From: Patescibacteria group bacterium
GTDB taxonomy: Bacteria; Patescibacteriota; WWE3; UBA101185; UBA10185
Assembly: GCA_022710505.1 (NCBI GenBank)
Contig: JAKLGS010000001.1
Coordinates: 1-30,919 of the forward strand
Length of the DNA stretch: 30,919 nt
Direction of reading: 5' to 3'
In this document: one piece after another, positions 1 through 30,919 of the stretch
Position numbering within the stretch: the stretch's first letter is position 1
Layout: each line of letters starts with the position of its first letter
Notes under the pieces: model-generated
Told to the model about the DNA's origin: nothing
Database searches by the model: none
The model's input: only the letters and a program-made list of their open reading frames with translations
Program-made: the position numbers and the translations under genes

Positions 1-26
1 ATTAAAAGAAAATTAATTAAATAAAA

Positions 27-284
27 ATGGCATACAAAAAAGATAAAAAACCAAGAAGAGAAAAGAAAATTATTGTAGCTAAAAACTGTTATTTTACTGA
101 AACCGGTACTAAACCCGATTACAAAGAAATATTAGTTTTAAGAAGATTTATAAATGAAAGAGGAAAAATTCTTCCTCAAAAATACAGTGGTCTGACTGCT
201 AAAAACCAAAGACTATTAGCACTTGAGGTCAAAAAAGCGCGATATATGGGACTTTTGCCATATACCGATAGACATGCGCTTTAG
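27..284 (+). CDS. rpsR: 30S ribosomal protein S18
   Basis: DYKEILVLRRFINERGKILP..GLTAKNQRLLALEVKKARYMGLLPY matches the S18 pattern. Confidence 0.97.
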   Translation: MAYKKDKKPRREKKIIVAKNCYFTETGTKPDYKEILVLRRFINERGKILPQKYSGLTAKNQRLLALEVKKARYMGLLPYTDRHAL

Positions 285-303
285 TCATTGATATCATATA
301 AAC

Positions 304-1329
304 ATGGCTCTAATAACTGCTCACTTTGATGTTTCAGGTATTGATTTCCTGATTAAAAAAACCAAAAAAAACACAGAATTTTTTAATTTTCCTTATGTTT
401 ATACCAAAGGAATTTTTGGTAATCAGTGCGATCAAAAACAGTTTTATTCAAACATAGTAGAGAAGGTTATGTCCGATAGAGAGATAAAAAATCCTTCCTG
501 CGATGTATTAACATGTGGTTTTCCCGATTCTCCTGAATTAAACCTTAAAACTAAATATTCCGTGAAAACCTTAGATTTGATAGAAAGTTCTGAAGGTATC
601 GTACCTGTTTTTATAAATAATAAAGTTTTCCTAACTAAGGGTATGATGTGTTCTTACGAATTGGATGAGGATGAAGATTTTTTAGGAAATGAAAATGACC
701 TTGGGGAGTTTGATCAGATTGCAAATCTAAATGCATACCCCCAAACAACTCCTGATGATTTATCCTCACAGGTTAGTCTTGATTCAAAAATTTGTGAAAA
801 GATACCGGAGAGATTTCGTTTTGAATCAGGAAGGAAGATAGTTTTTACGGGAGGAAGATTTACCCAAAAGATTTTAAATCCAGAGTTAAACTACATTTTG
901 ATTTTAGAGGCTTTGCGTGGCCTGGGAGTCTTCAATGTTTATTTGGATTCTTCTAATGCTTACTCCTTGTTAAGAACAGTGCAAATGTATGATAGAAGTT
1001 TAGTTCCTGATATTGAGAGTTTTTTCGATACTTCAGGTTTTTTTATACGTACAGGCGGTTCTTGCGAATGTTTAATTAACAATGGTTTGGGAGATGATAA
1101 GTTTATAGAAATCGAAGATAACAAGGTTTTTATATACCCTTTTAGAAGTGATACTCCTGCTAGATTATCAATAAAAAGCCGGGAGTTGGGTACGATTGAT
1201 GTACATACCAACGGAGGCTCTTTAGGCATAGTGTTTGACACCAGAGCACCGGGGGATAGTATATACGACGATGTTAAGTTACTAAATGAAAGTGTAAAAC
1301 AATTTGAAAATGTTTTAAAGGATAGGTGA
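304..1329 (+). CDS. Conserved hypothetical protein, divergent GlmL/MutL (glutamate mutase L)-like
   Basis: 341-aa ORF; C-terminal GGSLGIVFDTR resembles the GlmL-like C-terminus; paired with the typical downstream partner. Recalled similarity only. Confidence 0.45.
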   Translation: MALITAHFDVSGIDFLIKKTKKNTEFFNFPYVYTKGIFGNQCDQKQFYSNIVEKVMSDREIKNPSCDVLTCGFPDSPELNLKTKYSVKTLDLIESSEGIVPVFINNKVFLTKGMMCSYELDEDEDFLGNENDLGEFDQIANLNAYPQTTPDDLSSQVSLDSKICEKIPERFRFESGRKIVFTGGRFTQKILNPELNYILILEALRGLGVFNVYLDSSNAYSLLRTVQMYDRSLVPDIESFFDTSGFFIRTGGSCECLINNGLGDDKFIEIEDNKVFIYPFRSDTPARLSIKSRELGTIDVHTNGGSLGIVFDTRAPGDSIYDDVKLLNESVKQFENVLKDR

Positions 1330-1330
1330 T

Positions 1331-2344
1331 ATGTTGGTACCTGTTGCAAGAAAAATAATGGATAATAGAAAATGTTTTATAGAAAGGGTTTTTCCTGTAG
1401 AGGGGGTGTGGGATGTTAAGATAGGCGATTTTGTAGAGCCGTTCAGTCGTCTTGGAAGCTGTGTTTTTTCACAAAATAAAATGACTTTGCCATCCGATTT
1501 TAAACCCCGTGACATCAAAGGTACTGAAAAGTTTTTTTATGTTGATACACTTCTAGGTAACGTTAAAAAAGAAAAAATCTTTGCTCCGTACGATGGTACA
1601 CTTAAGAAATTAGAAGATAAAAAATATGTTTACGAAGAAAATCCAAGAAAATACTTTTTGCTTTCAGGAGTGTGGGGCACTGTAAAGTCGTTATATGGTA
1701 AATCCTCTGCATTGATAGAAACACAGTCTAAGGATATTTCTTTTACTTACAGCACTGAGTTTCATTCATCGGGGGAGTTAGTGGTTTTTCCTAATCCTTC
1801 GGATATTTTGAAAAAATCCTATTTGGAGAATTTTGTTAAAGGTATAAAAGGCAAAATTATATACATTGGCAATCACGTAGGGTTGGAGGTTGTTAAAAGG
1901 GCTTATGAACTTGGTGCTTCTGCTGTCATTGTAGGAAGCTGCCATACGGATGTCTTTAATTTTGCTAATAACAATGGTTTTTCATTCGGTGTTTTTTCAG
2001 GATTTGGGAATATCAGGACTCCTGAAGAAATATATAAGTATTTAAGTTCCGTTTCTTATAGATATGTTTTTTTTGAGGGAGCTAAAAATATTTTAAGAAT
2101 ACCGGTAAGAGAAGAGGACATGAAGATCTTGAATAAAAAGGAAAAGATAACCGATATAAATATTATTAATCCTGAATATGTTAAAAATGTCGAACCGGGA
2201 ATGAGGGTACAGGCTCTGCAAAGACCGTATTTTGGTTGGTTCGGGGTAGTTGACAGGGTTTCTGAATTTAGTATATTTGTTAAGTTCGGTTCAGATGAAA
2301 GAACCGTGGAAATTAGGTTGCCGAATTTTCTGATTATTGAATAA
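1331..2344 (+). CDS. Conserved hypothetical protein with barrel-sandwich-hybrid-like N-terminus and KOW/SH3-like C-terminus
   Basis: ERVFPVEGVWDVKIGDFVEP at the N-terminus and VEPGMRVQALQRPYFGWFGVV at the C-terminus; starts 2 nt after the upstream stop. Confidence 0.55.
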   Translation: MLVPVARKIMDNRKCFIERVFPVEGVWDVKIGDFVEPFSRLGSCVFSQNKMTLPSDFKPRDIKGTEKFFYVDTLLGNVKKEKIFAPYDGTLKKLEDKKYVYEENPRKYFLLSGVWGTVKSLYGKSSALIETQSKDISFTYSTEFHSSGELVVFPNPSDILKKSYLENFVKGIKGKIIYIGNHVGLEVVKRAYELGASAVIVGSCHTDVFNFANNNGFSFGVFSGFGNIRTPEEIYKYLSSVSYRYVFFEGAKNILRIPVREEDMKILNKKEKITDINIINPEYVKNVEPGMRVQALQRPYFGWFGVVDRVSEFSIFVKFGSDERTVEIRLPNFLIIE

Positions 2345-2347
2345 AAA

Positions 2348-3562
2348 ATGAAATTCCAGAAATTTCAAAGAATTTTAATAACATTTTTAATAGCTGTAAG
2401 CTTTTTTTATGGTGGATATTACTTTGGAAAAAGAGGTTTTGTTTTTGAAGTTAGAAAAAACCCTCCACAAATAGAAATTACCAACAAACTACCCGCTAAC
2501 GGAGAATTGGATTTTTCCTTATTCTGGGAGGTCTGGGACATGCTAAATACCACTTATTTAGAAAGACCTATTGATCAGAAAGCTATGATGTATGGTGCTA
2601 TTTCGGGGATGGTACAAGCCTTGGGTGATCCCTATACTTCTTTTTTACCTCCGGCAGTAAATGAGAGTTTTATGGATTCTATGGGAGGAAAATATGAAGG
2701 AATTGGAGCCGAGCTAAGTATAAAAGATGGCAATTTAATAATCGTTTCACCATTTGATGGCTCTCCAGCAAAAAATGCCGGTGCCAGACCTGGAGATAAA
2801 ATTTTACAAATTGAACAAACAAGCACAGCCGGAATGAGTACAAGTGAGGCGGTTGCTTTGATTAGAGGAGACTCAGGAACTACAGTAAAATTAGTTCTAC
2901 AGACCGGAAATAGCGATCCGAGGGAAGTTACTATCACAAGAGGTGTGATAACTGTTGCAAGTGTTACATGGGAAGATAAAGGTGACGGTACCGCATATAT
3001 TAGAATAAGTAGATTTGGTACTGATACTAACAACGAGTGGGATAAAGCAGTTTCGGAATTAAATGTAAAAATGGAAGAGTTGGATGCTGTGATTGTAGAT
3101 GTTAGAGGAAATCCCGGAGGTTATCTGGAATCAGCAGTTCATATTAGCGAAGACTTTTTTAGAGGAAAGACAGTTTTATATGAAGAAACATCGGTAGGTA
3201 AACAAATTCCGTTTGAAACATCTAAAGTTGGAGTTTTTAAAGACGTTCCGGCGGTATTCGTACTTATTGACCAGGGAAGTGCTTCCGCTTCAGAAATATT
3301 AGCCGCTGCCCTTAAAGATAATATTGGGGCAAAATTAATAGGGGCTAAATCTTTTGGAAAGGGAACTATTCAAGATGCAAAAGATTTTAAGGATGGATCG
3401 GGTATTCACATAACAATAGCCAAATGGCTCACACCAAATAAAGTTTGGGTTCACGGAAAGGGTATAGAACCCGATGTACCTGTTGAAATAACAGATGAAG
3501 ATTTGAATAACCAAATAGATTCCCAGCTTAATAAGGCAATTGAAATGGCTAAAGAGTTTTAA
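2348..3562 (+). CDS. ctpA: S41A C-terminal processing protease with PDZ domain
   Basis: N-terminal TM; LGDPYT, GIGAEL (PDZ), DVRGNPGG, GSASASEI, SFGKGTIQ motifs. Confidence 0.95.
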   Translation: MKFQKFQRILITFLIAVSFFYGGYYFGKRGFVFEVRKNPPQIEITNKLPANGELDFSLFWEVWDMLNTTYLERPIDQKAMMYGAISGMVQALGDPYTSFLPPAVNESFMDSMGGKYEGIGAELSIKDGNLIIVSPFDGSPAKNAGARPGDKILQIEQTSTAGMSTSEAVALIRGDSGTTVKLVLQTGNSDPREVTITRGVITVASVTWEDKGDGTAYIRISRFGTDTNNEWDKAVSELNVKMEELDAVIVDVRGNPGGYLESAVHISEDFFRGKTVLYEETSVGKQIPFETSKVGVFKDVPAVFVLIDQGSASASEILAAALKDNIGAKLIGAKSFGKGTIQDAKDFKDGSGIHITIAKWLTPNKVWVHGKGIEPDVPVEITDEDLNNQIDSQLNKAIEMAKEF

Positions 3563-3633
3563 ACTTATCAGCGTCTGTCAGAAAATTTGTTAAATAATCC
3601 CTTAAATTACTTTTACTAGAAAGGCAAGAAATT

Positions 3634-4602
3634 TTAATTTTCCAAGTTTTTTTCCATCTCAACGGTTGTATCTTTTAATATATTATCTATTTCCCCATTC
3701 ATAACTTTATCTATACTGTGCCATGTTTTATTTATTCTGTGGTCTGTGATTCTATCCTGAGGAAAGTTATATGTCCTAATTTTTTCACTTCTTTCGGCAG
3801 AACCCACTTGAGATGATCTTAAATCAGTAATATTTTTAACACTTTGTTCCTGCATCTGGGTATAAAGCTTGGAATGAAGCAACTGCAGTGCTTTCTCCCT
3901 GTTTTTACCCTGATATCTTTCTTCTTGGCATTCAACTATTGTGCCTGTAGGAATGTGCGTCAGTCTAACTGCTGTCGATACTTTGTTCACATTTTGTCCT
4001 CCTTTTCCGCCTGATCTGAAAAAATCCCATTTTAAATCTTCCGGTTTAATCTCAATATCTATTTTTTTAATTTTAGGTAAGACTGCTACGGTTGCAGTAG
4101 ATGTGTGAATCCTTCCAGCCGCTTCAGTAACTGGAACTCTTTGAACTCTGTGTACTCCTGATTCATATTTTAATAAATTATATATATTATTACCTTTTAT
4201 TTCTGCAATTAGGGTTTTAATACCCCCAGCTTCATTTTCATTAACGAAATCCTCACTTATTTTCCATTTATTTTTTTCACCATATCGTGAATACATTCTA
4301 TATAAATCACGTGCGAAAAGACCTGCTTCATCACCACCGGTACCCGATCTTATTTCTAGCATTATCGTATTTGGGTCTATATCAGTGTTACCTTCGCTTT
4401 CACCGTTGTTGTCAGATCCATCAAAAACAGTTTCATTATAGATAGATTCCTCAAAATCTTTTTTTTGCTTTTCCAAATCCAATATCTCTTTCTCAATTAG
4501 CGACTTCATATCATCGTTTGTTTCTTTTTGTAAAACTTCCTTGTTTATTTGAATCTCCTTTTCAATTTTTTCTATTTCGATTTTTAAATAATCTTGATTC
4601 AT
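3634..4602 (-). CDS. prfA: Peptide chain release factor 1 (N-terminally short form)
   Basis: [22 protein letters not shown] (PxT), [21 protein letters not shown]. Confidence 0.97.
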
Positions 4603-4682
4603 ATTTTGTAAGAAAATAGGTACAACATAATTATATAACTAAAAAAATCGGAAATTTTAATACTATTGGTTGAGTTAGTAAT

Positions 4683-5036
4683 CTACTCTGAATCTTCTTT
4701 TTTTGCTGATTTTTCTTCTTCGGCTTTAGCTTTTTGCAACATTTCTTTTAACGATACTTCTTTGTATTCTTCTGAACCTTTGTTCTTGGATTTTTTAACC
4801 GATTTCATCTCTTCCGCAACTTTCTTTTTTTCTTCAGCAACCTTTAGTCTTCTTGAAAATTTGTCTATTCTTCCTTCTGTATCAACAAATTTAGATTGTC
4901 CTGTGTAAAAAGGATGACACGCACTGCATATTTCAACTGTTATTGATGGTAGAGTAGAGATAGTAGTAAAGGTGTTACCACAAGCGCATGTAACCACGCA
5001 CTCTTTATTCAATTTTGGATGAATATCCTTTTTCAT
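4683..5036 (-). CDS. rpmE: 50S ribosomal protein L31 (zinc-binding type) with Lys/Glu-rich tail; start moved to ATG 5036
   Basis: MKKDIHP...CACG...[26 protein letters not shown]; the longer track ORF overlaps the EamA gene. Confidence 0.95.
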
Positions 5037-5079
5037 AACGCTAAGGAGTATAACAGGATTTTTTTTATTCAACAAGTCC

Positions 5080-6075
5080 TTAATCTTTATTGTTTTTAAT
5101 TTCCGCGATATACACTCCGAGAGCAATGAAAACAGATCCAGCAATGACGAATTTATTGGGTATTTCACCTAAAATTACATATGCTACCGGTAACGTGAAC
5201 AAAGGGCTTAGATAATGAAAAAAGGCTATGTCAGACACTTTTACGGATTTTATGGCTTTCTGGTAGCTGATATAGGCTACAATTGATGAAAATAATGCCA
5301 TATATAAAAGTCCTATGACTGCCTCAAAACCCATTTGGCTTAAATTGAAAATTTGATTATTTCCGAAGGAACCCATCATTTCGAATACAGCCATAGGAGC
5401 TATTGTAAAAAGTCCCACATACATCGATATTGCTATTAAGAGAGTAGGTGGATACTCCTTAGTCATAGGTTTAATTTTAATAAAACCAAGTGTTTTTTCT
5501 AAAATCTTTGATCTTTCTCCCATACTCATCTTTGACCAAACTATATATGTAACCCAAAAAAAGTTATAGATAAGTATTAGCGTGTTTCCAAAAATCCTTT
5601 CTAGTATATTGATGTTTTGAGATTGTGAGAATAAGGGCTCTATGACAACTACCAACGTTCCTAAGGATGCAAGCCAAAGTCCGATTTTTAAATCTTTATG
5701 AATCTTTTCATTATAAAAGTAATGACCGGCTATTACAGATAATATAGATCCTAAAATTCCTATGATAGCGTTGTCAGTAGCTGTAGTGTATTTTAATCCA
5801 ATAAAAATGAGACCCAGAGATGTTTGTGAAAATATGCCTAATAATATTAAATTGAAATAATCTTTGTGATGAATTTTAACCTTTTGAATTTCGTAAATTG
5901 TGTAGGGTAGAAGTACTATACAAACGATAAGAAATCTTAAAAATAAAAAGGTAAGTGCGGGTATGTATTCCAGAGTATTTTTAATTACGGGTCCTGCGGC
6001 CGCCCAAAGAAATGTTGCTGTTACAAGTAGAATATATCCTGTTGGCAGTTTCTTGGGCAGTTTGTTTTTTTTCAT
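5080..6075 (-). CDS. DMT/EamA family transporter
   Basis: About ten hydrophobic segments in two EamA-like repeats ([13 protein letters not shown]; [17 protein letters not shown]). Confidence 0.9.
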
Positions 6076-7364
6076 TAAAAATCCTCGAGCTTTATTTCAG
6101 ATTGACTTTTTTCTTTCATATTTTTAACTAGAAGAGTGTCATTTTTTAGTTCGTTTTCACCTACAATAATAGTAAAATCTGCTCCTATCTTGTCCGCATA
6201 TTTTAATTGCTTATCTATTTTAGTGTTTTTTTCTAACCACGTTGAGACTTTAAAACCTTTCTCTCTTAGTTTCTTTGAAATTTCAAGTGTTTTCAAAATA
6301 AATTGTTGGTTTTCAGAAGGCCACAAGGTTACAAAATAATCAATTTCATCATTAAATTCAGGTAACAGACCCCATGTTTGAAGGAAATCTGTAAATGTAA
6401 TATCTCCGATGGCAAAACCTGTTCCCGTTAGTTTTTCATTACCAAAGAGACCTATCAAATCGTCATACCTACCCCCGCCGCCGATAGCTCTTGAGTTTAT
6501 GGGATTAAGATCGAATATTTCAAAAACAGTACCGGTGTAATAATCAAGACCTCTTATTGTGGACACGTCTATTCTTATAAAATCATTTAAGTTTGTTTCA
6601 TTTATTAAATTCATTAATTCAGTTAATTCTAAAGCTCCTTCATATTTCTCATCGCACATTGAATTAATAGTGGGGTAGGGGTTTTCTATAAAATCACTTA
6701 AATTGGTTATTTGCTTGGATTGTAGTTTTGCATCTTCGGATAGCCATTTTTCAAACTCTTCCTCAGATATTTTATTTCTTTTATCTATTGCTTTATTAAC
6801 AATTTTTATTTGCCCGACCTCGAGACCTAATTTCTTATAAAAATTATCCATTAACTTTCGATTATTAATTCTTATCTCAAACATGTTTTCTTTCGCGCCG
6901 AAGCTTTTTATCAAATCAGCCATTAGGGAGATAATTTCAAGATCGGCTTCGCGTCCTTCAACCCCAAAAATGTCAGTATTTAATTGAAAAAATTCTCTCC
7001 CTCTGCCTCTTTGAGGTTTCTCATATCTCCAAAAGTTTGCGATTGAGAACCATCTGATAGGTCGTGGAAGCTCGTTTATTTTTTGCGCGATCATTCTAGC
7101 GAGTGTTGGTGTCATTTCAGGCCTGATGGCTATTTTTCTGTCACCTCTGTCCGTAAAACTGTACAGCTGTTCGTTTACCAATTCTTCTCCTGATTTTGCC
7201 GCGTAAACCTCAAAACTTTCCAAAAAAGGACCGTCGTATTCTTCGTATCCATAGGATTTACAGACCTTTTTCCAGTTATCAAATATGAAGTTTCTAATCT
7301 TCATATCAGAAGGATAAAAGTCTCTTGAACCTTTATATGGTTGTGTACTTAGTTTGTTTGTCAT
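6075..7364 (-). CDS. hisS: Histidine--tRNA ligase
   Basis: KGSRDF, IRPEMTPTLAR, WRYEKPQRGRGREFFQ, RGLDYYTG, GGGRYD plus anticodon-binding domain. Confidence 0.97.
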   Translation of the reverse strand: MTNKLSTQPYKGSRDFYPSDMKIRNFIFDNWKKVCKSYGYEEYDGPFLESFEVYAAKSGEELVNEQLYSFTDRGDRKIAIRPEMTPTLARMIAQKINELPRPIRWFSIANFWRYEKPQRGRGREFFQLNTDIFGVEGREADLEIISLMADLIKSFGAKENMFEIRINNRKLMDNFYKKLGLEVGQIKIVNKAIDKRNKISEEEFEKWLSEDAKLQSKQITNLSDFIENPYPTINSMCDEKYEGALELTELMNLINETNLNDFIRIDVSTIRGLDYYTGTVFEIFDLNPINSRAIGGGGRYDDLIGLFGNEKLTGTGFAIGDITFTDFLQTWGLLPEFNDEIDYFVTLWPSENQQFILKTLEISKKLREKGFKVSTWLEKNTKIDKQLKYADKIGADFTIIVGENELKNDTLLVKNMKEKSQSEIKLEDF

Positions 7365-7416
7365 ACATTGTCATTCCCAGAATTAATTTCCGGTTTTAAT
7401 TTATAAATATTATACA

Positions 7417-7749
7417 TTAGTACCCGAAATTATCTAAGTTATAAGAATCTACATACGTTTGTAAGGCTCTCACAAAGTAAAAGTTAATTATAAAAAGAAT
7501 GATAATCATAACAATTGAGATATAAAGAACATTAAATGCTACCTTTCTTTTATCGGTGTTCTCGCTTCTAAAATACTTAAAAAACCAATACAAACCAAAT
7601 GGTGCTAATAAAACACTTAGAATATATATTTTAAGTTTTCGGGCAGTTGAAAAGGGGAGATCTTTATCAGGTAGTTTATTTCCACAGTTTGGGCAAAATT
7701 TATCAGTTAAGTCAATTTCTGTATTGCAAAAAGGGCATTTTTCTTTCAT
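7417..7749 (-). CDS. Zinc-ribbon membrane protein
   Basis: CPFC..FCPNCG double zinc ribbon followed by two TM segments. Confidence 0.75.
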   Translation of the reverse strand: MKEKCPFCNTEIDLTDKFCPNCGNKLPDKDLPFSTARKLKIYILSVLLAPFGLYWFFKYFRSENTDKRKVAFNVLYISIVMIIILFIINFYFVRALQTYVDSYNLDNFGY

Positions 7750-7840
7750 GAGTAAATGTTACACCAATTTAAATTTAATTTAACTTTTTAATGGTGGTGC
7801 TGACTTGACTTAGTAAACGTTTACGTGAAAGAATCAAATT

Positions 7841-7960
7841 GTGTTCGAGAAATTTAAAAAATTTTCATTAATAATAGATTTATTATTTGGCTTGGTGGTG
7901 CTGGTGATTATTGGAGTAAGCGTTTATATTATTGTGTCTTTGAAAAAGGAAGGTTTCTAG
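7841..7960 (+). CDS. 39-aa single-TM small protein (not in ORF track)
   Basis: GTG start; MFEKFKKFSLIIDLLFGLVVLVIIGVSVYIIVSLKKEGF*; followed by the hairpin at 8007-8037. Confidence 0.5.
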   Translation: MFEKFKKFSLIIDLLFGLVVLVIIGVSVYIIVSLKKEGF

Positions 7961-8006
7961 TTTTTTAGTAGGGTGGTGACAAATTTCTTTTAAATGTAAA
8001 AAATAA

Positions 8007-8037
8007 AGGCACTGTTTTTTTAAATTATACAGTGCCT
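8007..8037. terminator. Probable bidirectional terminator hairpin
   Basis: AGGCACTGT / ACAGTGCCT 9-bp inverted repeat between convergent small ORFs. Confidence 0.6.
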
Positions 8038-8043
8038 ATTTAT

Positions 8044-8208
8044 TTACTCGATACTTTTATAGAAAATTAGCAAATATATCGAACCGTCGCAGACAAAAAA
8101 TTGCTTATCAGTGGTAATTATTTTTCCTTCATTTTGTTTGAACCATGTATTTGCTTTATCTTCTACTGTTTTTGAGTAACTATCCTCAAATATTTTGACT
8201 TGTTCCAC
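8044..8208 (-). CDS. 54-aa Cse60-like small protein (not in ORF track)
   Basis: AGGAG 5 nt before GTG; MEQVKIFEDSYSKTVEDKANTWFKQNEGKIITTDKQFFVCDGSIYLLIFYKSIE*; resembles 11199-11390. Confidence 0.65.
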   Translation of the reverse strand: MEQVKIFEDSYSKTVEDKANTWFKQNEGKIITTDKQFFVCDGSIYLLIFYKSIE

Positions 8209-8302
8209 ATTCTCTCCTTTTTTTAGTCTTGATTTCGACGATTATAACTCAAAATAATTGAGATTTATAGAATGTTTTGATTGTGTGTTATTATTCTCAC
8301 AT

Positions 8303-8773
8303 ATGAGAAATTTTAATCAACAAGATAGGTCGGGTTCTGGAAGAGATTTCGGTCGTAGGGATTTTGGAAAAAGAGATTTCCGTGATCGTGGAGAAAGAAG
8401 AGAAATGTTTAGAGCTGTTTGTTCGGAATGTGGAAAAGATTGTGAAATTCCTTTTGAACCAAGAGATGGAAGACCGGTTTATTGCAGTGATTGTTTTGAA
8501 AAAAAGGAAGGTGGTTCAAGAGCTCCGAGAGAATCTCATGACAGGGGTCCAAGAAGACCTAATTTTGAAAGAAAAGAAGCACCAGCAATCCAAAACAACG
8601 CTCAATTACAAGAAATCAGTATTAAACTGGATAAGATATTAGCGGCTTTAACAGCTTCAAATCTGAATAAAGAGGTTGAGAAAAAAGTAGTCGTAGAAGA
8701 AAAGAAGGAACCGAAAGCTGAGAAAAAAATAGTTAAGGCAACGAAAAAGAAACCAGCGGCTTCTAAAAAATAA
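8303..8773 (+). CDS. CxxC-x17-CxxC domain protein
   Basis: REMFRAVCSECGKDCEIPFEPRDGRPVYCSDCF; Arg/Gly-rich N-terminus, Lys-rich C-terminus; ATG 8303 preferred. Confidence 0.9.
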   Translation: MRNFNQQDRSGSGRDFGRRDFGKRDFRDRGERREMFRAVCSECGKDCEIPFEPRDGRPVYCSDCFEKKEGGSRAPRESHDRGPRRPNFERKEAPAIQNNAQLQEISIKLDKILAALTASNLNKEVEKKVVVEEKKEPKAEKKIVKATKKKPAASKK

Positions 8774-8849
8774 TCTTATTGGATAAGGTATTTTTAATCC
8801 TCGTATTTAGAGTTTTCTATAAAGAGTAGTTAAGTTGCACGTGTGTTAG

Positions 8850-8858
8850 TGCTATAAT
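8850..8858 (+). promoter_or_regulatory. Extended -10 promoter element upstream of the deaminase gene
   Basis: TGcTATAAT; SD AGGAG at 8890-8894. Confidence 0.5.
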
Positions 8859-8899
8859 CTCAATTAATTAAACTCAAGAAATATGTGAGAGGAGATAAA

Positions 8900-9412
8900 A
8901 TGAGTGAGAATACCGATAGACCCACATGGGATGAATTTTGGTTCCAAGTAGCTTTGATTTATTCTACCAGAGCAACTTGTGATCGGTTACGAACGGCAAC
9001 AGTGATAGTAAAAAATAACAGACAGATTGGGGCTGGTTACAACGGTTCGGTTCCAGGGGGAGATCATTGTGATGATGTTGGGCATTTTTTGATAAATAAT
9101 CATTGCGAAAGAACACTCCACGGAGAGCAAAATGCCATTATAAACTCTACAAGAGAAGGTCTTCATGGTTCGACAGCATATATTCTTGGTACCCCCTGTG
9201 TCAGGTGTTTTAAGGAGTTAGTTGCTGCAGGGGTAATTGAGATAAAATGTTTGGGAACTTATGAAAATAGTCTAGGAAAAGATTTTATCCTTGAGTTAGT
9301 GAAAGAGACCGGTGTAAAAATAGAGTTTTTTGAATTTGACCCCCGCGAATTAATTGAAAGTGAGATAAGAGCTTTGGATAGAAGGGGAGGTAGGTTGTAC
9401 AAAGAAGATTGA
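8900..9412 (+). CDS. dCMP deaminase / ComEB-family zinc deaminase
   Basis: RPTWDE, RATCDR, GYNG, HGEQNAI, PCVRC; ATG 8900 follows AGGAG. Confidence 0.92.
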   Translation: MSENTDRPTWDEFWFQVALIYSTRATCDRLRTATVIVKNNRQIGAGYNGSVPGGDHCDDVGHFLINNHCERTLHGEQNAIINSTREGLHGSTAYILGTPCVRCFKELVAAGVIEIKCLGTYENSLGKDFILELVKETGVKIEFFEFDPRELIESEIRALDRRGGRLYKED

Positions 9413-9425
9413 GGCAAAAAAAAAC

Positions 9426-9459
9426 GCCCGAGAAATTTTTATAAACTTCTCGGGCTTTT
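9426..9459. terminator. Bidirectional terminator
   Basis: GCCCGAGAA / TTCTCGGGC stem flanked by an A-run and a T-run between convergent genes. Confidence 0.75.
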
Positions 9460-9466
9460 GTAAATA

Positions 9467-9727
9467 CTATTTGGGGGTTGTACTAGTTAAGATGAAAAAC
9501 CATCTTAGAACTAATAACATTACCCCTCCTGTCAGAACGTATCTTATATACGTTCCGATTTTTTTTACTCCGATTGACCATCCGTATAACCAAAAGAATT
9601 TTCCCCAGGTTTTGTTTTCCCTGAGCTCTTCCCTTTTAGTTTCTAGCCGGTCAATTTTTTGATTCATTAGAACCCATATTATTACTGGTCCTATATAAAT
9701 CAACACCCTTCCAAGAAAAGTAAACAT
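9467..9727 (-). CDS. Small two-TM membrane protein
   Basis: 86 aa; AGGAG SD; directly downstream of the SPFH gene. Confidence 0.65.
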   Translation of the reverse strand: MFTFLGRVLIYIGPVIIWVLMNQKIDRLETKREELRENKTWGKFFWLYGWSIGVKKIGTYIRYVLTGGVMLLVLRWFFILTSTTPK

Positions 9728-9743
9728 ATCATTCTCCTTGTTT

Positions 9744-10925
9744 TTACTCAGGACCGATAATGGGTGTTACGTTTCCCCAAGGATTGATAATCGTGTAAGG
9801 ATCTGACCCAATTGGAACGACAATTTTATCAGTCTCATCCCATGCTGCAGTGGCTAATTGGAGCATTAAATATTGTGCATATGTTGGGTTTTGCTTCATA
9901 ATCTCAGCTAAAGTAATTTCCCACATATGCTTACTTTGTACTTCAATTTTTGAAGCTTCCAAATTTGTTTGGCTAATTTCAATTTGAAGCTGTGCTTTAA
10001 GAAGCTCGTTTGATTTTTCTGCGTCAATAAGTTCCTTACGAGCTTTCTCAGCTTTTGCTTGAAGCCCTAATGTTATTGCTTCTTGCTCAGCTGTTTCTTG
10101 AATGGATCCTTGTTTGACTCTAATGGAGGCTTGTTCAACTGCAAGTAGTCTTTCTCCTTCAGCAAGTGCTTGTTCCTTCTTTTGAAGTTCCAGCTGAGTG
10201 TCGAACTTGGCTTGAGTAATAGCGTCAAGTTTTGCTGCTACTTCTTTACCAATTAAAATATTTGGAACCACAACGTTTTCCACTTTTAGCCCGCCGTAAT
10301 TTGCCGCTAAAGTGCTAACCGATTCGTCGATACAGGCTCGCAGACTGTCGCGATTAGATCCTACCACAGCCTCTTCGAATGTCCTGTCACCTACGCAGCT
10401 TTTCATTGCTTGTTGTGCTAATTGTTGCATTAGCCCTGCCTCGTCAATCACATACAGCTGCTCGTTCGAGTTGTTTGGGTTAGTTTCAGTATGATATTTA
10501 CCGGCTAAAACACTGTTTCTCAGAAAATATGTTTTATAGCCTACCCAATATTGACCGCCGTTATACTGATAGTAGGTGGTTTTTCCTGATTCAGGCCCTA
10601 CTAAATCGGATAAACCCGGTCTTTGAACGGTTCCGCAAACTACAAATCCAAGTCTTTGTGAATCTTTTGTAAGCACTTCTGGATCAACCGAGCACCAGGC
10701 GAGCTGACTTATGTCAATTTCGTGAAGATCCGCCCAAAGCTTTCCATTAGAATGAATTCCTGGCGGAAGTACGCGTGTGACATTTCCTGCCACAGTTTCC
10801 ACCCCGATTGATTGATCTCCAATAGAGGTCCAGTAATAGCCGAGGAATGTAAATCTTCCTACAATTCCCACGATTACTAGAACAATCGCAGCTACAGCTG
10901 CCCAAACCCACCATTTTATTTTCAT
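9744..10925 (-). CDS. SPFH/band-7 domain membrane protein with long coiled coil
   Basis: N-terminal TM, VLPPGIH, EVLTKDSQRL, VENVVVPNI, Ala/Glu/Lys coiled coil; AGGAG SD. Confidence 0.8.
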   Translation of the reverse strand: MKIKWWVWAAVAAIVLVIVGIVGRFTFLGYYWTSIGDQSIGVETVAGNVTRVLPPGIHSNGKLWADLHEIDISQLAWCSVDPEVLTKDSQRLGFVVCGTVQRPGLSDLVGPESGKTTYYQYNGGQYWVGYKTYFLRNSVLAGKYHTETNPNNSNEQLYVIDEAGLMQQLAQQAMKSCVGDRTFEEAVVGSNRDSLRACIDESVSTLAANYGGLKVENVVVPNILIGKEVAAKLDAITQAKFDTQLELQKKEQALAEGERLLAVEQASIRVKQGSIQETAEQEAITLGLQAKAEKARKELIDAEKSNELLKAQLQIEISQTNLEASKIEVQSKHMWEITLAEIMKQNPTYAQYLMLQLATAAWDETDKIVVPIGSDPYTIINPWGNVTPIIGPE

Positions 10926-10996
10926 TTTTCTCCTTGTCTATTTTTGATTTTCCCTATAATTTTCTAGGGTTAAGTTTTTCTGAACGACATGCTACT

Positions 10997-11131
10997 ATGA
11001 ATTTGTTTGTTAGTCAAATACTACAGGGTGTTATTTTTAACCTACATAATAATGATTTTGACTTAATTAGGATTGAGATACGAGCTTTGGAGAGGAGGGG
11101 AGGTAGGTTGTACAAAGAAGAAGTGAGGTGA
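10997..11131 (+). pseudogene. Remnant 3' end of a second dCMP deaminase-like gene
   Basis: 11074-11121 is 45/48 identical to 9361-9408; EIRALERRGGRLYKEE vs EIRALDRRGGRLYKED. Confidence 0.7.
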
Positions 11132-11141
11132 TGAAAAAACT

Positions 11142-11179
11142 TAAGGGCTAGTTGAATTTTTTTATTCATCCAGCCCTTA
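11142..11179. terminator. Hairpin after the deaminase remnant
   Basis: TAAGGGCT / AGCCCTTA outer stem and TGAAT / ATTCA inner stem. Confidence 0.6.
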
Positions 11180-11198
11180 TTATTCAGTTTTATTGGAT

Positions 11199-11390
11199 TT
11201 ATTCCTCGTAAAGTATAAAAATTACTATCCAAGGTCCGCGAACAGCAGTTTTAAAATCTAATATTTTCAATTTTTCCCCCATTTTTTGAAACCACAGGTT
11301 CATTTCCTCTTCAACGATTTGGTTCTGGGTACCCTCTTCATTCACGCCGTCGATACCCAAAAATACACTGAAAGTTTTCACTCGTTTCAT
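11199..11390 (-). CDS. 63-aa Cse60-like small protein
   Basis: AGGAG SD; VKTF...VEEEMNLWF...IFILYEE pattern. Confidence 0.65.
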   Translation of the reverse strand: MKRVKTFSVFLGIDGVNEEGTQNQIVEEEMNLWFQKMGEKLKILDFKTAVRGPWIVIFILYEE

Positions 11391-11411
11391 TTATTTCTCC
11401 TTCTTCAATTA

Positions 11412-12560
11412 TCAATTATTTAGATTATCCCATACATCGATAGCTTTATCTAGACTCGAGTAAAAATCTTGTCCTATAATATCTGAAACCCCATCTTTTT
11501 TTGCTTTTAACCATTCTTTGGTGTCTTTGAGGAAAAAAATGACTTCTTCTGCAGGATAGTTTAGATTATTCAAAGCCATTGCTATTCTTACTATTCTGCA
11601 TTTTATACATGACCCGCACTGAGATGGGTTTTGAAGTATAAAATTTGGTGTCTTTTCTAGCCACTTTTTTCTCAAGTTCTTTCTTGCAAAAGGAGGAGAG
11701 AAGCAATTTGAAATCGTTGGAACTGATCGTGGCCAATATTTTATCAAGTCAGCTAAACATTCGACATCGTCGGCATCTTCCCACTCGACTTTTATCGGAC
11801 TACCAATCAGTTCTTCGATTTTTTTGTTATAAAGTTTCCATGACGATTCGGTCTCAGTAAATTGATAATTTTGATCTTGTTTCCCCATGTTACCTTCAAT
11901 AACTATCCTTGAAGCACCAAATTCCAGTGCAATTGGAATTATCAAGGAGGTTATAAACATGTCTCTCGATCTCATAACTGACTTACCTGAAATTCTGCTA
12001 CCATTTTTCAGTTTAACAATTTTCAGTTGCGGAAAATCACGAAGCGTTTTTCTTTGTGCCAGAGTATCTTTTTCTTCTTGTGCGGATACGCTTCTATTTA
12101 TACCTGCAATATGAACGGCTAGAACGTTATCTATTCCCAAAGATTTGGTCATTCTCCATACGTTCCATAAAGAATCTTTACCTCCAGAGAATGCTACCAC
12201 GGCTTTTCTGTCAGTTAGTTTGTACTCTAGCAGATTTGGTGTGGTTTCTTGCTCAATATCAAAATACTTAATCTTTGGGATAGCTCTTTTATTGAATGCG
12301 TACATCGCTTGTACAATCTCAAATACCTCTGGAATCAGAAGAAAATTTATCCTAATAACATTTGGAAAAGAATTTGCGACAAGATGCATCAGACCGAAAT
12401 TCTTAAATAAGCTTCTAGAAAGAGTGTTATTAGGGTATTCAATGTAAGCAACATCAAGATTGTTACTGGGTTTTACAATACTTAATGATTGTGTTTCATC
12501 ATCGTCAACCATTCTCAACGAATACTCATTAGATAGTATCGTTACCTCTTTATTTTCCAT
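11412..12560 (-). CDS. QueC-like PP-loop ATPase with Zn-binding C-terminus and N-terminal extension
   Basis: AVVAFSGGKDS PP-loop, SRDMF (QueC RN-like), SNCF...CGSCIKCR; AGGAG SD. Confidence 0.75.
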   Translation of the reverse strand: MENKEVTILSNEYSLRMVDDDETQSLSIVKPSNNLDVAYIEYPNNTLSRSLFKNFGLMHLVANSFPNVIRINFLLIPEVFEIVQAMYAFNKRAIPKIKYFDIEQETTPNLLEYKLTDRKAVVAFSGGKDSLWNVWRMTKSLGIDNVLAVHIAGINRSVSAQEEKDTLAQRKTLRDFPQLKIVKLKNGSRISGKSVMRSRDMFITSLIIPIALEFGASRIVIEGNMGKQDQNYQFTETESSWKLYNKKIEELIGSPIKVEWEDADDVECLADLIKYWPRSVPTISNCFSPPFARKNLRKKWLEKTPNFILQNPSQCGSCIKCRIVRIAMALNNLNYPAEEVIFFLKDTKEWLKAKKDGVSDIIGQDFYSSLDKAIDVWDNLNN

Positions 12561-12592
12561 TTTCTCTCCTTTATATTTAATTTTTTTTATTA

Positions 12593-13117
12593 TTGTTCAC
12601 GATTTTACTTTTAAAGGGTTGTTATGTCAAAAGTAACAGAATTGAATATTTTCTAAACCACGAAGAGGGCACTTGCATAAAACCCTATAGTGTTGCCAAA
12701 AAGAACGAATTGGCGTACCTAGAAAGTTCCAAGTACGTAAGGGAGCTGTTACCTCTCGAATACGGCGAGACGGTGGACGGGGGCCAGGAATATTGGACTC
12801 CTGTAATTTCCGATCGGAGCGAGGGTCTTTTGGAAGATTTGCGTCTCACTCCTTTCGTTAGGCAGCTCAAAGAAACCTCTCCGTTCATCGAAATTGTAAT
12901 GATGGAACTCTCAGGAGAGGCGAACAACGAGGGTTCGTTTTCAATTGAGAGTAGTAAGCCTTTGCAGCTTCCTTCTCCAAACCTCCAGATTTTAGAGAAG
13001 GAGTTCGGTTGCGAAGTCTACATAGAGGGGAAAAAGTTAACTGTCTGCTTTAAAAATTTGGAAAGGGATTACCGAGAGGTGATTGCCTTCAAAGCAGGGG
13101 TTATCCTTATGTCATAA
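12593..13117 (+). CDS. Hypothetical protein; start uncertain
   Basis: 174-aa ORF with TTG start; weak similarity to 14455-15132. Confidence 0.6.
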   Translation: MFTILLLKGCYVKSNRIEYFLNHEEGTCIKPYSVAKKNELAYLESSKYVRELLPLEYGETVDGGQEYWTPVISDRSEGLLEDLRLTPFVRQLKETSPFIEIVMMELSGEANNEGSFSIESSKPLQLPSPNLQILEKEFGCEVYIEGKKLTVCFKNLERDYREVIAFKAGVILMS

Positions 13118-13130
13118 AATGCATGTTAAG

Positions 13131-13175
13131 ATGGGACCCAACACATATAAATTTTATGTAGCGGGTCCTTTTTTT
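13131..13175 (+). terminator. Conserved hairpin plus T-tract, copy 1
   Basis: GGACCC..ACATA / TATGT..GGGTCC then T7; 35/40 identical to 15152-15191. Confidence 0.75.
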
Positions 13176-13342
13176 GTTTTTCTGATAACATAATTACAAA
13201 ATATTTGTAATTTGATAATATTAGTTATGTATGCATAAAAGAATTTGCAATCTCGTGAATAGAATTAATTTTGGTAGGAGATTTGTGATAATATTTTTTC
13301 TACTTTTTTTCACTTACGCAATTATCTAATCACCGTAATAAC

Positions 13343-14332
13343 TTAATCAATCTCGAACTCAATCTTCTCACTTTTTGCACTCGTGCCGTACTTGTCGTAT
13401 GCTTTAGCATAAAATTCGTAATCACCGTCGTCACTTCTGAATAAATATATGTAGTTATCGTTGTAATTTATTGAGTCTCCCTTATAACAGACTTTGACTT
13501 CTTCTAATCCTTTTTTCATCCTTACGTCGTAAAGATATTTATCTCCAGCCATTATAAAAATGTATCCTTCAGAAAATCCGCAAGATGACTTTGTCGTATC
13601 AAATTTTTTGTAATGTCTGTAAGTGTATCCAATGTCATTGTCATCGTATTTATCCTCTAGATAGTCAGAAGCAATGTTTATCCCTCTATCACCTTCTCCA
13701 GGATCCCATCCCTCTGTATCTTTATCATAAAGTGCTCGGTATTGAACAGTTTTTTCTTTTTCCCCATTTATATAGAATTCTACATAAGATATTCCACCAA
13801 TATTATCCTCTGCGGTTAGCGATAGATTTATGGGGTCATCCTCCGAAAATGTTCTGTCTTTGTATCCCCAAGATGTTAGTTTTATTGACGGCTTATCATT
13901 ATTTTCAGGAATTGCTTTTTCTGGTTCAGATACCTTTTCTTCGATTATGGGAGTCTCTTTATTAACAGTTATATCCGGTTGATTTTTTACGGTTGTTTCA
14001 GTAGTACTTGGTTTGGTGGTTTCTGTGCTATTCGATTGTGAAAGGAGTGTACCGAAGGCATTTTGTGAATTTGATGCTTCATCTAAATTTTCTATAATCT
14101 CTTTATTTTTACCCATGTTTACTAATTTTTTTGTTTTATCGAAAATTAAAAATTTGTAGGTAAAAAATCCTAATGTTATAAAAAATACAAGTCCTAAGAA
14201 TAGTGATAGCCATTTGAAATTCGTGGCTTTACGGGGTTTTTCTGGTTCAACAGTGTTATTAGTATCAATGATGTCTGTCGTTTTGTTAGTAATATCGATA
14301 TTATCCATTTTATTTATTATACAACTTACCAA
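13343..14332 (-). CDS. Membrane-anchored extracellular protein with Ig-like domain
   Basis: TM, Thr/Glu-rich linker, LSLTAEDNIGGISYVEFYING ... YEFYAKAYDKYG. Confidence 0.7.
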   Translation of the reverse strand: MVSCIINKMDNIDITNKTTDIIDTNNTVEPEKPRKATNFKWLSLFLGLVFFITLGFFTYKFLIFDKTKKLVNMGKNKEIIENLDEASNSQNAFGTLLSQSNSTETTKPSTTETTVKNQPDITVNKETPIIEEKVSEPEKAIPENNDKPSIKLTSWGYKDRTFSEDDPINLSLTAEDNIGGISYVEFYINGEKEKTVQYRALYDKDTEGWDPGEGDRGINIASDYLEDKYDDNDIGYTYRHYKKFDTTKSSCGFSEGYIFIMAGDKYLYDVRMKKGLEEVKVCYKGDSINYNDNYIYLFRSDDGDYEFYAKAYDKYGTSAKSEKIEFEID

Positions 14333-14454
14333 CCGTAGTGGGTTGGTTGTACGGATTCACTAGTTGCAATAGAACCCATAGTGTGTTATTATTTTGCTAA
14401 ATACTTAATCACTCTTCAAAATAAAGAGTGTCCAAAGGATCACCAAGAGGAAAA

Positions 14455-15132
14455 ATGGAAAGAAACAAAGAAGATTTTGAAAATTTTTGTCAATTTGTCT
14501 GCGAATACAGGGAAGAGATGACCAAAATTCTGGTTCTACAGAACGGGGGAGTTGTTGTCACCGGAATAATTTCATGTGTCGAAAAACTAAAGCCTGCAGT
14601 AATTAAGGCTTTAGAAAAGGCGCGCAAAGAATATCTTATGGGCTATAGTTATCAAGGCAATAAGATTGCATTCTGGCGCACCGGTGAAGAGGGGACTTTT
14701 GATCCTTATACAGAGGAGGGTATTATGGATTTTAGAGATCCTCCGGACGAAGATTTTTTAGATGAGGTACAACGTGCCTTGTCGCAGTCCCAATTTATCG
14801 AGGTAATTGTGGACCACCTAGAGGGTTACAGTATCCCAGATAAACTTACCATAAAGGTGGGAAATACACCAGGAGAGCCCCCTTTCATAAAAAATAAGGA
14901 GGTTTGGATGGTGAGTGTATCTCCTAAGGGGGTAATTTATAATCTTGATACACCCTTTATAGGAGATCTGAGAGGAGATTTGAATAGTGCCTCTCTTAAG
15001 TTTCTAGAGTCTTACTCACCACCTTGGGTTGACTTTTTCGTCGATACCGTCGAAGTGAGCATACCGGAATGTCCCTCCGCGATGCTTTTCGAAATGGCGG
15101 GTAAAACTGCCAGGATATTCATGGGCTGTTAG
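14455..15132 (+). CDS. Hypothetical protein
   Basis: ATG 14455 after AGAGG; 225 aa. Confidence 0.7.
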   Translation: MERNKEDFENFCQFVCEYREEMTKILVLQNGGVVVTGIISCVEKLKPAVIKALEKARKEYLMGYSYQGNKIAFWRTGEEGTFDPYTEEGIMDFRDPPDEDFLDEVQRALSQSQFIEVIVDHLEGYSIPDKLTIKVGNTPGEPPFIKNKEVWMVSVSPKGVIYNLDTPFIGDLRGDLNSASLKFLESYSPPWVDFFVDTVEVSIPECPSAMLFEMAGKTARIFMGC

Positions 15133-15151
15133 TAGAAAATTTTTTTCAAAA

Positions 15152-15198
15152 ATGGGACCCAATACATATTTATTTTATGTAAAGGGTCCTTATTTTTT
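15152..15198 (+). terminator. Conserved hairpin plus T-tract, copy 2
   Basis: Near-identical to 13131-13170. Confidence 0.7.
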
Positions 15199-15397
15199 TA
15201 ATTTAAAAATAAAATTACTAAATATTTTTATAAAAATTTAGAAGATGCATATTATTTAAGGTAAAAAAAGGTTATTTTTAAGATTACTGACGAGATTGGA
15301 TAGTTAATAAGAAAGGATCAGTTCATACCTTATTTCCAACCAGAATTTTATTACCAAGAAATATTGAAAAAGCTAGAACATAACTTATACTAATTTT

Positions 15398-16426
15398 ATG
15401 CAAGGTGGCTTTAATATTTTAGAAGTTACAGGTGATTACACACAGGTTGGTAGTGCCATAGGTAAGAAATTTAAAGATACCGTCCAGAAAAGAATTCAAC
15501 TTAGGCGCGAAAAAATTCCAAACTACTCATCATATTTAGATCGATGCCAAGAATATTTCTAAATTACGCAAAAAAAAATTTCCCCACTTGGTTGATGAAT
15601 TAGTCGCAATAGCCACTTGTGCCGAGGTACCCGTAATGGAGTACTTTTTTCACAACAATCGAGATTTGTATGATTTTTTTTGTAACGAAAAAGGAAAAAA
15701 AATACAAACATTTCATCTGCAGGATTATCCGATCACTGTACTGTTGCTGTTTCTTTTAATGAGGATGGTGCAATTATAGGGTACAATGAGGATTGGCTTT
15801 TGTCAGCAGTTGCCGATTATTATTTATTAAAAGCAGAAATTAACGGTATTAAATTTATAACTTTAGCCGCAAAGACACTGCTCGCAGGAGATTCCGCGGG
15901 CATGAATACTTTTGGTCTATGTCAATGTATCAATGAATTGCATTCGGAATCGAAGGTAGGTGTCCCAAAAAATTTCGTGGCACGGGCTATTTTGGAAAGT
16001 AAATCGTTAAATGCCGCTGAGGAGCTTATTAGAAATACCCCCAAGGCCAGTGGTTTTAACCACGTGTTAGTTCAGGGCCACGAGGTAAGAAATGTAGAAA
16101 TTGCTGGAGCAAAAATAGGGGTTTCAAGTTATATAAATCAGCCTTTTGTACACACTAATCATTATCTTTCACCTGCTTTACAAAAATTCGAAAATTTCAA
16201 AACTATTAATTCTGTTGAGAGGTATGAAAGGGCTTCACATCTTACAAATATGGGTATGACTGTAAAAGATATGATATTGCTTCTACAAGATCACCGGAAC
16301 GAAGAAAATCCCATATGTAGTCATGATTTTACACTAGGAGCTCTTGTTTTTGATCTGCCCAAAAAGGAAGCATATGTTTGCTACGGTACTCCCTGTAAAG
16401 GTATTTTTAATAAATATTATCTGTAG
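15398..16426 (+). pseudogene. Disrupted C45-family (isopenicillin N acyltransferase-like Ntn) hydrolase
   Basis: ATG 15398; in-frame TAA 15560; middle segment FPHLVDELVAIA is in another frame; DHCT...YNEDW and HTNHY are in the 15800 frame; frame changes fall near A9 (15570-15578) and A8 (15695-15702). Confidence 0.8.
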
Positions 16427-16587
16427 TAGTTACTATGAAAAACTAACTGTCTTGTGTAAGGTTCCGTAGCGAATTTCAGCTAAATACCTAGGCTGTAGTT
16501 ATTAGTAGAACTGTTTAAGCAATAATTAATTGACGATATTTATATAAATATTCAAAAAAATGCATCACTCTGATAAACTTTCAAGAA

Positions 16588-16926
16588 GTGCGTTCAAAAA
16601 AACACTATCTCCAAAACAAAGAAATTTCCAGAGATATCATTTTAGAGGGTCTTAAATCCTTTTGTGAGTTTTATGGTGTTAGATATTGTAAGCTAGCTAT
16701 AAGAAATCAAAAAACGAAATGGGGAAGTTGTTCCAAATCCGGTAATTTGAACTTTAACTACATAGTTGCTTTCTTGCCTAAAGAGCAAAGAGACTACATT
16801 ATTGCTCACGAAGTATGCCACTTAACTGAGTTTAATCATTCAAAAAGATTTTGGGATGCGGTCGGAAAAACAATTCCAAATTACAGAGAAATTAGAAAAG
16901 AAATTAAATCTATTAGAATTTACTAA
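16588..16926 (+). CDS. YgjP/DUF45-like (M48/SprT-type) metal-dependent hydrolase, short form
   Basis: RNQKTKWGSCS..GNLNFN, AHEVCH (HExxH), NHSKRFW. Confidence 0.88.
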   Translation: MRSKKHYLQNKEISRDIILEGLKSFCEFYGVRYCKLAIRNQKTKWGSCSKSGNLNFNYIVAFLPKEQRDYIIAHEVCHLTEFNHSKRFWDAVGKTIPNYREIRKEIKSIRIY

Positions 16927-17099
16927 AATTTTCTAAAAAGGAGTTCGTTTATTATCTTTAGTAATAAAAAATCCCTCTCAGTTTTATTGGGTGGGGAGGG
17001 GGGAAATTAAATTTATTTTGTGTTTATGTAATTCTTGGGGTCGCTTACAGGTTAGTAATAGAACTGTATGTGCTATAAAAAAATTTTTAGTAAAAAAGA

Positions 17100-17146
17100 A
17101 AACCGCCTTGGGGGATTGTGTTTATCACACTCCCTTACAGCGGTTT
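17100..17146. terminator. Terminator-like hairpin downstream of the 91-aa ORF
   Basis: AAACCGC / GCGGTTT outer stem with an inner GC-rich stem; upstream A-rich run gives a U-rich tail on the minus strand. Confidence 0.55.
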
Positions 17147-17169
17147 GTTAAGTACTAGATCGAAAAGGT

Positions 17170-17445
17170 TTAGTCGCAAAGACGAGCTGTTACCCCGATC
17201 ACATAACATGAGTCTTTGCCAGTTTTTCCATCGTATCCTGGAATTGGTGCTTCCGTGATTTGTTTAAATGCTTCGGAGACCCTGGTGGTCATTTTGGATC
17301 TACTTACTGGGTTCACCCCGTCGTAATTTTTCTTCCACCAATTGTGAAAGCTTCTCCAAGCTTTCTTGATTTCTGGTGGGTACAACTTATGAACGTCATC
17401 CGTTATCGGAATTCCATATGGTGGTACACCCATCCCACTGCACAT
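17170..17445 (-). CDS. Hypothetical 91-aa protein
   Basis: Strong SD AAGGAGG, consensus promoter and terminator. Confidence 0.75.
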   Translation of the reverse strand: MCSGMGVPPYGIPITDDVHKLYPPEIKKAWRSFHNWWKKNYDGVNPVSRSKMTTRVSEAFKQITEAPIPGYDGKTGKDSCYVIGVTARLCD

Positions 17446-17481
17446 CGTAAACCTCCTTTTGGTTTTAGTTGATTGGCTGGA

Positions 17482-17510
17482 ATTATAGCTTAACGTGCCT
17501 TTTGTGTCAA
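17482..17510 (-). promoter_or_regulatory. Perfect sigma70 consensus promoter
   Basis: Minus strand TTGACA-N17-TATAAT. Confidence 0.85.
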
Positions 17511-17524
17511 ATACTACAGGATAC

Positions 17525-17546
17525 TTGGGGTGGTTGACGGGTCTCG
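17525..17546 (-). repeat. att core copy (tRNA-His 3' end duplicate)
   Basis: TTGGGGTGGTTGACGGGTCTCG identical to 24961-24982. Confidence 0.95.
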
Positions 17547-17659
17547 GTCACGCGTCTTAACATCTTGTATATCGCTTCGCTCACACAATCTGTAAAGCTC
17601 GCGACCCCATCTCCTTCGCTCATTTCATTCGCTCAGTCCGATATTCTCGCCCCGTCAAC
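17533..17659 (-). other. Branched hairpin module fused to the att copy
   Basis: GTTGACGGG / CCCGTCAAC closing stem; GGUCGCG/CGUGACC stem; three TGAGCGAA motifs on the minus strand. Confidence 0.7.
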
Positions 17660-17873
17660 AAGAAAGTCCGTTAACCACACAAGGTGATTATCCGACTTCC
17701 TGGGGTCGCTAATGGATGCTAACTTGAACCACTTATTCAGAGATTTCAAGGTTCTAACTGAGTTAATTTCATATATCTAACTACTTATTTTGGGTTACAT
17801 TGGAGAGACAGAAAAGTATTCCGCGTATATTATTTACTCTTTTTAGATAATGCCATTAATTTTTAACTGATGT

Positions 17874-18248
17874 TTATTTTATTGGGTATGTGTTAATACA
17901 GTTAGTCATAAATTTAGTTTTAAATGCTGCTGTAGTTGGATCGTTTGATTCGTCATACACTCCGTCGTAACTGAACGTGATTGCTTGTTGTGTATTACAT
18001 ATCCCCGTGTAAGGGCAACCTTTAATCATTTTACTTATGATATCGAGCATTTCTTTTTGCTTTTTATCATACTTTGATAGGCAGTATCTAGTTGCTTCTT
18101 CTTTTTTATTTTCCTTTTCTTTAAGTAATAACTCTTGCTTTTTTTCCTCTGCTTTTCTTGGGGAGTAAATTACCAGGTAGAAGAAGAAAGAACTAGCTAA
18201 CATGAGAGCAGATATTGAAAGTATGACTATTAAAAACTTATCCTTCAT
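17874..18248 (-). CDS. Hypothetical membrane-anchored cargo protein
   Basis: N-terminal TM, charged coil, four Cys. Confidence 0.7.
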   Translation of the reverse strand: MKDKFLIVILSISALMLASSFFFYLVIYSPRKAEEKKQELLLKEKENKKEEATRYCLSKYDKKQKEMLDIISKMIKGCPYTGICNTQQAITFSYDGVYDESNDPTTAAFKTKFMTNCINTYPIK

Positions 18249-18426
18249 TTGTTGAACAAATTATACCTAATATAGTTAGTTAAAACCAATTAAAAAGTCT
18301 ACCTCCTACAAAATTTCTTATAATTTAGCAGGGTTAAGTTTTTATACATACCTTTTATCTCTTAACAACAACAAATAATCAGGGGTTAAATTGGCGAAAA
18401 ATTTTTATAAATGCTATGTATATGTT

Positions 18427-18876
18427 ATGGAAAATGAATACAACATCACACTTGAAGATATAGAACATATTATTGGATCAAAGGAAAAGACATTATTTTA
18501 CCTTACTTGGTTGAAACATAATAGAAACGGAACGAGGGCATATATGGAATTACACCCGGAAGTCAAAGAAAGTAGTGCGAGGGTATTGGCTTCAAACTTA
18601 TTAAGTACCATAGATATTAACCTTATTGCCGATTGTTACGGATTAAATCATCAGAAGTATTACGAGATGTTACAGGCTGGATTAGAAGCAGAAAAGAGGG
18701 ACCAATATACAGGTGAGATGTATCCGGACCATCAAACGAGATTAAAATACCTCGATAAGTTGGGAAAGTTGCTTCGAATTGAAAGGGAAAAAGAGCAACA
18801 AAAAGATGAAGACTTAAAGACAGAAGCATTTAAAACAATTGAACTTATGAGAGCAGAGTATAACTTGGAAGAGTAA
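18427..18876 (+). CDS. Small terminase subunit-like HTH protein
   Basis: FYLTWLKHNRNGTRAYMELHP...SARVLASNLLS and PDHQTRLKYLDKLGKL resemble TerS patterns; ATG 18427 preferred over TTG 18391. Confidence 0.6.
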   Translation: MENEYNITLEDIEHIIGSKEKTLFYLTWLKHNRNGTRAYMELHPEVKESSARVLASNLLSTIDINLIADCYGLNHQKYYEMLQAGLEAEKRDQYTGEMYPDHQTRLKYLDKLGKLLRIEREKEQQKDEDLKTEAFKTIELMRAEYNLEE

Positions 18877-19116
18877 CTATGAGATGGAATTTGGTAGATA
18901 TTTGGCACTTTTTAACTCTCATTTGCTTTTCAAAAACTCTTTTTATAGTAGTTTAATAAGTAACGAAAAAAACCCGAAATAGCAACCGATTTATGTTGTA
19001 ACCACGCGGGTTGCAGAAAAAACCTAAGAGTGTTATATATAAAATAATGAAACAATAACAGGCACAATACGGCTTGTTGACAATAATAATCGTTCATTGT
19101 GGGAACGTGTTCGCTA

Positions 19117-19151
19117 ACTTCTACCCGACCACAACGGGTAGAGGTTTTTTT
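19117..19151 (+). terminator. Intrinsic terminator upstream of the replication genes
   Basis: 11-bp stem (one G-U) followed by a T-run. Confidence 0.7.
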
Positions 19152-19183
19152 GTATTTTAACAAATTAAAAAGGAGAAAGTATT

Positions 19184-19408
19184 ATGCAAGGTAGAAAAGT
19201 ATCTGAATATGTAATGCAGAAATACATTACGGAGTACAAAGATTTTATAGGAAGAAAAAGAGCTGATTTTATACACAAAGCCTATGGAAACGACATATGT
19301 AAGTTTGCAGAATTAGGGTATGACACGAATAGCTTTTTTAACGACCTGTTACAAGGAAAGGAATTAAAATATGACGTGGAAAACACCAATACCACCAGAC
19401 TTAAATAA
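19184..19408 (+). CDS. Hypothetical 74-aa protein (possible regulator or directionality factor)
   Basis: SD AAGGAG; first gene of the replication module. Confidence 0.6.
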   Translation: MQGRKVSEYVMQKYITEYKDFIGRKRADFIHKAYGNDICKFAELGYDTNSFFNDLLQGKELKYDVENTNTTRLK

Positions 19409-19949
19409 GATATTTGGAAGTGATTACCTATCACAACTTATATTTGAAAGGTTACTCATAAGATCCCGGAACGAAAGCGGGGTTGCTACTAACTATTGGT
19501 ACACACCGGTAACTCTTAATAAGGGACAAGCCGTATGCGGTCTGTCAGAGTTGGGTAGATTTTTTGCGGTGGATAGAAAAACAATCAAAAGACACCTTGA
19601 AAAACTACAAAATGAGTACAAGGTAGTGGACTACCTACCAACCCGAAAAGGTACGATAGCAACAATAAAAAACTATGGTGGGTTAATAAAAATGGACTGC
19701 TGTGTGGACTACCCTAAAGATGAGAAAAGGGACTACCCACCACCGATAGAAAAGGTTGTTGTTAGTACAACGGCGGGGAACTCGTTACAAAAAAGGGACT
19801 ACCCTAAAAGTAACAAATGGGACACTAACAAGAATATAAATACAAATAATAGTAAATCTTTTAAGGGTAAGAAAAGTTATTCATTTATTCCGTATGTTTT
19901 AGGTGATTTGACACCGGAACAACAGAGAAGAAAGGTAGAGTTTATATGA
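19371..19949 (+). CDS. Phage-type replication initiator (wHTH)
   Basis: LNKGQAVCGLSELGRFFAVDRKTIKRHLEKL and GTIATIKNY; TNKNIN-type tail; internal iterons; overlaps the helicase start. Confidence 0.75.
   Translation: MTWKTPIPPDLNKIFGSDYLSQLIFERLLIRSRNESGVATNYWYTPVTLNKGQAVCGLSELGRFFAVDRKTIKRHLEKLQNEYKVVDYLPTRKGTIATIKNYGGLIKMDCCVDYPKDEKRDYPPPIEKVVVSTTAGNSLQKRDYPKSNKWDTNKNINTNNSKSFKGKKSYSFIPYVLGDLTPEQQRRKVEFI
19626..19890 (+). repeat. Probable origin: four GGACTACC(C) iterons plus an AT-rich tract
   Basis: GGACTACC at 19628, 19706, 19730 and 19796; AT-rich from about 19826. Confidence 0.65.
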
Positions 19950-20887
19950 AACTATCAAAGCAAGAGATACAAGAAAGGAACGAAGTTATTGATAGAGTAT
20001 TTAGTTTAGATGGAAATCAGTCATTTACCGGATACCCAAAAATAGATGACATATTGGGGGTTGTAGAGCCTGGCGACACAATACTTTTAGGCGGGGAAAG
20101 TGGGGTTGGAAAAAGCCTTGTAGCGTCAAACATAGCGGTAAACGTAGCCAAACAAGGTAAAAAAGTTTTATACCTTGATCTTGAAAATGGCGAAAGGACA
20201 GGCATTAAAAGGTTGTTATCAATATGGTCTGGCGTAGAGTTTAAGAAGTGGAACAACAAAGAGCATATTGAAAATGCCTACGGAATAAATCACGAGTTAT
20301 CAGAAAAGATCGAGTATTGGGATCATTTCTCACTTGAAAACCTATCAGGGTTTAGTGAAAATTCCTGGAAGACTATCATCAAATACGTCATAAGCAGAAG
20401 TGCAAACAAAGACACAAAGCCACAGTTGGTAATCATAGATCCGTTGCAAGATTTGGAAAGTGAGACCGAAAGCACAAAGACATATAACGAACAGGGGCAT
20501 ATCATTAAAGCATTGAAGAACCTTGCACAAAAGTTGAGTATTAATATCCTCATATGTCACCACCTACGAAAGCCTGGAACAACGAACAGTAGATATGTTG
20601 CCGACGTAGATGATAAGGAAGCAAGGTTGTATAGGATACCCGAAAAAGATGATTTTGAGGGATCTTCAAAGATTATAAATAAATCAATGCAAGTCTTATC
20701 AGTTGTCAGAGCCTACGAGGGTGGAACAAAAGAAAAGAGATCAAAGACAAGGGTTGAGGTATTGAAAAATAGGAATAGTCTAACAGGCGTTGGTTATCTT
20801 TATTTGAACGAAGATAACTTACGAATTGAAAATGATCCTGTGTATGTTACTGAGTATGCCGAGTTGTTAGACGGAAGATTGTTTTAG
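19946..20887 (+). CDS. DnaB-like (SF4) helicase of the element
   Basis: GGESGVGKS Walker A, LYLDLEN, VIIDPLQ, HHLRK, EGSSKI, KNR. Confidence 0.88.
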   Translation: MKLSKQEIQERNEVIDRVFSLDGNQSFTGYPKIDDILGVVEPGDTILLGGESGVGKSLVASNIAVNVAKQGKKVLYLDLENGERTGIKRLLSIWSGVEFKKWNNKEHIENAYGINHELSEKIEYWDHFSLENLSGFSENSWKTIIKYVISRSANKDTKPQLVIIDPLQDLESETESTKTYNEQGHIIKALKNLAQKLSINILICHHLRKPGTTNSRYVADVDDKEARLYRIPEKDDFEGSSKIINKSMQVLSVVRAYEGGTKEKRSKTRVEVLKNRNSLTGVGYLYLNEDNLRIENDPVYVTEYAELLDGRLF

Positions 20888-20901
20888 TTTGAGTTGTACC
20901 G

Positions 20902-20958
20902 TACCCCCGAAAATACCTTACTATTATATTTTAGGTAAAAGGGGGTATTGGTTTTTAT
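20902..20958 (+). terminator. Hairpin after the helicase
   Basis: TACCCCC / GGGGGTA and TACCT / AGGTA stems, T-rich tail. Confidence 0.5.
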
Positions 20959-21163
20959 TACAACGTATAGGGGGGTTATAAAGTAATGGGAATTTTGTCT
21001 AAAATCGGTTTTAAGGCACGTTATTATTAAAGTTAAGTTAAGATACCTTTGGGCGTGATGCCGGGTAGAATAGGGCGTTGGTTACTCATTATTTGAGAAG
21101 TTTTAAGATTAACAAACATTAACAATTTAAAGTTAAGGATTATACCATTCGGATATTAAATAA

Positions 21164-21196
21164 AGATTAAATTTAGATTAAATGTAGATTAAATGT
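21164..21196 (+). repeat. Three tandem 11-bp repeats abutting a -10 box
   Basis: AGATTAAATTT, AGATTAAATGT, AGATTAAATGT then TATAAT at 21196-21201. Confidence 0.75.
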
Positions 21197-22122
21197 ATAA
21201 TGGGTTTATGTTCAAGATTATAAGGAACACATTTTTTGTTCTTTGGAATATATGCATCCTTATATTTTCAACAACAATAATTTTTGAAGGATATATTAAA
21301 GATGAATTTAGTGTACTGATGGGGACGGTATTAGTAATAACAATACTTTTTGGGGGTTTGTCTTTTTTACTTTTTCTGATTTTCTACGAAATAAGTCTTA
21401 AGGGGTTTGATAAAAAATTATATTGGAAATCTAAATTATATTTAAAGGAGTTAGGATATTTACTAATCCCGGCATCGTTACTTTTACTTGGTTTTTACGG
21501 TCTTATCAAAAAACCTTTTATAAAGGAAACAAAACAAGAAGGAGTGGTATCTTTACGTCAAGTTGAAGAAATAAATCACGATAAATCAATAGATACCAAA
21601 ACAACTTCTGAAACTCAGCCAGTTATTAACACACCGACCCCAATATTAGAAGCTGACCCAATGGTTAACTGTGGAATACATGAAAACTGTGGTGGCGGTA
21701 CAAAACTTATGAGGGAAAGCGATTGTGAAAAAACTATATGCTGCGAAATAGGTGGTAATTGGTATTTTTATGATTCAGCTACCAAATGTGATGAAGACCA
21801 AACAGATTATTGGGAAGAATATTATGAAGATAAGTACAAAGACGATGACGAAGACGATGATTATACAATTGATATTCCGGAGTTACCGCCATTAGAACCT
21901 CTACCCCCCATAGATCTAACAATTCCTGATTATTTGATAGATGTTCCTGAGGAGAATAATGAAGAAGAGATAAAGAAGTGTGAGGAGAGGGCAAGAGAGG
22001 ATACAAAGTCTCAGATTGACGGGTGTTATATAAAATATGGGGGAACAAGCGCTGCAGATATGTGTGCCAGAGGGGTTCAGCAACTAGGTGCTGATGCTAT
22101 AAAGGCTTGTAGAGGGTTATAG
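21193..22122 (+). CDS. Membrane protein with Cys-rich and acidic extracellular regions (cargo); ATG 21208 possible
   Basis: Three N-terminal TMs, PTP linker, CGIHENC...CEKTICCEIGGNW, Asp/Glu run. Confidence 0.75.
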   Translation: MYNGFMFKIIRNTFFVLWNICILIFSTTIIFEGYIKDEFSVLMGTVLVITILFGGLSFLLFLIFYEISLKGFDKKLYWKSKLYLKELGYLLIPASLLLLGFYGLIKKPFIKETKQEGVVSLRQVEEINHDKSIDTKTTSETQPVINTPTPILEADPMVNCGIHENCGGGTKLMRESDCEKTICCEIGGNWYFYDSATKCDEDQTDYWEEYYEDKYKDDDEDDDYTIDIPELPPLEPLPPIDLTIPDYLIDVPEENNEEEIKKCEERAREDTKSQIDGCYIKYGGTSAADMCARGVQQLGADAIKACRGL

Positions 22123-22152
22123 AGTTATAAGAAAAATAGAGGAAAAACCATT

Positions 22153-22419
22153 TTGATTAATAATAAAGTACACAAGAGATTAATTACCATATTTTTATTA
22201 ATTTTATTACCCTCATTACTTACTGCTTGCACTAGCTATACACCTAATACATATGAGGAGAGTTCTGGTTACAAGGAGTATGGCTGTACCCAAGATTGCT
22301 CGGGACACAATGCTGGCTGGGAATGGGCACGTGAAAAAGGTATTACTGATCCGTCAGACTGCGGGGGTAAATCAGAATCATTCATTGAAGGTTGTAGGTC
22401 GTATGCTGAGGATTATTAG
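22153..22419 (+). CDS. Small Cys-rich lipoprotein (cargo)
   Basis: Lipobox LLTAC; CTQDCSGHNAGWEWA...SFIEGC. Confidence 0.75.
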   Translation: MINNKVHKRLITIFLLILLPSLLTACTSYTPNTYEESSGYKEYGCTQDCSGHNAGWEWAREKGITDPSDCGGKSESFIEGCRSYAEDY

Positions 22420-22446
22420 CTATAAGATTTAGTATAATGCAACTGT

Positions 22447-23187
22447 ATGAGGTCTTCCCAATCGAGCAATAATTTTAATAAATATATTAATATATTTTTT
22501 GACAAAGATATATTTAAGTTTATTACTTCAAAAGATAAAGCTTACAAATCTATTAATAAAAGAGATAAGAAAGAGGTAGGTGCATTTAAAGATAAAGCTA
22601 GACAAGACTTAAACACCCTTTTAAAAAAGAAAGGTATCCCATTATCTTGGCAAGAGCCAATATGCTCCACTATCTGGAACCCCGCCTGTATAGTCCCTAT
22701 CTATGATGGAATTCATATCGAGGTAGGTGATGAGGTAGTAACAATAGAGAAGAACATGGGTACTGATAAGAAGTATCTATTAAAAACAGAAAAGAAGAAT
22801 AGCGAAAAGAAATATAACATCGTTGTATCTAGAAACGTGACAAAAAAAGATTTCATTGACTTTATTAATACCCACTGGGAGTTTTTATCTGGCCTACAAA
22901 AAACTCTTAATCTTCCTAAAGACCCGCCTATTAGAACAAGCAAGACCCTCCACGCCATAGATGTAATTGGTATGAGGGACTTTAAAAGAAAAAGTTTTGA
23001 AGAGATTGCCACAGAAATGTTCGATTATGTTTCGAATACAGAAAATATTAACCCAACAGAGAAAAAGAGATTACTTAAAACCTTTTCATCAGGAGATAAC
23101 GTTAGAAAAAATGTCTACGAAAGATTCAAAACCGGGTTCTTAAATGACTCAATATTTGTACCAAAAAATAACCTTAAGAAAAAATAA
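22447..23187 (+). CDS. Hypothetical protein, possible C-terminal HTH regulator
   Basis: RKSFEEIATEM...DNVRKNVYERFK; TATAAT 8 nt before the ATG. Confidence 0.6.
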   Translation: MRSSQSSNNFNKYINIFFDKDIFKFITSKDKAYKSINKRDKKEVGAFKDKARQDLNTLLKKKGIPLSWQEPICSTIWNPACIVPIYDGIHIEVGDEVVTIEKNMGTDKKYLLKTEKKNSEKKYNIVVSRNVTKKDFIDFINTHWEFLSGLQKTLNLPKDPPIRTSKTLHAIDVIGMRDFKRKSFEEIATEMFDYVSNTENINPTEKKRLLKTFSSGDNVRKNVYERFKTGFLNDSIFVPKNNLKKK

Positions 23188-23383
23188 TTAGAGTCTAATA
23201 TCTGTTTTAAAGGATATTGGAATCTATGAATAGATCTTCGAGGTGTTTAAAAAAACCCATTACTATAAATAAAAGCGATGTATACGATGTTAATATTGCT
23301 ATCGATATTCTTTCAGAAATTGCACTTTTAAAATTAATGAAATTTCAAACGGCTCAGATAACAAATACAAACAAAAAATGATG

Positions 23384-23487
23384 TATAATTATCTTGTTGC
23401 CAACATAATAGGATTGTTCTTTTTAACGACCGTCTTAGGACAACTAAGAGCAATCTTTTGTTGGCAACACCTAGGGCGGTCTTTATT
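23384..23487 (+). promoter_or_regulatory. -10 box and structured leader of the recombinase gene
   Basis: TATAAT 23384-23389; 12-bp stem 23428-23439 / 23470-23481; 11-bp inverted pair 23395-23405 / 23459-23469. Confidence 0.6.
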
Positions 23488-23490
23488 ATT

Positions 23491-25119
23491 ATGAGCAAAT
23501 ATGCAATAGGGTACATTCGTGTATCCTCAGAAGAACAAATAACTAACTATTCTTTGAGTAACCAGGAAGATAAATGTAAAGATTTTTGTAAATCTAATGG
23601 ATATGAGTTACTGAGTATATTTCGTGAGGAAGGTAAATCTGCTACCACTTTAAATAGACCTGAACTAATAAATCTTCTTGAATATTGTAGAAAAAACAAG
23701 GGAAAGGTTGATGCGTGTGTGATTTATAAGATAGATAGATTATCTCGTAATACATATGATTTTCTAGAGATAAAAAGAAGATTAGCATCGTGTGGTGTTG
23801 CGGTTGTCTCCATCACAGAACCTACTGATGATTCTCCAACCGGTGAGTTTATGGAAACCATGATGGCAGCACAAGCAAGGTTTGATAACGCATTAAAAAG
23901 TGAAAGAACTAAAGAAGGTATGACAAAGAGATTAGAGGCGGGGTTACCTACTAACCCCCTTCCAGTTGGTTATAAATATCAACTTGGTGAAGACGGGAAA
24001 AACCACCCTGTTAGAGATGATCCGAAGTTTTCGCTTTTACAGCAGGCTGGATATGACTATATGACGGGGATTTATAACAAGGTTCAGATTGCTGATATTT
24101 TAAATAAGAGAGGTTTTACTACTAAGAAAAACAAGTCTGTTTGTTCACAGTTTATATCAGACTTCTTTGCAAATAAGTTCTACAAAGGTGTTATTTATTC
24201 TAAAGTTAGAAATCAGGACTATATAGGTAGTTATGAGAAGATGTTTACAGAGGAGGAGTGGTACAAAATACAGCAGATATCTAAAGGAAATCATTTATTA
24301 GCACAGCCGAGAAAAAGAAATAATCCCGATTTTCCTCTTAGACATTTTACTGTGTGTGGTAAGTGTGGGAAACCAATATCAGGTAATTGGTCAAAGGGGA
24401 GAAATAATAGATATGCTTATTATAGGTGTTTAGACCACGCCCCCTCCATTCCGGTCGAGACATTTGAATGTGAGTTCGTAGAGTTACTTGAGTCTATTAA
24501 GCCGTCTAAGGAGACTGTAGAGCGCTTCACAGAGGTATTAAAAGCTAAGTATAACGATAAGTATAGGGAACTCACAAAAGACGTATCTACTTTAAATAGG
24601 CAGTTAGAGGAGCTAAAGAATGAACAGAGAATCCTTGTTAAGAAGAATCTAAAAGGTATTTATGACGATGAGCTTTTTATGGAAAGGAATGAGGAGATAA
24701 AAGACGAGATAGTTATAAAACAGACTCGGATAAGTGAAAGCTCCATAGACAAGATTAATATTGATACTGTTTGCACATTTGCGAATCATTTTATCAACAA
24801 TATTTCACAGACATGGCGAACCGCTGATTTAGATACTAAACAAAGGCTTCAGGAGATAATATTTCCAGAGGGGGTGATTTATGACTTTCCTGGATTTCGA
24901 ACCGCCACTTTATCTTGTCTTTTCAATGTTTTAAGGGAGTCTAGCGAGTCAAATGAGCATTTGGGGTGGTTGACGGGTCTCGAACCCGCGACCTCCTCTT
25001 CCACAGAGAGGCGCTCTAACCAACTGAGCTACAACCACCGCAATTTAAAAATTCTTATCACAGAATTCTCCTGTATTTTACCAATAAATCAAGTTTTGTT
25101 GTACTACGAATTTTCCTAA
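23491..25119 (+). CDS. Large serine recombinase (integrase); ATG 23491 preferred over TTG 23458
   Basis: GYIRVSS catalytic motif, DRLSRN, recombinase domain, CGKCG...YYRC zinc ribbon, coiled coil; last 45 aa are antisense tRNA and flank. Confidence 0.93.
   Translation: MSKYAIGYIRVSSEEQITNYSLSNQEDKCKDFCKSNGYELLSIFREEGKSATTLNRPELINLLEYCRKNKGKVDACVIYKIDRLSRNTYDFLEIKRRLASCGVAVVSITEPTDDSPTGEFMETMMAAQARFDNALKSERTKEGMTKRLEAGLPTNPLPVGYKYQLGEDGKNHPVRDDPKFSLLQQAGYDYMTGIYNKVQIADILNKRGFTTKKNKSVCSQFISDFFANKFYKGVIYSKVRNQDYIGSYEKMFTEEEWYKIQQISKGNHLLAQPRKRNNPDFPLRHFTVCGKCGKPISGNWSKGRNNRYAYYRCLDHAPSIPVETFECEFVELLESIKPSKETVERFTEVLKAKYNDKYRELTKDVSTLNRQLEELKNEQRILVKKNLKGIYDDELFMERNEEIKDEIVIKQTRISESSIDKINIDTVCTFANHFINNISQTWRTADLDTKQRLQEIIFPEGVIYDFPGFRTATLSCLFNVLRESSESNEHLGWLTGLEPATSSSTERRSNQLSYNHRNLKILITEFSCILPINQVLLYYEFS
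24962..25039 (-). tRNA. tRNA-His: tRNA-His (GTG) with encoded G-1 and CCA
   Basis: Acceptor GTGGTTG/CAACCAC, anticodon arm CCTCT-CTGTGGA-AGAGG, T-arm GCGGG-TTCGAGA-CCCGT, G-1:C73. Confidence 0.97.
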
Positions 25120-25163
25120 ACTTCATCCTTTTAAAAACTTAAACTCTCTGATAATATAGTCCC

Positions 25164-25817
25164 ATGGAAATTACGTACATAGGGCACTCTTGTTTTAAAA
25201 TAAAGGATAAAACCATATCTTTGGTTATAGATCCTTATAATCCAAAAATCGGATACAAACTTCCTAAACTTTCATCTGATGTAGTTTTAGTTACTCACGA
25301 CCACTTCGATCACAATTACATAGAAGGTGTTAGTGACTACAGACTTTTGGTTGATGGTCCAGGAGAATATGAAGTCGGAGGATGTTTCATATATGGAAAA
25401 TCAGTAGATCATGATGAAAAAAATGGTGAAGAAAGAGGTAAAGTTACAATGTATCTAATTACCATCGATGATTTTAACATTTTACATTTAGGCGATTTGG
25501 GAAGAGAGTTGACCCAAGAAGAAATGGAGAGAATTCCTAATGTTGATGTTTTAATGATACCTGTAGGAAATAAATACACTATTGATGAAAAGGCCGCTGT
25601 TAAAGTAATATCGGCTTTGGAGCCTTCTTATGTTATACCAATGCATTATAAAACCGATGATCTTACTGGTGTAGAAGGTTTAAGTGGGGTAGAGGAGTTT
25701 CTTGAGGAGATGGGGGTTGGGGACGACGTTAAAAAAGATTTAGATAAATTGGTTTTAAATTCGAAAACAGATCTTGATGGAGATACTCAAGTAGTGGTTT
25801 TAAAGCCTGCTCACTAA
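25164..25817 (+). CDS. MBL-fold metallo-hydrolase (beta-lactamase B_3-like)
   Basis: GHSCF, IDPY, THDHFDH, HLGD, IPMHY. Confidence 0.92.
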   Translation: MEITYIGHSCFKIKDKTISLVIDPYNPKIGYKLPKLSSDVVLVTHDHFDHNYIEGVSDYRLLVDGPGEYEVGGCFIYGKSVDHDEKNGEERGKVTMYLITIDDFNILHLGDLGRELTQEEMERIPNVDVLMIPVGNKYTIDEKAAVKVISALEPSYVIPMHYKTDDLTGVEGLSGVEEFLEEMGVGDDVKKDLDKLVLNSKTDLDGDTQVVVLKPAH

Positions 25818-25823
25818 TATTTC

Positions 25824-27167
25824 ATGCCTGCACAATATATGAAAAATAAAAATGAAAATGATGTTGCTCACGTACCACCTCATGACGTTGAGGCTGAAAA
25901 ATCAGTTCTCGGAGCTCTTTTAATTGATAAAGATGCCATTGTAAAAGTTGTAGAATTTTTAAAGCCCAAACATTTTTACAAACCAGCACATGAAAAAATT
26001 TTTGAAGCAATCCTTACGCTATATGAAAAAAGAGAACCTGCAGATTTGATTACAGTTCCAAATCAACTTAAAAAAATGAAAGAGATTGATAATGTCGGGG
26101 GAGTTTCTTATTTAACAGAATTAGTTAACTCAGTACCTACTTCGGCCAATATTGAGGCATATGCAAACCTTATAAAAAACGATTCTATCAAAAGATCTTT
26201 GATTACTGCAGCTTCGGAAATAGGGGAATTAGTTTTTGAAGATGATGAAGTTGATAATCTTTTAGATAAATCTGAGCAACTAATTTACTCATTATCACAA
26301 GATTTAACGTATCAAGATTTTGTTCCGATAAAAGATACTTTAGAAATTACATTTGAAAGATTAGACGAACTTAGCAAGAAAAAAGGTGCGCTAAGAGGTG
26401 TTCCTACCGGTCTTAAAGGTTTGGATAAAATGTTATCAGGTCTTCAAAAAGAAAATTTAATTGTTTTGGCTGCCCGTCCTTCCGTTGGTAAAACTTCTTT
26501 AGCTTTAAATATAGCCCAGCACGCCGCCGTAGAAGGAAATTTTGGAGTGGCAATTTTTTCACTTGAAATGGGTAGGGAAATGCTTGTTGATAGGATGATT
26601 TCATCTCAAGCTGGTATTGATAACTGGAAAATATCCACAGGTAACTTGGACGAAGAAGACTTTGAAAAGTATGGAGTTGCAGCAGGAGAACTTGCTGAAG
26701 CTTCCATTTTTATTGATGATACGGCAGGAATTGGCGTTATGGAAATGAGAACCAAGGCTAGAAGACTTTTATTAGAAAACAAAATTGATTTAATTATTGT
26801 TGACTACATGCAGTTGGTTAAGGCTCCTCAAGCTGAAAGCAGAGTACAAGAGGTTTCAAAGATTTCACAAGGTTTAAAGAATTTAGCAAGAGAGCTAAAA
26901 GTACCTGTATTGGCGGTTTCCCAGCTTTCCCGTGCTGTTGAGCAAAGAGGTGGAGATAAAAAACCACAGTTATCCGACCTTAGAGATTCTGGTTCTATTG
27001 AACAGGATGCTGATATAGTTATGTTTTTGTATCGTCCTGATGAAGAAGATAGGTCAAATGCAAAACTTTTGATTTCAAAACATAGAAACGGTCCTACCGG
27101 CGAATTAGATTTGTTCTTCAGAACTGAATTTACGAAATTTTATGAGGTGGAGCAGAAAACGGAGTAG
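25824..27167 (+). CDS. dnaB: Replicative DNA helicase
   Basis: PPHDVEAEKSVLG, AARPSVGKT, FSLEM, VDYMQL, SQLSR, LRDSGSIEQDAD, KHRNGPTG. Confidence 0.97.
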   Translation: MPAQYMKNKNENDVAHVPPHDVEAEKSVLGALLIDKDAIVKVVEFLKPKHFYKPAHEKIFEAILTLYEKREPADLITVPNQLKKMKEIDNVGGVSYLTELVNSVPTSANIEAYANLIKNDSIKRSLITAASEIGELVFEDDEVDNLLDKSEQLIYSLSQDLTYQDFVPIKDTLEITFERLDELSKKKGALRGVPTGLKGLDKMLSGLQKENLIVLAARPSVGKTSLALNIAQHAAVEGNFGVAIFSLEMGREMLVDRMISSQAGIDNWKISTGNLDEEDFEKYGVAAGELAEASIFIDDTAGIGVMEMRTKARRLLLENKIDLIIVDYMQLVKAPQAESRVQEVSKISQGLKNLARELKVPVLAVSQLSRAVEQRGGDKKPQLSDLRDSGSIEQDADIVMFLYRPDEEDRSNAKLLISKHRNGPTGELDLFFRTEFTKFYEVEQKTE

Positions 27168-27273
27168 GGTAGTTTCCTATAAAATCAACAGCTTTGTCCC
27201 TTTTATTACTTTTCTTTAACCGGAGTAAAAATTTCCAATAATGGTTTGTTCTTGTGTTAAAATAAATGTGTCG

Positions 27274-27360
27274 GCCGTGGTGGCGGAATGGCATACGCGG
27301 TGGTCTCAAAAACCACTGGGATCTAATCCCGTGTGGGTTCGACTCCCACCCACGGCACCA
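27274..27360 (+). tRNA. tRNA-Leu: tRNA-Leu (CAA)
   Basis: GCCGTGG/CCACGGC acceptor, GTGGT-CTCAAAA-ACCAC anticodon arm, long variable arm, CCA. Confidence 0.97.
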
Positions 27361-27420
27361 TTATTAAAGCTAATCGATTACTAATCTTTTAGATTTAAGA
27401 TTTATCCAGATAAAGTTATA

Positions 27421-27521
27421 GTGGGAGGAGAATGCCACAGGCGCGACGGCGCCGAGGCGGGGTCGACGGTTCTGCTAGCAAGCAGAAACCGGTAATCGGT
27501 CTCCCACCCACGGCACCATTA
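27421..27521 (+). repeat. Orphan att-like duplicate of the tRNA-Leu 3' end with GC-rich branched hairpin
   Basis: 27501-27521 is identical to 27343-27363 (21 bp); GTGGGAG / CTCCCAC closing stem. Confidence 0.85.
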
Positions 27522-27599
27522 CTTATTTAGATAGATAAGAATAATCCTAAAATAAAATTAAGAATATTGTAAGAAACCTACATTATTCTAAAATAAAAA

Positions 27600-27629
27600 A
27601 AGGTAGAAAAAATAAATTCTTTCTACCTT
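27600..27629 (-). terminator. Terminator for glpX
   Basis: AAGGTAGAAA / TTTCTACCTT stem with a preceding A-run. Confidence 0.65.
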
Positions 27630-27666
27630 GTTGAGTAAAACTATCTTCTTCTATTTCCCAAAATTT

Positions 27667-28683
27667 TTATAGTCTGTACTCTGATCTTGATTTATCAAAC
27701 TCAGTTTGATTCAAAATATGGGTTTTTGAAATAAATTCAATCCCACCTTTTGTGATAAGTAAGCTGTTGGTTTTTGCACCTCCACCAAAGAAACTTACTC
27801 CGTCCAAGATGTGCTTGGTGGCAGTTGATAGAGATGTGACAGCTGTGACACAGAAGATTAAATGATCTCCCCGAGCAAGATCGTTTTGGGTGTAGACCTT
27901 GTTTAAATCAACTCCCATAGAGATTAATCTTTCTTTATCTTTATCATCTCGAGTCCAGAACTTTGCCTGCATTTCCCCACCCAGCATTTTTACTGCTGTT
28001 GCAGTTATTACTCCTTCGGGAGATGCACCAATTCCCATCAAGGCGTGAGTGCTTGCTCCCGAGATACAAGTTAAAATTCCGGGAATTAAATCACCGTCAG
28101 CTATTACTTGAGCTCTCGCTCCAGTTGCCCTGATCCTGTTAATTAATTCGTGGTTTCTATCCCGGTCCAAAACTGTGATTGTTAGGTCATCTACATCTCG
28201 GTTTAGAGTTGCTGCAATGATAGAGATATTTGCCTCAACGGAATTTAATATGTTAATTTTTCCTGCCACTTTCGGACCAACAACAAGTTTGTCCATATAC
28301 CCATCACTTGCAGAAATCAAACCTCCTGGGTTAGAAGCAGCCAGAACACATATTGCATTTGGTCCTAGCTTCGCGGTGGCATTGGTGTTTTCAAGAGGAT
28401 CTACAGCTAAATCAATATGAAAAGGACCGTCACCTATCTCCTCACCTATGAATAACATCGGAGCTTCATCACGCTCACCTTCGCCAATTTTTACAGTTGT
28501 CTTTGTTCCTTTTATTTCCCCCAAATTTTTTCTCATAGCATTTACCGCGGCCTCATCGGCTGTGTTTTTATCACCATGTCCTGCGGCTCTGGCTGCACTT
28601 ACAGCCGCCATTTGGGTTACATAGAGCAACTTTCCCTCTAAATCCCTGAATTTCTCCAGGTCAAAACTTTGCAGTATTGTCAT
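27667..28683 (-). CDS. glpX: Class II fructose-1,6-bisphosphatase; ATG 28683 preferred
   Basis: GDKNTADEAAV, IGEGERDEAPML, DLAVDPLE, YMDKL, DRDRN, DGDL, PEGV; AGGAG SD. Confidence 0.95.
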   Translation of the reverse strand: MTILQSFDLEKFRDLEGKLLYVTQMAAVSAARAAGHGDKNTADEAAVNAMRKNLGEIKGTKTTVKIGEGERDEAPMLFIGEEIGDGPFHIDLAVDPLENTNATAKLGPNAICVLAASNPGGLISASDGYMDKLVVGPKVAGKINILNSVEANISIIAATLNRDVDDLTITVLDRDRNHELINRIRATGARAQVIADGDLIPGILTCISGASTHALMGIGASPEGVITATAVKMLGGEMQAKFWTRDDKDKERLISMGVDLNKVYTQNDLARGDHLIFCVTAVTSLSTATKHILDGVSFFGGGAKTNSLLITKGGIEFISKTHILNQTEFDKSRSEYRL

Positions 28684-28778
28684 TTTTCTCTCCTTTTTTG
28701 GTATGATTTTTACCCTTTTTAGTTTTTGGGATAAGATTATATCAAAATAAAACAAAAAAGTGGTAGAATATCCAACGT

Positions 28779-29330
28779 ATGGTAGTTACAGATTTAAAAA
28801 ACGGAACAATATTTAAAGAAAACGGCCACCCGTTTGTGGTTGTTAAATACCAGCACGTTAAAATTAGTCGAGGTAGCGCCCAAGTTAGAATAAAGATGAA
28901 AGACCTGATAACAGGTCAGGTTCTAGAAAAATCATGGCAATCAACAGCACACGTCGAAGATACCTATGTAGAAACAAAAAATGTTCAATATTTGTATAAA
29001 GATAGTGGTTATGTTTTCATGGATCCTGACACCTATGATCAATTTACGATTAGCGAAGATATAATTGGTGATTCCGCTGCATTCTTAAAAGAAGGTGAGA
29101 AAGTAATGGTCAAATATTTTGAAGGAACTCCAATAATTGTTGATCTCCCTATAACTATGGTTTTTGAAATTAAATACACTGAACCCGGCTTTAAGGGAAA
29201 TACAGTTACAAATGTCTATAAGGATGCAGAAATCGAGAATGGTACAAAAGTAAAGGTGCCGACATTCATCAAAATAGGGGATAAAATAAAAGTAGATACC
29301 AGAAGCGGTGAGTATGTATCTAAGGCTTAA
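28779..29330 (+). CDS. efp: Elongation factor P
   Basis: DLKNG, QYLYKD, FMDPDTYDQ, PGFKGNT, VPTFIKIGDKIKVDTRSGEYVS. Confidence 0.96.
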   Translation: MVVTDLKNGTIFKENGHPFVVVKYQHVKISRGSAQVRIKMKDLITGQVLEKSWQSTAHVEDTYVETKNVQYLYKDSGYVFMDPDTYDQFTISEDIIGDSAAFLKEGEKVMVKYFEGTPIIVDLPITMVFEIKYTEPGFKGNTVTNVYKDAEIENGTKVKVPTFIKIGDKIKVDTRSGEYVSKA

Positions 29331-29339
29331 AAATTAAAA

Positions 29340-30386
29340 ATGATTCCTGAAAGTATAAACCAAGGATTTGGAAATATCAGTACTATTTTAATATTCGCTG
29401 TTATAGGTTTTATTTGCTGGGTTTTTATACTTTGGGGTGAGTCAAAAAAAGATGGTTTTAACACCCAGAGGTTTTTCGATTTGTCTTTTATCTCCCTAAT
29501 AATTTCCGGTTTATTAACATATATTATATTCAGAGTAGTTTCATGGACAAAAATTTATCATCCCTACCACATCATTTTGAGTGTAGATGAAGAACTGTTA
29601 TACAGTATGTCCGTCTTCATTATTTCGCTGTTTCCGATTTATTATTACAGAAAAAAATATAATTGGTCTGTTTTTAGAATCCTAGACATTTATTCTTTGG
29701 GATTTTCAATACTTCTACTCATTGTGAGTATCGGTAGGTACTTAATATCGGGGCAACGAGAGTATGCAATTTTGTTTTTTATTCTCTCTGTCTTATATTT
29801 GCTACTTATAAGAAGAAGGGGATACAGATTTGTTTCAGGTATGGTATTTTCTGTCTTTTGTTTGTTTATAAGTGTTTCCCTTATCACCTTTTTAAGAAAG
29901 GGTGGCTCTTTACTATTCGCCTCAATTCTGTTTACAATAGGAGTTGTAAATTTGTATTTTAGAGGTAAACAAAATATGTCAAAAAATATATTGCCGGAAC
30001 ATTTCTTAGAAAAACTAAAAAATAAATTAATAAATAAAGATAAAAGACTCTCACAACAGCAGAAGTCTTTGATACAGAACGATCCCTATCTTCAACAGGG
30101 TAGAGCAACGGACAATGCAGAGACCTTGGATGACGTTCTTGAGGATACAAGTAAAAATGTTACAGACGCAGTGTTGCACAATGTGAAGAGTGTAAGAGTC
30201 CAGGTCAGAAAAGCTCTAGCAAGAATTAACATTGGTAAATATGGAAAATGTGAGGTTTGTGGAAAACCGATAGATAAAGCCAGGCTCGAGGTTTATCCCG
30301 AGGCTACAACTTGTATAGATTGTGCTACTGATCATTCCCAGATTGAAGAGGTTAAGGAAGATGAGATGTTAGAGAAAAATTTATAG
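29340..30386 (+). CDS. In-frame fusion of an Lgt-like membrane domain and a DksA/TraR C4 zinc-finger protein
   Basis: TM region with LDIYS...SIGRYLISG; C-terminal YGKCEVCGKPIDKARLEVYPEATTCIDC; internal ATG 29976. Confidence 0.8.
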   Translation: MIPESINQGFGNISTILIFAVIGFICWVFILWGESKKDGFNTQRFFDLSFISLIISGLLTYIIFRVVSWTKIYHPYHIILSVDEELLYSMSVFIISLFPIYYYRKKYNWSVFRILDIYSLGFSILLLIVSIGRYLISGQREYAILFFILSVLYLLLIRRRGYRFVSGMVFSVFCLFISVSLITFLRKGGSLLFASILFTIGVVNLYFRGKQNMSKNILPEHFLEKLKNKLINKDKRLSQQQKSLIQNDPYLQQGRATDNAETLDDVLEDTSKNVTDAVLHNVKSVRVQVRKALARINIGKYGKCEVCGKPIDKARLEVYPEATTCIDCATDHSQIEEVKEDEMLEKNL

Positions 30387-30700
30387 TGTTTGAAGCAACC
30401 TACAATTGTAATTATTTGTTATTTAATCAAATATCCTTAGGATTGTTCATTTTTTCTTCGTTAATATTGCTTTTATCTTTTATTGTATTTGTAAAAAGAA
30501 GCTTTAAAGAAAATATTTATGTCGATATTGGATGGTTGTTGATATCTATAGGCGGGCTAAGTAATATTTATGAATGGGCAAGATACGGTTGTGTTAGAGA
30601 TTATCTAAATTTTTTAAATTTGTTTAAGTTTAATGTAGCTGATTTCTTGATTTCGACAGGTATAATCTTAGTTGTTATTGGAATATGGAAAAAGAAATAA
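30386..30700 (+). CDS. lspA: Signal peptidase II (short, divergent)
   Basis: GGLSN, VRDY and FNVAD motifs. Confidence 0.8.
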   Translation: MFEATYNCNYLLFNQISLGLFIFSSLILLLSFIVFVKRSFKENIYVDIGWLLISIGGLSNIYEWARYGCVRDYLNFLNLFKFNVADFLISTGIILVVIGIWKKK

Positions 30701-30919
30701 AAATAATATTTGAAGATAGAAATATTTTAATATTGGACAAGTGGTCCGGATTGGTTGTAAACAGGTCAAATACTTACAAAGAGACTACGTTGCAAGATAT
30801 TTTAGAAAAAACATACCCCGAGCTTTATTTGAATGTATCCGATCAAGAGTACTTGAGCAGATCGGGATTAGTACACAGACTAGACAAAGATACCTCAGGT
30901 ATTGTAGCAGTTGCCAAAA
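30685..30919 (+). CDS. RluA/RluD-family pseudouridine synthase (partial, runs off window; not in ORF track)
   Basis: MEKEIKIIFED...DKWSGLVV...SGLVHRLDKDTSGIVAVAK. Confidence 0.93.
   Translation, partial: MEKEIKIIFEDRNILILDKWSGLVVNRSNTYKETTLQDILEKTYPELYLNVSDQEYLSRSGLVHRLDKDTSGIVAVAK

Follow-up and report, generated by a model that had tools for sequence, protein, structure and literature searches.

An intact integrative mini-replicon with a small terminase homologue at a tRNA-His gene of a Patescibacteria genome, possibly living as a phage satellite

What kind of mobile element is lodged at the tRNA-His gene of this genome, where does it begin and end, and does it travel in the capsids of a phage? 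The window, that is, the whole 30,919-nucleotide stretch of DNA analysed here, contains genes for a small terminase (TerS) homologue, a replication initiator, a DnaB_C helicase and a large serine recombinase and no virion gene, a gene content that a sequence-only reading had proposed and that is borne out here. Its description of the host as a CPR-type genome is likewise consistent with a MAG of 0.85 Mb at 90% completeness and relatives of 0.5–1.4 Mb. We conclude with high confidence that window 17707–24961 is an intact integrative mini-replicon; that this 7.25-kb element lives as a phage satellite is a proposition for which the case stands about evenly balanced.

The element lies between tRNA-His and an older tRNA-linked mini-unit

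The features of the integration site are as follows.

17525–17546, minus strand: 22-nt copy of the tRNA-His 3' end (T-loop to CCA), an older duplicate and the tail of a pre-existing mini-unit
17547–17700, minus strand: mini-unit, a conserved ~120-nt block plus spacer, the spacer being the left (B) arm of the integration site
17701–17706, no strand: attL core TGGGGT, junction placed by empty-site comparison
17707–17760, no strand: P' arm, starting CGCTAATGG and holding ATGCTAACTTGA, which rebuilds attP together with the int 3' end
23491–25119, plus strand: large serine recombinase (Pfam, PHROG); the ORF opens at 23458
24962–24967, no strand: attR core TGGGGT, tRNA-His positions 71–76 (ACCCCA)
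24962–25038, minus strand: tRNA-His(GTG), the integration target, intact (tRNA gene prediction)

A 22-nt direct repeat is present in two exact copies (17525–17546 and 24961–24982, spacing 7436), the right one being the 3' end of the tRNA-His gene from T-loop C56 to CCA+1. In the congeners G005 and G001, the His-tail copy, the conserved block and the spacer directly abut tRNA-His, and the element is absent. L012 matches the window in two segments (1501–1675 to 17526–17706, and 1670–3165 to 24962–26461), and metagenome contigs of two runs (X2 and X4) join ~17661 to 24960 in an empty-site-like manner, beside element-bearing contigs. Additionally, L043 carries a different element at exactly the same junction, with the same TGGGGT core at its attL and attR. 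Because the left 22-mer and the block stay beside tRNA-His in the empty sites, at the metagenome joints and in L043 (the block measuring ~155 nt in the congeners and metagenome contigs), the mobile unit is placed by sequence comparison at window 17707–24961 (7,255 bp), flanked by the 6-nt core TGGGGT, which falls on the acceptor/CCA end of tRNA-His. The exact repeats on which an att-bounded 7436-bp unit had been proposed therefore exist, but the limits of the mobile unit differ, the left end by 181 bp, and the empty sites found in congeners and metagenome contigs run contrary to 22-mer bounds.

In line with this delimitation, copies of the block, ~80% identical, lie 3' of the Leu-TAG, Arg-GCG, Tyr-GTA, Pro-GGG and Leu-TAA tRNA genes of the same genome, in which gene-less mini-units stand behind at least five other tRNA genes, and block matches occur in 13 of the 41 genomes searched (its own counted). 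The left 22-mer belongs to an older gene-less mini-unit and forms no boundary of the 7.25-kb element, which sits between this mini-unit and tRNA-His. Alternatively, the unit could span 17547–24982, with exchange within the 22-nt T-loop-to-CCA identity and the block (17547–17666) as the element's own end, as might be suggested by the exactness of the repeat and by a 4.7-kb element at tRNA-Lys in G018, which has a related recombinase, is bounded by a perfect 21-nt T-loop-to-CCA repeat and has no block. We consider this improbable: excision at the 22-mers would take the block away, yet block and spacer are retained at tRNA-His in G005, G001, the metagenome joints and L043; the block stands behind the other tRNA genes with no genes between; and it is also found in genomes without a close recombinase relative (none in G002, only a 25%-identical one in G005).

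The recombinase shows Pfam Resolvase (9e-38), Recombinase and Zn_ribbon_recom domains, a match to PHROG 95 (1e-82) and the catalytic motif RVSS. Its reading frame crosses attR and runs antisense through tRNA-His, giving 542 aa as integrated and, by computation for a circle rejoined at TGGGGT, 516 aa. The predicted attP lies within the 3' end of the recombinase gene. The rebuilt attP has modest dyad symmetry (13 of 25 positions complementary, centred just right of the core) and, as read from its sequence, inverted TCAAnTnAGCAT motifs. Recombinase homologues in four genomes (G003, G018, G027 and G029) all abut or overlap a tRNA gene 3' end in convergent orientation; one of the element's closest relatives has an unrelated serine recombinase at the same site.

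A replication module with a putative origin inside the initiator gene

19184–19408, plus strand: 74-aa protein, overlapping the initiator gene start
19371–19949, plus strand: replication initiator, an N-terminal winged helix (aa 5–115) and a disordered C-terminal part carrying the origin
19628–19858, no strand: putative origin, four iterons GGACTACC at 19628, 19706, 19730 and 19796, then an AT-rich run at 19825–19858
19946–20887, plus strand: DnaB helicase, C-terminal domain only, 313 aa (Pfam, PHROG)

Replication genes between the repeats, as had been read, are confirmed by Pfam and PHROG. The initiator matches PHROG 7498 (DnaD-like loader, 2.8e-6), its AF2 model aligns by VIA-align to a generic winged-helix fold (Z 7–8.6), and of 89 genomes of the order just 4 have homologues. 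The term 'lambda-O-like' given to it earlier holds by analogy, in that the iterons lie inside the gene, but not by family, since profile searches gave no match to Phage_rep_O. In L043 and L044, four copies of GGACAACC keep the element's spacing of 78/24/66 while the sequence is changed, and the peptide that the iterons encode varies in concert within each initiator protein (DYP, DNP, DST). Immediately downstream, the helicase gene matches Pfam DnaB_C (6e-21), PHROG 239/19 (1.6e-42 and 8.8e-35) and, below the cut-off, TIGR03600 phage_DnaB (9e-19); its product is 68–71% identical in L043 and L044. The 74-aa protein, with a 32%-identical counterpart in L043 and a 76-aa ORF at the same position in L044, is possibly a regulator or directionality factor.

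The remaining features are mostly without family assignment.

17874–18248, minus strand: 124-aa protein with an N-terminal membrane helix and cysteines; no family in Pfam, PHROGs or NCBIfam
21155–21197, no strand: 11-nt tandem repeat (3.9 copies) that extends into the membrane-protein gene's start codon (21193)
21193–22122, plus strand: 309-aa multi-pass membrane protein with a Cys-rich acidic outer domain (cargo); no family found
22153–22419, plus strand: 88-aa lipoprotein, lipobox LLTAC; PHROG 902, 3e-4
22447–23187, plus strand: 246-aa ORFan

The tandem repeat, partly conserved in L043 and G001:C9, may be regulatory or a second iteron set. The membrane protein has one homologue of 43% identity and two more distant ones (27–30%) in L043, and relatives in L044 as well. 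The ORFan found itself alone among 5.8 billion proteins, and an Atlas search gave no lead. Searches of Pfam, PHROGs and NCBIfam recognised no virion gene between the 22-nt repeats, the element having no large terminase, portal, capsid or tail gene. It likewise lacks a ParB-methylase, defence cargo and LOOT RNA. All its ORFs are open, and its GC equals that of the host.

The small terminase homologue belongs to a family found in phage packaging modules

18427–18876, plus strand: TerS homologue, 149 aa, with an HTH, an oligomerisation core bearing the motif PDHQTRLKY..LGKLL and a C-terminal helix; the ORF opens at 18391

The terminase similarity of this ORF, on which the earlier reading depended, is upheld by profile, structure and gene position. 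The element's own protein stays below the Pfam cut-off (18.9 against 26.1 bits, in the HTH part only), but members of its family, which comprises 176 representatives, do match: Terminase_2 is hit by 11 of 81 and is the only family matched. Compared with PDB sequences, the family profile gives three listed matches at E<=1, all SF6 TerS chains with E below 0.02. The AF2 model is confident over the whole length (pLDDT 91), and the named proteins among its top eleven BFVD matches are all small terminases. Homologues with 40–55% identity immediately precede TerL-like ORFs and a portal gene in all 13 IMG/VR phage contigs recovered and in two of three further long contigs (L040, L051/L052), several contigs with homologues also bearing a major capsid gene. 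These findings indicate that the protein belongs to a small terminase family that otherwise adjoins large terminase and portal genes in phages. Alignments to the phage homologues end near residue 120–125, so that the HTH and oligomerisation core are kept and the C-terminal tail, the part usually contacting the large terminase, is not conserved.

TerS is missing in the element's nearest relatives, L043 (~8.7 kb, seen in full), L044 (a partial contig) and G001:C9, which are compact and have no virion genes. What they have in common is the initiator and helicase; L043 and G001:C9 also end with a serine recombinase gene. Because L043 and L044 lack TerS and the conserved core is the initiator–helicase pair, and because an HTH_17 (excisionase-type) protein takes its place in L044, TerS is an accessory of this member and not a family hallmark.

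Satellite, cargo element or prophage remnant

Because TerS is present and virus-shell genes are absent, the element may use another phage's capsids. We propose that, when a helper phage infects or is induced, the recombinase would excise the circle, perhaps with the help of a small protein like the 74-aa one; the initiator would bind the iterons and load the element's helicase, and the circle would be amplified to concatemers. TerS would then recognise a pac site of the element, which pac phages usually have within or close to terS, and deliver the DNA to the large terminase of the helper, so that a head of helper size would take up several 7.25-kb units, as happens with PICMIs and marine VEIMEs. 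After entry into another cell, reinsertion at the tRNA-His end by the recombinase would leave the tRNA undamaged. Mobility itself is supported by the empty sites in G005 and G001, the X2 and X4 joints, the restriction of the initiator to few genomes of the order (see above) and run X3, in whose contigs the element is found (16 of 40 at >=99% identity) with zero depth over both flanks.

Several observations count against a satellite. No helper phage was found. The one phage fragment of the MAG, contig C47, encodes a large terminase of GpA type that is unrelated to those paired with this TerS family, and C47 lacks a TerS of the family. The nearest relatives do without TerS, which itself falls under the Pfam cut-off and has a tail unlike that of its phage homologues, and no repressor, capsid-size or interference gene was recognised in the element. 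In run X1 the depth of the element equals that of its flanks, and neither amplification nor a circular junction was seen in assembled metagenome contigs, which cannot show rare forms. A packaged form of the element was not encountered either.

A second explanation, possible though on balance doubtful, is an integrative self-replicating cargo element (an integrated plasmid or cargo-type tycheposon-like element) independent of phage capsids and spread by natural transformation, vesicles or another route, in which TerS would be a passenger from a phage or a re-used DNA-binding regulator or directionality factor. It would account for a conserved core of initiator and helicase accompanied by membrane-protein relatives but not by TerS, for the HTH_17 protein at the TerS position in L044, for a cargo of membrane and secreted proteins and for the lack of any sighted helper or amplification; tycheposons are one element family with both cargo-type and PICI-like members. 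However, TerS retains its HTH and oligomerisation core at 40–55% identity to terminases in working phage packaging modules and shows no similarity to the L044 HTH_17 protein, and its AF2 model is confident throughout, which favours retained terminase function over a decaying passenger. A remnant of a temperate phage with its structural genes deleted is most unlikely: TerS is a phage gene, and temperate phages are among the carriers of serine integrases and DnaB-type helicases (PHROG matches), but no sign of such decay turned up: the relatives compared are compact and capsid-less, the ORFs are all open, near-identical copies occur in several independent metagenomes, GC is that of the host, and none of the 16 phage contigs with this TerS family has the element's recombinase, initiator or helicase. 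Taken together, neither of the two outcomes that the earlier reading had named as refuting it came about: the ORF has terminase similarity, and the relatives are compact and capsid-less rather than prophages. Its att pair, its novelty, TerS as hallmark and a lambda-O family do not stand.

Comparison with known systems

The origin resembles ori-lambda, in which iterons and an AT-rich run lie inside the O gene: in both, four iterons are followed by an AT-rich run within the initiator gene, beside a gene of helicase function. In lambda this neighbour is a P-type loader, whereas in the element, which has no Phage_rep_O match, it is the helicase itself.

PICIs (SaPIs) and PICMIs, which depend on phages, are also integrated islands that combine an integrase with a replication module and often encode a TerS by which helper packaging is redirected. 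PICMIs are packaged as concatemers. PICIs have tyrosine integrases, Rep proteins of primase type and a master repressor, whereas the element has a serine recombinase, a winged-helix iteron initiator with a DnaB-type helicase and no recognisable repressor. By their description, PICMIs have reduced gene content and lack capsid-remodelling genes.

PLEs of Vibrio cholerae measure about 18 kb, are limited to Vibrio with its phage ICP1 and use insertion sites other than tRNA ends. The element thus differs in size (7.25 kb), host range and tRNA-end insertion. They are alike in having a large serine recombinase, their own initiator and small terminase and no capsid genes, the likeness of their proteins being one of shared domain families.

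Tycheposons and marine VEIMEs are similarly tRNA-adjacent, with tandem arrays, partial tRNA copies, an integrase and replication genes, and include a PICI-like subset with TerS or a capsid protein and a minority with large serine recombinases; they differ in hosts and in mostly using tyrosine recombinases, and are not known to have an origin within the gene of the initiator or an attP within that of the integrase. The supposition that a serine-recombinase satellite would be of an undescribed kind does not hold, as such satellites are on record among PLEs, some VEIMEs and some tycheposons, with serine recombinases in 27 of 937 integrase-carrying Prochlorococcus elements (mostly tycheposons). 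Also documented are serine-recombinase satellites with TerS, the packaging of small satellites as concatemers and VEIMEs with serine recombinases or TerS found as concatemers in virions. Elements comparable to the one described here are therefore already known in other bacteria.

Limits of the inserted unit at tRNA-His

An exact 22-nt direct repeat lies at 17525–17546 and 24961–24982 with a spacing of 7436, as the sequence-only reading had recorded. An intact tRNA-His(GTG) gene (24962–25038, minus strand) has the right copy as its 3' end. That reading took the two 22-mers as the bounds of the element, whereas empty sites, metagenome joints and a sister locus place the left junction elsewhere. 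Specifically, the empty site that it had anticipated was found in two congeneric genomes, G005 and G001, and in contigs of two digester runs. Both genomes lack the element there and carry, adjoining tRNA-His, a gene-less block followed by a copy of the tRNA tail, hereafter a mini-unit. At the empty-site locus L012, positions 1501–1675 align with window 17526–17706 and positions 1670–3165 with window 24962–26461, and the junction in G001 is the same. In Logan contigs from two public digester runs, ~17661 is joined to 24960, with element-bearing contigs alongside. Additionally, L043, a 284-kb NCBI contig with flanks ~90% identical, carries a different element at exactly the same junction. In the attL of that element TGGGGT precedes CGCTTAGAGG, and in the attR the tRNA begins straight after TGGGGT. 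From the empty sites, the metagenome joints and the L043 junction, we infer that the inserted unit is 17707–24961 (7,255 bp), with TGGGGT at both sides (17701–17706 and 24962–24967).

TGGGGT corresponds to the last six bases of tRNA-His on the opposite strand and is common to attL and attR and to the attB sites in G005 and G001, giving a putative short core with a defined empty site. A serine recombinase needs a 6-nt shared core, not 22-nt identity. Dyad symmetry in the rebuilt attP is modest, involving 13 of 25 positions, and TCAAnTnAGCAT motifs occur in inverted orientation. Neither a circle junction nor a concatemer was seen in the Logan contigs of public runs, which, being assembled contigs, are not evidence of absence.

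A unit bounded by the 22-mers is kept as a rival because an element of the same recombinase clade, in genome G018, has a perfect 21-nt T-loop-to-CCA repeat at its ends, so that long identities do occur. Nevertheless, in G005, G001, the metagenome joints and L043 the mini-unit stays beside tRNA-His, and we consider this delimitation improbable. For tRNA islands in general, the case advises caution: the longest direct repeat need not mark the boundary of the mobile unit, and here an older tRNA-linked mini-unit would have supplied it.

Gene content of the element

Features of the element and its surroundings (window coordinates)
Minus strand: 124-aa membrane protein
18391/18427–18876: TerS-like protein
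Between the 22-nt repeats: 74-aa protein
19371–19949: initiator, 192 aa
19946–20887: DnaB_C-only helicase (Pfam 6e-21; PHROG 239 1.6e-42)
Between the 22-nt repeats: 309-aa Cys-rich membrane protein
Between the 22-nt repeats: 88-aa lipoprotein
Between the 22-nt repeats: 246-aa ORFan
23458/23491–25119: large serine recombinase (Pfam Resolvase 9e-38, Recombinase 6e-7, zinc ribbon Zn_ribbon_recom 3e-6; PHROG 95 1e-82)

Domain searches bore out the gene content read from the sequence, namely a TerS-like protein, an initiator, a helicase and a large serine recombinase without virion genes; Pfam, PHROGs and NCBIfam detected no TerL, portal, capsid or tail gene in the element. No repressor or interference gene was recognised in it, and PADLOC, run on seven element proteins, returned no defence-model match except generic ATPase matches of the helicase. 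The 246-aa ORF has zero homologues among 5.8 billion proteins, and the Atlas gave no lead. Single-protein scans of IMG/VR and GTDB genomes found no helicase relatives. Rfam detected two tRNAs in the window and neither LOOT nor any other known RNA. The GC content of the element (34.4%) equals that of the host, whose genome, 90% complete and split into 133 contigs, totals 0.85 Mb (relatives, 0.5–1.4 Mb), a size in keeping with a CPR/Patescibacteria organism. An AT-rich stretch with 11-nt tandem repeats (21125–21197) runs into the start of a membrane-protein gene, and such a stretch is kept in otherwise diverged elements (L039:3302–3347; L043:14448–14483 and 15002–15116).

A recombinase clade at tRNA gene ends

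The domains of the recombinase fit the large serine recombinase class (~450–600 aa), and its N-terminus contains the catalytic-serine motif RVSS. Its reading frame crosses attR, giving 542 aa in the integrated form and a predicted 516 aa in the circle; the 501 aa previously deduced for the excised form followed from the 22-mer junction and gives way to the value from the TGGGGT junction. In relatives, all recombinase homologues are oriented convergently with a tRNA gene, and their 3' ends lie inside or against it.

Recombinase homologues and the adjoining tRNA genes
Genome G003: 65% identity, tRNA-His
Genome G018: 45–52% identity, tRNA-Lys
Genome G027: 38% identity, tRNA-Gly
Genome G029: 35–37% identity, tRNA-Glu

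This arrangement suggests that the recombinase clade targets tRNA gene ends. The literature searched holds no statement on how frequently serine integrases use tRNA genes. The G018 element (L034:530–5310, G018:C23) spans 4.7 kb at tRNA-Lys, and its cargo is unrelated to that of the window element. With a full attB/attL/attR set at a tRNA gene end and relatives at His, Lys, Gly and Glu tRNA ends, the system could serve as a natural integration tool for organisms in which genetic manipulation is very difficult.

Mini-units and neighbouring islands

The ~120 nt immediately inside the left 22-nt repeat recur elsewhere in the same genome at ~80% identity. Five copies of this block lie just downstream of tRNA genes (Leu-TAG, Arg-GCG, Tyr-GTA, Pro-GGG and Leu-TAA), each followed by an exact copy of the last ~21 nt of that tRNA (C56 to CCA), with no genes between. 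Gene-less mini-units of ~165 nt thus follow at least six tRNA genes of this genome, and the Tyr tRNA is followed by three in tandem.

Mini-units in the window and in other contigs of the same genome
Window 17525–17700
C40:2046–2310
C68:25136–25380
C71:4502–5130
C4:1840–2086
C80:1069–1340

In each case the order is the tRNA, a ~50-nt spacer, a conserved ~120-nt block ending in ...GACGCGTGAC and the tRNA-tail copy. At its 5' edge the block is complementary to the tail, and this edge varies together with the tRNA (His, GTTGACGGG; Pro, TGACAGGAC; Leu, GAGAGAGGAC). Block matches occur in 13 of the 41 genomes searched, this one included. An RNA, a scar and a non-autonomous element are the candidates for what the mini-units are.

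To the left, ~8.7 kb of the window (8773–17525) is missing from G005, and within it 8788–16526 is missing from L043. The segment has the look of a second island adjoining the His-tail copy; its genes include Big_7 and AAT. A contig of metagenome run X4 skips a 590-nt stretch at 16936–17525. Within the skipped stretch, at 17032–17064, TGGGGT precedes CGCTTACAGGTTAGTAATAGAAC in a sequence very similar to the attL P' arm of the L043-type element. This site may be a scar left when the other recombinase type integrated here earlier.

The sister element itself, L043:8835–17527 (GCA_046128295.1), is ~8.7 kb long, occupies the same tRNA-His junction and has no TerS. Its initiator is 55%, its helicase 68% and its serine recombinase only 28% identical to those of the window element, and three of its proteins are related to the Cys-rich membrane protein, at 43%, 30% and 27% identity.

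Replication module

Four copies of the 8-mer iteron GGACTACC lie inside the initiator gene (19628, 19706, 19730 and 19796; spacing 78/24/66), followed by an AT-rich run at 19825–19858. In L043 and in a second near relative, L044, whose initiators are 55–61% identical, the gene contains GGACAACC four times; the 78/24/66 spacing is identical, and the AT-rich run recurs as well. The peptide repeat encoded by the iterons varies in concert within each homologue (DYP, DNP or DST), the pattern expected if the DNA repeats are selected as putative initiator-binding sites.

The N-terminal 110 residues of the initiator are modelled as a winged helix (AF2; VIA-align Z 7–8.6, a generic fold), with the remainder disordered. 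The protein matches PHROG 7498, DnaD-like (2.8e-6), and one homologue matches Phage_rep_org_N weakly (0.021); a profile search against PDB sequences gave only MarR-type noise. Neither the initiator nor its 10 homologues match Phage_rep_O, the lambda O Pfam family, and the earlier term "lambda-O-like" therefore applies to the layout, with iterons and an AT-rich run inside the initiator gene, but not to family membership. Few genomes of the order (4 of 89) have an initiator homologue. A relative in genome G053 was set aside, being a broken gene with no neighbours in common.

The TerS-like protein and its phage homologues

Taken alone, the element's TerS-like protein stays below the cut-off of Terminase_2 (PF03592; 18.9 bits against 26.1, over residues 35–77 only) and reaches phrog_51 at 0.005. 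However, an exhaustive phmmer search assembled a family of 176 representatives, in which 11 of 81 aligned members reach Terminase_2, the only family matched, at E ≤ 0.001 (best 9e-9). Against the PDB, the family profile found, among the matches listed, only the SF6 small terminase at E < 0.02 (E 0.005–0.013). The AF2 model (pLDDT 91) has a secondary-structure order matching a helix-turn-helix plus a helical oligomerisation core. Foldseek of this model against the PDB gave nothing significant, the DNA-binding domain of SF6 TerS ranking no higher than 20th, and in BFVD the named matches among the top eleven are all small terminases, with weak E of 0.009–0.5. The family pattern scan used a 10-sequence alignment, the 81-sequence alignment being too diverse.

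Gene context is the strongest evidence for a putative TerS identity. On the long contig L040, a 48%-identical homologue precedes TerL (phrog_2 4e-26), portal and major head protein, and on L051/L052 a homologue lies within a prophage that encodes an SU10-type portal together with a tyrosine integrase. In IMG/VR, homologues of 40–55% identity stand directly before a TerL-size ORF in all 13 recovered contigs. In 8 contigs the match of this ORF is to a reference TerL or TerL-like protein; further along, 7 contigs have a portal match and 3 have a capsid match. The element's recombinase, initiator and helicase are absent from all these phages (L040, L051/L052 and the 13 IMG/VR contigs). From this context we infer that the TerS-like protein is a phage small terminase, the sole packaging gene in the 7-kb element. 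The original TerS call thus stands through homologues that match Terminase_2 and occupy the terS position, but not through a Pfam match of the element's own protein. An HTH_17 protein of L044 was considered as a relative and bears no relation to the family.

Satellite, independent replicon or prophage remnant

We regard a satellite life cycle as evenly balanced. An orphan TerS from a working phage family, a predicted autonomous replication module, an integrase and the lack of virion genes would argue for it, as do insertion polymorphism within samples and the occurrence of the element without these flanks in metagenome run X3; PLEs, tycheposons and VEIMEs provide published precedent. On the other hand, the nearest relatives have no TerS, the L043 recombinase is only 28% identical and yet appears to use the same core, and neither a repressor or interference gene nor a helper phage was recognised, all of which would speak against a satellite. 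The depth of the element, equal to that of its flanks in contig data of metagenome run X1, also counts against it, as does the lack of a circle in the contig data. A phage-independent integrative replicon is the less probable reading and a tentative one. A prophage remnant, the derivation that would have undone the sequence-only reading, is very unlikely because the two relatives available at full length (L043 and G001:C9) are compact and lack capsid genes (L044 is a 5.6-kb contig only).

Relatives of the L040 phage TerL, portal and capsid occur nowhere in the MAG. Its sole phage fragment, contig C47 (L067, 1–10959; GC 34%), encodes a GpA-type TerL (phrog_675 1e-112), a portal, sugar-modifying enzymes and a head-morphogenesis protein split by an intein that contains an endonuclease domain. 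C47 was rejected as an obvious helper, having a GpA-type terminase, nothing in common with the TerS-family phages and no such TerS, and may be co-resident; its 199-aa protein, tried as a TerS, has no relation to the family. In metagenome run X3 (2024 digester), contigs cover window 17756–24977 (16 of 40 at at least 99% identity), and the host flanks 16500–17441 and 25292–25900 have zero depth, only a hint at the low coverage of this run; the element there may belong to a different host or exist in a free form.

Within the satellite reading, an undescribed build of a CPR/Patescibacteria phage satellite is possible, at slightly below even probability. In such a build, a 7.25-kb unit would combine a lambda-style origin in the initiator gene with a DnaB-type helicase of its own, an orphan TerS and a large serine recombinase targeting the tRNA acceptor end. 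The attP would lie inside the recombinase gene, so that the C-terminal tail of the enzyme would differ between the integrated and free forms, and the large terminase of a helper phage would package the element as multimers. If true, ultra-small bacteria would harbour a third tier of parasitism, a satellite on a phage on an epibiont. Should the satellite reading hold, host-cell-dependent CPR bacteria would carry phage parasites of the general kind of SaPIs, PLEs and marine VEIMEs. The literature searched yielded no paper on phage satellites in Patescibacteria.

Comparison with known systems

PICIs have a tyrosine integrase at one end, a divergent master repressor and a primase-type Rep with ori, within ~10–15 kb. 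The element shares with them a TerS without TerL, portal or capsid gene, that is, a packaging gene without the full virion set, but differs in its serine recombinase, its winged-helix initiator plus helicase, the lack of a recognised repressor and its size of 7.25 kb. It may work like a PICI or PLE while falling outside PICI membership by integrase type, Rep type, repressor and size. The likeness to PLEs is one of shared architecture only. With tycheposons, compared by architecture, it shares a tRNA-adjacent site-specific integrase, replication genes and tandem arrays with partial tRNAs, and it resembles in kind the rare serine-recombinase tycheposons and VEIMEs. What sets this build apart is the combination of a serine recombinase, an iteron initiator, a helicase and an orphan TerS within 7 kb.

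Follow-up and report, generated by a model that had tools for sequence, protein, structure and literature searches.

The locus at positions 23384-23490 of the analyzed DNA raises the question of why a recombinase gene is preceded by a structured leader whose 5' end is complementary to the inside of its own hairpin. This DNA, hereafter called the window, is the whole 30,919-nucleotide stretch from a Patescibacteria group bacterium. A sequence-only reading of the window had proposed that the leader is an RNA switch that gates integrase expression, by comparison with the RNA pairing and premature termination of satellite P4, or alternatively that it contains two palindromic operators. The landmarks of that reading were all recovered: TATAAT, both complementary 11-mers, the basal stem, the GCAA loop, the U-rich tail and the ATG are each located where it had placed them.

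All parts of the leader lie on the forward (+) strand. The -10 promoter box TATAAT (23384-23389), which is kept in a 49-sequence alignment of homologous leaders, is followed by the 5' strand of helix a, TGTTGCCAACA (23395-23405), and the second base of this 11-mer, a G at 23396, is the probable transcription start. The 3' strand of the helix (a'), TGTTGGCAACA (23459-23469), is the exact reverse complement of TGTTGCCAACA. An internal loop, TAAT (23406-23409; loosely WTAAT in the alignment), separates helix a from helix b, in which the 5' strand AGGATTGTTC (23410-23419) pairs with b', GAGCAATCTT (23448-23457), with two G-U pairs included. This second complementarity of 10 bp was absent from the sequence-only reading, and it lengthens the pairing of the 5' end with the hairpin to approximately 20 bp. 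A U-rich linker of conserved composition (L1, 23420-23427) leads to a terminator-like hairpin, the basal stem of which is formed by the 5' arm of helix c, GACCGTCTTAGG (23428-23439), and its 3' arm c', CCTAGGGCGGTC (23470-23481), which adjoins a'. As previously read, this stem comprises 12 bp, including two U-G pairs. The post-c segment (23440-23447) resembles the 3' end of helix a and covaries with the 5' end of a'; it contains CAAC (23441-23444), which is the alternative partner of GTTG (23460-23463) in only one of the two folds described below (fold A). The segments follow one another along the leader in the order a, b, c, post-c, b', a' and c'. The hairpin is followed by the tract TTTATTATT (23482-23490), which is U-rich in composition, and then by the ATG of the recombinase gene at 23491.

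When the region 23391-23500 was folded as RNA, the energy was -32.7 kcal/mol, compared with -19.0 ± 2.7 kcal/mol in 200 dinucleotide shuffles (z = -5.0), and none of the 200 shuffles was as good. The 11-mer pattern has two exact matches in the window and three matches when one mismatch is allowed, against 0.44 expected. Each of the window 11-mers is a near-palindrome (TGTTG-S-CAACA), so the window alone cannot tell an inverted repeat from a repeated palindrome, and the decision falls to the homologues.

The gene that follows the leader (23491-25119, + strand) encodes a 542-residue protein, in which Pfam revealed the Resolvase (PF00239, 8e-38), Recombinase (PF07508, 5e-7) and Zn_ribbon_recom (PF13408, 3e-6) domains. 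The product is a large serine recombinase, as it carries all three domains of this class and falls within the expected length of about 450-700 aa. The same Pfam result rules out a P4-type integrase, and neither the tyrosine integrase nor the CI/seqA-B-C region of a P4-like satellite was found at the window locus. With this gene identity, and with no match to a c4/P4-type or any other Rfam family, the link to P4 drawn in the sequence-only reading is only an analogy. No Shine-Dalgarno sequence was found at normal spacing for the recombinase gene. As the last gene, it closes a co-directional array, one member of which encodes a DnaB-like/AAA_25 helicase, and its 3' end overlaps a convergent tRNA-His gene (24962-25038). 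Copies of the tRNA-His 3' end, which represent the att repeats, are located near 17526 and 24961. In the motif-bearing loci L105-L109, the recombinase 3' end also overlaps a convergent tRNA gene, for Ile, Ile, Val, Gly and Ser, respectively. These elements seem in general to integrate at the 3' ends of tRNAs, with a crossover that falls within the recombinase gene.

We found a similar leader at 10 of 24 related recombinase loci, the proteins of which are only 24-65% identical; recombinase homologues were present in 18 of the 86 genomes of the family. A first covariance model, built from those ten leader-bearing loci, identified 31 copies in 23 of the 86 family genomes. With a second model, the motif was detected in 33 of the 134 class genomes; of 151 genomes sampled across the phylum, 11 were positive, and six of these lie outside the class. 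Together with 24 metagenome copies obtained by a contig pattern scan and filtered with the covariance model, the total amounted to 73 copies from Patescibacteria genomes and metagenomes, of which 49 are genome copies. The window's own genome (847 kb in 133 contigs, 90% complete) contains a single copy according to the covariance model search. No family of Rfam 15 matched the region 23000-23700 in a cmscan run in E-value mode; the best scores came from eukaryotic snoRNA and miRNA models, at 16-24 bits against gathering thresholds of 39-85 and with E about 1. A pattern scan of IMG/VR gave 17 pattern matches, none of which was confirmed by the model at a convincing score (best, 24 bits). A full-text search of the literature found no description of such a motif, which is not proof of its absence. 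The leader is a copy of an approximately 95-nt RNA motif of Patescibacteria that is conserved phylum-wide and, as far as searched, undescribed.

Covariation was counted in the 49-sequence alignment, which had been fitted to helices a and b. Standard pairs occupied 93.0% of cells, compared with 67.2% after partner shuffling and 33-42% in slid controls in which the partners were moved by 1-3 columns. Changes on both sides were present in 28 of 31 pairs, and the covariation score of 0.708, against 0.205, was reached by none of 500 shuffles. In helix a, 96.9% of cells were paired and both-sided changes were found at 9 of 10 pairs; the corresponding values were 92.9% and 5 of 5 for the five-pair core of helix b, and 97.1% and 11 of 13 for the 13 alignment pairs of helix c. 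Since helix c lies outside the structure of the search model, its 11 doubly changed pairs are unbiased. RNAalifold, applied to the same alignment, gave helices a and b. The alignment contains 142 G-U cells against 26 A-C cells, an excess indicating that the structure is selected as RNA on the sense strand, and two positions of helix c are mostly U-G.

These results also bear on the two proposals made from the window. The sequence-only reading had named covariation in homologues as a check of its switch proposal, and such covariation is present both for the pairing of the 5' segment with the hairpin interior and for the hairpin itself. Its alternative of two palindromic operators did not hold up: the helix a arms have 38 different sequences in the 49 homologues, and a and a' are identical at 0-7 of 10 positions with complementarity kept, so the arms are complementary but unlike and do not represent repeated operators. 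The same palindrome occurs twice in the window's copy only, and a repeated palindromic operator was not found across the 49 homologues. The feature is a structure at the RNA level with two alternative pairings, in which a/a', the hairpin and the stem specific to fold A all covary in the 49 homologues. At the level of structure, the data support the reading of the leader as an RNA switch.

The promoter was similarly well conserved in the alignment. The -10 hexamer is TATAAT in 27 copies, TATATT in 9 and TATACT in 3, and the G equivalent to 23396 is invariant (49/49), located exactly 7 nt past the -10 box in 45 of the 49. Given this conserved box and fixed G, the transcript most likely starts at the base of helix a, at its first nucleotide or 1 nt from it. 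A weak -35-like TTG is present 17 nt upstream across homologues, and the window's copy has no good -35 element. At the other end, a start codon follows c' at a median distance of 7 nt in 39 of the 49 genome copies, and the open reading frame has the N-terminal motif of serine recombinases; among all 73 copies, 53 lie 0-28 nt (median 7) before a serine-recombinase ATG. The 8 nt past c' contain on average 4.9 T across homologues. This arrangement, a GC-rich stem-loop and then a U-rich tract, is that of an intrinsic terminator. The tract is broken by A residues, and a simple terminator scan gave no call at the leader hairpin, as its large internal loops fall outside the rules of the scan. By its anatomy, fold A would be an intrinsic terminator and would also occlude the initiation region.

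The hairpin of fold A spans 23428-23481 in the window. It consists of the GC-rich c/c' stem of 12-13 bp, an inner stem between the CAAC of post-c and GTTG, and an apical tetraloop hairpin formed by b'; the inner stems in the window are CAAC/GTTG and AAGA/TCTT, capped by the GCAA loop (23450-23453), which lies inside b'. The 5' half of a' is used in both folds, and in fold A the 3' half (GCAACA) bulges out unpaired. In fold B, strands a and b, which make up the first 25 or so nucleotides of the predicted transcript, pair with b' and a' inside the hairpin to form a 5'-anchored helix of approximately 20 bp. Helix a/a' is nested with b/b', and both cross c/c'; the c/c' and a-b/b'-a' pairings have no nucleotides in common. 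With transcription from the predicted start, the 5' end would be paired in fold B and exposed as approximately 30 single-stranded nucleotides in fold A.

The two folds are close in energy. The minimum-energy structure alternates between them among homologues, and when each fold was enforced, the mean energies were -29.6 kcal/mol for A and -28.9 kcal/mol for B (difference, -0.8 ± 4.7 kcal/mol). In the window's copy, fold B is favored by 5.3 kcal/mol (-31.0 against -25.7 kcal/mol), and the default state may therefore simply be ON. The evidence for two states comes from the 5' half of a', which pairs either with the 3' end of helix a or with post-c, and each of these pairings covaries. In particular, the duplex of post-c with the 5' end of a' had an energy of -4.43 kcal/mol for self combinations and -1.99 kcal/mol for non-self combinations, and none of 10,000 permutations was as low; this specificity persisted when each of the 18 sequence classes was reduced to one representative. 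Post-c is CAAC in most copies and otherwise CATC, CAGA(AC) or TCAC, and it always matches its own a'. Additionally, 21 of the 49 homologues have a GNRA or UNCG tetraloop at the apex of fold A. As this apex lies inside b', there would be no reason for it if b' were always paired with b.

The two folds would be mutually exclusive. The exclusion of c/c' by fold B is drawn from geometry: a' abuts c' with a spacing of 0-1 nt in all copies of the alignment, the c 5' arm sits in a loop of approximately 29 nt at the far end of the 20-bp helix, and the linkers measure only about 7-8 nt.

We consider it moderately probable that the locus consists of a promoter and an approximately 95-nt, two-fold leader placed before the serine recombinases of tRNA-targeting elements, in which the partition between folds A and B sets recombinase output. 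Fold A would be the OFF state, with the terminator-like hairpin, the U-rich tract and the AUG 9 nt further on, and the ribosome landing zone would be buried. In the ON state, fold B, the 5' strands a and b would pair with b' and a' and dissolve the inner stems of fold A; the new helix would sterically keep c/c' from closing and would free c' and the start region. The share of A and B would then determine how many transcripts read into the recombinase gene and are translated. As the trigger, we favor a co-transcriptional (kinetic) partition intrinsic to the RNA, by which recombinase dosage would stay low, and a factor of the element or the host that binds the free 5' strand is the alternative.

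Several candidate signals for flipping this balance were rejected. A metabolite riboswitch was discarded as only the U-rich linker and the -10 box are conserved outside the helices, with no pocket; in the search for an effector-like pocket, few unpaired positions were found to be conserved in the 49-sequence alignment. For T-box/NCCA pairing, the sole UGG lies in helix c, where other copies have UAG, CAG or CGG and c' has changed to compensate, and Rfam gave no T-box match at the window leader. A thermosensor was rejected as the A/B balance shifts by only about 2 kcal/mol over 5-45 °C. Five extra 5' nucleotides flipped the minimum-energy structure of the window's copy. An insulator against read-through was nevertheless rejected, as upstream extensions of 20-80 nt in the 49 copies changed the A/B balance by a mean of 0.02 kcal/mol. 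RNase III processing of the approximately 20-bp helices was set aside on a weak negative, namely that the 90%-complete genome showed no RNase III domain (PF14622). Finally, a role as guide RNA was rejected, as inspection gave no match of helix a or b to the att repeats of the element.

An alternative is suggested by the copies that lack a recombinase. We found 20 of the 73 copies to have no directly following recombinase ORF, including L054, L056, L078, L079, L082, L086-L088, L090 and L095 in genomes and L121, L127, L133, L150, L160, L183, L195, L220 and L223 in metagenomes. Base pairs are kept at 94% in these copies and at 96.5% in the linked ones. With about a quarter of copies lacking the gene, the RNA is not strictly a recombinase leader, and their intactness is not predicted for a pure cis-regulator. 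In most of them, c' is followed by a conserved AT-rich sequence, GTTCTTTAAAATTTTTGCGTTTTTC, and then by GC-rich hairpins with CGAGCCGAC...TTCGGA; L078 and L160 share only the first bases of GTTCTTTAAAATTTTTGCGTTTTTC. The 15-mer core of GTTCTTTAAAATTTTTGCGTTTTTC occurs only beside motif copies among 228 loci, and the part downstream of the recombinase-less copies matched no Rfam family. Three of these copies face a convergent tRNA gene 120-300 nt away. The idea of a split gene, with the recombinase ORF at the other end of the element, was rejected, as no recombinase was found within 20 kb in three genomes.

Such copies speak for a self-contained small-RNA gene, with a promoter, an RNA of approximately 93 nt and a terminator, in which the RNA would have its own function and cis control would be secondary. 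The RNA might act in trans on read-through transcripts or related elements, in the manner of the short IsrK RNA or P4 CI RNA, or might render some other service to the recombinase or the element. This account is consistent with the conserved promoter, the terminator-like 3' end, the pairs kept in the recombinase-less copies and the compensated differences between helix sequences. It also has a precedent in IsrK of the Gifsy-1 prophage, which has its own promoter and terminator, gives rise to a terminated small RNA and, by read-through, to an mRNA for which it is the leader, and exists as silent and active conformers (PMC4825925). This RNA has a trans activity and exerts translational control over an antiterminator operon (PMC4825925). 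It is the nearest documented analogue from a mobile element, with a promoter, a terminator-like end and two conformations in common; here, however, no sequence or structural homology is present, and the downstream gene is a recombinase.

We consider a self-contained small-RNA gene unlikely. The variable strands a and b are paired in cis, the unpaired parts are short and AU-rich with no obvious seed or guide, and the window's genome has only one copy. Two of the loci also point to another origin of the solo copies. In L087 (1550-1900), a remnant of the recombinase C-terminus (residues ~415-511; tblastn E = 9e-7) lies past the solo copy, and by its sequence this locus is a recombinase gene with a large internal deletion. 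In L139 (7000-7340, minus strand of the locus), a GC-rich insert of approximately 230 nt separates the leader from an intact serine-recombinase ORF that carries an AGGAG ribosome site of its own. Inverted copies of the AT-rich GTTCTTTAAAATTTTTGCGTTTTTC flank the insert, which resembles a small inverted-repeat element with the junction of leader and ORF as its target. In light of the decayed locus and the insert, solo copies may be recent relics and not evidence of an independent function. Overall, the recombinase-less copies may be relics or derivative non-autonomous elements, or they may be a sign of a function of the RNA itself.

The leader could instead fold into a compact pseudoknot that contains all three helices together and is sharply bent at the a/b internal loop, in which case it would be a fixed element, such as a module that protects or stabilizes the 5' end or a platform for protein binding, and not a switch. 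The c/c' and a-b/b'-a' pairings use different nucleotides and all covary, the constant a'-c' junction of 0-1 nt fits coaxial stacking, and the 5'-terminal base is paired, so that the 5' end would be buried. We nevertheless give this arrangement only a small chance. The 5' half of a' has two conserved covarying partners that are not usable together, and the hairpin capped by the tetraloops can form only while b' is free of b. We also observed insertions of 17-20 nt in the U-rich linker between helices b and c in two metagenome copies (L149:7705-7829 and L196:107-231), which indicate that the length of L1 is unconstrained and argue against a tightly packed pseudoknot; linker L2 varies from 4 to 9 nt among copies. 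From geometry, linkers of 7-8 nt would not span a straight stack of approximately 33 bp.

It is quite unlikely, in our view, that the RNA is a functional partner of serine-recombinase elements that is selected even in gene-less derivatives. Such a partner could act in trans in immunity or dosage control through the hypervariable a/b helices, or it could be an RNA cofactor for the directionality of recombination in elements without a recognizable directionality-factor gene. Very improbable is a feature of the DNA itself, either two palindromic operators or a recombination site (double-stranded att or an attC-like folded single strand): the near-palindromic window 11-mers, the neighboring recombinase gene and the structure-conserving variation, which attC sites typically show as well (Weinberg et al. 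2017, PMC5737381), are compatible with it, but the homologue arms are complementary yet of different sequence, the G-U excess over A-C leaves only one strand able to fold, the -10 box lies at a fixed distance with the transcription start at helix a, and the att repeats, the tRNA-His 3'-end copies, are elsewhere. Serine recombinases, moreover, are not known to use folded single strands.

Returning to the two-fold leader, we compared it with known systems. Terminator/antiterminator leaders (attenuators, riboswitch platforms, T-box, PyrR/TRAP/RAT) likewise have a short leader with its own promoter, a GC-rich hairpin with a U-tract just before the ORF and a competing upstream pairing that is incompatible with the complete hairpin. 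In contrast, the competitor here pairs with the hairpin interior and not with the basal 5' arm, so that exclusion would be topological, and its anchor is the extreme 5' end of the transcript. The leader was found to have no aptamer-like pocket, leader peptide, specifier/UGGN or known protein site. In its logic, the leader would be a bistable leader or attenuator, with the gating and the trigger as we infer them. In P4 immunity, CI RNA pairs with seqA/seqC and leads to premature termination (PMC4825925). The two systems have complementary segments in the leader region in common, and premature termination is proposed here as the output; the pairing in our case is intramolecular, however, and no c4/CI-type Rfam match was found. 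The CI RNA of P4 arises by processing and controls replication genes in trans as an antisense RNA, and the P4 integrase belongs to another recombinase class.

In the fold-back inhibition of the IS10 transposase and the 5'-3' pairing of hok mRNA, an enzyme or toxin is kept low by structure at the mRNA 5' end. There, the structure conceals the ribosome binding site of read-through transcripts or keeps it hidden until processing. Here, added upstream sequence leaves the balance unshifted, and a terminator-like hairpin is included. The bridge RNA or seekRNA of the IS110 family is similar in being a structured non-coding RNA just upstream of a recombinase gene, with gene-less copies as well. Bridge RNAs serve DEDD recombinases and read target and donor DNA through variable internal loops, whereas here the variable parts are paired together and the large serine recombinase is a complete enzyme that brings its own DNA-binding domains.

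Genome engineering makes wide use of large serine recombinases, and the literature that was searched reported nothing on RNA-level control of their expression. The motif would be the first conserved leader RNA tied to these enzymes. With both folds visible by covariation and no obvious ligand pocket, it would offer a compact case for kinetic or topological RNA switching. Patescibacteria are uncultured and their gene regulation is almost unknown, and the motif would provide a handle on integrase dosage in tRNA-targeting elements. The gene-less copies additionally hint at a possible independent role of the RNA.

Some minor observations were made at the same loci. In the homologous locus L043 (G075:C2), a long palindrome, TATTTCCCTATTTCCCTA...TAGGGAAATAGGGAAA, lies approximately 20-70 nt upstream of the -10 box of the leader, over the -35 region; it looks like a candidate operator for a DNA-binding regulator and is not present in the window's copy. 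A single-protein scan of a species-genome collection gave one close relative with the leader. Locus L073 (CAZQTZ010000026.1) carries the leader and a recombinase with 65% identity in a MAG labelled Bathyarchaeia (an archaeon), which is probably a case of mis-binning or possibly of transfer. Several window genes lack a Shine-Dalgarno sequence and carry a TATAAT-like box 6-9 nt ahead of the ATG (22425-22446, 25145-25163 and 28760-28778). This suggests that leaderless mRNAs are common in this genome, among which a structured leader of 95 nt stands out. Finally, a small ORF of approximately 51 aa (23228-23381, + strand), for which no Pfam family was found, ends with its stop codon 2 nt before the -10 box of the leader. 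A similar small ORF precedes many related recombinase genes, whether the leader is present or not, and we regard it as a candidate accessory or directionality factor.

What the first reader, a model, noticed from the sequence alone, without database searches (positions are those of the whole stretch)
24961..25119. att site inside the integrase gene: C-terminus switches on excision
Seen: the ORF crosses the att core in frame. Integrated, it ends ...HLGWLTGL + 45 aa (EPATSSSTERR...QVLLYYEFS) read antisense through tRNA-His. Joining the core to 17547 gives ...HLGWLTGL-GHAS-stop (TAA 17558-17560). Established: some mycobacteriophages use att-dependent C-terminal truncation of the repressor as a genetic switch. 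Inference: the hydrophobic tail may act as a degron or directionality control; no directionality factor was recognised.
Basis: partly seen in the sequence, partly recalled or inferred. Interest (0 to 1): 0.8.

Follow-up and report, generated by a model that had tools for sequence, protein, structure and literature searches.

The report
Serine integrase gene split by integration
A 7.3-kb mobile element sits at the end of the only tRNA-His gene of a Patescibacteria genome, and because its recombination site lies inside its own serine-integrase gene, insertion cuts off a conserved 24-residue tail and replaces it with 50 meaningless residues read off the tRNA.

Summary
Partly confirmed, with one correction.

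**What holds.** The integrase (23491-25119) is a large serine recombinase. Its frame runs antisense through tRNA-His.

**What does not.** The exact 22-nt repeat (17525-17546 / 24961-24982) is real but is not this element's att core. It flanks a separate tRNA-associated mini-repeat of about 160 bp.

**The true core.** It is TGGGGT (17701-17706 / 24962-24967), at the CCA end of the tRNA and in codons 491-493 of int. The element is 7,261 bp.

**The two isoforms.** The excised form is 516 aa and ends in a conserved amphipathic helix, SLMDANLNHLFRDFKVLTELISYI, not GHAS. The integrated form is 542 aa and carries an unconserved, low-confidence tail.

**Evidence.**
- The same tail follows a 6-11-nt tRNA-end core, in frame, in 11 loci where both junctions could be checked. 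It appears in five more where only the left end could be read.
- It is contiguous with the integrase in about 1 in 6 database relatives.
- The GAACC motif sits 5 bp further out in P' than in B'.
- A related genome has the mini-repeat and the tRNA without the element.

**Context.** In 61 of 62 related loci the int stop codon lies inside or beyond a tRNA gene. Precedents are Dehalococcoides DsiB (serine) and Mx8 IntP/IntX (tyrosine). This scan has reported the same layout on other genomes. What the swap does to enzyme activity is untested.

The parts
23491..25119 (+). Integrase ORF as it stands in the integrated state (542 aa plus stop): a large serine recombinase.
   Evidence: Pfam Resolvase 8e-38, Recombinase 5e-07, Zn_ribbon_recom 3e-06. 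Translation. AlphaFold is confident up to about residue 479; residues 480-542 have pLDDT below 50.
24962..24967 (+). attR core TGGGGT. It is the antisense of ACCCCA: the last two acceptor bases, the discriminator and CCA of tRNA-His. It spans codons 491-493 of int.
   Evidence: Similarity of int relatives L133/L134 to the window stops at 24967. The junction alignment A2 shows G005 equals the left half of attL plus the right half of attR, joined at TGGGGT.
17701..17706 (+). attL core TGGGGT, the left boundary of the 7,261-bp element.
   Evidence: It is followed in frame by the conserved tail. This is the only significant tail-HMM hit in six frames of the whole genome, E 3.8e-06. L141 has the same layout, with GAACCACTTA at the same offset.
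17706..17780 (+). Detached last 24 codons of int (S493 to I516) plus the TAA stop. They encode the conserved amphipathic tail SLMDANLNHLFRDFKVLTELISYI and also serve as the P' half-site.
   Evidence: Tail HMM hits and alignment A4 of 21 tails. Pooled pN/pS is 0.48 beyond +27 nt.
17726..17730 (+). GAACC motif in P', 25 nt from the start of the core.
   Evidence: It lies 5 bp further out than the same motif in B'. This holds in 8 of 10 loci by the scripted motif match, and by eye in a ninth.
24982..24986 (+). GAACC motif in B' (antisense of the tRNA T-loop), 20 nt from the start of the core.
24962..25038 (-). tRNA-His(GTG), the only tRNA-His gene found in the assembly and the integration target. 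It stays intact.
   Evidence: ARAGORN; Rfam tRNA 67.6 bits; one tRNA-His among 66 tRNAs in the assembly.
24967..25116 (+). Replacement tail of the integrated form (W493 to S542), read antisense through the tRNA and 78 nt of spacer.
   Evidence: In relatives the stop falls 17 to 203 nt past the tRNA end. pLDDT is 26-37.
17707..24961 (.). Body of the integrative element. It encodes a TerS-like HTH protein, a DnaB_C/AAA_25 helicase-like ATPase, membrane proteins and int. No virion genes were recognised.
   Evidence: ORFs; Pfam. Logan contigs in two other samples skip from 17661 to 24960.
17525..17546 (+). It is the outer repeat of a separate mini-element.
17547..17700 (-). Body of the tRNA-associated mini-repeat. 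It is not part of the integrase element and supplies the B arm of the element's attB.
   Evidence: BLAST finds at least 8 further matches in the genome, five of them beside a tRNA gene. It is present next to tRNA-His in G005 without the element. The RNA fold has z = -4.35.

Best explanation
**Shown from sequence.** A 7,261-bp integrative element was inserted by its own large serine recombinase at the CCA end of tRNA-His. The crossover lies within the 6-bp TGGGGT, which sits in codons 491-493 of the integrase gene, so integration splits the gene.
- Residues 1-492 stay at the right end of the element.
- The last 24 codons end up 7.3 kb away at the left end. They encode a conserved amphipathic helix and overlap the P' DNA half-site.
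- The integrated copy instead reads 50 unconserved codons antisense through the tRNA.
- The full-length 516-aa enzyme can be encoded only when the two ends are rejoined in the circular form.
- This layout is the rule in a large clade of tRNA-targeting serine integrases.

**Inferred, not shown.** The complete enzyme is the form that carries out integration. The tail-less integrated-state enzyme is less active, less stable or differently regulated. Integration would then turn down its own recombinase and stabilise the inserted state, as reported for Mx8 IntP/IntX and as proposed for Dehalococcoides DsiB.
For: **Enzyme class.** Pfam domains; predicted coiled-coil helices at residues 340-417.

**Core and boundaries.**
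- G005 has the mini-repeat fused to tRNA-His exactly at TGGGGT.
- Contigs from two other samples skip from 17661 to 24960.
- Relatives L133/L134 lose similarity to the window at 24967 and continue with CGC, as at 17707.
- L141 has TGGGGT 9.7 kb upstream of its tRNA-His, followed by GAACCACTTA at the same offset as in the window.
- GAAC(C/T) lies exactly 5 bp further from the core in P' than in B' in 8 of 10 loci by script, and in a ninth by eye. Serine-integrase sites are known to show this 5-bp register shift (noted in bioRxiv 10.1101/2025.05.02.651858).

**Tail.**
- An HMM finds it in frame after a 6-11-nt core identical to the tRNA 3' end in 11 loci where both junctions could be checked. 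It finds it after the presumed core in five more where attR or the tRNA was off the contig.
- The window's copy is the only significant hit in six frames of the whole genome.
- The tail is contiguous with int in P0101, P0107, P0120, P0090 and P0085, and in about 22-25 of 133 full-length representatives.
- Pooled pN/pS is 0.48, with pS 0.74, beyond the likely DNA footprint.

**Family rule.**
- In 61 of 62 loci the stop lies inside or beyond the tRNA.
- The spacing from the IFP motif to the tRNA end is a constant 34-35 codons.
Against: - No circular junction was seen in the four sets of public contigs or in IMG/VR, so excision of this copy is not demonstrated.
- The best-conserved tail residues (W/L-N) are encoded by TGGAAC, which overlaps the P' GAACC motif. 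Part of the conservation is therefore at the DNA level.
- One close relative (L133) has int joined to a short tail without the motif.
- In P0012, P0019 and P0022 the integrated form ends two codons into the core, and these elements are common. This shows nothing either way about activity.
- No structure of a full-length form could be predicted.
- The functional step rests on analogy alone.
Confidence: 0.6

Rival explanations
1. The 22-bp repeat is the att core, the element is 7,436 bp, the excised integrase ends GHAS-stop, and the long hydrophobic tail of the integrated form acts as a degron or a directionality control.
For: - The repeat is exact and 22 nt long.
- The join gives an immediate stop.
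- A metagenome contig (L001) carries a related int, 57% identical, directly followed by the same 22 nt and GTCACGCG. Its product P0013 ends GHAS.
- Dehalococcoides DsiB islands have a 20-bp repeat running from the T-loop to the 3' end (PMC3146451).
Against: - The 17547-17700 segment is an independent repeat found at other tRNAs without any integrase. It also lies at tRNA-His in G005.
- The GHAS form lacks the conserved tail, while the tail sits in frame right after TGGGGT at 17701.
- The 5-bp motif shift fits the 17701 junction.
- The same trap, a longer repeat lying 85 nt to about 1 kb left of the true junction, recurs in L114, L078 and L120.
- L001 is explained if the mini-repeat inserted into the T-loop after that other element had integrated.
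- The integrated tail is unconserved.
Confidence: 0.06
2. A neutral by-product. The P and P' half-sites simply overlap the 3' end of int. The apparent tail conservation reflects the DNA site that the integrase must bind, and both isoforms work alike.
For: - W/L-N is encoded by T(G/T)GAAC and coincides with the P' GAACC motif. The first tail codons mimic the tRNA acceptor and T-stem.
- The tail varies in length and ending.
- AlphaFold shows that the confident fold ends about 12 residues before the core.
Against: - The hydrophobic periodicity continues to about 60-70 nt past the core. That is beyond what I take to be a usual serine-integrase half-site of about 25-30 bp.
- pN/pS is 0.48, with saturated synonymous sites, in codons 10-24.
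- The frame is never closed before the core in 61 of 62 loci, and the spacing is fixed.
- The detached tail stays open and in frame in all 16 loci aligned in A4.
Confidence: 0.22
3. A built-in directionality switch. The tail restrains or redirects the coiled-coil interactions, so that the full-length enzyme only integrates. The tail-less integrated-state enzyme would then be the form able to excise, with little or no separate directionality factor.
For: - The isoform is strictly coupled to the state of the DNA.
- No directionality factor was recognised in the 7.3-kb element.
- In phiC31, acidic residues at the extreme C-terminus contact the directionality factor (bioRxiv 10.1101/2025.05.02.651858). 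This shows that the end of a serine integrase can take part in directional control.
Against: - There is no direct evidence.
- Directionality factors are small and diverse, and several small ORFs in the element have no assignment.
- Integrated tails range from none to dozens of residues, so any effect must come from loss of the helix rather than from the new tail.
Confidence: 0.12

Closest known systems
Dehalococcoides ssrA-specific genomic islands, serine recombinase DsiB (McMurdie et al. 2011, PMC3146451)
   Same: - It is a large serine recombinase of about 540 aa at the edge of an island, next to the 3' end of a tRNA-like gene.
- The authors state that dsiB always overlaps attL at its 3' end and has its stop codon only outside the island.
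- They suggest it may be fully functional only on the circular element.
   Different: [quoted passage not shown] Here the core is 6 bp at the CCA end of a tRNA.
- The authors found the overlapping part divergent and described no conserved tail at the far end.
- DsiB is accompanied by a second small serine recombinase, DsiA.
- Homology between the window's integrase and DsiB was not tested here.
Myxophage Mx8 integrase IntP/IntX (Tojo 1996 and Magrini 1999, as summarised in PMC6070905)
   Same: attP lies inside the integrase coding sequence. Integration creates a gene with a new 3' end, and the altered integrated-state enzyme behaves differently. This was interpreted as regulation of excision.
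   Different: Mx8 Int is a tyrosine recombinase with a different chemistry and site architecture. The functional difference was shown experimentally there and is only inferred here.
SSV1-type integrases of archaeal viruses and plasmids
   Same: The integrase gene contains attP and is partitioned by integration into a tRNA gene. An intact gene exists only on the free circle.
   Different: These are tyrosine recombinases in archaea. The gene is cut into two large parts rather than losing a 24-residue tail.
Canonical large serine integrases (phiC31, Bxb1, A118/LI, SPbeta SprA)
   Same: - Resolvase, recombinase and zinc-ribbon domains with a coiled-coil insert.
- Short att sites with minimal identity.
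- A 5-bp register shift of the outer motif between attP and attB.
   Different: - To my knowledge attP lies outside the int ORF and the targets are mostly protein-coding genes.
- The largest survey I read (PMC10083194) never mentions tRNA in its main text.
- This clade has an extra C-terminal helical domain and tail with no solved homologue by sequence.
Mycobacteriophage integration-dependent immunity (BPs, Brujita; PMC4557955, PMC3694055)
   Same: Integration changes the C-terminus of a phage protein because attP lies inside its gene.
   Different: The gene there is the repressor, and the change removes a degradation tag. The integrase is a tyrosine recombinase.

Membership tests
Large serine recombinase (serine integrase) | N-terminal resolvase catalytic domain with the catalytic serine | tested here: met
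   PF00239 at 8e-38 over residues 5-151. The motif YIRVSSEEQ is present, and R10, S12 and Q16 are invariant in alignment A1.
Large serine recombinase (serine integrase) | Recombinase domain and zinc-ribbon domain with an inserted coiled coil | tested here: met
   PF07508 and PF13408 both score above their gathering cut-offs. The AlphaFold model has long helices at 340-387 and 393-417. PDB sequence matches to A118 and SprA-type integrases cover this region.
Large serine recombinase (serine integrase) | Short att sites in which the outer (zinc-ribbon) motif lies 5 bp further from the centre in attP than in attB | tested here: met
   GAAC(C/T) lies at +25 in P' against +20 in B' in the window. 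The same 5-bp shift is seen in 8 of 10 loci by script and in a ninth by eye. Only the P'/B' sides were compared.
Large serine recombinase (serine integrase) | Catalyses attP x attB recombination through a 2-bp staggered cut | not testable with these tools
   This needs a recombination assay. The identity between the sites is only 6 bp, which is compatible.
Integrases with attP inside their own gene (Mx8 IntP/IntX, SSV1 type, DsiB) | The att core lies within the integrase ORF | tested here: met
   The core occupies codons 491-493. In 61 of 62 related loci the stop lies inside or beyond the tRNA.
Integrases with attP inside their own gene (Mx8 IntP/IntX, SSV1 type, DsiB) | Integrated and free forms encode different C-termini | tested here: met
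   542 aa against 516 aa. Natural full-length forms exist in databases.
Integrases with attP inside their own gene (Mx8 IntP/IntX, SSV1 type, DsiB) | The two forms differ in activity | not testable with these tools
   Indirect only: the free-form tail is conserved and under purifying selection.
Mx8 / SSV1 type specifically | Tyrosine recombinase catalytic fold | tested here: not met
   The enzyme is a serine recombinase, and Pfam gave no Phage_integrase hit. It works in a similar way but is not a member.
Mycobacteriophage integration-dependent immunity | attP inside the repressor gene, and integration removes an ssrA-like degradation tag | tested here: not met
   The gene is the integrase. The window's free-form tail ends ISYI, not LAA. 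Two relatives, P0101 and P0090, do end in LAA.

The most novel reading that the evidence does not exclude
The detachable C-terminal helix is a built-in directionality or feedback device for a serine integrase. The enzyme would 'know' whether its element is free or inserted because the DNA state rewrites its own gene, so integration and excision are controlled with little or no separate directionality factor.
Probability: 0.12. Interest if true: 0.8.

Novelty: new variant of a known kind. Interest (0 to 1): 0.55.

Why it matters
Serine integrases are prized genome-engineering tools because they are strictly one-way, and how that direction is set is still an active question.

A large, mostly uncultured clade appears to tie the enzyme's own C-terminus to the integration state. 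The profile search gave 1,828 cluster representatives at E <= 1e-30. These enzymes target the conserved CCA end of tRNA genes with a core of only 6-11 bp.

This matters in three ways:
- It gives a directly testable case of self-regulation by gene splitting in a serine recombinase.
- It gives a simple rule for predicting att sites in this clade.
- It warns annotators that the obvious long repeat next to a tRNA may belong to a different, older insertion. Integrase ORFs in such genomes are routinely mis-called, with tRNA-antisense tails.

Tried and rejected
- **Longest-repeat assignment of left ends.** It gave repeats of 13-26 nt and led me to conclude that excised-form tails were unconserved. 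This was wrong. At least three of these repeats (L078, L114, L120) lie 85 nt to about 1 kb left of the true junction. The tail HMM corrected it.
- **Search for an empty site with the window's left flank in 41 relatives.** The flank is not syntenic. G005's left flank matches window 7260-8772 instead.
- **Pattern TGGGGT-N19-GAACCAC in 134 genomes of the class.** There were three matches against four for the reversed control, and only the window's own looked real.
- **Predicted attP junction in IMG/VR.** No match.
- **Contigs of four public runs.** No joint showing a circular form. Contigs cannot show absence.
- **Metagenome scan with the integrase.** It yielded only two close relatives, both integrated.
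- **Rfam on 17000-25400.** Only the tRNA was found.
- **ESM Atlas on the C-terminal 111 residues of a full-length relative.** Nothing telling.
- **An inverted repeat GAGCAT / ATGCTA around the core.** I considered it as a site centre and dropped it, because its centre falls outside the identity block.

Full report
**1.

- The window holds an exact 22-nt direct repeat at 17525-17546 and 24961-24982, 27 of 30 nt when extended.
- The right copy is the 3' end of tRNA-His(GTG), 24962-25038 on the minus strand (Rfam tRNA).
- The ORF from ATG 23491 to the stop at 25117-25119 encodes 542 aa. It has Resolvase, Recombinase and zinc-ribbon domains, so it is a large serine recombinase.
- The ORF crosses the repeat in frame and continues antisense through the whole tRNA and 78 nt beyond.
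- Joining 24982 to 17547 does give ...GLGHAS-stop.

**2. Why the 22-nt repeat is not this element's att core**

- The 154 bp to the right of the left copy (17547-17700) is not unique to the element. BLAST finds at least eight further matches in this 847-kb assembly and more in sister genomes.
- Five of those matches lie just downstream of a tRNA gene (Arg, Leu, Tyr, Pro). In most, the copy is flanked by 21-22 nt of that tRNA's own 3' end.
- A more diverged copy sits at tRNA-Leu(CAA) in this same window, as a 21-nt repeat at 27343 and 27501.
- In a same-genus genome (G005, right flank 91% identical) the module lies next to tRNA-His with no integrase element. Its right end...CCGACTTTC, runs straight into TGGGGTGGTTGACGG of the tRNA.
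- In the window the same right end, ...CCGACTTCC, is followed by TGGGGT (17701-17706) and then by unrelated sequence.
- Alignment A2 shows that G005 equals the left half of the window's 17701 junction plus the right half of the 24962 junction.
- Logan contigs from two other digester samples skip from 17661 to 24960.

The integrase element is therefore 7,261 bp. It is bounded by TGGGGT, and it entered a site that already carried the mini-repeat.

**3. Independent support from relatives**

- L133/L134 (int 68% identical) lose similarity to the window exactly at 24967. They continue with CGC, as at 17707.
- L141 (int 49% identical, integrated at tRNA-His) has TGGGGT 9.7 kb upstream. It is followed by ...CTGAACCACTTA at the same offset as TTGAACCACTTA in the window.
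- In 8 of 10 loci with both junctions assigned, the motif GAAC(C/T) lies exactly 5 bp further from the core in P' than in B'. A ninth locus (L120) shows the same by eye. The motif is the antisense of the T-loop on the tRNA side. In the window it is at 17726-17730 (+25) and 24982-24986 (+20).
- Serine-integrase sites are known to show this 5-bp register shift between attP and attB. The phiC31 structure preprint 10.1101/2025.05.02.651858 refers to it.
- Contig L001, whose protein P0013 ends GHAS, carries a different integrase (57% identical). It lies next to a copy of this very mini-repeat that is 98.8% identical over 81 nt. That fits the mini-repeat having entered the T-loop after that other element had integrated.

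**4. The real excised isoform**

- Joining 24967 to 17707 gives a 516-aa protein ending HLG-SLMDANLNHLFRDFKVLTELISYI, with its stop at 17778-17780.
- This tail is conserved. A small HMM finds it in frame directly after a core identical to the first 6-11 nt of the local tRNA's 3' end. This holds in 11 loci where both junctions could be checked: the window, L141, L114, L117, L120, L078, L099, L116, L097, L103 and L110.
- The HMM also finds it after the presumed core in L048, L138, L112, L074, L095 and L096. In those loci attR or the tRNA was off the contig or not matched.
- In the six-frame translation of the whole genome, the window's copy is the only significant hit (E 3.8e-06; the next best is 0.55).
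- The tail is contiguous with the integrase in database proteins P0101, P0107, P0120, P0090 and P0085.
- The profile search found 1,828 cluster representatives at E <= 1e-30. Of the best 133 full-length ones, about 22-25 carry the tail. The rest stop aligning at the core.

My first pass had concluded that tails were unconserved.

**5. DNA constraint or protein constraint?**

Both appear to act.
- The best-conserved residues (W/L-N) are encoded by T(G/T)GAAC, which is the P' GAACC motif. The first tail codons mimic the tRNA acceptor and T-stem.
- The hydrophobic i, i+3/4 pattern runs on to about 70 nt past the core.
- Codons 10-24 show pooled pN/pS of 0.48, with synonymous sites near saturation at pS 0.74.
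- The detached segment is open and in frame in every locus aligned in A4.

**6. Family-wide picture**

- I collected 80 genome loci with integrases 25-50% identical to the window's. They come from Patescibacteria, Acidobacteriota, Verrucomicrobiota, Melainabacteria and others.
- In 62 of them an antisense tRNA gene abuts the 3' end of int: His, Glu, Lys, Ala, Leu, Gly, Arg, Ser, Pro or Met.
- In 61 of those 62 the stop codon lies 17-203 nt past the tRNA's 3' end.
- The distance from the conserved IFP motif to the tRNA end is a constant 34-35 codons.
- Integrated tails vary freely. P0012, P0019 and P0022 end two codons into the core, because their tRNA-His reads TGA or TAG in that frame.
- AlphaFold models the window's protein confidently to about residue 479. 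It gives pLDDT 26-37 for residues 480-542.

**7. Mechanism**

Shown: the gene is split by integration, and a full-length enzyme can be encoded only by the rejoined circle.

Inferred: the full-length form is the integrating enzyme, and the tail-less form is weaker or differently controlled, so that integration limits its own recombinase.

Alternatives are a neutral overlap of coding and site DNA, or a true directionality switch. None of these can be decided without assays.

**8. Known relatives of the idea**

- McMurdie et al. 2011 (PMC3146451) wrote that the Dehalococcoides serine recombinase gene dsiB always overlaps attL at its 3' end and has its stop only outside the island. They suggested it may be fully functional only on the circle. 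They saw no conserved far-end tail, and their repeat is 20 bp within the tmRNA gene.
- Mx8 IntP/IntX (PMC6070905) is the experimentally studied tyrosine-recombinase analogue.
- The large survey of serine recombinases by Durrant et al. (PMC10083194) does not mention tRNA in its main text.
- I found no paper describing this clade.
- This scan has reported the same layout on at least eight other genomes. Those notes prompted me to re-test tail conservation, which I then did independently.

**9. Verdict**

This is a new variant of a known kind, attP inside the integrase gene, here in a serine recombinase clade that targets tRNA CCA ends and carries a conserved detachable tail. Interest 0.55.

Noticed in passing
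window 17525-17700 and 27343-27521; own genome contigs C68, C40, C71, C4, C80, C2: A family of modules of about 140-165 bp lies just downstream of tRNA genes. Most copies are flanked by a 21-22-nt direct repeat of their tRNA's own 3' end, from the T-loop to CCA. In the copies examined, an internal arm pairs with 6-10 nt of that same 3' end. The module next to tRNA-His folds strongly on the tRNA strand (z = -4.35) and has no Rfam match. How the copies come to match each tRNA is unexplained. They could be remnants or miniature forms of elements that cross over in the T-loop, as DsiB islands do.
   Followed up: partly
own genome contig C40, about 2190-12090: Two copies of the mini-repeat for tRNA-Leu(TAG) lie about 9.6 kb apart. 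The DNA between them is flanked by TGGTGGGC, which looks like another insertion at a CCA-end core. The whole-genome search found no second integrase of this family.
   Followed up: no
window 17036-17044: A third occurrence of TGGGGTCGC, the core plus the first three P' bases, lies 490 bp left of the 22-nt repeat. What follows reads SLTG-stop and is not tail-like. It may be an old junction remnant or chance.
   Followed up: no
window 8773-17524: The left flank of tRNA-His in sister genome G005 is syntenic with window 7260-8772. About 8.7 kb of the window, including a dCMP-deaminase-like gene among others, is therefore extra or rearranged relative to that genome. It could be further islands at this tRNA, or a rearrangement.
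   Followed up: no
L054, L062, L068, L069, L073 and L082, about 1.6-1.7 kb upstream of the tRNA end: A small conserved ORF lies just upstream of int in many distant relatives. Its motif is ...SWLDEFER..F.GKTL.ELL. It is a candidate accessory or directionality factor. No counterpart was recognised in the window's element.
   Followed up: no
L136-L139, for example L136 4480-4930: In the P0022 elements, int is followed by a tRNA-His-like 3' fragment. A GIY-YIG ORF then lies on the other strand, before the tRNA-His that ARAGORN calls. This could be a nested insertion or an intron-like arrangement at the target tRNA.
   Followed up: no
L212 8000-8085: About 60 nt downstream of the full-length int of P0101 lies a second, orphan copy of the tail motif (...WNQIVAELREWEKIKQAF). 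It suggests stacked P' arms left by earlier elements.
   Followed up: no
database proteins P0101 and P0090: Two natural full-length integrases end in LAA, resembling an ssrA-type degradation signal. The window's tail does not.
   Followed up: no
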